Assembly: GCA_052426225.1 (NCBI GenBank)
Contig: JBNJNM010000006.1
Coordinates: forward strand, 2,480,001 to 2,544,000
From: Zancudomyces culisetae HAW-14-8
Lineage: Eukaryota; Fungi; Kickxellomycota
Length of the DNA stretch: 64,000 bases
Direction of reading: 5' to 3'
The notes under the pieces were generated by a model, which ran no database searches, was not told where the DNA came from, and worked only from the letters and a program-made list of their open reading frames with translations. The first letter of the stretch is position 1; the number at the start of each line of letters is the position of its first letter. The translations under genes and the position numbers were made by a program. This document shows positions 1 through 64,000 of this stretch, piece after piece.

Positions 1-3000
1 GCTCTCTATCCCCTCCCTTGTCATTTGCTCCAACTCCTTTATGGTGTATACTTTGTGTTTCTTTTCATCTTGTTCTCCCTCGGTTGTTTCGGAATTGTTA
101 ATATCATTACTAGTGTCACCAGATTTGTTGGTGTCACTAGCGGTGTTTATATCGTTTACATCTACCTCATCCCCATTATCCTCTCCACCATCGCCATCAC
201 CATCACCATCACCACTGCTACCACTACTGCTATTATTATTACCCTCCTCTTCTTCTTGTTCATTCCTGTCTTCTTTATCTCTTTCTAGAGTGTCATTAGT
301 ACTACAACCTTTATTTACATCACTCATTGTCTCAGTTTTTTCCTCAATTGTGCTACTTTGCTCCTTAGAATAGTTCTTTAGTTTGAATGGGTTGACTATA
401 ATCACTAAAAACCAGTGCAAGTTCTTGTTTATCGGAACAAACAAATATTTCTTACTGAAAATATCCACTTTACTCGTCCACCGCTTCACCCGCCCATATT
501 GCTTCAACATAGCATCTACAACATTCTCTTCCTCGTCTTTACTATACGACTTTTTATACCTATCCAGCTGCTCATAAAAAAATGGACTGTAAAAGAAACA
601 CTCCTCAAAAAGTGTATTGTTATTCGATTGCAACTGCTCACTTAGCATCTTGATATACACTTCTATCACTGTATCATTCAAAAACTCACCCTCTTTCAAC
701 CGGTAAATGTCATCTCTCAATACCATTATCGGATTTTTCCCTTTTGGTGGGTATACAAATAACGTTTGTGTTTTGGATTTTTGCTTTCCAAACTCCACAT
801 CGTCCTTTAGCAATACCGAATCCGCTTCCCCTTCTTTCCCTCCCTTTTCTTTTTTACTAGATTCAACATCTTCTGGTTTTTCTGCAGCTTTTGATGGTGA
901 TATTTCCACTATTGCTGTTGATGTTATTAACTTCTCGATTTCTCTGCCCATCTCGCCCTTTTCTTTTTCTTTTTCTCTTGGCACCGCGCTCGACATCGAT
1001 AGTCGTGTGCTGTATCTACGCACATTCGTACGATTTACTCTCGCATCTTTTTCAGAAACAGCAGTCTCCTCCGTCATTCGTCTTTCTTCTGTCTGTGGCA
1101 TCACATACTTATTGCTCGGTTCTTGTATTTTTACAGAATTATCGATCACCACCACTTCTTGATGCATTTTCCTTTGTTCTACTCTTTGTTGATTATCTCC
1201 AAGCCCCAGCTTGGCCCGTTCATTCACTAACTCCCTTCTTCGTCTTTCAGCCACCAACTCTTTGTTGGTTTTCAGCGCGTCCATCAGCATATTGTGAGTT
1301 TTCTCCCCTAATACTCCCAGTATAAGATTTCCTCTAGCCATTTTCTGCAGATACAACAACACTTTGTTACTTTTTACTACATCAATTGTTCTCGCGTTCC
1401 GCATATCCATCCTAAATGCAATCTTTATTTTTCGCACACTACTAGTCCTTTTCTTTTCCCTCCTCTCCTCTTCACCACCATTCTGGTTTTGTTTTTTCTC
1501 CGAATTTGTGCTTGTTCCCCCTTGTCCCCTTGCCCGTACAATGTCTACATTACTTATCATGTGTATTATTACAGCTTCTTCTACTGACGAGTAGTCTAAC
1601 ACATCCAGTCCTTTTACTGGAATATCCATCAGTTGCTTCCCATCTTTTAGCAACACAAATTTCGCATCCCTCATCTGTACCTCCAATACGTATCCGTGTG
1701 AAAAACTATTTATTTCCGCATCGGTACCCTCCAGCTCACTCAATTTACTCCCACCAATAATCGCTGTTCTAATCTTTAATCGCAAGGCCGAAACAAAATC
1801 CCTGCTCCTATCCTGCACATGTACTTCTGTTACACCCGGACCCATTTCTCCCTTCATCCTGTTGTGAGTTGATCTATCTTTATACATGACTGTCACATCT
1901 TCACTATTTACTTGTTTGGACGTGCTTTGTTCTTTTGTCTTGAGTCTATTGATAACCAATGGTTGATGACTCGGAAATGCCAGCCCAATTGTCCTTCTCC
2001 GTAACTCCCGCTTATTAGGACCAATATTTAGGTTCTCCTCAACCCTTTTCTCTAGTTCATTACTCTGTACACTTTTTCCTTTGCTCTGTTGTTTCTCGTA
2101 GGATTTTTTGTAAATTTCAATACTTTCGCTACTTTTTTGCTCCACTCTACTACCTATTACTACAGTATTACTATCCTTTGGTTTAATTGCTACACCTACA
2201 CACGAATTGCTGCTTTTCGCCGCATCCTGTTTCAAAATGCTGAAAAAGCTATCCCCGTCCCTTTCAGAATCAGATTTAAATCCAGATCCTAATTCGGGCT
2301 CAGATTTTGATCCAGATTCGGATTCAGATGCGGATGCAGATTCGGACGTAGTATCGATTATTTCCATCAACTCGGACTTTTGTGTTGTATCTGCACTATT
2401 CTTACTCTCTTTAAGCGGGGTTTCTTTAATTTCTGTAACTTCTTCTTCTCCCTCATCTCCTTTGTTTTTCTTCACATCTTTCATAGTATCTTCGTTGATA
2501 ACCCCCTCGCCCGGTTCGTCCTCTTCAGAATCTGTACTCAGATCGTAAACTTTGATTATCCCCCTTTTATCGTGTATTTTTGCTATCGGTTGCGGATCTT
2601 CCTTCGATTTAGTGAAAGATTCAGTGATCACTTCTATACTCTGTTCTTTTTCTACCTTATTTCCTTTTACTTTTTCCTCGTCTCTCCCCTGCACTTCTTT
2701 CTCGCCACTTTTTTTATGATCGGTAATGATACTATTGAGTATATTTCGATTGTTGAATTTTCCTTCTCCCAATTCAACTGATATACTTTTCCTTTTTCCT
2801 CTTCCATTTAAATTATTTTGGATTTCTCTCACACGTCCCCTAGGCTGGGGGTTTTGTTCTGGTACTCCGCTAAGTCTACGTCGCTTTGCACCCCTCAAAA
2901 GATCTGTGCCTTTTTCTCGATGATCACCGGATGATTTTCTACTGCCATACCCTACTTGATAATGTCTGGCTCCAGAGTTTGTGCGATATTTAATACCTAG

Positions 3001-3126
3001 ATTGACTGGATTTTTAGGTGGCTCTATAAGCGTCCCTCTCCGATTATTGGAAATACTTTTCTTCTCTTTACTACCTACACCCCTAATTAATTCATCTACC
3101 ACCTCATATTTGGCTTTTTCAGCCAT
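1..3126 (-). CDS. ULP2: Ulp2/SENP6-7-like SUMO protease (peptidase C48), 3' end beyond window
   Basis: Manual translation from ATG 3126 (MAEKAKYEVVDEL...). The same frame gives LFVYPPKG..DIYRLKEGEFLNDTVI..FFYSPFFYEQL..VKRWTSKVDIFSKKYLFVPINKNLHWFLVIIVNP (about 770-390), a typical C48 domain with the catalytic His, followed by a low-complexity insertion. Absent from the ORF track, consistent with no stop before position 1. Confidence 0.88.
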   Translation of the reverse strand, partial: MAEKAKYEVVDELIRGVGSKEKKSISNNRRGTLIEPPKNPVNLGIKYRTNSGARHYQVGYGSRKSSGDHREKGTDLLRGAKRRRLSGVPEQNPQPRGRVREIQNNLNGRGKRKSISVELGEGKFNNRNILNSIITDHKKSGEKEVQGRDEEKVKGNKVEKEQSIEVITESFTKSKEDPQPIAKIHDKRGIIKVYDLSTDSEEDEPGEGVINEDTMKDVKKNKGDEGEEEVTEIKETPLKESKNSADTTQKSELMEIIDTTSESASASESESGSKSEPELGSGFKSDSERDGDSFFSILKQDAAKSSNSCVGVAIKPKDSNTVVIGSRVEQKSSESIEIYKKSYEKQQSKGKSVQSNELEKRVEENLNIGPNKRELRRRTIGLAFPSHQPLVINRLKTKEQSTSKQVNSEDVTVMYKDRSTHNRMKGEMGPGVTEVHVQDRSRDFVSALRLKIRTAIIGGSKLSELEGTDAEINSFSHGYVLEVQMRDAKFVLLKDGKQLMDIPVKGLDVLDYSSVEEAVIIHMISNVDIVRARGQGGTSTNSEKKQNQNGGEEERREKKRTSSVRKIKIAFRMDMRNARTIDVVKSNKVLLYLQKMARGNLILGVLGEKTHNMLMDALKTNKELVAERRRRELVNERAKLGLGDNQQRVEQRKMHQEVVVIDNSVKIQEPSNKYVMPQTEERRMTEETAVSEKDARVNRTNVRRYSTRLSMSSAVPREKEKEKGEMGREIEKLITSTAIVEISPSKAAEKPEDVESSKKEKGGKEGEADSVLLKDDVEFGKQKSKTQTLFVYPPKGKNPIMVLRDDIYRLKEGEFLNDTVIEVYIKMLSEQLQSNNNTLFEECFFYSPFFYEQLDRYKKSYSKDEEENVVDAMLKQYGRVKRWTSKVDIFSKKYLFVPINKNLHWFLVIIVNPFKLKNYSKEQSSTIEEKTETMSDVNKGCSTNDTLERDKEDRNEQEEEEGNNNSSSGSSGDGDGDGDGGEDNGDEVDVNDINTASDTNKSGDTSNDINNSETTEGEQDEKKHKVYTIKELEQMTREGIES

Positions 3127-6100
3127 TCTTCTTCTATTTTTCTTTTGATTTTGTTTTGATTTTACACCTTTCTTGCTCGGATTTTGCTTATTACTTTGTT
3201 CAAAGCCTATTTTAGAAGTATTGATCTTTATTTGTTTATTTGTTTATTTCGCTCCTTTGACTATATATAAATCCCGTGGTACCCGATCCTTTTGTAAAAT
3301 TCTAAATACATGTAGAAACTATGACCTGATGTCAAATATTTGTTTTTATTTTGTAGAGTTAGTTTTTTTCCGCATGTATACTTGATTTGAAAAATCTGTT
3401 CTACAAATACATTTTTATTGGGTTGGCTGAAAGAGTTTATTTCTTAGCAGGAATTTGTCTCCACTACGGTTATTATGATGCGATAATATATTTTTTTAAA
3501 AGTACAAAGCGTTATTACAGTTTATTACCCATTTTTTGCTTTATTTTTTAAAGACCCTTCTTTGATGTAATTTTTACATTTTCTAAAACCTGAGTATTGC
3601 ATTTGTAGGTATTTAGATTTAAAATTAGAGTTTGATAAATAATAATAAAAAGTGTAGGACAAAAGCATACCTTCAACTTTATTTTTTTGTTTTCAATCAA
3701 ATCACTTCGTTTATATAGACGAACACCACCATTGGAATATAAAAGGCATAATTCTTGTATTTTTTTAATGACTTTTATTACACTCACTACATACTGAAAT
3801 ATTCCCCACATGTACTAAAAATTAGGATGCAGTTACATCATCGACTTACAAGCAAACTTATACAGCCATCAGTAGCTTTAGCCATACTTGTTTCATAACA
3901 ATCTTATCTAGGTGATATTTAATATAGTTTTTATTTATCTTCCACTTCTAAAGCACATACTCTAAAAGACTGAGCTGTTGATGTATGATTGTAAAATAAA
4001 AACAAACTGTAGACAGTGATATTACTCCAACTCAATTCTGATATACAAAAGCTAGTTGAATAGGATCGGATATTTACTCAGTCAGTTGTGTTACATGAAC
4101 CAGAGCGCAATATACTGGATTTCGACACTTATTCCTAAATACAATTTTACAAAAGAAATTTGACAGAACCATTAGGTATTAACATAAAATATGAATATGT
4201 ATCTATGTTTAGTTGCCAACAGTTTATTTGAATAGTGGTTATGTGAAGTTGTGGATATGAATAGATGAATTTGAGAATAAAAAATTACACAGCAATTTCT
4301 ATTACTAAGCTAAAGACCCAAACATCCTAACACCATAGCTCGAATACATTATTAATGAGATACAAGGCTTTAATTGAAAACTACGGCCAAAGTGTATTTT
4401 TTTGTTTAAAAGATCCACGTAGCAGAGCAAACAGGCAAACAAGTATACACAAATATATAGCGGGTGATGGGTGAAAGTCATCTCAGAACGCAGAAATTTT
4501 TACACACTATGATGTTTTTATGCATTCTATTTTATATGATGGTTGGAAACAATTGTTCGTGCAGTACACCTTTTGTTTCAACAACAGTTTGTTTGGATCA
4601 GCCCACAAAGTATTAATCATTAAACTTTGTTGCGTTTTACAACTAAAGAATAAGACAACCCCGTGTACACATAAATGTACTGGAATTTTGCAAGGACGTA
4701 AAGAGGGCCATCTCTAATCGCAATTTAGTTGTATTTGGTTTATTACCTGGTTACAACTATTTGTTATGCAAAGCTGTATATTTTCACATTTACACACATT
4801 TTAGATCTTTTAACCCTGAGAAAAAGATATGGACGAGGAAAATTAATAGATGTGATGCTTCTGGGAAAACCTTGGGATAGGTAAGTAAAAGGATGTGGCT
4901 TTGTAATAACAAACAAAAAAAAATTGCCAGTTTGATAAAATTATCTCTGGCATTACTGTTACATCAACCTGAGCCTATTTCTGCCCCTTCTTTCAGCTGG
5001 ATGTGGTGATAGGAGGGTTAGCAGAAAAAATAATAATCATATGCATCATTTTTTATTCTTGTGAATGTGTGAGACCTGATACTGTGGGATGGTAAATCCA
5101 AAAACTGTTTAAATGACTGCTATGCTTCCTGTTTTTCGTGCTAACCAACGGATAAAGAATGTGGCAGTATTTAACCAATATTGCAGTCGTAGGTATTTGT
5201 ACAAGTTGGTTATTAAACGGATCCAAAAAAGACTCAGATCTATTTAAAATGGAGGTAAATGATCCAATTGCCAACAACACAATTTGAAATAGTTACTCGT
5301 GTAAATGTAAATCACTTTTGTCGATAAATTTTTAAATGATGAAACATGCACCACTCTACCAACCACTTGCACTTGTTACATTCTTTGAAAAGGGCTCTAA
5401 GAGAAAAAGGACACCTCAATGGGCAAAGGTAAGACTTTTCTTCTTCCACTAGTGCGAAGCTCAAAAAGGGATTCTGGGGAAAAAAACATTTTTTTTTACT
5501 CCCTAGTCTCCGTTCAATATGTAGGAACCAGCTTTCCTTATTATTAATAGAGCTTGTGACTGGGTTTGTGGCTATGATTTGTAAATGATGATGACTAATA
5601 GTAATCGGGGCTAACCGCATATCAACTGGGGATGAAGCAAATGAGAAGTAGCAAATTTCGGGTATTCTGCGCTACCAAATGTGGATAATGATGTTGTAAA
5701 CACTAGTTTTGATTGAGTATTGCAAGTATCCAGCAGTACCATTTAAATTATCACAATTAGCTCGACTGATGATGTAATTAGTAATTCTGAGCAATTTTGT
5801 ATGTACTTTGTAAAACCAGCACTACTAAAAAAACTTGACCCTGTAACCCATGAAGCACGAATAGAGGCTCCAGAAAACACAAAAAAGGGCCACATGGTAC
5901 ATCAAGGCCTTGGGGCTTCTAACTAAAACAGAAACACCAGCAATCGCAGCTGTATCTGATTCTACGAGTATGGTTGCACAGCGTCAATATTACCCATTTC
6001 CACAGCTTCTTTTATTTGTAATTCAATGGCGGAGTTCTTAATATTAATTGTTGCAATTGATATGGTAAAAGAAAGTCAGGTTACTAAGTGCAGTAACAAA

Positions 6101-7492
6101 CACTAAAAATTCAAGAAACACTTGGAATGTACTCTATGTCAGTTGGAATCGTGTTTACTATGGTTTATAGTTAAGCATGTTTAGCCCTGAAGAGGAGTAA
6201 TGAAACAAAATCTACCATTACTAGTAGAAATTTAATTTTTGAGCTTGTTCGCATTGTACATTTGATAAATCAAACCAAGCTCAGGTAGATTAGAGTAGGG
6301 AAAGGTAAAATAGAGTATACCGATACCAGCAGAAATTTACCAGTAATATGAAATGCGAAATGGTATCCAAAAGTATTGGTATTCTGTGCAATAATAACTG
6401 AAACAGTTAAAAAATATATCATGTTATAATTTTTTTCCTAGTGGGTGGCAAACATTTTAAGATGCAACAAATTGTACAAATAACCTATAACATTTTTACA
6501 AGACAAAAGAAGAGAAATCAATGCATATATTTGATCCAATCCGGATTTCAATTACAATTTGAAATTGATTTAAATTTATAAATATATTAATACATGTGTT
6601 ACTACGAGTTTATTGAAGCTATTCTACAATTATTCTAGTATAATCTGTAGAGACAAAGGTTGAAATTTCAAATACATTGAGGAATTCAAAGTTTTTTTTA
6701 TTTTGGCGAAAAAAATCTATATACACTTCAAAATACTCATCATCGAGTATAGTAAACAGTTACGTGCATATAATCATAGCTATAGGTGGTTTGAAAGTAC
6801 ATTTCCAAACGTGACTGAAACATTTTGCATTGTTTATATGAGAACAGAATAAGAGTGGAATATTGTTGCTGATAGCCATAAAATCAATGATAAAATATTA
6901 CTGATATGCTTTTTTAAGAGAATGGCTCGTTTAAGGGCTTGAACTCCAATATTATGGGCAAATAAACACCGTATATTTTAGCGGAAAAAGCTATGCCAGC
7001 CATTTGGTTTGAAGCCTATTTGAGTTTCTATGACTTTACGCAATTTGTGGTTAGAATGAGGGCCAAGTTTGCTGACGAAATAAAAGAATTATATTAGTTG
7101 ATTATTAAAAAGCCAGCCCCAGTAATATCAACGCAAAGAAAAGATGGATGATTTCCCAATTCCGCTATTGTAAAATTATCAACAAATTACTTAAATTGAT
7201 TTAATTTGAAATTAAGCCAACATTAGGTAAATAACGAACATCAAATCAAATACAATTCAAGCTATACAAACACAAAGTCAAAATATGGTAAAATGGCAGA
7301 GTGTGTTTCATAATGAGAGGAGGCAAGTGAGAGGAAAGAGAGTGTAAACGCCCTTTGAGCGTAGAAAAGCCAATATAGCCACTCATGTGAAAGTTTCGGC
7401 TTTTAGTTGAATGGCTTCGCGATCTGTACTAGTTGCAACGGACGTTGATGTTACTGTTAAAAAGTGTGGTTATGCAAAGGGATTAGATCAAG

Positions 7493-7500
7493 TATAAATA
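7493..7500 (+). promoter_or_regulatory. Candidate TATA box of DPP5
   Basis: TATAAATA about 105 nt upstream of ATG 7603; the motif is common in AT-rich DNA. Confidence 0.35.
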
Positions 7501-7602
7501 GCTATCCGTCTTCACCGTTTGCAAGACCTGTTATTTTACTAATTTATTACTTTTAGAACTATTAATTTAATTAAACTGCAGTTTATTGACAAAAAGCTAA
7601 AC

Positions 7603-9711
7603 ATGAAGCTAACAATAGTTTCAGTTTTGGGGCTGATCTCTGTAACAAACGCAGGGATCTTTGACGCTCCACCATCCGATCTTCCAGATTGGAGCAAGGT
7701 CGAAAGATTCACTCCCGACCATTTGTTTGCAATCAAGCGTTTGGGCGCGCTCTCTGTTTCACCAGATAAGAAAAATGCCGTCTATACCCAATGGTTTTTC
7801 AACAGAACCGCAAACAAAGTCGGAACTAGTCTCAGAGTTATGGACATTGCAAACAACTTCAAATCTCGGGACTTGACCACATACAAGGAGGGTCGATCAG
7901 ATACATCTCCAGTCTGGCTGGATTCCGATACCGTAGCCTTCTCAGCAGTTCGTGGTTCACCAGCCTTGAACGTGTTTACTGTAACAGTCTCGGACAACAA
8001 AATAAGCCAGCTGACAAACTTTACAAACAGCGTGTACACTTTGGTCTACAGCTCAGCCGCAAAGAGATTGGCATTTAATTCCGATGTATACCCAGGTTTG
8101 GGAATAGACGAATCCGCAGATAAGGCTGAACAAATGTCTGCCATCCCATACTCTGGCGTTGTATACGACCATTTGTTTGTACGTCACTGGGACACATACA
8201 TTCCAAAGACCAGAGCACAACTCTTTACATTGCCAATTGATAAGGTTGATGGTACATACGCCGTTACAGGAACCCCAGTAAACGTTGCTGCCGGCTATAC
8301 CGGTGCTTGGGGTCTAGAGCCAGTCAGTTTTGTTTTCTCGGCTGATGGTAAGAACATTGCATACGCCGCCAAGATTCCAGGAGTAGAGGAATCATGGTCT
8401 ACAAAGAATGATATATTTGTTTCACCAGTTGACGCATCACAGCCACCAGTAAGCGTAACACCAAACAACCCAGGAGCCTGCTCAGCACCAGCATACTCTC
8501 CAGATGGCAAATACTTGGCATGGTTGCAAATGAACACAAAAGGGTATGAATCCGATAGAAACAGAGTCATGTTGATGGATCTCAGCACAAATCAAGTATC
8601 AGAGGTTGACATGGGATGGACTCTCAGCCCAGGATCACTTAAATTTGCAGAAGACTCAAAATCATTGTTCCATATTACAGGAATTAGTGTTGACAACGCA
8701 CTCTTCAGATACGATTTTGCTACCAAGAAGAACACCCAACTTTCAGATGCAAGCAACCTTGCTTTCTTTGACGAACTCGGTGACAACACTCTCCTCGTGT
8801 TGGCTGCAGCACTTAGCCACCCAATGACCATCTTCACTCTAAAGGCTGATGGAGCCAAGAACAAAGTCAAGGTCTCAACTGAAAATGATGAGTTGTTGAG
8901 CTCTTTGTATCTTACAAATGCATACACATTCAAGTTTACTGGTGCTTTGAACGAACAAGTAGAAGGATACATGATGTACCCATATGGCTATGACCCATCA
9001 AAGAAATATCCAGTAGCTGTCATGATCCACGGTGGTCCACAACAAGCATGGTTGAGATCATTTAGTTATGCATGGAACTCAAACATGTATGCATCACAGG
9101 GCTACTTTACCATCAACATCAACTTCCACGGAAGTCCAGGATATGGACAAGAGTTTGTTGACACTATTGGACGCAACTGGGGCTCATACCCATATGAGGA
9201 TATAATGAAGGGTCTGGACTACTTCCTTCAAGAAGCCTGCGGAGCCGACGCAGATAGAGTTGTTGGATTGGGTGGATCATACGGAGGTTACATGACCAAC
9301 TGGATCAATGGACAAACTGACAGATTTAAGGCTCTTGTAAACCATGATGGCGTTTTCAGTACCGTTGCAGCATACTACAACACTGATGAACTGTGGTTCA
9401 TGGAAAAAGACTCTGGAATACCATGGATTCCAAAGGAGCGCGAAGTGATGGAGCGCTTCAACCCAGAGAGATATGTAGCCAACTGGAAAACACCTATGCT
9501 TATTATTCACGGCGAGTTGGATTACAGACTTCCAATCACGGAAGGTCTATCAACCTTTACCGCCTTGCAGAGACGTGGTGTCGATTCCAAATTGTTGTAC
9601 TTCCCTGACGAGAACCACTGGGTGCTTCAACCATACAATGGATTGCAATGGTTCTCAGAGGCATTCCAATGGATTGGAAAGTATACAAACACTACTACCT
9701 GGACATTGTAA
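7603..9711 (+). CDS. DPP5: Secreted dipeptidyl-peptidase V (S9 family)
   Basis: Signal peptide, beta-propeller region (RHWD; YESDR), IHGGPQ, nucleophile GGSYGG, HGELDYR (Asp) and DENHW (His); intronless. Confidence 0.93.
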   Translation: MKLTIVSVLGLISVTNAGIFDAPPSDLPDWSKVERFTPDHLFAIKRLGALSVSPDKKNAVYTQWFFNRTANKVGTSLRVMDIANNFKSRDLTTYKEGRSDTSPVWLDSDTVAFSAVRGSPALNVFTVTVSDNKISQLTNFTNSVYTLVYSSAAKRLAFNSDVYPGLGIDESADKAEQMSAIPYSGVVYDHLFVRHWDTYIPKTRAQLFTLPIDKVDGTYAVTGTPVNVAAGYTGAWGLEPVSFVFSADGKNIAYAAKIPGVEESWSTKNDIFVSPVDASQPPVSVTPNNPGACSAPAYSPDGKYLAWLQMNTKGYESDRNRVMLMDLSTNQVSEVDMGWTLSPGSLKFAEDSKSLFHITGISVDNALFRYDFATKKNTQLSDASNLAFFDELGDNTLLVLAAALSHPMTIFTLKADGAKNKVKVSTENDELLSSLYLTNAYTFKFTGALNEQVEGYMMYPYGYDPSKKYPVAVMIHGGPQQAWLRSFSYAWNSNMYASQGYFTININFHGSPGYGQEFVDTIGRNWGSYPYEDIMKGLDYFLQEACGADADRVVGLGGSYGGYMTNWINGQTDRFKALVNHDGVFSTVAAYYNTDELWFMEKDSGIPWIPKEREVMERFNPERYVANWKTPMLIIHGELDYRLPITEGLSTFTALQRRGVDSKLLYFPDENHWVLQPYNGLQWFSEAFQWIGKYTNTTTWTL

Positions 9712-9914
9712 GGTTCCTGCTTTGTCTTTTTTTTTGCTAGTTTTTGAATGCTTCAGGTTTTTTTTTTCCATTTCATTTCATTTGAATAAATATTGTTCGC
9801 ATTCATGTTTTACAGACTCTAGTTTCTTTTTTTTACATCATTAGTTTTATAATTTGTAATTACTTGGTCTTGGAATATGGCTTGGGTAAATTGAACGAAG
9901 AAGTGTGTTTATTT

Positions 9915-12900
9915 TTAATACTTTGACTCTAAAAAGTACAATAAAATGATAAATAATGAGATTAGCAGATTGAAGTCATACATCAGAAACGGTCTTGCAA
10001 ACCCGAACAGTGCCGAAATGGCAATTATCGAAAAATAAAACCATTTTATGACCAGTTTTGTAATATAATATCTGTTGTTCTTGTAAAAAGTTTCAAGGGA
10101 ATCGCCAGAAATGCCAGCGATTTTCATATTACTTCCATTGGATTTCCTCATGTCGAGATGGCTTGATGGTGTTGTCAATACTTTGCATGACAAAGTGATC
10201 AGAAGAAGAATGGGCAAAATCCTAAAATACTGGTGTGCGCTCATTGCGTTGTCAAACCAATGGACGCTAATGTTTCTAAACCATGTTAGGGATTCAAAAA
10301 CACAGAAAGGAATCAACTGGAACCAAATATACAACATCCCAAGCCGGTAGTTTACGGCGTTTTTGTAGTATCGGACTAGATTTGCGCATTTTAAACATTT
10401 TTTACGGTGAGCTGGGTTTAGTAGGTCATTTATCAGTCGACAGTAGCTGCTCTTTCGGATTACAATTAACGCTTGACATATAAACACAGCAATAAAAATC
10501 AGCTGATATGGAACAAAAAAGTTCACCAGTACTGAAACCACGACCAACATAATTAATGTTTTTTTGATTACAAATATCGGTCGGAACATTCCATAAAGAG
10601 AAAATGATGATCCGGGGATGGTCAAACTTTTTATGGTATTTGGTGAGGTCTTTATCACACAGTCCTGGTTGCGATTCTTTGTAGCTTCTCCATAGCCATC
10701 GTGCATCGAAGTATCGTAGTCATCTATATCTGCAAATGTGTTTAAATGCTTTGTAAGTTGGTAAACACAACAGTTTGGTCCATTTTCAGCAGAAAAGAGT
10801 GCAAGGCTACCAATATTGTATGAGTGCTCAGGAAGAGTATCAGCAGAATGTGTGTCACTCTTGGATCCATCTCCAAAAAGCTTAGCCGCGGCCAGGGAGC
10901 GATTGTACAGGTTTTTTTTGGCTCTGATGCTTAGGAGCAGTGCAAGTCCTTCGCATATCAGTTTCATGATACAAAAGAGTAGAAAAGAAAGCCCAAATGA
11001 TATAGGGATGGTTAGAATAGGAAACAAAGGGGCGAGGTATCCATTTCCTCTGTATCCAAAGAGCAGATTTTGAAGGAATATTTGCAGTTTAATGTTATTC
11101 CGACTTATTACCTGGTTCGACAAAATCGCTTCTTGTAAATACATCCCTGCCAATACCATGAATGTTATAATACCCATTCCGTATCTTCTCAGTCCGATTA
11201 TGGATAGGGCTGTTATCGATGAGATAACACGCACGTCCTCTATTACATCTGATTTTTTATCTTTTTTTGTGATGATTTTCTGGGCAAATATCTGTGAAAG
11301 TTGCACATATTGACAAGACACCGCCCATATAAACATCAAGACGAGCACAGATGAATAGTGGCGATAAACGGACCGTGCCAGTGACGAAAACCAATCAATT
11401 TCAATTTTAATGCTGATTCCCTGTGTTTCCGGGAACTCGAGACTAAATATATCCAGATCTATCCCACCAAATTGGTATCTATCTACTTCAGCTTGGTGGC
11501 CAAAATTATAGGCCCCACGTCCATGAACTGCTATATTTGCATTGTTCGTGTTTCCCCAAAATTTGCTTTCGAATTTTCTGTTGTCGGTTTGACGGATACA
11601 TATCGGTTTCCACTTCTCCGTTCCTCGATTTTCTTTTAGCGCAGAAACAGTCAACTTGTACAGAAACAGCGGATCTTCTGGAACATCCATTGATATCCGA
11701 CCACGCATCGACTCTTCTCCTCTAGGCCCTAGTTTTGAGGCATTTTCAGCTTTGGACCAGGTTAGCCTCCTAGACAAGAGCATATCGCCAAATCTTATTT
11801 TTCTATCAAGTATCTTTGTTCTTTCTAGGTCCACAAACCTTAGTTCAATCCTACTTGCAAAATTTTCTCTCAAAATGCCTCTATTTGCATTTGAAACAGT
11901 CGTAGGACGCGTTAACCCAACATAGCCACACTGATCAAATTCATTGGCATTCATCTCCACAAATTGTGCTTCTAGTGACTGTCCACGCTTTCCAGTAGGT
12001 ATAGCCGCTGCTCTGATAGGATCCAACCATGTACATGAAAAATAGCCATCCAAACTCTGGTTTTCAATGATGAAACTACCGACTTCAGGATTGTTTTTCG
12101 AAGAAATTGGGTTGCAGCACATTAAATTTAGATATTCTATATTACTTTCCCCAGTACTCCGTGAAGTGTGTGCCAAAAACTGCAGCCCCAGGCTGGTAAC
12201 ACTTTCGCTTGAATTCCGTGCGTTTTTATTGGGATTTTCAAGTATGTGCACCTGCATTTTTGCGCTATGTCCATCTTTCGTATCAAACGCCGTCATTACA
12301 AATCTTGTTTTCTTATGGATCGTCGACACATAGTTTTCGGGAACATCTATGCTGGTTTTCTTTTCTGTTGGTTGTAGTTTACTCCCAGCAATGTCGTCAG
12401 AGGCTCCAAATTCACCACTTAGTAATCTATGTCTAAAAATTCTCATCCTCTCCTGTACATCAACAGTTTGAGAAAGTTTTCGAGCATCCAGTATATCGTA
12501 TAATGTATGTGCCAAAACTTGAACTAGTTGTCTACACCATAATATGCACTGGTGGTCTATACTCATCCAAACACCCCTCATAGTACTACTCATCACTGTG
12601 AATCCATTCTTTTGATCGACCAGTCCATCTAAATATGCTAGATCGCTATTTATCATTCCATCCATATCTCCTCCTACTATCGATACCAGCGAAATATTAT
12701 TGAACCTGCCGTCTAATTTCATTTCGGTGGTTTTTTTATTCACTTTTGTGTATAGCTCGCTTATTTCAGAATTAAATGTTACTGTGGGAGAAACATGGGG
12801 TGTTGAAAGAGTAATCATCGTACTGATAGATCCTGTAGCATAGTTTTCAAGCGCAAGCGCAGTTCGCGCAACCATCCCACCCATACTATGCCCAACAACT

Positions 12901-13523
12901 ATGACTGAGCTTGGGGTGCTATACTTTTTATATCCCTTTAGGTATTTGGGCCTATTCATTTTATACAACGAAAAAATATATTTTATACAGTCATTAACAT
13001 ACTCGGCTTGATCTCTAAGTATTTTCCCATTAAAGGCCGTGAATTCCTCGTTCAAATCAAGTGTAAAATAGTCTATCCCTATTTTCCCCTCTGTAGGTTC
13101 GATCCTACCACCATTAGTTAGTTCGGAAAATATTTCAGCGCTTGCCCGGGCCAAAGATCGAACCTGTTTGTAGCTCCCTGCATTCCCAGGAATAAATAAG
13201 AGTGGCACTCTGTATGCCTCTTCTCCCACCTCCAGCCCCCCTTCTCGGTACAAATATAATGAATATTTCTTGGAAAATCTTGTCCAGGCGCTGCTGTCCA
13301 TTCTATTTTGTCTTATATAAAATGGATGCATGTATGACATGTTGCACCCATCCTCTTTTTCTCTAATAACATAGTGTGAGATTCCTATTAGAGCTACCGA
13401 AACTAGCGCAAATATTGACATAAACCATAACTGCCTAATCCCTTGTTTCATCTTTGCTGTTTGTGGCATTCTAGCCAACATATACTCCTCTTTGTATATC
13501 TTGTTTTTTGTATTCGCTGCCAT
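9915..13523 (-). CDS. BST1: GPI inositol-deacylase (PGAP1/Bst1)
   Basis: N-terminal TM, CNMSYMHP, LFIPGNAGSYKQVRS, GHSMGG lipase motif, IDHQCILWC, multiple C-terminal TM segments. Confidence 0.93.
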   Translation of the reverse strand: MAANTKNKIYKEEYMLARMPQTAKMKQGIRQLWFMSIFALVSVALIGISHYVIREKEDGCNMSYMHPFYIRQNRMDSSAWTRFSKKYSLYLYREGGLEVGEEAYRVPLLFIPGNAGSYKQVRSLARASAEIFSELTNGGRIEPTEGKIGIDYFTLDLNEEFTAFNGKILRDQAEYVNDCIKYIFSLYKMNRPKYLKGYKKYSTPSSVIVVGHSMGGMVARTALALENYATGSISTMITLSTPHVSPTVTFNSEISELYTKVNKKTTEMKLDGRFNNISLVSIVGGDMDGMINSDLAYLDGLVDQKNGFTVMSSTMRGVWMSIDHQCILWCRQLVQVLAHTLYDILDARKLSQTVDVQERMRIFRHRLLSGEFGASDDIAGSKLQPTEKKTSIDVPENYVSTIHKKTRFVMTAFDTKDGHSAKMQVHILENPNKNARNSSESVTSLGLQFLAHTSRSTGESNIEYLNLMCCNPISSKNNPEVGSFIIENQSLDGYFSCTWLDPIRAAAIPTGKRGQSLEAQFVEMNANEFDQCGYVGLTRPTTVSNANRGILRENFASRIELRFVDLERTKILDRKIRFGDMLLSRRLTWSKAENASKLGPRGEESMRGRISMDVPEDPLFLYKLTVSALKENRGTEKWKPICIRQTDNRKFESKFWGNTNNANIAVHGRGAYNFGHQAEVDRYQFGGIDLDIFSLEFPETQGISIKIEIDWFSSLARSVYRHYSSVLVLMFIWAVSCQYVQLSQIFAQKIITKKDKKSDVIEDVRVISSITALSIIGLRRYGMGIITFMVLAGMYLQEAILSNQVISRNNIKLQIFLQNLLFGYRGNGYLAPLFPILTIPISFGLSFLLFCIMKLICEGLALLLSIRAKKNLYNRSLAAAKLFGDGSKSDTHSADTLPEHSYNIGSLALFSAENGPNCCVYQLTKHLNTFADIDDYDTSMHDGYGEATKNRNQDCVIKTSPNTIKSLTIPGSSFSLYGMFRPIFVIKKTLIMLVVVSVLVNFFVPYQLIFIAVFICQALIVIRKSSYCRLINDLLNPAHRKKCLKCANLVRYYKNAVNYRLGMLYIWFQLIPFCVFESLTWFRNISVHWFDNAMSAHQYFRILPILLLITLSCKVLTTPSSHLDMRKSNGSNMKIAGISGDSLETFYKNNRYYITKLVIKWFYFSIIAISALFGFARPFLMYDFNLLISLFIILLYFLESKY

Positions 13524-14736
13524 GGCGTTTGTATCTCCTTTTAATTCTCTATTCCTTTACACCTGTGTGTCTCAAACATTCCTCGCTGAAATGTTGAGTA
13601 ATTTCCGAATTCGTTTACCAACTAGAATGCTTTCCTTCTGAACCTCTGGTATTTCACCGAAAATTGTTCATTTGTTGAAGCTTATATTGCTCTGATAGAT
13701 TTGTCAATAAGTATATTAAGGTAAAATATAATGGCACTGGTGCGTGTATTAAATTGCGATTTAGTATCAATACTACTATTTTATAAATCTAGCTATCACT
13801 CTTCCACGTATGTTTTTATAAAACTTGATATTTTCTTTACTCGAAATAAGAGCTCATTTCATTGTCCAGAAATTCTGATTATTTCTGATTGTAATTACAC
13901 CTTTTTGGTTTTTTGATTTTTTTTTTGTTTGTCCAAAAAATTTTTGTTCGATATACATGTTTTTTTTTCTTCAATAAATCAGGCAAACGAGAATCGAAAA
14001 TTTTTCACATCAAATACCTGAACCCTCTAAGTAACCGACCCTTTCAACGTTTTGAATTTTGAAGTTCGAATTTAGAATTTTGTGTTTTTGTTATGTAAAC
14101 AATTTTTTACTATTCTTTAGCTCATTTTATTTAGGCATATTTATAAACGTGGCTTTAGCAAATAAAACTAAACAAACAAAAAAAAACAAATTAAAGTACA
14201 CAAAAGCCATAGCCTAATTACAAACCAACAACTAACTTTTTATCAGTATTGTTCTGTTCTAGAAAAGGCTGGTGGTCTAGGTAGTGATGAGATCCAAGAA
14301 TAAGCCATATAGGTAATTTGAAAGCCGTGAGGGAAAGCACTCTTCCTTTGCAAGTATGGTGTGTAAAGTTTCACAAATCGTTGAACCATCTAGCCATCTC
14401 TTTAACCCATTTTTTTAAATATCTCACACTCTCTGTGCAGTTGTGCTCCTTGCAGTAGAGACAAAAGTTTGAGTGATATGATATCCCACAACATTACACA
14501 CGAAAAAAAAACAAGAGTTATACTGTAGTGATACTGATACTCCCTCTCCCCCCCTCAGTAGTTACACTAACACCAACTCAAAAATATTGACAGGCATGTC
14601 ATGTTGCCCTCTTCCCCACTTGGCATTGAAAAACCAAAAAGTGCGATATATCAAGGAATTAATACTAATTTATTGAAAAATTAGATAATGTAGGTTGTAG
14701 TAAAAAATATATAATATTCATATAATAAACAGGTTA

Positions 14737-15698
14737 TTAGACTTCTTGCAAGACTTCTGGCTCTTTGAAGTCAGCACCCTTGGTGACCTTGGTGCCGGTT
14801 TCATCAAGACCACTGTGGAGCTCCAATACTCTCTGTGGGTCGTACTTTGGTGCCTTCAAGATCTTACATTTGTGGACATACACGTTTTGGATTGGGTAAA
14901 TTCCCTGGCATGCCTTTTCGATTTCACGGCCAATTGACTCTGGAATGAACTTTTGAACGAGTTCCTTCAAGTCGCATGAGGTAGCCTCCTTGGTCATGAT
15001 ATCGAACATCTTCTTGCGGATAGCCTTGATTTGTGAGGTTTGGGCATATGTGGTCTTCTTGATTTGGTTTGGACGGCGCTTGGTAAAACCAATAGCAAAG
15101 AGACGGATATAGTAACCGTCGCTGGTCTTTACATCAACATGAGCCTCAATGAGAGTTTGCCATTTCTTTACCAATGATCTGATCTTGTCTGAGGTAAAGC
15201 TCATGCTGTGGAAGCTTGTGAGACAGTTGCGACCGTGGATTTCGTCGATTCTGAACTTGAATTTTCTGAAAGCATTCTCCTCGTCCTTGTTCAAGTCTCC
15301 CAATGAAGCCTCAACACAACGTCCCTTCAAATAGTCGTTTGCTTCTTTCAAACCCTGGGTACGGTTGACAAGAGTTTTTCCGATGTTGCGAACCTCGAAG
15401 ATGGATGGTGCACGAATGTCATACCAATCTTTACGTGAGTAAGGATCGACAATTCTCTTCTTCAATCCCTTCTTTCCTTTTGAAAGACGCCTAATTAATA
15501 ATTTCAATTATACGTTGATTATGGATTCAAATTTCTATCTCTCCCTCAAATACTTCTAGTTTCAATCGCTACATATTTATTTGAATCTAAAGCGATCAAG
15601 CAGCAAACATATAACACCTAGACAGCGCCTTAACCGCCTTAAATTAACAACAATACACAAAGATATCATAACACTTACTTGTTTTTACCGACAGCCAT
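14737..15698 (-). CDS. RPS1: 40S ribosomal protein eS1 (S3a); exons 15698-15679 and 15490-14737
   Basis: Exon 1 ATG GCT GTC GGT AAA AAC AA|gtaagt splices to tag|G CGT CTT TCA, giving [18 protein letters not shown]; the remainder is canonical eS1. Confidence 0.97.
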
Positions 15699-16450
15699 GT
15701 TTGCAAACTAACCTTTACTTCTAAGATTCAAAATATCGACAGAAGGAAATTTTGCCCTTTTAGAACTTACTATGTCTAAAAATTCGTTTTAATTTTTATT
15801 TTGGGTTTCATTCTCTTGAATACCATTAACAAAAAATTTTTTTGCATTTAATTTGTCCATTGACATTATTGGTCAGTCGAACTGTTTGATTATTTCAATG
15901 AACCCAATATCTTTGTGTTAAAATTTATTTACTCTAGCTCAAAATCTTGAGCAATTAGAAAAATTGGTTGAGCACCCAAAAGGGGTTGTGATAAATTCTA
16001 TATTCGATCCTTGAAGAAATAGTTGACGTCTTGCATGATATTTCAGCTGTTTTCGTGAATCTGCTTTATTTCAAAACAAAAGCAAACAAAATACCAAATA
16101 GCTAACAATAATATCAAAGGAAAATGCTGTTGATATTGAATTGCTGATCCGCAAGCGCAATTTGAATATTTTTGTTTAATCTACGATTTGATATTTTTGA
16201 GGCAGATCCTTATTTCAGATATTTCGCATAAACCTACGCATCCTTCAAATACATAAAGAACTATCGTTAGGAGGTATTAAAATACGTCAATGTGAAATGA
16301 ATAGGTAACTTTTAAGTAGTGATATTTGATACAGGGGCAGTGATCATAAAGAAATCAAAAACTAAAAGAGGAAAATTTGTGTTGAAATAGAGTTCATACT
16401 ACCATTCAATTCCCCTCTTTAAAACAATCTTTACACTACCGATTCATAAT

Positions 16451-17182
16451 ATGGATGCAGAGCAGGTTAGAATTAAGCCCATTAAAATCAAACAGGTGTT
16501 CAAAGCAAAGTATTCGGAAAAAATAAAAAAGTTTCATTTTCATAACGAAGAACTCAAGTTGGTTGAGATTGTAGGTGTTGTCACAAGTATAAACAACAAG
16601 TCGAATACTGCAGAATACATTATTGAAGACGAAACCGGATATGTGTTTGTTCATCTGAAAGAAGAGTATAACATCTTTTATGGGAAAGAATTAGATGGTG
16701 ATCTTGAAATTTTCAAGAACAAATATGTTCGAATTATCGGCGAGGTGCATGAAAATTTCGGAGAACGTATCCTAATTGCACACAACATCAGACCAATATG
16801 TGATTATAATGAGATTACTCATCATGGACTTTCGGTCATACTCGAGTACATTAGCACCAAAGAATACCCCTCCAAAAGGATAAAGCTCGACACAGCTGGT
16901 ACTGATTGCGATCATTCTGAATTGAATACATCAAAAATGGCCATAAGGGAAAAGGCATTTAAAAAGAATCCAATGTCGGCTGTGTACAAACTCATAGACA
17001 GGTTTTCAAATAGAGTCGAGGGGGTTTCATTTGGTAGGCTGCAAAGTGAAATAGGCGGCGAGGTAACCAGCAAAGGCCTAAAAAAAATCCTTGACGCATT
17101 ACTAGAATTGGGTGCTATTCAGCACACGAGCGAAATGTTGCATTATAAGACGAGTGCAGACACTTTTAGCTTTTCTGGGTAG
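16451..17182 (+). CDS. RFA2: RPA32/Rfa2-like OB-fold plus C-terminal winged-helix protein
   Basis: PIKIKQV..VEIVGVV..YIIEDETG..YVRIIG..IRPICDYNEITHH is characteristic of the RPA2 OB fold; the C-terminus (GVSF..I..ILDALLELGAI) resembles RPA_C. Confidence 0.72.
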   Translation: MDAEQVRIKPIKIKQVFKAKYSEKIKKFHFHNEELKLVEIVGVVTSINNKSNTAEYIIEDETGYVFVHLKEEYNIFYGKELDGDLEIFKNKYVRIIGEVHENFGERILIAHNIRPICDYNEITHHGLSVILEYISTKEYPSKRIKLDTAGTDCDHSELNTSKMAIREKAFKKNPMSAVYKLIDRFSNRVEGVSFGRLQSEIGGEVTSKGLKKILDALLELGAIQHTSEMLHYKTSADTFSFSG

Positions 17183-17561
17183 CCTACAACTTGTATATAT
17201 TCTTTTTCCTTTCCTTTTCTTTCCCTTTCTTTTTTTCTTTCTTGTATTATACTTGATAACTACTGTATACTACGATATTTCCAATATTTGAAGCTTCAAA
17301 CTATTCCTGAGAATATCGAAAAAAAGGAATCTCAGATTGAGTTTATTGAAAAAATATAAAATAAATCAGAGAGCATACCAATAGAATAGACAATCAGCGA
17401 AACTTATATTCACTAGAGGAGGTCGGATATGTGATTTGCTTCTTTCTCAGGGTTGCCCGATATGTTCTCTAGTGAACTTGAGAAAGGATGCCAGGAAAAG
17501 AAAAATATACAGAACACCAGTGAAGGGGAAAATAAAAGAAAAAAGAGAAGGTTGGAATAAA

Positions 17562-18779
17562 TTATAGACAGAGCCTATAAGTTAGATATCTTCCGGCAGT
17601 TTCAGAGGCTCGGATAATTTTTACAACTTGACCTCTCTTCATTCCGTAATATCTGGCCACAGGATCTGTAACTTGAATTCTTGGTAGTTGTGATTCTTTC
17701 AAATGGCTAGTTTAGCGTATTAAGAAGCAAGGAAACCATGTTAAAGAATATTACAAGAAATGTTATAACATTGCAAACCCAGACTAATTACAGCTATAGT
17801 AAAAAAAATAGTGTGAACTTACTATCTTTTGAGCAGCGTTGTCTTTTCCTCGGTACTTAGAATTACATGCTTAGGAACCAACTCATGATGTGTTATATTT
17901 ACCAAGAGATCTGCCTCGTTAAATGCTTCGATCTGGTATTTTGAAGACATTTGTGACAAAATCTATTCAACAAAAGTTTTATCCGGTTAGAACCAAGTGA
18001 ATAATAAAAAGAAAAGCAAATAAAATTACCTTATTTGCTGATGGTGTGATGCTGTTTCTGTAAACGATTATTCCCCTTGTCACTCCCTGAGCAACCATCT
18101 TTTCTGCATATCTATTTGCAATTGCACAAGTACAACCAATGTTTTAGTTTTTTTATGCCTCATGTTTTAAATATACATTTTTGTGGAATAATGCGTAGGT
18201 GTTGCTTTGATTCGTTTAAAATGAAAAAGCGAGAATATATCCAAAACGTTGTACTCACGTTCTAATCGGCTTTATTCCTACAGAGGTATCTTCTGGGAAA
18301 AATACAAGCATCTGATCTGAGGGATCATCTCTCTTTTGAACCAAAAAAGTCAATCTGTTTCGACTATGTTTTACCACAAGTTATAAACAAATAAGTAAAG
18401 TATTTTTTTATCACAAGCTAGGTATACGCAGATATATACAAATGCACAATCTCGCTCTCTCATCAATTTGTCCTTTTGAGCCTGTCATAATATTAATAAC
18501 ACCATTCGAATTTTACAAAAAAATCTTACTCTACTGCATTGTTGGGTGCAAATTCTTCCTTGAATGAATTTAAATCTCTGTCCAAATCTCTTTGTCCAAC
18601 TAAATATCCCTATTATAGTTTTCCATCCAGAATCTAGGTTCAAAATTTCCATAAAACATACATTCAAAAGACAGAATTCGTGAGAGTATGATGAAAACAC
18701 CTACCCTATCCCTACACATTTGATGGACAGTTTTATACACTCTCCACATCCTTGAGATTTCTCTGGTATCGGTGTCCAT
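17562..18779 (-). CDS. RPB5: RNA polymerase I/II/III common subunit RPABC1; 6 exons, 5 GT-AG introns
   Basis: Manual splicing gives [25 protein letters not shown]|[72 protein letters not shown]. Not in the ORF track. Confidence 0.96.
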
Positions 18780-19215
18780 TTTTCCTAGTATATTATATGT
18801 TTAGCTTTATTTATCGTCTACAGTGCCCCTGATTTGATTTTTCTCTTCGTTCACAATATTAATCGCTCGATTTGTGTTGGAATTTCGGTTTTTAATTTTC
18901 CAATTTATTACTATTTAAAAAAAAACTTTTAACACTGGTCTGCAACTAAAAAAAAATTTTTAATGATTTTCTACACCTCCGAAGCGGAAATGTAATTGGT
19001 TTAATAAAATATGTTAGGCGATTCAGACTATATCGCGGACGCCTTATTTTCATACTCCAAGATTTTTTTTAGTTCGTGGATCTTTGGGTGTCAGAAATTG
19101 ATGACAATATCATTTATTCAGCAAAAGCGGAAACAAAAAATATTTACCTAACAACAGGCCAAATGGTGGCTTATTTTAAAAAACCCATCTATATACACTA
19201 CACTAAACGTACACA

Positions 19216-20480
19216 ATGCTAGTATGGGCCGTAAATGTCCAGGATGTTGATTTTGATACGGTAGATTAAATATAAATGTTATCCCAATTGAAACTTTTCC
19301 ATAAATCATTAATACATATTAAATCTTACATGCGACTATTATAAAAAGGACTCTAACGCAACTAACACATAACTAGGAGTTTCAGAATCTTCGAACATGG
19401 TTAAGCGAACTTGAACAACAAAAAGCATCCTCATTTAAAAAAAAATCTGACGCAATAATGCATATGGCCAGTCGGCTCATTTTGCGCGTAATGACACAAA
19501 ACCAGTTACTAAGTACCGAGGACAACGAGGGCGTATCAAAGAGACTTGAACTATGGAACGCGGTTGAGTTTTGGAATGGAGAGTTTGGCAAGCCACAATT
19601 TGTAACTACTTCCTTTCTCCCTCCCCATATGTGTATATATTAGCATATTTCGACGTATTGGCTATAAATCCTGGAAAAGATATTGGGCAACTTTTAAGCT
19701 CACAAAGGGAGTAACCTTATAACACATACTACCATAGAGCCAAAAGTTTCTTGATGAATGGGGTACCTTACACTTTAACATTTCGCATGATTGGCCATGG
19801 GTGTTAGTTGGGGTGGATCAAAAAAATGAGTTGGGTGTCGATATCACACACGTTTCTGTTCCTAGAAATACACATTTACTTACCTTTTTAAACGAACTCG
19901 GTTCTCAAGTAAACTATACATATTTTAAACAAGCAGGTCTTTTACCTAAATTATCCATTCTTTAAATACAAAAGTATAAGCTTTAAAAGTTTTATATTCT
20001 TTTTCACTTAACTAATTATAGTTTAGCCTTGCCGAAGTTTCTTGTATAACGGATCTAGTTAATATGGGTCTATACAAACAAGCAGAAGAGATATTATTCA
20101 CATGTTGGGCGGTAAAAGAGGCCATATCCAAGCAAACTGGCATAGGATTGGGTATGGATTACAAATCTATATCCTATAATCCCAACGCTATCAAAAACAA
20201 CGTATTTAAGGTAGTTTTGTTTATTGTTTAGGTTTTCAGAATGTTTTTTTTGGTGCTGCTGACATATACAATTGTATACTGGTTAATTGTAACGAAATAG
20301 GTATTCGACAGCGTTAACAAAAATTCGTGGTGCGTAAAAACAGGCAATACTCTCACCACGCATATCTTTGCTGTAGCAACAAAATGCCCATTGCATCAAC
20401 TCTGCAGCTGCTTTGATGACTTTTCGGTCAAAGTTGTGGAATGGGATTTTATTAAATCACAAATGCCTGAACACAATTAG
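19216..20480 (+). CDS. LYS5: Sfp-type 4'-phosphopantetheinyl transferase (Lys5/AASDHPPT-like); 5 exons
   Basis: Manual splicing gives MLVWAVNV..EFGKPQF..LHFNISHDWPWV..LGVDIT..FSLAE..CWAVKEAISKQTGIGLG, with the diagnostic GKP, FNxSH, GVD and WxxKEAxxKxxGxGL motifs. Confidence 0.87.
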
Positions 20481-21949
20481 TTCCAGCACATGCCTGTAGG
20501 ATAGACATGTTTTCTAATTTATGGCTTTTAATTTGACATTTTGCTATATCCATGCAGTAGTTTAAATCTCAACTTTGACACGTCTTGTGTATTTTTTGGT
20601 TTTCATGTATGTACTGTTTTTTTTCCTCTATAGTCTATCCCGAGTGTTTTATTAACACTGGATGTTTATTACCTTTTTTGAAGATAAAAGTATGAATTTG
20701 TGGAAATATTTGCATCATATCTTTGCAATTGGTGCGCGTGATGCTAAATATAAGAAACTTAAAGCAACTGTTGCATTTATTTTGGGTAGGAACCTAGCAA
20801 CCTTGCCGAGCCTAGGCTAAAAATTATTGGAAAAGAGACTTTTCATTTTTGTCAATAGTAGATGAGACTAAAATTGTAATCTAAACCCGTCACGTACTGT
20901 CTCTTATTACCCAAAGATGACACCATGCCTATTTATTTTATTGCTTTTGCATAATGAGATTATGAAGTAAACATCACACAAAACATCAAAGACCACCCCA
21001 TACATTACTCTATCAGCATAGAAAGAGCAAACGCCTACTAATGGGTTTATAAAGCATGCGTTAGTGTTTTAAACCGAAATACCAGTGTCATTTTTATTTT
21101 TTTGCTCCTTTCTTGGCCTCTATGATTTGTAATTTCCATAAATATAAAGTTAGCTTTGTTCAAATATTAAGGATGAGGAAAGTTCTTTTGGTTAAAACGC
21201 TTGCAACAAAGCTGGGCTTGCTAGGTTTTTCTAATGAACTATCCGTGTAGTTTAATATTGAAAACCAGAGATCGGCAACCAAAGATCACTAAGGCATCAG
21301 GCGTGTGAACTGAGAAAGTCGTTATCAGTTCTATTTTATAAACCAAGTTAATTATTACTAGTCATATGATAAAGTCCTAAGTTTTTACTTTCTGAAAAGA
21401 ATTGGTTTATTATAGTTTTTCATACTAGGGAGTTTCAAGACCTAAAGATGAGAAAGAATTCAGATTATCATTATTATTATATTATTATTACATTAAGATT
21501 TATCGTTATTAAGAAGCTAACTAAATAAAAAATGATATAAAATATTTAAATGCAAACCTATATACAGAGCCATAAATAACAAGGCATTCACTACCTTTAA
21601 CTTTTTTGATCCAGTCATGTGAGGAGTCTCTACATATCGTTGTTTTTTAGGCTTCAGTGTATCTTTGTTATCCAACGTTTATCCAACCCCAGATATTGGA
21701 TTTGTAATAACCCACGAAAATTATAAATTAGTAATAAATCAGTAATGAATCAGCATTTATAAAAAAAAACGCTCATTGTTAATATTCTGTTTTGTTTTGT
21801 TTTCCCCCCTTGACTCTTTTATTTACAAAGAACAGTATAAAAACATCATTAAATTAAATATTAGTTCAAGTGTACTATATTTTTAGCTCTTATCTATGGA
21901 TGCGAGTTATACACAGTCACATTTTTTATCCACCTAATCAACCTCAATC

Positions 21950-24900
21950 ATGGTCGATAACTCGGAAATAGCTTTGAAAAGAAAGTCGTATCAGCTGAGA
22001 GCACTAGCAAGAAGTAAAGTTGTCTATCAAAAACGACAGATAGTGGTAAATGTATTTTGTGTGATATTGTGTCCACTGTTAATGGTTACTACGGCAGCAG
22101 TGTTGGGAATAATCTTGAGAAATGTTATTTCAAAGGGATTTGTAGCATCAAGTTACTTGATGTGCGCCAATATCGCCTATACAGACGCTTACAATATGCC
22201 CAGTCCACCAAAGTCACGGAATGATATTCCTGCGGTTTCTGGTGATACTTTCAATCCAAAGTACAGGAACAGAAAATTTAATGTTACAAATAGTTACATC
22301 CTACCAGTGAATGTAGTAGATCAAACAAGAACGTTTAGAATGTTTACGCTTGCGGATAGAACTCCCAGTTGTGCATGGGAGTTTGAACACACTTATTCTT
22401 TTTCATCACCGTATAAAAACGACCCTCGAGTGCCGCTTTCCGTGAGATTAGACACGTAAGTAAAGCTCTATATTACAGTTGAAATAAATACATTAAAAGT
22501 TAGCATTTCTTTCTTAATCATAATAAAATGCAATATTCAATACACCCTCAATTAGGACAGGAAAACCTGAGCCTCTTGGTGGATGGTTCGGGCAAGGTTT
22601 TCTTGCAAACAATGTAGTGAAATATCTCTTAAACCAGAAACTTCACTGGTCGTTGGTTCGTGATTCCCCAAATGGTCAGGTAGGACGTCTGGGGAAAGTG
22701 GAACCGATTCCTCTTTCGGTTTCATCGATTCTTGACACCAATAACTCCAGCATCTCAGGGATTCAACAGATTATATCCAGCGACAAAGTCCAGAACAGTT
22801 TAAACTCTAGAAACTCGACAGGAATATTGGGAGGTTTGGACACCAATTTTTGGATGGGTGTTGGTGAGCTAAATGTTGCAGGGACCAGCACGTATGCACC
22901 AAATAAGTTAGTTGCAGCACCGTGGTTTGACACGATGAGTTTTGACAATACCACTACGCTAGAAATAGACGCAAGACTAAAGGATATCATCACCAATGTA
23001 AAATCCCAGCTTTCCGATATTGATCCCAGTGAGTTTTATGTTTTGGGTTTAAACCCAAACAACCAGAACAACAGAAACCAAATGCTAAGATACTTTTCAA
23101 TTGTCGGACGTATACTGGAACTAGTACCTTGGGGTGCAATCATTTTTGATGAAGCAGACAACGAAAACATGCGCTGGAAGTACACGTTACAGACAGGCAC
23201 CAACTCTCAAATAAGTTCGGTTGGCTTATTTCCTGAAACGATAGATAGAATGATAGTACAACAAACACAGCTAGGAAATGGGCTATTTAGAGCAGCTAGC
23301 AATGATCAGGGTGCTACAATATCACATGGGCTATTAGCAATGCCACAGGCATTTTTTCAAGGCTATAGAGTGCCTATAAGTGCATTAATTGGAGCTCTAT
23401 TGAACCCTCTAGGAATATCCTCGCTAATAGCTGTATTCACACTTATGCTTGTCAAAGAAAAGGAAGCACGAATTGTGGTGTTGATGCAAATGAATGGACT
23501 TAAACTTTACACATATTATATTGCAAATTATGTCCATTTCCTCATCCTTTCAGTTTTATGTTTCTTTTTCTTTTTGGTGGGAGGATATGCATTTAAATTG
23601 GAACTCTTCACAAAGACAGGCAGTTCAGTACTAGTATTACTGCTTTTCTTGTGGAGCAATGTCCAAATCGCGTTGGCCTTTTTCTTTAGTTCGATATTCA
23701 AAGGGAGCCGCTCGGCATTTGTAATAACCTACCTTGTGGTTATTTGGAGCGTAGGAATCAACAATGCGATTTCACAGATCATACCCACTGGTGTGCCGTT
23801 GGCATACCTTATCTGGCCTCCATTTGCAGCCTTTAGGGTGTTAGATTTACTGAATGGTGCATCTATCTCAACCATTAGACCTGCATACACACTTTCAGAC
23901 ATTGTGCCAGGCGATGAGGTTTTTTCTTGTCTCATGGCGCTCCTTATTGGTTGGTTTGTGTATCTCCTTTTGGCACTGTACCTCAATCAGGTTTTGCCAT
24001 CGGAATACGGGATCAAAAAACCATGGCATTTTTTTATTTCAGACTTTTTCAGGAGAAAAGACCTTGAAGTAGCGAGGTTGGGTGCGCTTGATAAAACAGA
24101 GCTAGAATATGAGGATGTCTATGTTAAAAATGAGAGAGAAAGAGTAATGAACGGTGAATACACAAAAGATACGCCATTGGTATTTAAGGGACTTCGTAAA
24201 ATTTACCCAACAGGAAAGCTTGCTGTAAAAGATGTCACACTTGCTGTTGACAAAGGACAAATTTTCGGGCTCCTAGGACCTAATGGTGCCGGAAAAACGA
24301 CAGTTATTTCCATTGTGTCTGGAATGTACAAACTGAGTTCCGGAACAGCAAAAATCGCAGGATTTGATATAAATACTGAAACTGCGCAGGTCTACCGTCA
24401 TATTGGCATATGTCCCCAACACGACATTCTTTGGGATAACCTTACTGTTTCGGAGCATCTTTATTTTTTTGCAAGATTGAAAGGCATATCTCCGCAAATG
24501 GAAAAAAATGTAGTAAGCAAAGTAATTGCCAGTGTGGACCTGAAAGAGTTTGCTGAAGTGGAAGCAAAGCATCTTTCGGGTGGACAAAAGCGCAGGCTAA
24601 GTATAGCCATTTCCTTTGTGGGAAATCCTACAGTTGTATTTCTTGATGAGCCTACAACAGGGTTGGATCCTGAAGTACGCAGAACTGTTTGGAAAGTTAT
24701 AGAAGATGGTAAGAAGGATAAGACCATTGTCATCAGCACACATAGCATGGAGGAAGCCGAGGTACTCTGCGACAAAATCGGAATAATGGCTAAAGGAACC
24801 ATGCGGTGTCTCGGATCACCAGTCGAGCTCCGCCAGCTTTATGGAAATGGATATTTACTTTCGGTATATACCAAGTCTCAGCATATCGAAGATTGTAAAG

Positions 24901-25127
24901 AGTACATTGGCAGGTTATTAAAAAATAATGGGAGAATCATTGATAGTTTCTCTAATATTATAACTTGGGAGTTTAGCACACAAACAGGGTTCTTGTCCAC
25001 CATATTTAGAGAGCTTAGCGTAAACAAGTCCGCCTATTTTATTGAAGATTGGGGGATCAGCCAGACCTCGCTAGACGAAGTGTTCTTGAGGGTCATAGGT
25101 GAAGAGGATGCTGATGCCTATGAATGA
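21950..25127 (+). CDS. Half-size ABCA-subfamily transporter (copy A); intron 22456-22555
   Basis: TM1, large exocytoplasmic loop, LVKEKE..MQMNGL, further TMs, one NBD (GPNGAGKTT, CPQHD, LSGGQKRR, LDEPTTGLD, THSMEEAE) and C-terminal SLDEVFL. Confidence 0.92.
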
Positions 25128-25593
25128 ACCTTTTATTTGTAATTACAGTGTATGTATTTGTTTAACGTTAATACTTTTTATGTGCTAAGTGAAATGTATA
25201 AAGTAATATTGCGCATCTTTACAGCACCTTCATCCCGCACCAATGGTAATTAGCTTGTAATTATTAGCTATGGTATTCTAATTTTACTAAAATTATAACA
25301 CTAATTATCGATGTTACCAATAAACGCTAATTTTCAGCGAATCGTAGAAATATAACCCGGTAATTAAAAGTATATGATAAAGCGGTTTGCTGAACTTCTC
25401 GATAGTTGATCATCAATGTCCCCATAAAAAAAAAAGTTAATTCCGAGTTGCTTTGAGGGGCTTTTAATACTAAACTCAACCCTGCTATATCTGCAATAAA
25501 ATTTATTAGTAAACCAAAAGTTGAAAGATACATATTTGTCTCTTATACAATAATTTATTTTAACTTCAAGTTACGATAGAGAGAAAAGGCAGA

Positions 25594-26845
25594 ATGGATT
25601 CCAGATTTAAAAAGTTAATATACAATCCGGTATATACCTCAAGCTTCCTATTATTGCTGGTAACTATTTTCTTTAATATAAAAACTATAATTTGACCGTT
25701 TTTGCTTTTGTTTTTGTTTTTGCTACTAGTTTAGTTTAATTTTGTTTTCTTTTTCTGCGGCTTTCGAAATGCATAATTTTAACAGTACTAACTATCAATA
25801 ACAGATAGGATTGGTGGTATCCATAGTGGGTGCGCTTGCCTCGGATAAGGCTGTGGTTTCCGTCACTTATGTGGTTATTGCACTTGTATCTGCCCAACTC
25901 ATATTTTTGGCGATTCTGATTTTGTTTGATCTCATTTTGGATTATAGGAATGTGGTAAGATTTTTATAGTACAATTTCACTTCTTTTTGTATATACAAGT
26001 AAATTTACATACTTTGCTTTTGCAAATATCTAGATTGCAACAACTACTAATTTATCTTTACTCGCTTTACAATTGATGATAGGCACTTTCATTTAACGTA
26101 TTCCTAATGTCTATCATTTATGGAAATATAAATTACTACTTTGACTCAAATGTCGCAGCGCTCCAAACCCTATCTTCCGGTTTTATAATTATGATTGTGG
26201 CAATGGTAAAGTTTTAATGCTAGTCAAATTTCACTCAGCCTATATGCTCTTATTTTTTTAAAAAAAAGTACTTATAATTATGGTGATATATAGGTGTATT
26301 GGACATTTATTTTGGGAGGAAGCACGGAGACGACTTTATTTAAGCTAGCAGAAGGAAGAATCAATACACGAAATACGACACAAGTAAGGGCATCAAATGC
26401 ACTTTTCAGAAGCTTGAGCTTTGGAAAAACACACTCAATGAATCAGTTTGATGCTGGTGGTATCCTATTCAGAGCCGTTGCCCTTTACTCATGTAATTTT
26501 TATCATTATGTATTTCCAACTAGTACACCATTTTCTATTGCTCTTTTTATACAATGTTGGGGATAAGTTAAAGAATAATTTTAAAAATAGATGCACCAAC
26601 GGACGATCCATCTGAACTTGGATTTGAAAAGGGAGAGATGTTGGATATCCTGGATGATAGAGGAAAATGGTGGAGTGCTAAGAAATCTGATGGGAAATCT
26701 GGTATTGTCCCAAGCAACTATGTAAGCCTTTACTTTTTACGCTATATTGAATTCTTATGGAATCAAATTTGGTTATCACAGTTTTAACCCTTCCTTTTTT
26801 TTTTGCAACGCCTATGTCTAATAGTTCAAGATAATGGAGGACTGA
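25594..26845 (+). CDS. SHO1: Sho1-like tetraspan membrane osmosensor with C-terminal SH3; 6 exons
   Basis: Manual splicing gives four hydrophobic segments, then RAVALYSYAPTDDPSELGFEKGEMLDILDDRGKWWSAKKSDGKSGIVPSNYFKIMED* (SH3). Confidence 0.85.
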
Positions 26846-29081
26846 AAACGGTTATTTCCAGTAACTATCTCATTCGTTGCTTTCAGACGAGCTGTCAACA
26901 CTTATTGCTTGTAACATTTTGAATATATCTTTCAATACTCACTTGGATGGATCAATCACTCTTATGCGCTAGTATTCTTTAGTAGTTTAGCAATTTATTC
27001 TAGAGTAAATAAAATTGGTTGTATTATTTTTTTATGGAAATGTCCATTACTTGGAAATTGGGAAATTTTGCACCGACTATAATAGACATTTGAGAAATGA
27101 TATTATGTCTCAAGATCAACAAGGCAGCCTAGTATTAGGATACTTACAGTACCTACTTTTTTTTTAAAAAAAAGGACAGGTGTAAGTATTATATTTTTGC
27201 TTGTAATACAAGATGTTATTTCAAATAGCCCATTACCAGGATGGTGGTATTAGGATGTATTTTACACAATTCATTCATGTAAAAGGGAGAAAAAGGGGAT
27301 TGAGTGGTATAATTATGCTAAAAAAAAACAAAACATCAAAGGAATGTGAGAAAACTAGGATGGGGCTAGACTTCTTTTTGGGTATATCACCCATTCGATT
27401 TTTATTACCCAAAAATGCACGTAAACATAATGAGAAGATAGTGCCACGGATAATAAGTAGCGTTGCTAGGTTTTAAACGTTCTGACCCAACACTTTGGTT
27501 ATGGTGTATTTACTTGTGAAAGATGGTAGCCAATTCTGGAAGCGAGTTTGAATCAAAAACTATAATTGTTCCTCTTTCCCTGGTCTCGTATAGTCCTGCT
27601 ATTTATGACTCTGTTAATAGACTTGTGCAGAACTACTTTTGCCTTTTTGCTTAACAAGTCTAACAATAACAAAAATTATACTAATACTATGACAATAATA
27701 CTGCTACTCAGAGTTTAGCTAAAATACTCCTTACTCAAGAAAAAAAAACGTTCTCTTTTTAATATCTTAGGTTCCAAATCTGCCCATATATGAAAATGGA
27801 ATAATCAAAGGTCTGTGGGGAAACCAACTTTTCGAACCGTAAAAACCTAAGACTTTTCGTAAAAACTAACTAGATAAATGAGTAAAGTATACCCAGGTAC
27901 GAACTGACAAACCAATTTTGCAGTTCCAAGCTTCACCACCAAAAAACAAGAAGTGATAAAATGCCAGTTTATACTTGATTAAAAATGGTATATGTATCTG
28001 CACTATTTTTGTATGCAGTGTTCTCTAATCAAGCTTTTTTATTCCATTTTATTTTCTGATGGTACCAAAATGAGAATTTTCATCTATCGATCCAGCCAAT
28101 AATCCAACAAGAATGTGGGTTCACCTTATATATACTATATATTGATGTTTGTTATTTTCTTGCAAGTATCACATTTGTATTTAATCAAACAAGAAAGCTC
28201 TAAAACTGCGAATAAGCTATATTACTAACAATTGTGATGTAGGGGTAAATTCTAGCACTAATAAAACGAAATAAAATAATGAACGAACGGTAAATCATCA
28301 ATCAAAAATCGAATGGAATGCAGGAAAGAAAAAAAGAAGAATTCATGGTTTTCTAATTCATTGCACTTTGCAAATTTGTGGTTGATTTTCCAGTTTTGAC
28401 AGTTTTTTTTTGCTAATAGAATCTGTTTAGGTATAAGGTACAGGGCAAAAATAACAAAAATAGGAAAATTAACCGAGTTTATTGGGCTAAACATTTGCGA
28501 TGTTAAAATACCCATGCTATTTTGCAAAAAAAAATAAAAAGGAACAAGGCATAATTAATTGACTGATAAATCATCCAACTATAAAATCATCACTAATTTA
28601 TTAATTGTATGTCTGTGTATTCAGCTTTTTTTTTCTTTTAGCTTTTAGACTTGAAGTGTAGTTGGTAATCAAAGTTCAAACTTTATAAAACAGGCTTTGT
28701 TCACAGAGAAAATAAAGTCCAAAACAAATCTCAACAACGTTTATTTTATCTATTCGCGACACTTTTCTAGGGATATACAAGGAAGCCCATCAAGTACAGA
28801 GATAGGAAAGACATTTACTCGTGTTTATCACTGTTGTTCAAGAAATTGGTAGCATACACACACTTTTCAAAGCGTTCAAGGATTATTCTGTTGATTTCCC
28901 CCCCCCTCTCTCTCCCAATTCCCTGCTGAACATTCTTGAATAAAGGAAAATTCTTTTTCTTTTCAGAAATAAGTAGATGCATACTAACTTTGTGCAATAA
29001 CCTACAGAAATTCGCGTAAAATTAGAATATTCAAATTCAAGAATAACAGAAAAAGGTGAAAGAAATCGAAAAGAAAAGGAA

Positions 29082-31091
29082 ATGGCTAGCGAAAAAGGTA
29101 AAAAAATGGTTTTCAACGGTGTGGCTATAGGAAGGGATATTTTCGACCCTACCAACCCCGAATTTCCAGGACCTGGGCAGTACGAGGTGTCAAATGGCGA
29201 GGAGAGCAATAGTTTGAGATACGGGAGCCTTAGCAAAGTAGACAAGTCCTCACTTAAACGAAATGTACTAGAAACAGGTACGTTTTCAAATGGAGAAAAA
29301 TCTGAAGCAGGCACTCAGGGTCGCGTGGCGTCTAGATCAGGATCAGTGGGAGTCAATGAGAGTAGGTCCGGTAGAGTTCGTATGGAGAGGAAAGCGGCAA
29401 TTCCAAAGGAAGCTACGCGCCAATTCAGGATCGATTCTGAGGGTAGGGACGCAAAGGCAGAAGCCGAACTGAAGGCAATGAAGAATAAACTGTATGAGGA
29501 GCAAGAAAAAGTAAAAAAGCTAACCAGAGAGATTGGCGAATTGGAAAGCAAGTACGAAAAAAAACTTGAGATCAAGGACCAAGAAGTGAAAAAGTTGACG
29601 CTCAAGGCGGATAGTTTAAATGAAAAGATAATAACTAGCCGAGAGGAGAACAAAAAAATACAGGCCGAGTTCGAGAGCCTTGGAAAGGAGGGTAAGGAGC
29701 TCAGTAGAGAGATGGAGAGAAAGCATTCTGATGCTATGAAAAAGGCAGGAGAGAGTGCAATAAAATTCAGCGAACAACAAAAGAAGGCAATGCAGCTTGA
29801 GACACAATTGAACGAGCTGAAGGAAAGTAGCACCAAGAGAGAAAAGGAATATATAATGAAGCTCGATGAATATAAAAAAGATTTGGAAGCAAAAAAAGAA
29901 TTAGTAGAAAACATAACTAAGGAATTAGAGGAAATGAATGAAAAAAGCAAGACATTGCAGGAAACTATGGGCACAGAAGCAGAGGCCAAACACCAACTGT
30001 TGACTTTAAAGACCAAAGCAGAAATCGAAAACCTCAACAAGGAGTTATCCCAAGTGCGAGAAGAAAAGGAGGCACTTTTGGAGCAAGTGGCAAAACTAGA
30101 AGCTTTACAAGCTGAGTTGAAGGCTCAGAATGAGAAATCCATAGAAGAAGCAGCTAGAAATCTTGCAAGTGCAAACGAGGAGGTAGCATGGCTGAAGCAG
30201 CAAAACAAGGAGCTATCTGAAAAATGCGAGGAAAAAGAAGCACAGAATGCAGCACAAGCAGCAAAGATTGATGCTTCACATACCGAGCAGCTTGATGATT
30301 TACATAAACAACTTGCTGTTGTAAGCGAGGATTTGGCACAAGCAGAATTACAGATCAACGAATTGGGTGAAGCTGCCAAGAAAACCGAGGAACAGCATCA
30401 AATTCACACAAAAGAAATGAGTGCTAAACACAGCAAACAAATCGAGTCTCTCAATAAGCAAATCCAAAGCCTCAAAGATGAAGTCAGTGATCAACTATCT
30501 TCGTATTCCAGCAAGAGCGACGAGTATGAACAATCCATAAAACGCAAGGATCAAGAAATTGTTGAGATGAACAGGCAGGTTGAAGCAATGAACGAACAAT
30601 CAAAGAGCTTTGTCAACAAACTAATGGCTAAAGAAGACGAAAACAACAACCTGAGCGACACTATTAGGAAGATGACTGAAGAGCATGTGAATAAATTTGC
30701 TGAACTAAACAAGACCATCGAACTGTTGAAAAATCAGCTGGATGAACAGAAACAGAGCTTTGAAAAACAACTCAAGGAAGATAGCGAGGCATTCCAGACA
30801 CTCAATAGCAAATATGTTCAAAGCGTTGCTGATCTCGGCGCTTCTGAATCTATAATAGATTCCAAGAAAAAGCAGGTTTCTAAATATAGAGACCAGAACA
30901 AACACCTAAACGATATCATCCGTTCCATCAAGGATAAAGTTGCTACTACCAAAACTATTTACCACGAACTCCAGGGCAATCCAAAACTCCAACTTGTCGA
31001 TTCTGATCTGTCTACGCTTAGCGACCATCTTGACGAGATTGCGTCTCAGGTTGACGATATTATTAGTGAACAAAGCATCACTTTTGATTAG
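29082..31091 (+). CDS. Long coiled-coil protein with N-terminal PGPGQY motif
   Basis: 669-aa intronless ORF; E/K/Q-rich heptad-like composition from about residue 120 to the end. Confidence 0.8.
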   Translation: MASEKGKKMVFNGVAIGRDIFDPTNPEFPGPGQYEVSNGEESNSLRYGSLSKVDKSSLKRNVLETGTFSNGEKSEAGTQGRVASRSGSVGVNESRSGRVRMERKAAIPKEATRQFRIDSEGRDAKAEAELKAMKNKLYEEQEKVKKLTREIGELESKYEKKLEIKDQEVKKLTLKADSLNEKIITSREENKKIQAEFESLGKEGKELSREMERKHSDAMKKAGESAIKFSEQQKKAMQLETQLNELKESSTKREKEYIMKLDEYKKDLEAKKELVENITKELEEMNEKSKTLQETMGTEAEAKHQLLTLKTKAEIENLNKELSQVREEKEALLEQVAKLEALQAELKAQNEKSIEEAARNLASANEEVAWLKQQNKELSEKCEEKEAQNAAQAAKIDASHTEQLDDLHKQLAVVSEDLAQAELQINELGEAAKKTEEQHQIHTKEMSAKHSKQIESLNKQIQSLKDEVSDQLSSYSSKSDEYEQSIKRKDQEIVEMNRQVEAMNEQSKSFVNKLMAKEDENNNLSDTIRKMTEEHVNKFAELNKTIELLKNQLDEQKQSFEKQLKEDSEAFQTLNSKYVQSVADLGASESIIDSKKKQVSKYRDQNKHLNDIIRSIKDKVATTKTIYHELQGNPKLQLVDSDLSTLSDHLDEIASQVDDIISEQSITFD

Positions 31092-31308
31092 GTTTGAGTA
31101 GATTTTTTCCCCCCACCCCCCCCCCTAGTTTAATCTAATTACATATACATCTTATTCTATTGATTTATAAACAATACTATTTGTCCACAACAAACTAATC
31201 GCAAATAAAATAAAATTTAGTAAGAAGCAAACAAACAAACAGATAAACAAATAGCCTAATGATTTCAACCGATCTGTCAACTAATCTATCAACTAATCAA
31301 TCAATCAA

Positions 31309-34300
31309 TCAATCCCAATTTTCTCGAAATTCGTTCCCATATGGATAAGTTGTGTGTTTCCAAGGATCAACTTCTGCTTTGCCTGTGTTTTCTGTATCTT
31401 TGTTATAAGAATTTCTCTTGCTGCTTCCACTATTGTGGTCATGAGTGTTTCTATTATCATGTTTATTTCTCTCGCTATCTTTATCGTTATCATTATCATC
31501 ACTATTATCACTATAATCATCACTACTACCACTACCACTACTACTACTACTACTACTATATCTAATATCCTCTAACTCTTTGTTGTATACATACACAGTG
31601 TTCCTTCTCATCATCTCCTCTAGAATTGCATTTTGATTTTGCTTTATCATACTATGCTCCTTTGGACTGTCGCTTTTATTCAAAAATGCCTCTAGCTCAT
31701 CCTCGCTCTCCTCCTTCTCGTCAATTTCCCCATGATTGTTGAGGTACCCATGGTCTTTAGTGTTGCTACTGTTATCAAAAACAGTACCTGTCGGTGGCGA
31801 CTGCGGCGATAAGACTAATGGCACTGTCATTGGAATATCGCCTTCGTAATCCTCCATTGAACCACCCCAATCTTCTTGCCCGCCTCCCACTCTATAATTG
31901 GCCTTGGATGTAGATCTCGCACCAGTGGTTCTTCCTTTATATGCTCTGGTGGATCCAAGTCCTTCACTGTTTACACTCAGCTTGTCAAATGACAGTTTCA
32001 AGTTGTCTGTTTCGAGTTCATCATTGAATGCTTTACTACTTTCATCGTAGTCTCTGCCTAAACCAGTAATACTATTAAATAAATTTTTATCCATCGTTTT
32101 GCTGCTAGTATTACTGCTATTACCGCCACTTTCCTTGCTTTGCGTTTCTCTTTGTTGTTCAGCCATAGATATTATTCCTTTTAAACTTCTTGCCCAATCT
32201 CTCACACTATATTCCACATCATATCGAGCCAGTGTAAATACATACTCATACAACTCAGTCATCGTAGAATGCATCTCATTCGATTCCCTTGTCATATCAT
32301 CTTTTGCCTTCAATACTGTACATAGCGTTAAAATTTCCCTTTTTGCCATAACTTTTTCGTTTTTGAAGTTTAATATTCCGTATTTCATTACATATGTTGC
32401 ATATGTACCAATTCCCCCAAACTTATTAGCCACTAGTCGATATATCATTGATCGTACCTCATCACCTTTTATCTGTTTGATTCTTCTGGCCAGCAAACAT
32501 GTGATTTCGTAAACTTGTCTAGATTTATCGCTGAAAATGTCTGTTCTGTCCTCAGAAATGCTGACCAACCCTATTAACGCCTTTGCACTTCCATTTACCA
32601 CCGAATCTATTATTATTACATTATTGTTATTCGAAAAAACATTGTTAATTTCGAATATCCCCTATCCCTCCGTATTATATCAAAACCCCCTACCTAGCCC
32701 TACAACTACTTTTAAACTCAAAAAAAAAAGAAAGAATAGTATATGAATGTGAATGTGAGTATGAATATGAATATCAACCAATTTACCTCGTGAACTTTCC
32801 AGCATTCCTAGTATCATACCTATATACCTGTTTCTATGCCTACCCGACTTTATTGTACAAACAAGTACCGTCTCAAATAAAACAGCAACATTATCATCCC
32901 CTAAAATACTCGCGTATTTTTCCAACTCGCTAAGCATACCCAAACTAGTATCTTCAGTTATCACTCTTGCGATCAGTTTTAACTTGTATTCTGCAACTTT
33001 TTCACTATCCGAACATGCTATACAAAACATTCCCGATTTTCCTTGAAATATCCCCTATTGTTTACCAGTATTTTGTAATTCTTGCTCTCAAACTTAGTAA
33101 TATCAAACAAATAAAAAGCACATTCAGTACAATATATTTTCATTTTGTCGTTCATAAAAACCTTTTTTCTTTTTTTTTGGTAATAAATTACAAGAACAAG
33201 ACTAAACAATCTTACCGGAAGCCTATTAGTAAGAGAAAGCATTTCAAAAAGTACATTTTCCTTTACTACCCCTTCGTTGACATTCATAATACGCATAATC
33301 GGATTCCATATCACGTTTTCTAGTGACTCTTTATCCATCAACCGTGCCAATGCTGAAACCGCTGCCATCACTACAGCATTGCTAGTACTGAAAAATAGCA
33401 GTTTTATTTTTTCAATCAGATACTCTTTATCCTTTTCTCTCTAAATTGATATTACAATACCAATCATGTTAGTAACTAGTCTTGAATTCCCTAGGTCCCA
33501 GTTCTCCTGGTAAATGCAGATAAAAACTTACCTTAATATTTGATGCACTGAGAAATGAAGCTGAATACCGCATTATGATATCCAAGAGTGTCAGTTGCCC
33601 CCATGCGTCCAAATCAATTAGCATTTCACAGCACTTTATGTAGTCGTTATATCCTAGCTCGAGGTCTGAACTACATATCACCATAAATGCTCTCATAACC
33701 GATCCAAATGCTATGTTCGACCGCTCATCCATCATTTCCATGATTATTTCTTGCAACTCTTCCTTTGTCTCATAATCACGCCTATTTAAAACATTCGCAC
33801 AGTCGTTATCCAAGTTGGTACCTTGTAATACAAACAAAAAAACAACAATAAAAGACAATTGTTTTATCCTTCCTAAGCATTTATTTCGGTTAACTTACTG
33901 ATATACCGTAAGAGCTGATAAAGCTGCTACTCGCCTAACATATGGTGAAGAATCCTTGCTTCCCCTTCTAACAGATAGGACTACAACTGTACTTATTGCT
34001 TTTATACGTATTTCTGATAGAACCTGCAGTGCAAGAGCACGAATAATCGGATCCTTATCCGACATATCCTTTTGAAATGTATTTATTGATAACAAAGCCA
34101 AATCCTGTTGACGTTCGGCATACTCCAAAAGATATACATATACTTTACGCCTGACTTCGTTGTTCCCCGACTCAATGTTTTTCACAACTTGTGCAAAGAA
34201 CGAAGATACATCCACTCCTTTCGCTATTAGCTAGATTGTTTATCTTTTGATTAATATTATTTTCCTTTAAATTAGTAGTAATTGTGTATTTAAAAAAAAA

Positions 34301-34572
34301 GAGAGTACAAATGACGCGAGTATCGTTGATAGAAATATAAATGGACAACTTACCACAATCAGTCTATTCAGGGCCTCTAGTTTTTCCTTATCATAGCTCG
34401 AATTTAATTCTTTGTTAATGCTATCCATTTTGTTTTCGGCTTCGTCATACAAATTCCCCAGAATCTCAAAATTCAAGTCTTTAACATTTTCCATTAAATC
34501 CTCGGATATCTGTGCAGACGCCAAAGCCACATCTTTCGCAAGGATTACCGCTCGATTTAAATATTCTGCCAT
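31309..34572 (-). CDS. APL6: AP-3 complex beta subunit; 6 exons
   Basis: DVSSFFAQVVKN..YLLEYAERQQDLALLSINTFQKD..IRALALQVLS..DSSPYVR; YVFTLARYDVEYSVRDWAR; acidic/Ser-rich tail. GT-AG junctions restore the frame (exon 1 ends 34354, exon 2 34230-33899, exon 3 33781-33532, exon 4 33440-33216, exon 5 starts 33054). Confidence 0.9.
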
Positions 34573-35304
34573 TTTTGCACTTTATTTTTACCTCTTTCCG
34601 GTTCCAATCCCTTTCGTATTTCCTTTGCTTGAAATTACTCTAAGTTGTATACAGGCATTTCGGGTTTTGAAAAGCCCTAAATATCAGTTAATTTTCTTGA
34701 GGTTTTGTAATTAATTTCCCAGTCATTTTTTACCACTTAATTTGAATTTGTCACCAGAAATTTGAGTGTCACAAAATTGAAGGAAAATTCACAACCATAT
34801 TTCAGTAAATCAAGCACAGATCTCAGTTAAGTAGGGGGAATGGGAGTGGGAGTGGAAGGGGAAGGCATATAAGTAAGATAATAAAGAGTAAATTAGCACA
34901 GGAATTTAGTAATATATTTGTAACAAGAAGGGAGATTGCTCAGGTATTTACTGAGGACACACTCGGGTAAACACCTTTCATGTGAAATGATAATAGCAGG
35001 TAGATTTCTTGGTGATATAGACTAGTCGGGTTTCATAGTCAATTTTTTCTTTTAGCAGAATAAAGGTATAAACAAAAAACATCAAATATATAAGCTTTAT
35101 TGATATAGACAGGTGATTTAAAGTAGCAGCTAAATCCCATTTTTTTTGAAAAGAATATATCCGAGTTTGGGATCAGCGTTAACTATCACTGTTAACGAGT
35201 AAATGTTATTAAATAAAGCAAGTTTTAATATCAATATATTTTGGATCATCACACATCATAAAATTAAAATGTTCAAATAAAATATACATATTAAACATTC
35301 ATCA

Positions 35305-35332
35305 ATGTTGTATGTTGTATGTTGTATGTTGT
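35305..35332 (+). repeat. (ATGTTGT)x4 heptamer array next to TATAAA in the promoter (also 44246-44273)
   Basis: Read directly from the sequence. Confidence 0.9.
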
Positions 35333-35468
35333 ATAAATCTCCACACTCAAATATAAATACTTGTTCAACTTTGCACTTGCTACATTTTATTTCTACACTA
35401 ACATACAGCAGCTGGTAAAGAAAGCATTTATTGAAAAAAAGCAAAAACTAAAGAGTACATGTTGAAAA

Positions 35469-37398
35469 ATGCGAGCAAGTGTAAAGATACTGTTGAGTGT
35501 GGTGTTGTTTGTCATACTTGGTGTAGGTATGATGCAAAAGGCCAGCGCTTTTACACTACCAACTCTAAAGTTAGTGGAGATAGGAAATCAAAACGAAAAC
35601 ATTTTGAAAATCGACTTGTTTGGGAATAAAGACTCGACAGGGATCTCGGAAAAGCGGAAAGATACAAAAACAACCACATCAACCACATCAACCACATCAA
35701 CCACATCAACTAAATCACCAAATAAGCCAGATAAATTAATCACATCCTCAACCACATCATCAACATCCTCAGAATCAACTACATCAACTACATCAACTAC
35801 ATCAACTACATCAACTACATCCTCAGAATCAACTACATCATCAAATACATCCTTGGATTTTGCGAGAATTTCAGAATCTCAAAATTATTTGATCTCTTCA
35901 TCTACAACAACGCATCCTGTTTTTAGCTCCGTTTCTAGCTTTACAAAAAATAATTCGCGTTACTCTACCTTTTATTCATCTCAAAAATACTCAACTAAGC
36001 ATATAACCCAAAAATGCAATCCTAAAGTTTCTAAATCCAAAACTCGAGAATGTAAATCTGCTACCCTCAAAACTAAAACAAAAAAGTATAAACCTACAAT
36101 CTCTAAAACGAAGTCGCCGAAGTGCTCTCGTACAAATCCCAAACAGTCTGAACTTCCAACTTCTAAAATGTGGTGTCACAACAGATGTAAATTCAACAAA
36201 CATGAAAACCGTAGAAATAATGGTGATGGCAGAGATGATAGGAATAACAGGAATAACAGGGATAACAGGGATAACAGGGATAACAGACAACGTCCTACTA
36301 AAACAAAATTACCATTCAACAAAAATTACCAAAATCATGGCTCTTCTCGTCACAAGCTTTCTCTAGATCATATAAGGTATAATATCAACTCTGAATACTC
36401 TGACAGATTTAGGCATGAAAAACACAATGATGATGGTAGAGGTGGCCACAAGTTTAAAAACCACAATAAAAATGTCCATAACCACAATCAAAAAATCAGT
36501 GATAAATCTAGCAATCATGATAGAGGTGAGTAGCGTGCAACTCTATTTTGACACTATTTGGTGCTATTTAGTACTATTTTTGAGTTTTAGAGCATATAAT
36601 ATATAATTCACTATATAAACAATACCGTAGCTTATATAATCTTATTTTCGAAGATATATTATAAACATCTTTTATAACTACACGTTAGGACATGGTCGAG
36701 AGTACTATGATGGTGATAGCGAGAGAAGTCGAGCAAAATCTAACAGGAATCATAAAGATCACAAAAACTATAGCATCCACAAAAACTATAGCAACCATAA
36801 AGACAACAAAAACCACAAAAACTATAGCAACCACAAAGACAACAGCATCCACAAAAACCACAAAAGCTACAAAAACTACAAAAACTACAAAAATGAACGC
36901 CATAAGCACCGATACCAGGATATAGAAATAGATAAACACCTATTTGATCATGTTAATGATGACGAGTATTTTGATCATAGTTATAACCATGAGAAATATC
37001 ATGAGTTTGGCCATGGTCGGGATCATCATCCATCCGAAGAAAGCTATGATTGGGCATCACCGGATCGGTTTATTCCCTGTGGTGTATATCGTACACAACT
37101 AGGGGATTCATGTATTTCAATTGCTCGCGCAAACAATATTTCCGTACAGGATATCTATGAATTTAACAAAAATACAAGAAAGTTTCATGGATGTGAAAAT
37201 ATACATACCGGAATACACATATGTATTTCACATGGAACCATGCCAAGAATAGTTGATTCAACCCAGGTATGTGGTGAAGAATCGCCAGAAAGGGCAAGGT
37301 GTCCGGATTATCAATGTTGTAGCGAGTGGGGACAATGTGGAGTGGGAGAAGGATTTTGCGGGATCAACGGGCAGAAAAAGTACAATGGGATATTCTAG
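35469..37398 (+). CDS. Secreted LysM + CBM18 (hevein) chitin-binding protein, Thr/Ser-rich form; exons 35469-36525 and 36689-37398 (588 aa)
   Basis: Signal peptide; AGAG|gtgagt...tag|GA splice; exon 2 ends CGVYRTQLGDSCISIARANNISVQDIYEFNKNTRKFHGCENIHTGIHICISHGTMP (LysM) and CGEESPERARCPDYQCCSEWGQCGVGEGFCG (CBM18). Confidence 0.88.
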
Positions 37399-39453
37399 AA
37401 TATGTACATTACAACAGTACTATACAACTGGTAAACTTGTATTCTCTTCTCAGATCGTACTCAAAAAATGTGACTAGTGGGCTGGTATATTCAATAAACA
37501 CCAACACAAAACCAACATTATTTCCATCTAACTTTTAAATTATCAGTGTATTACAAACTAATTTCTCCCCAGCGTTGATTATTCAAGAATACCTGTCATT
37601 TTTTTGAACTATAAAGGAGATCATCATTAATCGGGGACTTTTGTAACCTGTCTAATATGCACCTTGTGCTTACCCCCTGAATCTCTAAAAGACACTCACT
37701 AATTACTCCTTTTACTTTTACCACTGATATCTTTGTTATAGTTACCGCTATTTCACAAGTCCATACTATACTAATCATCGCATACAAGCTAAAAATGCAC
37801 CAAATAATTTACAACTAATTTCATCAACACAACTAGCTTAGATTTAAGTTATTGATGTTTTTGTTAACGAGCAAGCCAAGGTGACATACATATAAGTGGT
37901 GTATTACTAGATAATATCCTTGAGTTTACGCTTTTCCATCTGAAAGAAATACTATCACATAGTCTCCTCTTATTAAAGTAGAGCAAAAATAACTACACTC
38001 ACTGATAGGGTTATGAATATCTATAAATTGGTATCATTTTTAGTTTACGTATACCTGCTTGTGTTTCACTTTTTCAACATTGTGATTTCTCACTGAAACA
38101 CATTTTGATGGAATTTTTGTTATTCAGTGTATACGCGTTTTAACCCCACAGAATCTATGTTTCTTACAATTCGCATCATTGTGTCTTTATTCTGAATCAC
38201 ATTTATTAGGTGAGTTTCATTTGCTGTCTCTTGCTCTTGACACTTTTTTTTTGGTGGAGAACAAATTTCGCGGATGTTTGTTATACTTTTTTTTGATAGC
38301 TTTGGTTTACCTGGTACTAAAAAGATGAAATAAAAAAGAGCAAAAACCGAAACGTTTTGTTGGTTTACTGAAGAAAGTCTGGCTTTTTATGTTATACCTT
38401 TATTTGTGTAAAGCCCCAGTTCCTTCTCAAAGTATTAGGAGCCTACAACGGAACCGCAGCTATTGCAGACTTGCTTTGATACACCGCTTTCTATTTGTAG
38501 GCTGTGATGTGGTGAAGTATTTAAAATTAAAACTAGGTTTCAGATTTACAGGAAAAGTAGTATCGTATCACTTGGAACGACTTATCAGACAACGATTCAG
38601 CTTTAATCCTAGTTTTAGCTTTGATTTTTGTTGCACCAGAAAGTATGCTTCAGTAAACCACAAACGAGAAAGTGATGTTTTGCTTGCCCAATAATTTTAA
38701 CTACTCTGCACATGATTTAAAGACAACAGCAGCCGCAAAAAATAACAACCCACAACAATAGCACTAGCGCTGTACCAAGTATGATAGTTTAAAATGTACT
38801 TGAAAAGTATAGAAACCCCAACATTAAAAAGCCCAACACAAAACAACACTACAATTTGAGGTACAAATAATGAGCTGAGAAAAAACAGACTTTAATTGGG
38901 CTAGCTATTCTTTTTCTGTATACTGGGACGAGTTAACTTTAAACTCGGCTAAGTTATCTCGACAATGAATTGTTTTCCAATGATATACTTGCTTTTAAAG
39001 CGTAAACAGAAAAAGAAAGTATTTTACAAAGTTCATAAACTTTATGTGAAGCTCAAGGTTAGAACCAAGTCTTGCGATTATTTGAGTCTAGCATATCTAT
39101 ACACGTTTGGATATTATCCACACTATGTATTTAATATTTCTAAATCGTAGAGTATCTTTAAAACGTTGAGTTATGTTTGTACAAACCCGCAGTAGAGAAC
39201 TTTAAGGGATACTAACAATAATACTGTCAACATCTTTATAATAATTCACTAGCCTTTTCTTTTAAAAACTCGCATTTGTCTTCTTAAGTATAAAGGGATC
39301 CATCTATAAGAGCAATCAACAAAGTAATCGGCTTCACATACAAAAACAACTGAATAAAAAAAGAAAAACAAAAAGAAAAAGAAAAAGTGAAGGGTATAGA
39401 CTTGCTTTAGAAAATAGAGCCTGGTAACACACAACAAAAAGCTTTGAGCCACA

Positions 39454-42400
39454 ATGAGGATAGATGAACATAGTACTACACTGGAATCGAGTAAAATAAT
39501 ATTTGATTCATCGCACAACATTAACAGAAATTATGGGCAAAAAAGAACTTTTCAGATTAGAGCACTGGCCAGAAGTAAAATTAGTTATCAAAAACGGCAG
39601 TACCTTATAAATGTGTTTTGTGTAGCGCTATGCCCGTTTCTGATGTTTGCAGCAGGTGGAATAATAACCATGATAGTGCGAAGTGTAGCTCAAACTTTGA
39701 ATTCAGAACAAAACTATTTAATGTGTTCTAACAAGAACGCATCAGATATATTCAATATACCTATCAATAACTACAGCAAGGAAAAGTTACCGATGGTACA
39801 GGGCATTGAAGCTCCAAACCTTCCAAAAGATAAAACAGTTTATCATCTGAACCACTATTTGCTACCTATGAGTATAATCGATACAGATATTTCCAAAAGC
39901 GGCGCACTATCGATAACCGATCGATCACCTAGTTGTGTATGGCAGTTTGAGCACAGTAGTTCCTTTTCATCGCCATACGAGATATCACCAAACATTTCAG
40001 ATGCATTAAGAAGAGATTCGTAAGTTATTTTTACTACTACAAATATCTCCAAAAGAAAGTTAACACACTAAAAAAAAATCACTGATATATCTTGATGGAA
40101 AAGTTTTACACCGCACTCATGTCTGTAAAAGCAAGTATTGACTATATTGTTATAACCAATTTCATTAATTATAGAACTATGAAGCCTGATCCGGCTGGTG
40201 GCTGGTTCAATGTGAAATTCCTACAAAAAAACTTTCTAAAGTTATTATCAAATCAAAAAAGTCAGTTTGTACTAGTTCGAGATTCAACAAAAAACAATGC
40301 AGGTAGTAGAGTTGAACGCCCGTTACTAGTGTTAAATGCGCCAGAGGGCTCAAATCTTTCTGGAACTATCATTCCTGATATTGAATCAATTTATTCTTAC
40401 GTGATGCTGGAGGATGTAAAAAGTTCACTCGATCTTAGGCTATTGAACCAAATAAAAACCAACTTTTTTATGGATGTCAGTCAAGACAAGGAAGCCGAAA
40501 ACGCAATAGTAATAAATGGGCTGAAGCCGGTCCCTTGGTTTGACAATATAGGAGCTGAAAACAGCGGCCCAAGCATTGACGATACGATCAAAGCATACAT
40601 ACTAAGCTCCAAGGATAGCGTTATCACAACGAAAAGGCAGATTGAAGATTACGTAAAGGAGGCACAAGCATCAAGAGCAAAAAAACTTAGTCAGGTCGAG
40701 GTTCTTTTCAAATATTACGAAAAATTGGCGCCTATAATAAATAAAATGCCATGGGGAGCGCTCCTTATGGATAAGATAGATCCAGAAAATAGCGAGTGGC
40801 AATATACTATGCAGTTTGGAGAAGATAGAGATATCTCAATTCTGGGGTTGTTTCCTTCGCTTATGGATAGATTAATAACCCAACATACACAACTAACCAA
40901 TGCGTTTCTCAGAACATCGCTAAAAGATCCAAGCGCAATGCTATCGCATGGATTGAGAGCAATGCCACAATTCTTTGACAACAGTTTGCAAATACCAATA
41001 GGTGGATTTGTGGGTGCTATCCTTTATCCCTTTGGCGTATCATTTCTTATTCCTATATTTGTAATGATTCTTGTAAAGGAAAAGGAGAGCAAAATAATGA
41101 TTATGATGAGGATGAATGGAATAAGAACGTTGTATTACTATTGTGCACACTATATTCATTTTTTTGTGCTTTTCTTGTGGTCAACTCTCTTTCTAACATT
41201 ATCGGGGTACATTTTCCGCACAGAGTTGTTTACTCGAACAGATCCTTCTGTGTACATTACCTTACTCTTGCTATGGAATAATGCGCAGATCACTTTATCA
41301 TTTTTCCTGAGCACGCTGTTTAAAAAAACCAGAACTGCACTAACAATATCGTGTTTATTGGTGATCTGTAGTGTAGTTGTTAATACAACAGTTAATATGC
41401 AATCTCTGGATAACATGTCCTTTATGTATCTGTTGTGGCCTCCATTCGCTATGTATAGAGCACTATACCTGCTCAACATTTCTTCAATGTCACTAGAAAA
41501 ATCACCATATCAGCTTTCTGATTTGAAACCACACGATGGCGTCTTTAATTGTTTCATGGCACTTGTTGTCGCTTCTGTGATCTATCTACTTCTCACAGTA
41601 TACTTTGGTAACGTACTGTCTCAGGGATATGGAATAAAAAGACCCTGGTATTTTTTTCTACGCCCCTTTAACAAACGCAGAACCCTACCTGGTTGTGGCG
41701 ATAGGAATACAGAAATTGATCTCGATAAAGAGGATGAAGATGTGAAAAACGAAAGACTAAATGTAGAGGAGAATCTTTACTGTCAATCTTCTCCTCTTGT
41801 ATTGCACAACGTTCAAAAACGCTATAAATCCGGGAAATACGCTGTAAAAAATGTAACAATGGCTGTAGAAAGCGACTGTATATTGGGGCTCTTGGGACCA
41901 AATGGCGCAGGAAAAACGACACTAATTTCAATGTTATCGGGATTACATTCCATGACATCTGGGAGTGCCAAACTTGATGGTTACGACGTCGGTTCATTTA
42001 GCTCAGAGATATATTTTAGTTTTGGTATATGTCCTCAGCATGATATCCTGTGGGAAGATTTGACAGTTACTGATCATTTATATTTTTACGCACGACTAAA
42101 GGGAATTGAGCCTTCAGAGGAAAATGATCATGTAAATTTATTGCTAAACAATACAATGCTGTATAAAGTCAAAGAGAAACTTGTAAGACACCTATCAGGG
42201 GGCCAAAGGCGAATGTTGAGTCTAGTTATTTCTTTTATCGGAAATCCTCGTGTTATTTTTCTAGACGAACCTACAGTAAGTATACTATCAGTGATATTAT
42301 ATTTATAATATTTCTAACAATGTTTGTGTTATTTGTTATACGAGTAAGCAACAGAATAATAGATTAATATCAGTAATAATCGAATGTTATAATTAGACCG

Positions 42401-42879
42401 GGCTGGACCCTGAATCGCGTAGAAGTATATGGGAGTTAATAAAAACAAACAGAAAAGATAGAACAATTGTTATAACAACGCACAGTATGGAAGAGGCGGA
42501 GGTTCTATGCACAAAAGTAGCAATTATGCAAGATGGTGTGATGAGATGTATTGGGTCTCAGTTAAGGCTAAAAGAGCTCTATGGGGGCGGATTTTTGTTG
42601 AAAATATCGTGCGAAACAAGTTATTTGGACCAAGCCAGAAAATTTATTGATAGTTTCCTCCCAAAGGATTCTGAGAATATTGAAACTATGTTTAATACTT
42701 CAACATGGTCATTTAATAACCACAGCGGGCTAATCCCCAAAATTTTCAATGAGATAAAAACCAATCAATCAATGTATCATGTTGATAGCTGGTCAATCAC
42801 TCAAGCCTCGTTATATAAAGTGTTTTTGAAAGTCATTGAAGATCCGAGTATTACGGAGGATAACGAAAGCATATATTAA
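39454..42879 (+). CDS. Half-size ABCA-subfamily transporter (copy B); introns 40020-40174 and 42276-42396
   Basis: Same architecture as copy A (RALARSK..YQKRQ..NVFCV.LCP; LVKEKE; GPNGAGKTT; LSGGQ; LDEPT|TGLDPE; THSMEEAE). Confidence 0.92.
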
Positions 42880-44409
42880 ACCCATCAGTATCCTTAGATA
42901 TGAGAAATGAGTAGTTTTCAATAATATGTAGAGTAAAGCAATCATTTTTCCTTTAGAAACCGGAGTCGCATATTTATTTTTTATTAACGGGGTATTTGAC
43001 CAAATAAATTTCACTTTACCACTTAACGGGAAAAGTGTATATTCTCTATTTCAAAGTACAAGATTATAATCTCGGGAGGGGGATATAGTTTATATGAGCA
43101 AAAACCCATTGTGTGACGTATCGTTTAAAACATAGAGTACGCAGAAAAATTTTAACGCTCCCGTATCAAGTGGCTGAGTAGAATTATTGGAGGAAAATCA
43201 TAAAGACCGGTCACCTTGACTTCAAGGGAGACTGAAGCCAAAATACCATCCCTAATCTAGCTAAACATAACTAGCTTTTTGGGTAAAGTCTTTCCATTTA
43301 GGATAATTACATTTAATCGACTCAGAGCAGAGGCGATCTCCTTGAATCGACACCCGGTAAATATAAAGCTAAGAGGGACGAGGAGTAATTAGTTAAATAG
43401 GTAGTGTGTAAGATTATTTGTTTTGTAGTATTTTATGAATAGTTACTAAATAGATTCACCAAGAAAAAAAAGTGGCTAGGAAGTTGGAACCACTATTCGT
43501 TACTTTTCAAAGAAAAACGAATATATACGACCAAATCTGTTCTTGCAGTTGTGTACACGGCTATTTCTGAAAAATAGGTGTCATAATATATTTACAAAGG
43601 CACTATAGTACATACAATTTATCCAATTAGGTTTAATAAATATAGCTACTAAAAAAACATAGCGATTCAGCTTTTTACAAGCCCATTACTAACAACCATA
43701 GAAAATGTTTACTTTTCTGATATCCGGCAAAAGAAAACTAGATATTCACATTGTGAAAAAACAAATTAAAGCCATTCAAAATCGCTAACATCCGTTTAAT
43801 AAGGAGAGGAAAGAAGAGTAATTAGATGAACACAATTAAGCAATAGGGCTGATGAAGGTGGAAATTGCTCATATAAACTATTGCCCGTTATATATCAAGT
43901 TTATAAATAAAAACTTATAATCAACATTAGTTCGAAAAAACGTTGAGAAGAGGACATCTTATTCAAAGTTAATAAAACACGCTATGTTGACACTCAATCA
44001 ATTGTAGTTTTAGCAGCGCAACACATTTGCTGGAAGATGAAAAGCTTATTTAATTTAAATAGCTTATAACAAGTTGAATCATAAACAAGAAACATCCTGG
44101 TATATTAAATTGAATGAAACTCGCTCAGTATCTTTGTAAAAGAGTAATATTAAATAAAGCAAGTTTTAATATCAATATATTTTGGATCATCACACATCAT
44201 AAAATTAAAATGTTCAAATAAAATATACATATTAAACATTCATCAATGTTGTATGTTGTATGTTGTATGTTGTATAAATCTCCACACTCAAATATAAATA
44301 CTTGTTCAACTTTGCACTTGCTACATTTTATTTCTACACTAACATACAGCAGCTGGTAAAGAAAGCATTTATTGAAAAAAAGCAAAAACTAAAGAGTACA
44401 TGTTGAAAA

Positions 44410-47400
44410 ATGCGAGCAAGTGTAAAGATACTGTTGAGTGTGGTGTTGTTTGTCATACTTGGTGTAGGTATGATGCAAAAGGCCAGCGCTTTTACACTAC
44501 CAACTCTAAAGTTAGTGGAGATAGGAAATCAAAACGAAAACATTTTGAAAATCGACTTGTTTGGGAATAAAGACTCGACAGGGATCTCGGAAAAGCGGAA
44601 AGATACAAAAACAACCACATCAGATATCGAGACAGGAACAAATGTAGGACCAGATGGTGATGGTGATGCAGATGATACTAAAACCACGGATAAAACCAAA
44701 ACTAAGGACGGGGATAAAACCACAGATAAAACCAAGACTAAGAATGAAAATAAAACCAAGACTAAGAATGAAGATAAAACCAATGCTAAGGACGGGGATA
44801 AAACCACAGATACCACCAAGGATAAAGATGAAGATAAAATCAAAAACGAGGATCAAGATAAAACCAAAACTAAGGACGAGAACGAGGATAAAACCAAAAC
44901 TAAGGACGAAGATAAAACCAAGACTAAGGACGAGGACGAGGACGAGGATAAAACCAAAAATATGGACGAAGATGAAGATAAAACCAAAGATAAAACCAAA
45001 AACGAGGATCAAGATAAAACCAAGACTAAGGACGAGGACGAGGACGAGGATAAAACCAAAAATATGGACGAAGATGAAGATAAAACCAAAGATAAAACCA
45101 AAAACGAGGATCAAGATAAAACCAAGACTAAGAACGAAGACGAAGATAAAACCAAAACTAAGGACGAGAACGAGGATAAAACCAAAACTAAGGACGAGGA
45201 TAAAACCAAAACTAAGGACGAGGATAATACCAAGACTAAGGACGAAGACGAGGATAATACCAAAACTAAGGACGAAGATAATACCAAGACTAAGGACGAG
45301 AACGAGGATAAAACCAAAAATAAGGACAAAGATAAAACCAAGACTAAGGATGAAGATAAAACCAAGACTAAGGACGAAGACGAAGATAAAACCAAAGATA
45401 AGGATGAAGATAAAACCAAGACTAAGGACGAGGATAAAACCAAAACTAAGGACGAGGATAATACCAAGACTAAGGACGAAGACGAGGATAATACCAAAAC
45501 TAAGGACGAAGATAAAACCAAGACTAAGGACGAGAACGAGGACAATACCAAAACTAAGGACGAAGATGAAGATAATACCAAAACTAAGGATCAAGATAAA
45601 ACCAAAACTAAGGACGAGAACGAGGATAAAACCAAAAATAAGGACAAAGATAAAACCAAGACTAAGGATGAAGATAAAACCAAAAATAAGGATGAAGATA
45701 AAACCAAGACTAAGGACGAAGACGAAGATAAAACCAAAGATAAGGATGAAGATAAAACCAAGACTAAGGACGAGGATAAAACCAAAACTAAGGACGAGGA
45801 TAATACCAAGACTAAGGACGAAGACGAGGATAATACCAAAACTAAGGACGAAGATAAAACCAAGACTAAGGACGAGAACGAGGATAATACCAAAACTAAG
45901 GACGAAGATGAAGATAATACCAAAACTAAGGATCAAGATAAAACCAAAACTAAGGACGAGAACGAGGATAAAACCAAAAATAAGGACAAAGATAAAACCA
46001 AGACTAAGGATGAAGATAAAACCAAAAATAAGGATGAAGATAAAACCAAGACTAAGGACGAAGACGAAGATAAAACCAAAGATAAGGATGAAGATAAAAC
46101 CAAGACTAAGGACGAGGATAAAACTAAAAATAAGGAGGAGGAGGAAGATAAAACCAAGACTAAGGACGAGAATAAAACCAAGACTAAGAACGAGGATAAA
46201 ACCAAGACTAAGGACGAGAATAAAACCAAGAGCGAGGATGAAGATAAAACCAAAACTAAGGGTGAAGATAAAACCAAAACTAAGGACGGGCATAAAACAA
46301 CACGCACTAATAGTTACCCATCATATTCTACGCAAAATTCAAGTAAAACTAAAAATAAAACTAAAACTAAAACACGAAAGTGTAAACCCACAATCTCTAA
46401 AACGAAGTCGCCGAAGTGCTCTCGTACAAATCCCAAACAGTCTGAACTTCCAGCTTCTAAAATGTGGTGTCACAACAGATGTAAATTCAACAAACATGAA
46501 AACCGTAGAAATAATGGTGATGGCAGAGATGATAGGAATAACAGGGATAACAGGGATAACAGGGATAACAGGGATAACAGGGATAACAGACAACGTCCTA
46601 CTAAAACAAAATTACCATTCAACAAAAATTACCAAAATCATGGCTTTTCTCGTCACAAGCTTTCTCTAGATCATATAAGATATAATATCAACTCTGAATA
46701 CTCCGACAAATTTAAGCATGAAAAACACAATGATGATGGTAGAGGTGGCCATAAGTTTAAAAACCATAATAAAAATGTCCATAACCACAATCAAAAAATC
46801 AGTGATAAATCTAGCAATCATGATAGAGGTGAGTAGCGTGCAACTCTATTTTGACACTATTTGGTGCTATTTAGTACTATTTTTGAGTTTTAGAGCATAT
46901 AATATATAATTCACTATATAAACAATACCGTAGCTTATATAATCTTATTTTCGAAGATATATTATAAACATCTTTTATAACTACACGTTAGGACATGGTC
47001 GAGAGTACTATGATGGTGATAGCGAGAGAAGTCGAGCAAAATCTAACAGGAATCATAAAGATCACAAAAACTATAGCATCCACAAAAACTATAGCAACCA
47101 TAAAGACAACAACAACCACAATGACAACAGCATTCATAAAGACAACAGCATCCATAAAAACCACAAAAGCTACAAAAACTACAAAAACTACAAAAATGAA
47201 CGCCATAAGCACCGATACCAGGATATAGAAATAGATAAACACTTATTTGATCATGTTAATGATGACGAGTATTTTGATCATAGCTATAACCATGAGAAAT
47301 ATCATGAGTTTGACCATGGTCGGGATCATCATCCATCCGAAGAAAACTATGATTGGGCATCACCGGATCGGTTTATTCCCTGTGGTGTATATCGCACACA

Positions 47401-47701
47401 ACTAGGGGATTCATGTATTTCAATTGCTCGCGCAAACAATATTTCCGTACAGGATATCTATGAATTTAACAAAAATACAAGAAAGTTTCATGGATGTGAA
47501 AATATACATACCGGAATACACATATGTATTTCACATGGAACCATGCCAAGAATAGTTGATTCAACCCAGGTATGTGGTGAAGAATCGCCAGAAAGGGCAA
47601 GGTGTCCGGATTATCAATGTTGTAGCGAGTGGGGACAATGTGGAGTGGGAGAAGGATTTTGCGGGATCAACGGGCAGAAAAAGTACAATGGAATATTCTA
47701 G
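44410..47701 (+). CDS. Secreted LysM + CBM18 chitin-binding protein, (EDKTKTKD)n form; exons 44410-46828 and 46992-47701 (1042 aa)
   Basis: Same signal peptide, intron and LysM/CBM18 exon as copy 1, with a central 540-aa charged repeat. Confidence 0.88.
44680..46299 (+). repeat. Coding minisatellite: 24/30-bp units encoding (E-D)1-3KTKTKD, with 102-bp and 342-bp higher-order duplications
   Basis: Read directly: the NMDED marker recurs 102 bp apart (about 44961/45063); the KDQD marker recurs 342 bp apart (about 45589/45931). Confidence 0.95.
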
Positions 47702-48086
47702 AATATGTACATTACAACAGTACTATACAACTGGTAAACTTGTATTCTCTTCTCAGATCAAACTCGAGATCTATTAACCCCAAAATCACATTGTGGTCAG
47801 ATTATGTGTCAGGATTATGCTTTTTGTTCCATTTTATTTGATGGTCTGGTTAATTTAGTGTTTAGCCTTGTGAGCGTTTTTTAATAGACTTATTGAGTAT
47901 ACATTGATAAAACTTCATTTTGGACCGCATAAAAATTGTTGGTATCAATGAAAGCTAAATTATTCTGGACTACGTTCTCTAGCCAAAAATAAACAACATC
48001 ATCCAAAATACCACTTCGTTACAAAACAAAACTCATATAGATTACTATTCCACGCAAAAAAAAAGTTTAAACATCAATTAACGAAT

Positions 48087-50583
48087 CTATAGGTCGATCC
48101 GTTCGACCATTGTGGTAATATTGGAATAAATCTTTTCTGAAACCGTTTTGTTTCCTGTTACGATATTTATCAAATCCGTCAATAGCTCATAATTTCCAAG
48201 CATGCCAAGGTGGTCGACAAGCTCTGCACCTCCCCCTATCCCAAGCCCTTTTATGAAAGAGACAGGTTTGGAAGGAAGCTCTCGAACGACCACTTTAACT
48301 CCGTGGGGGTTATATTTTTTACTTTTCCAACCTTTCGCTCCCATCAAACCTAGTGATAGAAGTGATACCGTTCCATCTCTATTTGAAATATATAAATTTT
48401 GCTGCATCAAAATCCGAGCTTAAAATTCTAGTGGTATTATTTCTCTAAAACAAGTACAAAAACAGGACTTACCCATCCGAATATGTAATGCCCGATTCTA
48501 TCACTCCTTGTGTGTTTTTATTATTGTTGACCACATATTTCATAACATCAACATCTGACCCATCTTCGAGATAATTTTGTTGTTCATCAAATTTTGGGTT
48601 GAGTTTGTAATGATACCCTCTTTCGGCAGGTATACCAACTCCATAAAAATTATAAATGGTCATGTTTTTTGCGTTGGGTAGTTGGTGAGTAAGTGGGTTT
48701 ATCCATGTGCTTGAGTCATACTTGTGTTTTTCAAATTCCGAAGTTTGATTAAATGCTCCAAAGTTATTGCTTTCTAAAACGTTTTTTCTTGTGACTGGAT
48801 CAAGCATTTCCAGCAACATGTTCAGTGATTGTTCGACATCTAGAAAACGGGTATCACCCAACTCACCCTCGCCGGTCTCTCCATAAATATTTAGAAATCT
48901 TCCAAATGAACCCACAGAAGATGTATTCACAGTAGATACCCGTCCTTTTCCAGCTTCCTGCTCTTTCTTAGCAGAAATATCGATATTAATGGCAGAAATA
49001 TCATCAGGAGCACTATCTACTCCACCCCATACCTTCACACCGCCCTTGGGCAGCATTGCTGAAAATGATCCCCAATTGCGAAACAGCTTCGCGCGCTCTG
49101 CTCTACTCATATAGTTTTCAAGCAAATAGCTAACAATTGGTTGTACAGATTCTTTTTGTTCCCCTGAGAATAAGCTTGAAAATGCCTTTGGTGTTCCTAG
49201 GAGGGGTCCGGCCAAATTTGCCCATGATTCTATATGGTCGTTGACCCAATTTTCACCACCATTTCCGTGTGCGGGGGATCTGACCCAATTCAGGAAATAC
49301 ATTGCTACCAAACCACCTATTTAAAAAATGCAATCAACTTTAAGACTACTATTCGCAATGGAATGAGGTGGGTTTTCATAAATATACTTTTTTTACTTAA
49401 AGATTAATGCAAGTTACCCATTGAGTGAGATATCAAGACGGTCTTTTCTCCCAGGACACTTTTATTCATTTCTATGCGATGCTTCATCTCGGAAAAATAT
49501 TTATCGCGTGCTTGTAGAGAATCCATTTTCAATCTCCAGTCATACGAGGCCATGAACATATTAAAATTATCATAGCCAACGGTCGAAAAGTTTTCAATAA
49601 TTTTTGACCATAACCAGTATCCTGTCATAAAATAATCCGCTGCTTCGAGTCCCTTGGCAACACGCAGTCTAATACCTGGGGGGTCCATTCCAGTTCTTGG
49701 GTCCAAAGACATGTGCTTTAACCAACATTTTTTATCAGATAATAATGCCTGTACCATTGCTATTTAACAAGTAAAACGTATTAGACTATTCCTTTTTTCG
49801 GAGAATAGGCTTGGTCTGGATAAAATAGTAAATTCAGGTTATAAGAATTGTCTTACTGAAAGTTCCCCATATTCGCTTTCTAAAGTAGGCCTGAAAACCT
49901 CCTGTTGTGCTCCAATTCTCTAAACCAGACGTTATAACACCAGGGATTAGCACAACTGGATGTTTAGGCTTCAGTTTGTTATCGCGCATCATGCTTTTCG
50001 CAGGCTCGAACGTTTCTTCGGTTACCTTGGGTGTATCTTTTTCATCTGACTTTAGTAGCTTGTAAATTTTTGTAATGTTTTCTTCTGAAAAATATTCTGA
50101 GGGTAATTTTTGCATAAACTCCCATTTTTCTCCAGAAAGATACTTAAACTTGTTCTGCAAATCTTTAAATTTCGAATCCACATCCTGATTAAAATAGGCA
50201 AAGTATGCACTAATTAATATTCCCAAAATTATGCCAAATGATATCCATTTGGTTTTTTGGATATTTCTTGCTCTTACTGTTATTGCCTGTTTTGAGTTTG
50301 AAAGGCTTTCTATGACACTGCTCAGCTTTTTTTCTAATAGTATATATTACAGATGTTTTTGTCTCAAAAAAAGATACAAATACCAACAACAAAAGAGAAA
50401 GGACAGTGCGTTTCACAAATGTAATTTGAAATGTACCTGCTTTTGATTTTAACCGATTTTCTATTTTGTTTTTTTGTCTGTTTCTCACTTCGCCACCCTC
50501 TTTCGATTTGCTTCTACCGAAACCTAAAATGTATTGAATTCAATTCAATTCACATGTTTATATTTTATTTTATGGGTACACAT
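48087..50583 (-). CDS. LRO1: Phospholipid:diacylglycerol acyltransferase (LCAT family); multi-exon, start codon uncertain
   Basis: N-terminal TM; HPVVLIPGVITSGLENW..FRKRIWG; CWLKHMSLD..GYWLWSKIIEN..YDWRL; SHSMG; DG|DGTV; DH. Confidence 0.92.
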
Positions 50584-52550
50584 TTTTGGGTTGATGTTAT
50601 ACATATGATGAATTTTTAAGTTTTTGATCTAGCTAGGATTTCGAATTACTGTAGAGAAAAATTAAATTAAATTAAAAGATTACTAGCTTACCTGAAGGCA
50701 TTTTCTTAAATACTCGAAAATTTAAAGGGCTATTCTAGCTTTAGTTTATCGTGAGGTTTGAATTGCTGTGTATAAATTAACAGAGAATCATACACTTCAT
50801 AATCACAAAAAGTAATATAACTGATATTCTCTACAAACCCTTAAAAAAAAATTCGTCTATTGTTGATAACAGTTAGCCAATCGCATGCTAGAAATCAGAG
50901 TTGGTGCTTTACCTGATTTGTACGATTAATGAGTGGTAATTGAGCCAGAGCTGATCAAACACATCGATAGCCGATTGTGTTGAAAATCGGAAATATCCAC
51001 TTGACATATTTCTGCTAAAATAGGAAATGAAACCGAATTAACTACTTCTCATGTAAGTCTAGCTATTTGTATCTCTAATGCAATATATTGCAAAAACTCG
51101 ACACTTTACATGCCATTGATTTCAGAAATCAATCCATGGATATACTACAAGGATCCTTATTTGATGTCAAAAAAAAAACGATACGTGATTGACTTTTCTA
51201 GGTGATGGTTTGAATAGTTTTTGCAATAGTTTACGCATCATAAGCTTAACTTGATAAAGAGGCCGTGTATTATGAGAATAATCACGGAATACTTGTTAAA
51301 AGTTGTTAGGCTTTGAACTGAGAAATGTTCGAGGCAAAGAAATGACGTGCTAACAGCTTATGTTAGTATCACACCACACATTGTTTTTTTCCGAACAATT
51401 TTCAATCTGATATTTTCACTGATTGTGGTAGTAGACTTACAGTCATAGTATTTGTTGTTTAGCTTTTAAGAAAAAGATAGTATATCGATTATACGAGTAA
51501 AAAAAAACACCTTGCTCTATTGTTATCTCTGATTGTGAACAGGATACCCGGTCATATTGGCTAGTAGGGTCGGGTTGGTCCATTTTTATATTTGTATCAA
51601 CTAGAAAATGCAACTGAATTTTCACTCCAGTACAGCTGTTAAAAACTCCCAAGAACATAATTACTTTGATTGAAAGGTAAATAGACAACACTGATGTTAA
51701 GGCAGAAATATTTCAATTATTCTGAACTTGTGCCAGTGAAATTAATATAATTTTTGAATTTTCCCAGTGGTATTTTTGCATTATTATAGGTTGCTGACTA
51801 CTACTACTAAAAGTTTATTGTCCTAACCAAGCACCATAAAAAAAGACCTCCCTGCAAAGTTACAAAGTGTACAGGGAAAACAAGTACAAACACTGCTCTG
51901 TATTTTTTTTTCTGAATATTTTCAACCAAAAGCCAGCCAAGATGGCCAATAATAATTGCTGAAGCACTAGCCAAAATTGTATTGTAATTTAAGCAGTGGA
52001 AAATAGGTCTTTAGCTGAGTAAATATTTGTAATCAGCTTTTAAGTGGTGTAACTATGTTGGGTTGGGGGTATGGCCAATGGACAAGGGGTTACATATCTA
52101 GCTCCCATTGTCCAGTTTTCTGTCGAGTCAGCCATTGGTTTTTAAACCCAGGGATTTTATATTTTCTTTCTCCCAACCCACGTTTTAAAATCCGTTTTTT
52201 TTTAATGAAATTTAATTTAGGTTTTTCAAAAGCCAGATTAAAGTAGAACATGCCAAATATCTCGGGTTGAAAGAACTAACAAATATGCTATACTAATGGA
52301 CTGATACATAACAAGCAGGCACTAGGTACTAGATATTCACATATTCCCTGTAACTAAGAATCTATTTCGGACACCATACACTAATCTACTAAGATTAATC
52401 CGCTTTATTTTTGTTGTTTTTTCTCATCTACTTTTCAATTAAAAAGAAAATAAGATCGTATGCCTTTGAGACTTTTTAATATAAAGCAGCAACTCGATAG
52501 CAAAAGCAGAATATAATCACGTTGAAAGCTTATAGATCCGCGAAAGTACA

Positions 52551-55322
52551 ATGAAATTTTCGAGTGCTCTTCAATTCAATTCTGTCCCAGAATGGGCTGA
52601 GTACTACATTGCGTAAGTGCAAGAAGATTTTATACCTTATATTTTATATCAGCAGTATTGCTGTTGAGGAATCGGAACGTGGGAATGACAAAAAATATTT
52701 AATAAATTTCTACACAAACAAAATAGGTACTCGTACCTCAAAAAGGTACTATATAACATTGAAAAAGACTTGGTTTCTGGAGTGTATGATAGTGCTGCAC
52801 AGGATTACGAACCACTATCACCAACCGAGGAGGGGCTGGAGAACAATTTCTCCTTGATATTATCTGAGCTTCCTGATGTGTCTCCTGCTCAGAGAATCGC
52901 GGTGAGAAAATTTGTAATTGAACTGAATAAAGAAATGCTCAAGATAGAAGACTTTTACAGAAAAAAGGAGGGCGAACTATCCGTCAAAACCCACAAGTTA
53001 AATGTGGATTATGAGAACTTTTTACAAAAATATGAAGATATCTTGGACAAGTTGAAAGGTAGGGTTGAAACTGATGCGGCTAGCTTTGCGAGAAGGAATT
53101 CTGTAGCAGGTTTGTGGATTGATGAACAAAATGTGGCACGACCATCGCAGTCGGCACGAACGGATGCTGATCTACTCGACGAAGATTCGGATTCGGATTC
53201 TGAAGCGGAGAGCACAAGAAAGAGCTTTTCCAAAATGATGAGAAAGAGTTCTTTTTTCAGCCGTAGAAGCGATGCTCATATGTTGGGCTCTTTTAGTGGT
53301 GGTGAAAGAACACAAGATGAACTTTCAGATTTAAAAACTAAAGAGGATATTAGAGAGGCACAATCCACCAAGAGATCGCTTACCACAAAAGCAAGAGAAA
53401 TGTATATATCCATTTCCGACCTACAAATGTATATTCAGTTGAATTTTACTGGATTTAAAAAGATACTGAAAAAATTTGACAAAGTAATAGGATGCAAGTT
53501 GAAGCTAGTTTATGAGGAACTTGTGCTCCAAAAATCATATATGTTTAGCAATGAGGCTAAAACTAAAACAAATGATTTAAGGGACGATGTTGTCTTGATA
53601 TACTCAGACATTGTTGGACACAAAACATTGAAAGACGCCATAACTGATTTAAAAACATTTGTCAGGGACCAAGTGGTTTGGGACAGAAACACTATTTGGA
53701 GAGACATGATTCAGATGGAAAGGAAAGTGGGTGCTGTTGAAATGGTTGCAGCCAGCTCAACACTGGAAAAAATGAAAAAAGAGGAATGGTCTAAAAACAC
53801 TGTACGTCTGTTTACCATTGCGCTCTGTGTTGCTGTTTTTATCTTTTTCATGATATTTAGTCCATTCACCGACAATCCTACAAGAAGATGCTGGGCGTTA
53901 TTGGTATTCGTGTCGCTAATGTGGGCCACTGAGGTAAGTAGCTTGGTGGTTGAGTATACTTTATCTTGTTCAGCTAGATCATTTTCCTATGCTGATGGCA
54001 ATATTATTATTATAACGTATGTGTATTTACCCAGATATATGATATCGGTATAGGCAATTCCACTACATGTAACTGCGTTGACTGTTCCATTGCTGGTTGT
54101 GGCTTTACAGGTTCTACTGAATCCAGATACCCAGGAACCATATGGTACAGTTGAAGCAGCAAAAATGATTTTTTCATCCATGTTCAGCTCTGTTATAATG
54201 CTACTTTTGGGCGGATTTACTATTGCAGCAGCGCTAAGCAAGCATAATCTTGCCAAGATGGCCGCATCGTGGGTCCTTTCCAAGGTGGATAACAACCCAG
54301 CGTCCGTTCTATTGGCAAACATGTTTGTTTCGACGTTTTTGAGTATGTGGATCAGTAATGTAGCATCGCCTGTCTTGTGCTTTTCTTTGATTCAGCCAAT
54401 CCTACGCACTCTTCCACCTGGACACCCTCTCGCACCATGCCTGATAATCGGTATTGCTCTGGCTTCCAATGTTGGTGGGATGGCATCCCCGATCGCGTCT
54501 CCTCAAAATATTATTGCAATTGGAATTATGGACCCAGCACCATCTTGGCTGCAGTGGTTTATTGTGTCTATCCCAGTTTGTATAATATCAAATCTTGGAG
54601 TTTGGTTGCTCCTGCTGCTTGTCTATAAGCCATCAACTGTTCCATATAAACTAAACAAAACCAGATTTGTTCCAGAAAAGCTAAACAATACTCAAATATA
54701 CGTTATAGTTGTGAGCGTGGCTACAATAACACTCTGGTGTCTTTCCTCTCAAATTTCTTGGCTCTTTGGGGATATGGGTGTACTTGCCATTCTTCCTATA
54801 ATATTTTTGTTTGGATCGCCATCCGTTCTATCTAAAGAGGACTTTAACAACTTTTTGTGGACTGTGGTTGTTTTGGCTATGGGCGGGTCTGCCCTTGGAA
54901 AAGCAGTAATGTCAAGTGGATTGCTACATAAAATATCCACAGGAATTGCTTCTTCGGTAAACGGATTGTCTACATATATGGTCATGTTTTATTTCTGCCT
55001 CATGGTACTTGTTTCCTGCACATTTATTTCACATACTGTTGGTGCATTGATCATTCTGCCCATTTTCCACGAAATTGGGTTGACATTACCTGGAAACCAA
55101 TCGCGCATGCTTGTAATGTCTTCTGCTTTGATGTGTTCTGGAGCGATGGGTTTGCCTGTAAGTGGTTTTCCCAATATGAATGCGATTATGATTGAGGATC
55201 AAACCGGAACTCCATATTTGACAGTCAAGGACTTTTTTAAGGCCGGCATTCCAGCTTCTGTTGTGGCATTCTTTGTTATTGTAACAGTTGGGTATGCCAC
55301 AATTCTATTCGCCGGATTCTGA
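52551..55322 (+). CDS. PHO91: SPX-domain low-affinity phosphate transporter (Pho87/90/91, DASS family); introns 52613-52726 and 53934-54053
   Basis: Spliced N-terminus MKFSSALQFNSVPEWAEYYIAYSYLKK; LNFTGFKKILKKFDK; VWDRNTIWRDMI; MWISNVASP; ASPIASPQN; PVSGFPN. Confidence 0.93.
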
Positions 55323-57188
55323 TATTACTTTGGTGGAAAATGACTTTTAGTAATTATCTTTATATGTCATGCACTGAGTGGCAGAACCACCTTAATAGTT
55401 TATTTTTTGCGTTTATTTTTTTTTCATGTTTCACGAATATAATGTATCTTCCTATTGGAATAAAATTGATATGGAATGTCTTTTTTTTTATTTAAGCTTT
55501 TGGGATTTTGAGACCTGTTTTCAATCCTCTACTTGTACTCAGTTGCTTAACTGAAAGGGTGCTAAAGTGGGGGAAGGGAAGGGGGGGAGCAACTATTGAG
55601 AAAACAAAGAAATTATAATGCTTAAAAAGGTCATACATGATTCGTAAAGCAAAGTTGTGAAGGGGATGGCAAGGCTCTGGGTCTAATCAGTGCACAGCAT
55701 TGTGTATTTTTTTTTTGGAAGAAAAAAGACTGGAAATATTAAAAAGAAAGAAAAAAATGATTCTGGAACGTGGCCTTGTTTAGCTGGTACAAACATTACT
55801 ATGTCTAGAAAACATCATTATCACCACAACATCTCTAAAAATAATATAACATGGAATTCGACTTACAAATAACAAATATGTACACACTATATATATACAT
55901 TTTCTACAGAAATATTGTTAGAATGACTTCAAGTGATGTACCTCCGAGGCAGATAATACTAACTCAAAAAGAAAAAATGAAATGAAATAAAATAAAATGA
56001 AATAAAATAAAAACCGAACAAATCAAAGCAAGAGGAGGTTGATTACAACCATTACAAAATTATATGGTAAAGAGTTTAAAATCGATGTTGTTTCGCGAAC
56101 AAGAGTATTTAAACCGATTGTAAAGCGTATAACGAAAGCTTGGTCATCTCAAGTCAGGCTGCTTTATTTTGTATGGAGCGGGACGTGATATTGATAACGC
56201 AATGCAGTGGTATTTATAGGTATCTCTTTTAATAATAAAGTTATGAATAAAGATGGACCAGGGGATGTTTTGAAAAGGACTTTGATATATAGTTGGACCA
56301 CGCGGCATTGAGCGTTACATAAAGTTGTATGATTACTGAAAAAATGATTAAAAATGGAAATCTATTTTTACTCCTTATAATTAGTACAAATCTGCCATAA
56401 TAAAATTGTAATTATAGCATAACTAATTATCTCACAATTGGGTATAAAATTTTTTTGCATATAAATTGGAAACGGTGCCTGATTTGTAAATGCACACCTT
56501 TTAGATTATTTGCAAGTAATATTATTTGTTTACACTGAAAAACCAAATATAATACTAACTTTTCTGTGACAAAAAATTGATTCCTAAAATTAAAAAAAGA
56601 CATTAAAAAAAAATATAGAACCTCAAGTAAAAGAAAATAGGGAATCTGATTTGAGCCCTGGTGTACACCGTAGTTGGTTTGATTACCAGAATGAACAAAA
56701 CTCAAATCGAAATAGAACAAAAAATCCTCGATTTCAATCACTGCAATTTCACGACCAACTTTATAGTAAACACCAAAAAAAGAAAAAAATAATATTCACT
56801 ATTTCCCTAATTATAACCATCTGAATATAGGCGAGTAAAGGTGACCTATATTTGAAAAGTAAATGATATTTTCGGTAAATTTCGTATACTAATTACTTGT
56901 AATTAAAAAAAAAAGCCTTTTGACATTGCTAAACTATATTTTTATTATGGATAAGCATTATTATATCTATTATTCTCTATAAAAACATTTAAAAAAGGAA
57001 TTATTTAGGTATTTTTACTTGTTAATCGAGATTTGAATATTAACTAAAAGACAGTACTTGGAGTAAAAAAGGAAAAGGGGAAGGACACAACCAATACAAG
57101 ACCTTACAAACTTAAACTATTAAAACCCAAAAGGCCTTTTCTTTCTTTTTTTTTTCCCTCCCACCAATTGAAAAAGCATATTCGAAAA

Positions 57189-59675
57189 ATGAATAAAGTT
57201 GCAAAGAGAGATGGCGAGCCTGAAAACGAAAACAGCAACAAGGTATCAGTAGGAGGAGGGCATAACAATGATCGAGAGGTCACATCTAAGAAAGACTATT
57301 CTGTGCAAACTCAACCCTTTGAAGTGAGTAAGACAAAAGAGAGGTACAGTGATGATCTTATTGATATAGTAGAGAGATTTAAGGACAACCCCGAGCTATT
57401 AAAAATGATATTGGTCGCAAAGACCGAAGAGAGTAAAGCAAAAGCAGGAAAAGAACTTCGGCTTGCCGAAGAGCTTAGACTGGAGCAAAAAAAGGCAGAC
57501 CTCGCAATTGTGAAAAATAGCAAAGGATATGACACTTTTGGCTATCCGAACAATTACGACAACTATATGGCATTTGGAGAGCCCAGAGTGTTGAGACAGG
57601 AGGGTCTGGTTAAACCGAAGCCAATAATCCATGAACTAAAAGAATCAAACGCTGATGCTGGAGACCGAGCTAGGGCTAAACGGGTTGCTGACCATGGAGA
57701 GGCGATAAATCCGCAGGATAGACCACACCTCCATACTATGAAAAACAATTCGGGAATTGTACAATTCCCAAGTATATCAGCTGAGGACTCCATATCACCT
57801 GAAGAGTATATGGGACCATTAAGCAGAGGGGTTATATCAGCAAGGCAGTACGAACATACAATTCCTCAGCGTCCAGGGCGTGCAGCCCCATCACATATTG
57901 AACCACCGATTTTTTTTCCAAAAGAGTATGATGGTTTTTATAACGACATAGATAGGAAATCACGGTTTCAACATGATAAACCCTTTCCATTTGCACAAAA
58001 TCCAACCAATGTGATGGAAAGAGTTAATAAGTTTTATGCGCACCGTGTGCCATTACACAGTGCCCCACTATATAGACATGAGTACGATCGTGGCGCTGGT
58101 GGCGCTGGTGGTGGTGGTGGTGGAGGTTACAAAAGGCATTATCCTATTGGGATGGGAGAGCGCAAGGGATTTGAGCCCTATGAAGGATATGATGGCAGGT
58201 ACATGAATGAGAATGCTGGTTACAGGTACAAAGCGAATATTATTCACTCAGCAAAGAAACCTGGTGAAGCCGAAGTTACAAAGGAGGATGAAGACACAAT
58301 AAAGCACAAGGAAGGACCGACACAACCAGGTAATGATCAAAGGGAAAACCCAACTGGAACAGCTACAACTGTGGCAAATCAAGGTGCAAAAAGCAGAAAC
58401 CGAGGATCGTTTTCCACTTCAAAGGGGTTTGGTGGCAATGGAGGAGGACTAATGATACAGACATCACAAGATAAATTAAAGAGAACACACACGGGCACTG
58501 ATGGGCCTGGTAGTAGTAGTGGCCCACTTTCGGCGCCAGTAGAGGGAGTGGCGTCTAAAAAAAAGATGGTATTGAGAGAGGATGTGATTTTGGCTCTTCG
58601 TCGAAAAATACTCAGTAAACAACGGAAAACTGGCGATAATCTGGAAGAAGGCTCGACGACAAATGCGGATGAAAAGGCACCAGATGCTAAAAAGCTTCCT
58701 GGCCTTCCACAAAAAAGCTCTTCCGAACATTTGAAGTCTAATAGTGGAGCAGAACCGCAACAACTCAGCAGATTCAGTACGCCTACTAAAGCTCAACCGC
58801 AAAGGAAGCCCAGAAAGCCGTTGACGATCAAAAACCTGGATCCGGCCCAAGTAACCAAGGATCTATTGAGCGACGAGATTGCCTCGAAACTGCCCAACTC
58901 TGCACCTCTGATGCGATCAAGACCTAGAACTCTGTCAGGTAACCATTCCTCCGCTGCTTCTCGTTCGATTCTGTCTTCAAACTCGCAAAAGAATTCTAAC
59001 ACAAAAGAAACAACGCCTCCTCGTCCTCGTCCTCCTCCTACTTCTTCAAATCGTTCTGGCAAACCACCTACTCGCCGTTCTCCGAGTATTTCGTTTTCCA
59101 AGTCAAGCGAGAACAACATTTTGCTTACAACTTCATCAGATTCTGGAGACGATACAGTCCAAAAGGTGGGCAGTTCAGATTCCGAATCAGATTGTGCATC
59201 TGTAATTATTCCTGAAGAAAAAGATAATCTCACAATTCCAGAAAGTGTAGGTGTAGATAATTCTAAAACTGAGCCGTACCATCGCCAAACATATTTCCAA
59301 GGAGGTAACACAAACCCCAACACTTCGCCTGTTTCCGATAAAAGCACTCAAAGGTATCACTTAGGTGAATCAAAATACATTGACCCAGCCCACAGCGGAC
59401 TTGTTGCGCGCTTTAGATCTTCCTCTGAAAACACTACTCCCTCCTGCAAGAATGATGCTGATATGCCCACACAACCCAGTAGCACTCAGAGCAACCGCAC
59501 AAGCATTCCAGAATCGCGTAGAAACTACATCAGTCTTGACTCCGAATCTCCATACACCAATATTGTTCCTCCTGTTAATAACATAGGCCACCCTGTCAAA
59601 ACCACTCTGCCCTCAGTTTCAAAGTTTCTCGAGGTCAGCGAGCACGACCATCGGTATTATACATTCAGAAAATAA
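57189..59675 (+). CDS. Uncharacterised, largely disordered protein
   Basis: Long intronless ORF (first ATG 57189); S/P/G/K-rich; no domain recognised. Confidence 0.72.
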   Translation: MNKVAKRDGEPENENSNKVSVGGGHNNDREVTSKKDYSVQTQPFEVSKTKERYSDDLIDIVERFKDNPELLKMILVAKTEESKAKAGKELRLAEELRLEQKKADLAIVKNSKGYDTFGYPNNYDNYMAFGEPRVLRQEGLVKPKPIIHELKESNADAGDRARAKRVADHGEAINPQDRPHLHTMKNNSGIVQFPSISAEDSISPEEYMGPLSRGVISARQYEHTIPQRPGRAAPSHIEPPIFFPKEYDGFYNDIDRKSRFQHDKPFPFAQNPTNVMERVNKFYAHRVPLHSAPLYRHEYDRGAGGAGGGGGGGYKRHYPIGMGERKGFEPYEGYDGRYMNENAGYRYKANIIHSAKKPGEAEVTKEDEDTIKHKEGPTQPGNDQRENPTGTATTVANQGAKSRNRGSFSTSKGFGGNGGGLMIQTSQDKLKRTHTGTDGPGSSSGPLSAPVEGVASKKKMVLREDVILALRRKILSKQRKTGDNLEEGSTTNADEKAPDAKKLPGLPQKSSSEHLKSNSGAEPQQLSRFSTPTKAQPQRKPRKPLTIKNLDPAQVTKDLLSDEIASKLPNSAPLMRSRPRTLSGNHSSAASRSILSSNSQKNSNTKETTPPRPRPPPTSSNRSGKPPTRRSPSISFSKSSENNILLTTSSDSGDDTVQKVGSSDSESDCASVIIPEEKDNLTIPESVGVDNSKTEPYHRQTYFQGGNTNPNTSPVSDKSTQRYHLGESKYIDPAHSGLVARFRSSSENTTPSCKNDADMPTQPSSTQSNRTSIPESRRNYISLDSESPYTNIVPPVNNIGHPVKTTLPSVSKFLEVSEHDHRYYTFRK

Positions 59676-59841
59676 ATTAATGAATAAATAAATAAACAAA
59701 CAAATACACCTCATAAAATTAGGATACTAAGGTGAAGAACGAGGAAAGGAGGGGGGGGGTGGTGGTGGTGGTGTATTGATAGTCAAACAATCTGTTTTGT
59801 TTTATATTTGATTCTGAAAGAATACAAAAGAATGCAAATCT

Positions 59842-59905
59842 AAGAGAGAGAGTGTGTGTGTGTATGTGTGTGTGTGTGTGAGAGGGGGAGTGAGGGAGTG
59901 AGAGG
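59842..59905. repeat. (GA)n(GT)n microsatellite and purine tract
   Basis: Read directly. Confidence 0.85.
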
Positions 59906-60561
59906 GAGAGGGAAAGAGAAAAAAAAGATCTGGATATATAACAAAGTATACCCGTCTGCTTTAGATTGGACCGATATTTACGCCTTTTTTTTTACGCATA
60001 AAAAAAAACCCCCCAACTTTTAACAGCAAACACAGTCATGTAAACACCTTAATTAGGAAATATATACATATAACAGGCAAAAGGGGAAAGAAGGAAAATT
60101 AAAACAAATCAACTATTGTTGCTACTATTTTTTATTGCCATTTTATTTACCATTATTTTTTTTTTGGTGTTGTACAAGATGAGGAAGGGTGGCGGGTGGT
60201 GGGGTGGGGTGGGGAAACCATTATTTGAGACATTTCATATTGAACTAATATATTAAATTTCATCATATAAATTAAATAACAAAAAAAAATATAAATAAAT
60301 AAATACAGTACAGTACAGTATACTACTTGTTTGGGTTAACTGATTCCAAATCCAGGCAAAAGAAATTTACATTGAAATGAAAAATGGAAATATTTAATTA
60401 AAAGATGTTTAGTGATTGGATGTGCTATTAGTTTTAATACTTGGTGTATAAAAATATAAAAAAGAAAAGAATATAATGAAAAATCAAATATAAAATAAAT
60501 AAAAAGTAAGGTGAAAGTAAGGTAAAAGAAAAAGAAAAAGAAAAAGGGAGGTGAGGTGGGA

Positions 60562-63500
60562 TTAAAACTGAAACTCAGAATCTAACAGTGAAGAAAACTC
60601 ATTTGATTTATTAAAAAATCCCTCGGTTATATCGCCATAGTTGGTGTCCAACTGGATAGCATTGGATATTCTACTCTGATCATCAAATGTATCCATATCC
60701 ATGTCCATCTCAATATCAATGTCATAGCCACCAGTTTCCGAATTGGATTTTAGCATACTCAAAAGCGCGTCGTTTTTAAACGCAGGTGACGAAAAGTCGT
60801 GGCTATTCAAAGGGATACTGGGTGAATGGTGTGTTGGTGGCACAGTGGCGTTCATATAAGATGTGGACTCAGTGTTTAGGGGTTTTCCAGCGCATAAAGC
60901 AAGTTCCGACAGTATCGATGTAGTTTTTGTCTTTGTTTTTGTGTTAGTGTTCGTGTTCGTGTTAGTCTTTGTTTTGGCAGAGTTCTGGACAGTAGTCGGG
61001 TTTTCTGATCCAAGTGATAGCTCAGCTGTAGTTGTTGTGGTCGTAGGAATAGCTGTTGAAAGAGATTGTAACTTTGCTAAACTAGAAAGTGTATATGATC
61101 GCATTACAGAGGGAGCAGCAGCCTGTGCATTATTTGAAAGGTGAGTTTTGGACTGTGGGTTTTCTGAAGTTGTGTGTTTGATCTCTGTGAATGATTTTTT
61201 AAACTCGGCCGGAGAAAGTATGTTGTAAGTGCTGTTAGTTTCAGTTTTCCCAAATACAGGGTGGGTCTTTTTAGAATTTATAACAATATCATGACTAGCT
61301 GTCAATGGAGAAAAGTTGAGGAACGAGTTTACCAGATTAGAATTGTCCTCTTCGTTTATGTTTATGTTTGTGTTTGTGGATGTTTGTTTTTGGGATTTCG
61401 GCTTGGTAGAACCTAAATTTGGCATGTTTGCAGCATCACCAGTTACTGTAGTAGTGTCTACAAAGCCACCTTGGTTATGAGATTGTTGTTTTAAATAATT
61501 AGATAGCAAGGGACTGGATACGCGTGGAAGACTGTCAAAAACCCTTTGCATGGATGCATGGTCGTGGTGCTGGTGCTGGAAATCATCGCCTTTGAGCCCA
61601 AGCATAGACTCCCTTGCCTTGTCACCAATACGATTCGGAATTGGTGTGATACCGCCCACCGAGGTTTTGGTGTTTAAGATACTATTTACATCCAAATCAA
61701 ACTGTACATCGTGGTCATTGGCTTCACTACTCGTCTCTATCTTTGGCAAATTGAAATTCTCAAGTGTGTAGATATCCGATGGCACGTGGCTATTTGCCAA
61801 ACGGGGTGTCCCAACACCAGGGTTTCTACCACTGGCAACTCCAATTATATCCAATTCAGCACAATGGTTCTGATTCTGGTTCTGATTCTGGTTCTGGTTC
61901 TGGTTCAAAACAGAGTCTCTATTTCCCAAATTTTTCGCAGCAAACCCGTGAGTATGATGCACAGGCATTGAGTGGGCATGATTGGTGAGAAAATCAGAAA
62001 CAAAATCGGTAGGTTGTTTCAGATGCTCATGCTGATTAAACTGTAGAGAACCCAACTGCTCGTAAAAGTCTGGAAACTCCAGCTTGACGTTACTGGGATG
62101 AGCAGATGAAGACAGATTGTTATGTAGATCCAATATCGAGTGATTGAACACAGATTCGGGCTCTGTGGAAGTTAGATAGTCAGAAATAGCGTTTGTAAGG
62201 ACAGTGTGTTGTTGTAGATTGGTGATTTGACTTTGAAAGTCTTCTAATTCTAGAGTTGTGTTTCTACTATTGCCACCATCATCGTCCAGTCCTACCCCCA
62301 ACACATCCAAAGTAGCAGCTTCGCCTGTTGCTGTAATTCCAGAATCAAAGTTCTTGCCATGAAGTGTTTTGCTTAGGGCAGATCCATGCTGATTTGATGG
62401 CTTTACAGTAGAAAGAGTATCTATTTCAGCTATGGTATAGTCAGCAAGACCGTTCAAATTGCTACCTTTTGACTGGAGACCAAAGCTCTTTGACATCAGC
62501 TCTTTCAGTGTTCCCACATCAAAGCTGGCCCTACTTAAAGACAAACCAGCGGTGGAATCCCTCCGATTGCTGGTGGACAGGTTGGAATCCTTGAAACTTC
62601 TCCCCAGTTTAGCAGCAATGGAGTTTTTTCCAGATTTGTTTTCGGAACGGCGAATTGTCTTTGAGTTGGGAAGTATCCCCTGTTTAGATAGTTTGGATTT
62701 TAGGCTATCATTTTTTCCATTCAGCTTGGATGCACTGGAGTTAGATGAGTTTGGCGCAAAAAGATTTAACAGGCTTCTTTCCGGTAAGCTAGTACTAAGC
62801 TGCTGAGCTATACTCATACCCTTGTAACCCCTTTCAAGTCTTTGTTGTTGAGTGTCTTGTGATTGTACAGAAGTGTCTGGTTTGTTCTTTCCTTTCCCAT
62901 CACTACTCGAAGATTTTTCACTAGCTTGAGTACAGTTCTCAAGAAAATCGTAAAATGTCTCGTTTGAGCCAATGGATTTTTTGTTTATATGCGTACGGAC
63001 ATGTTGGTGCAGATTGTCCATTCTCGAAAATTCCTTTTCACATCCTTGAAGCGGACATTTGTATGGTCTTTCACCAGTGTGTGTGCGAATATGGCGTTTT
63101 AAATGTTCGTGTCTCTTGAACTGTTTGACACAGTTGGGATAGCCACACACATACCGCCTTCCATTTTCGTCTATTACGCTTCCCTCAAGCTGATTTATTA
63201 TTAGCGACTTGTTAGGAAGTTCCACAAGCAACAAGTGGTTGTCCATGCTTTTACTATTCTTCAGCACCTCATTTTGTAACTCCTCCAGCAACAATCTGCT
63301 GTTGGTTGTGAACCTGCTTTCTGCAGTTCCATCATCCTGGACTTTGTCTTCAAATACAGTGTTTGGTGTCAACGTTTTATTACTACTATTACTGCTGTTG
63401 TTGTTGGGATTGTTTTCCGGTGAGTCTGAGAGAATTGGATTTTTGTTTTTCAAGTATGGATGGAATCTTAAATTTTCCATTTCGGCCTGAAGTCCCAAAG

Positions 63501-63978
63501 GAAGAGAACCACCCCAACCCGATGGAATATCGGCATTTCGTTTATTCTTTTCACTTTTCCGCTGTGTATTACCTCTAGATTTTTCTGAGAAAGAACCGGT
63601 CTTTTGTGTGTCCATTTGGCCGTTTGAAAGAAACGAAAGGTTATCGTCTGTCCTAGCATTACTTTGTGGAGATGAGTTATATTTACCAGTAGAATCAAAA
63701 GTAACTTCAGAACTGCTTTGCGGTGAATATACGTCTTGCTCTAATTTGCTTAATATAGAATCCACTTTATTCGTCACGTTGGCCAAATTCAACACATTAG
63801 AGCTCTCATCATTTCCACTCCCATTGAGTTGAGAAAATGGATTCTGGTAAGCAATCTGTGCACCAGTAGCATTGAAATCAGAAGCACCTTTTAACGAGTC
63901 GACCAGCATTTCAAAAGTATAGTCATTAATAAGCGAGTCCTTGGTGTTCAAAAGATTCAAAACATCTGGATCGTTCAT
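60562..63978 (-). CDS. C2H2 zinc-finger transcription factor (two fingers); may extend 5' beyond the window
   Basis: [55 protein letters not shown]; the frame stays open (HSPELRA) upstream of Met 63978 to the window edge. Confidence 0.88.
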
Positions 63979-64000
63979 TGCACGAAGCTCTGGTGAATGT

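Follow-up and report, generated by a model that had tools for sequence, protein, structure and literature searches.

Probable gene conversion between the ends of two predicted chitin-binding paralogs with divergent middles in Zancudomyces culisetae

Two tandem paralogs of the mosquito-gut fungus Zancudomyces culisetae HAW-14-8 probably (at roughly 85%) undergo patchy, non-crossover interlocus gene conversion in their 5' and 3' blocks, have middles that diverged in place, and would encode a pair of secreted chitin-binding proteins. The genes lie within a 64,000-nucleotide stretch of contig C6, called the window here. Conversion of the termini had been suggested by a sequence-only reading of the window as one of two possible origins of the pair, the other being a module swap after a recent duplication. 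Conversion is now strongly supported, both by polymorphisms shared between the loci and by patchy tracts in which paralogs are closer to each other than alleles are.

The two genes are 6.7 kb apart with a unique spacer between them, and share one architecture: a signal peptide, a low-complexity stalk, a LysM domain and a hevein (CBM18) domain. With the two exons of each gene joined in frame, the predicted protein of copy 1 is 588 aa long and that of copy 2 is 1042 aa (Table 1). By exact extension the 5' block is identical in the two copies over 475 bp, 262 bases upstream and 213 downstream of the ATG. In copy 1 the upstream part of this block holds an array of the heptamer ATGTTGT, and codons 1-71 encode the signal peptide and a KR site. 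The intron is also identical, reading GTGAGT...TAG in both copies, and the 3' blocks differ by 28 substitutions (~2%) and one 9-bp RDN unit. The LysM-CBM18 module has the same protein sequence in copies 1 and 2, and the flanks do not align past the blocks (shuffle p 0.17 and 0.71). The matching blocks and intron, the identical module and the unique flanks had been read from the letters before, and that reading held. The shared 3' block of copy 1 reads as a mosaic of conversion tracts.

Table 1. Features of the gene pair and its spacer, in window coordinates.
Feature	Position	Strand	Description
Copy 1 shared 5' block; putative conversion tract	35207..35681	+	262 bp upstream + codons 1-71
Copy 1 exon 1	35469..36525	+	
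Copy 1 middle, 134 aa	35682..36068	+	TTS repeats, then S/T/K-rich with 12-aa Cys-containing units; basic
Copy 1 shared 3' block	36069..37456	+	N/K/H/R/D-rich linker, intron, exon 2, 57 bp past stop
Copy 1 predicted intron, 163 bp, GT-AG	36526..36688	+	In-frame join; exon 2 under purifying selection
Copy 1 exon 2	36689..37398	+	LysM ~37078-37224; 6-Cys hevein/CBM18 ~37270-37377
ABCA-family transporter gene	39454..42879	+	In 6.7-kb unique spacer; not part of repeat
Copy 2 shared 5' block	44148..44622	+	
Copy 2 exon 1	44410..46828	+	
Copy 2 middle, 585 aa	44623..46362	+	~64 DKTKTKDE-type units, higher-order blocks
Copy 2 shared 3' block	46363..47759	+	
Copy 2 predicted intron, 163 bp	46829..46991	+	
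Copy 2 exon 2	46992..47701	+	LysM ~47381-47527; hevein/CBM18 ~47573-47680

In a DNA search of the genome, both terminal blocks hit C6 twice and contig C12 twice, and neither had further copies elsewhere. Neither exon 2 nor the shared linker gave matches in word searches, a length-limited result that does not imply absence. C12 and the window are colinear for 40 kb or more, with the same gene order and the ABCA gene kept, and the duplication between the two contigs covers at least window positions 1-9000 and 21550-61618. The two contigs differ by 154 SNPs in 34,158 unique bases, a background of 0.45%. This lies within the heterozygosity of 0.41-0.75% given for diploid Harpellales (PMC5954228), so we read C12 as the homologous haplotype of the window; if it were a segmental duplication instead, the conversion test would be unchanged. 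Window positions 1-9000 are almost identical to C12:374550-383549 (16227 of 16231 bits) but the contigs are ~0.45% divergent from 22 kb on, and this shift may mark the edge of a region that lost heterozygosity, or else the place at which the assembly merged the haplotypes. At window positions 50500-51000, in otherwise unique DNA and beside two indels, 13 differences between C6 and C12 are clustered in 500 bp.

A further haplotype comes from another strain (GCA_001969505.1), in which the ABCA protein sits on a 9,259-bp contig that covers the 3' end of copy 1 and the spacer and extends into copy 2. Only the 3' end of its copy 1 was recovered. The same order with the ABCA spacer is therefore seen in three haplotypes, an unchanged flanking arrangement of the non-crossover kind. 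The NCBI protein for this strain's copy 2 stops at the intron and so is without the chitin-binding exon.

The four copies in the HAW-14-8 assembly are labelled A1 and A2 (window copies 1 and 2) and B1 and B2 (C12 copies 1 and 2), and copy 2 of the other strain is labelled C2. Without exchange, A1 would be closest to B1 and A2 closest to B2. In the 5' coding block, A1, A2 and B2 are identical, with B1 set apart by 9 of 213 bases; the same three are identical in the intron, where B1 differs at 4 of 163. At 36096-36525 the relationship changes: B1 and B2 are identical (0/430), whereas A1 and B1 differ at 12 of 430 bases. From these tracts it follows that the perfect identity of the two copies across the 475-bp block, like that across the intron, is specific to the window haplotype. 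The 11 differences in the 475-bp block have a Poisson probability of ~2e-5 at the background rate, yet ~1% of unique-DNA windows reach that count.

Five sites, one of them within the RDN repeat, group the sequences by haplotype (A1A2|B1B2), and none groups them crosswise. Across the five sequences and 1188 aligned bases, 17 sites are polymorphic at both loci and 1 is a fixed difference, where independent mutation would be expected to give ~0.04 shared polymorphisms. The 17 include sites from the short-read second strain, whose terminal blocks are possibly a chimeric consensus that inflates the count; the long-read assembly alone gives 4-5 such sites, so the result does not depend on the short-read assembly. 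C2 carries variants found at locus 1 in the HAW-14-8 genome, and some shared variants lie 40 bp or less from a locus-specific middle. An excess of shared polymorphism between paralogs is an accepted signature of interlocus gene conversion (PMC4467073). Since the variants move both ways, individual tracts are given no direction.

As assembled, B1 carries a premature stop in codon 71, where the shared 5' block ends, and HAW-14-8 may thus be left with a single intact allele of copy 1. Codon 71 is also variable in the other strain's copy 2.

The middles behave quite differently from the termini. That of copy 1 is 28% S and 26% T with a net charge of +11, and that of copy 2 is 30% K, 24% D, 21% T and 13% E with a net charge of -40. 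The sequence-only reading had called them unrelated. This stands for their full length, which aligns no better than shuffles, and is slightly too strong for their 3' ends, where the last ~30 residues show weak homology (protein p ~0.01, DNA p ~0.001, for segments picked post hoc in sequence of biased composition). Around ~36015-36160, copy 1 has four 12-residue units across the 3' junction, three of them with Cys at position 4, and copy 2 keeps only the last two of the four. The copy 2 array is 585 aa in the window and 593 aa on C12, with higher-order blocks rearranged between them, and 273 aa in the other strain, where the short-read assembly may have collapsed repeats. All 81 genome matches of the DKTKTKDE DNA unit fall inside copy 2 on C6 or C12, and the whole-genome search found no donor of the repeat unit beyond the copy 2 locus. 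Locus 1 has a TTS-type middle in haplotypes A and B, and locus 2 a DKTK-type middle in A, B and C, a small sample.

One could instead suppose that a recent duplication was followed by a one-off replacement of one middle by an unrelated module, or that the loci actively switch cassettes. Over most of their length the middles do not align, their 5' junction is sharp at codon 71, and the flanks are without homology past the blocks, all of which would suit such a replacement. We nevertheless hold it to be very unlikely. The weak homology at the 3' ends of the middles argues against an unrelated module, and a recent duplication alone does not yield 17 shared polymorphisms. In cassette-switching and antigenic-variation systems silent donors would be expected, and the genome searches found none: the repeat unit and the blocks occur only at the locus pair. 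Such systems also have alternative middles at one locus; here each locus has kept one type of middle throughout the haplotypes seen, two for locus 1 and three for locus 2. The module swap proposed earlier is thus left unsupported, and a historical one-off replacement of one middle, followed by conversion, keeps only a small residual chance.

Near-identical blocks are prone to collapse, and the second-strain contig both begins and ends inside repeats, so the pattern could in principle be an artefact of assembly: a misjoin, a tandem placement of two alleles, or bleeding of the consensus from one near-identical repeat into the other. This is even harder to credit than a replaced module. Two contigs of the HAW-14-8 assembly show the same tandem order, and so does the independent assembly of the other strain. 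This refutes both a misjoin and a single locus with two alleles, one of the outcomes that the sequence-only reading had named as fatal to its proposal. The homogenised tracts are reciprocal, with A1 equal to A2 in some and B1 equal to B2 in others, and variants that within HAW-14-8 occur in A1 or B1 alone are found again in the other strain, which marks them as real alleles.

Patchy, non-crossover conversion of the termini remains the preferred reading, and a simple history can be proposed from it. By the sequence evidence the 5' and 3' blocks exchange DNA patch by patch, and the two loci thereby share a single pool of variants. The middles seem too divergent to pair, so each stays with its own locus and changes by expansion and contraction of its internal repeats. 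The simplest reading is that they diverged in place after the duplication and are now too different for conversion. The duplication itself is no longer datable from the termini.

The predicted proteins carry LysM (PF01476) and Chitin_bind_1 (PF00187) above the Pfam cut-offs in exon 2, and exon 1 has no Pfam family match and no Atlas match. The database searches used the exons singly; the joined models served for length and composition, with the stop in the C12 allele read as X. In a hydropathy scan the only strong hydrophobic stretch is an N-terminal peak at residues 3-22, and the C-terminus is polar (hydropathy -0.69) with no GPI signal, so both products seem to be secreted without a membrane or GPI anchor. 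The LysM domain, as described for copy 1, has the four-cysteine pattern of the fungal type (PMC4392113). An alignment with wheat germ agglutinin shows six cysteines in the hevein domain, without the last cysteine pair, and Gln at one of the three aromatic binding positions. Neither copy has a GH18 domain, the protein ending ~11 residues after the hevein domain. All five variants of the LysM-CBM18 module across the five copies are synonymous (p ~0.003 or less), which supports translation of exon 2.

Judging from these domains and compositions, the proteins would most likely serve in a coat or an adhesive matrix that is anchored to chitin. Once secreted, they would bind the chitin of the fungus's own wall or of the insect gut lining through their C-terminal module. 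Their disordered stalks would build up a hydrated coat or an adhesive matrix, the copy 1 stalk being basic and the copy 2 stalk polyampholytic to acidic. The proteins might instead act like LysM effectors, as shields or as scavengers of chitin oligomers against host or microbial chitinases. We regard this as possible, if on balance unlikely: it concerns function only, and secretion and a LysM with the fungal four-cysteine pattern and no catalytic domain are consistent with it. Fungal LysM effectors have a compact layout with multiple LysM domains, unlike the single LysM and hevein domain on a low-complexity stalk of 400-900 aa found here, and the length of that stalk differs between strains. 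A more specific version of the coat or matrix role is that the pair forms a spidroin-like, two-component holdfast glue of the Harpellales, in which the basic and the acidic or polyampholyte stalks co-assemble on the chitinous gut lining. Conversion would then be favoured because it keeps the promoter, N-terminus and chitin anchor matched. This is a speculative idea, to which we give a low probability; if true, it would provide a molecular handle on gut-fungus attachment.

In a search of 1.8 billion representatives, the best relatives of the module were 37-44% identical, at most 44%. A GH18 motif lies downstream in 59 of the 111 full-module matches, and the module thus resembles the front end of a subgroup C chitinase minus the enzyme. 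The pair shares the adjacent LysM and CBM18 with subgroup C GH18 chitinases and the zymocin alpha subunit (PMC4392113), and is unlike them in lacking GH18 and in having its stalk N-terminal to the module. Fungal LysM effectors are defined as secreted proteins with LysM and no catalytic domain (PMC4392113), a definition that the predicted products match.

Of the best 150 among 761 matching proteins above threshold, the only one with a similar long-stalk architecture was a gene at C15:1410953-1414249, which is no evidence of absence elsewhere. Like the pair, this gene encodes a signal peptide, a low-complexity stalk, a LysM and a CBM18 at the C-terminus, with no enzyme domain. It differs in its module (37% identity), its Q/P-rich stalk and its 8-Cys hevein domain. 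The DNA searches did not match it, so it is too distant for the conversion pool. Its module is identical to that of Z. culisetae OMH79098.1 (NCBI 'Killer toxin subunits alpha/beta'); that model, named as a killer toxin subunit, is 240 aa long and shorter than the C15 gene. A separate 630-aa open frame at C15:632243-632911 has three LysM matches and no CBM18 match.

Matches on C24, a 116-kb contig, lie at a spacing of 26,032 bp and in both orientations. The unit read there has intron-less open reading frames for a family B DNA polymerase, pieces of RNA polymerase subunits, an SF2 helicase and a D5-like ATPase, and also encodes a 1149-aa protein with B-lectin, LysM, CBM18, GH18 and NucA-NucB domains. 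The unit resembles a virus-like element of the fungus. An origin of the pair from the C24 element or the C15 gene is not claimed, the window sequence being on a long unresolved branch of the module tree.

The product of the spacer ABCA gene is 100% identical to a Z. culisetae protein over the aligned part. The gene has a paralog 17 kb away, at 22617-25127, and a third lies on C11. A joint duplication of the pair with the ABCA genes was rejected: the spacer gene and its neighbour are only 42% identical in amino acids, and so cannot date the chitin-binding pair. The spacer gene is bracketed by repeats yet kept in all three haplotypes.

The closest analogue of the pair is found in the spidroins, where intergenic conversion homogenises the termini that surround distinct repeats in the MaSp paralogs of Argiope (PMC9779670), as conversion-homogenised termini would flank divergent repeats here. 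Unlike spidroins, the pair is fungal, encodes an unrelated protein, has two copies only and carries a C-terminal chitin-binding module; the likeness concerns evolution, not co-assembly. A comparison with the yeast FLO and Candida ALS adhesins had also been drawn, and it fits for recombination and fails for architecture. Ectopic recombination has been described for the FLO genes (PMC3512402), and the pair likewise has a secreted, surface-type protein, a repeat-rich stalk of variable length and recombination between paralogs. The N-terminal signal peptide of FLO and ALS has a counterpart in the hydropathy peak. Central S/T-rich tandem repeats like theirs are present in copy 1 only, copy 2 being built of K/D/T/E. 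Their binding domain is an N-terminal lectin or Ig-like domain, whereas that of the pair is a C-terminal LysM-hevein module; the pair also has no GPI signal, and it is the termini that are exchanged, with the repeats left out. The view that this is an undescribed system does not survive these precedents. It is well supported that a known process acts on an undescribed gene pair, which is not a member of the FLO/ALS, subgroup C chitinase or cassette-switching groups.

The analysis answers the evolutionary question in favour of conversion of the termini rather than a module swap, and provides a compact, well-controlled fungal case of ongoing interlocus conversion whose tracts are sharply bounded. 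It also corrects the public gene model of copy 2 in the GCA_001969505.1 strain. For the glue that holds Harpellales in the insect gut, a fasciclin protein has been proposed (PMC5954228). Based on their predicted features, the two chitin-binding proteins may be reasonable candidates for that glue, as one set among several in the genome.
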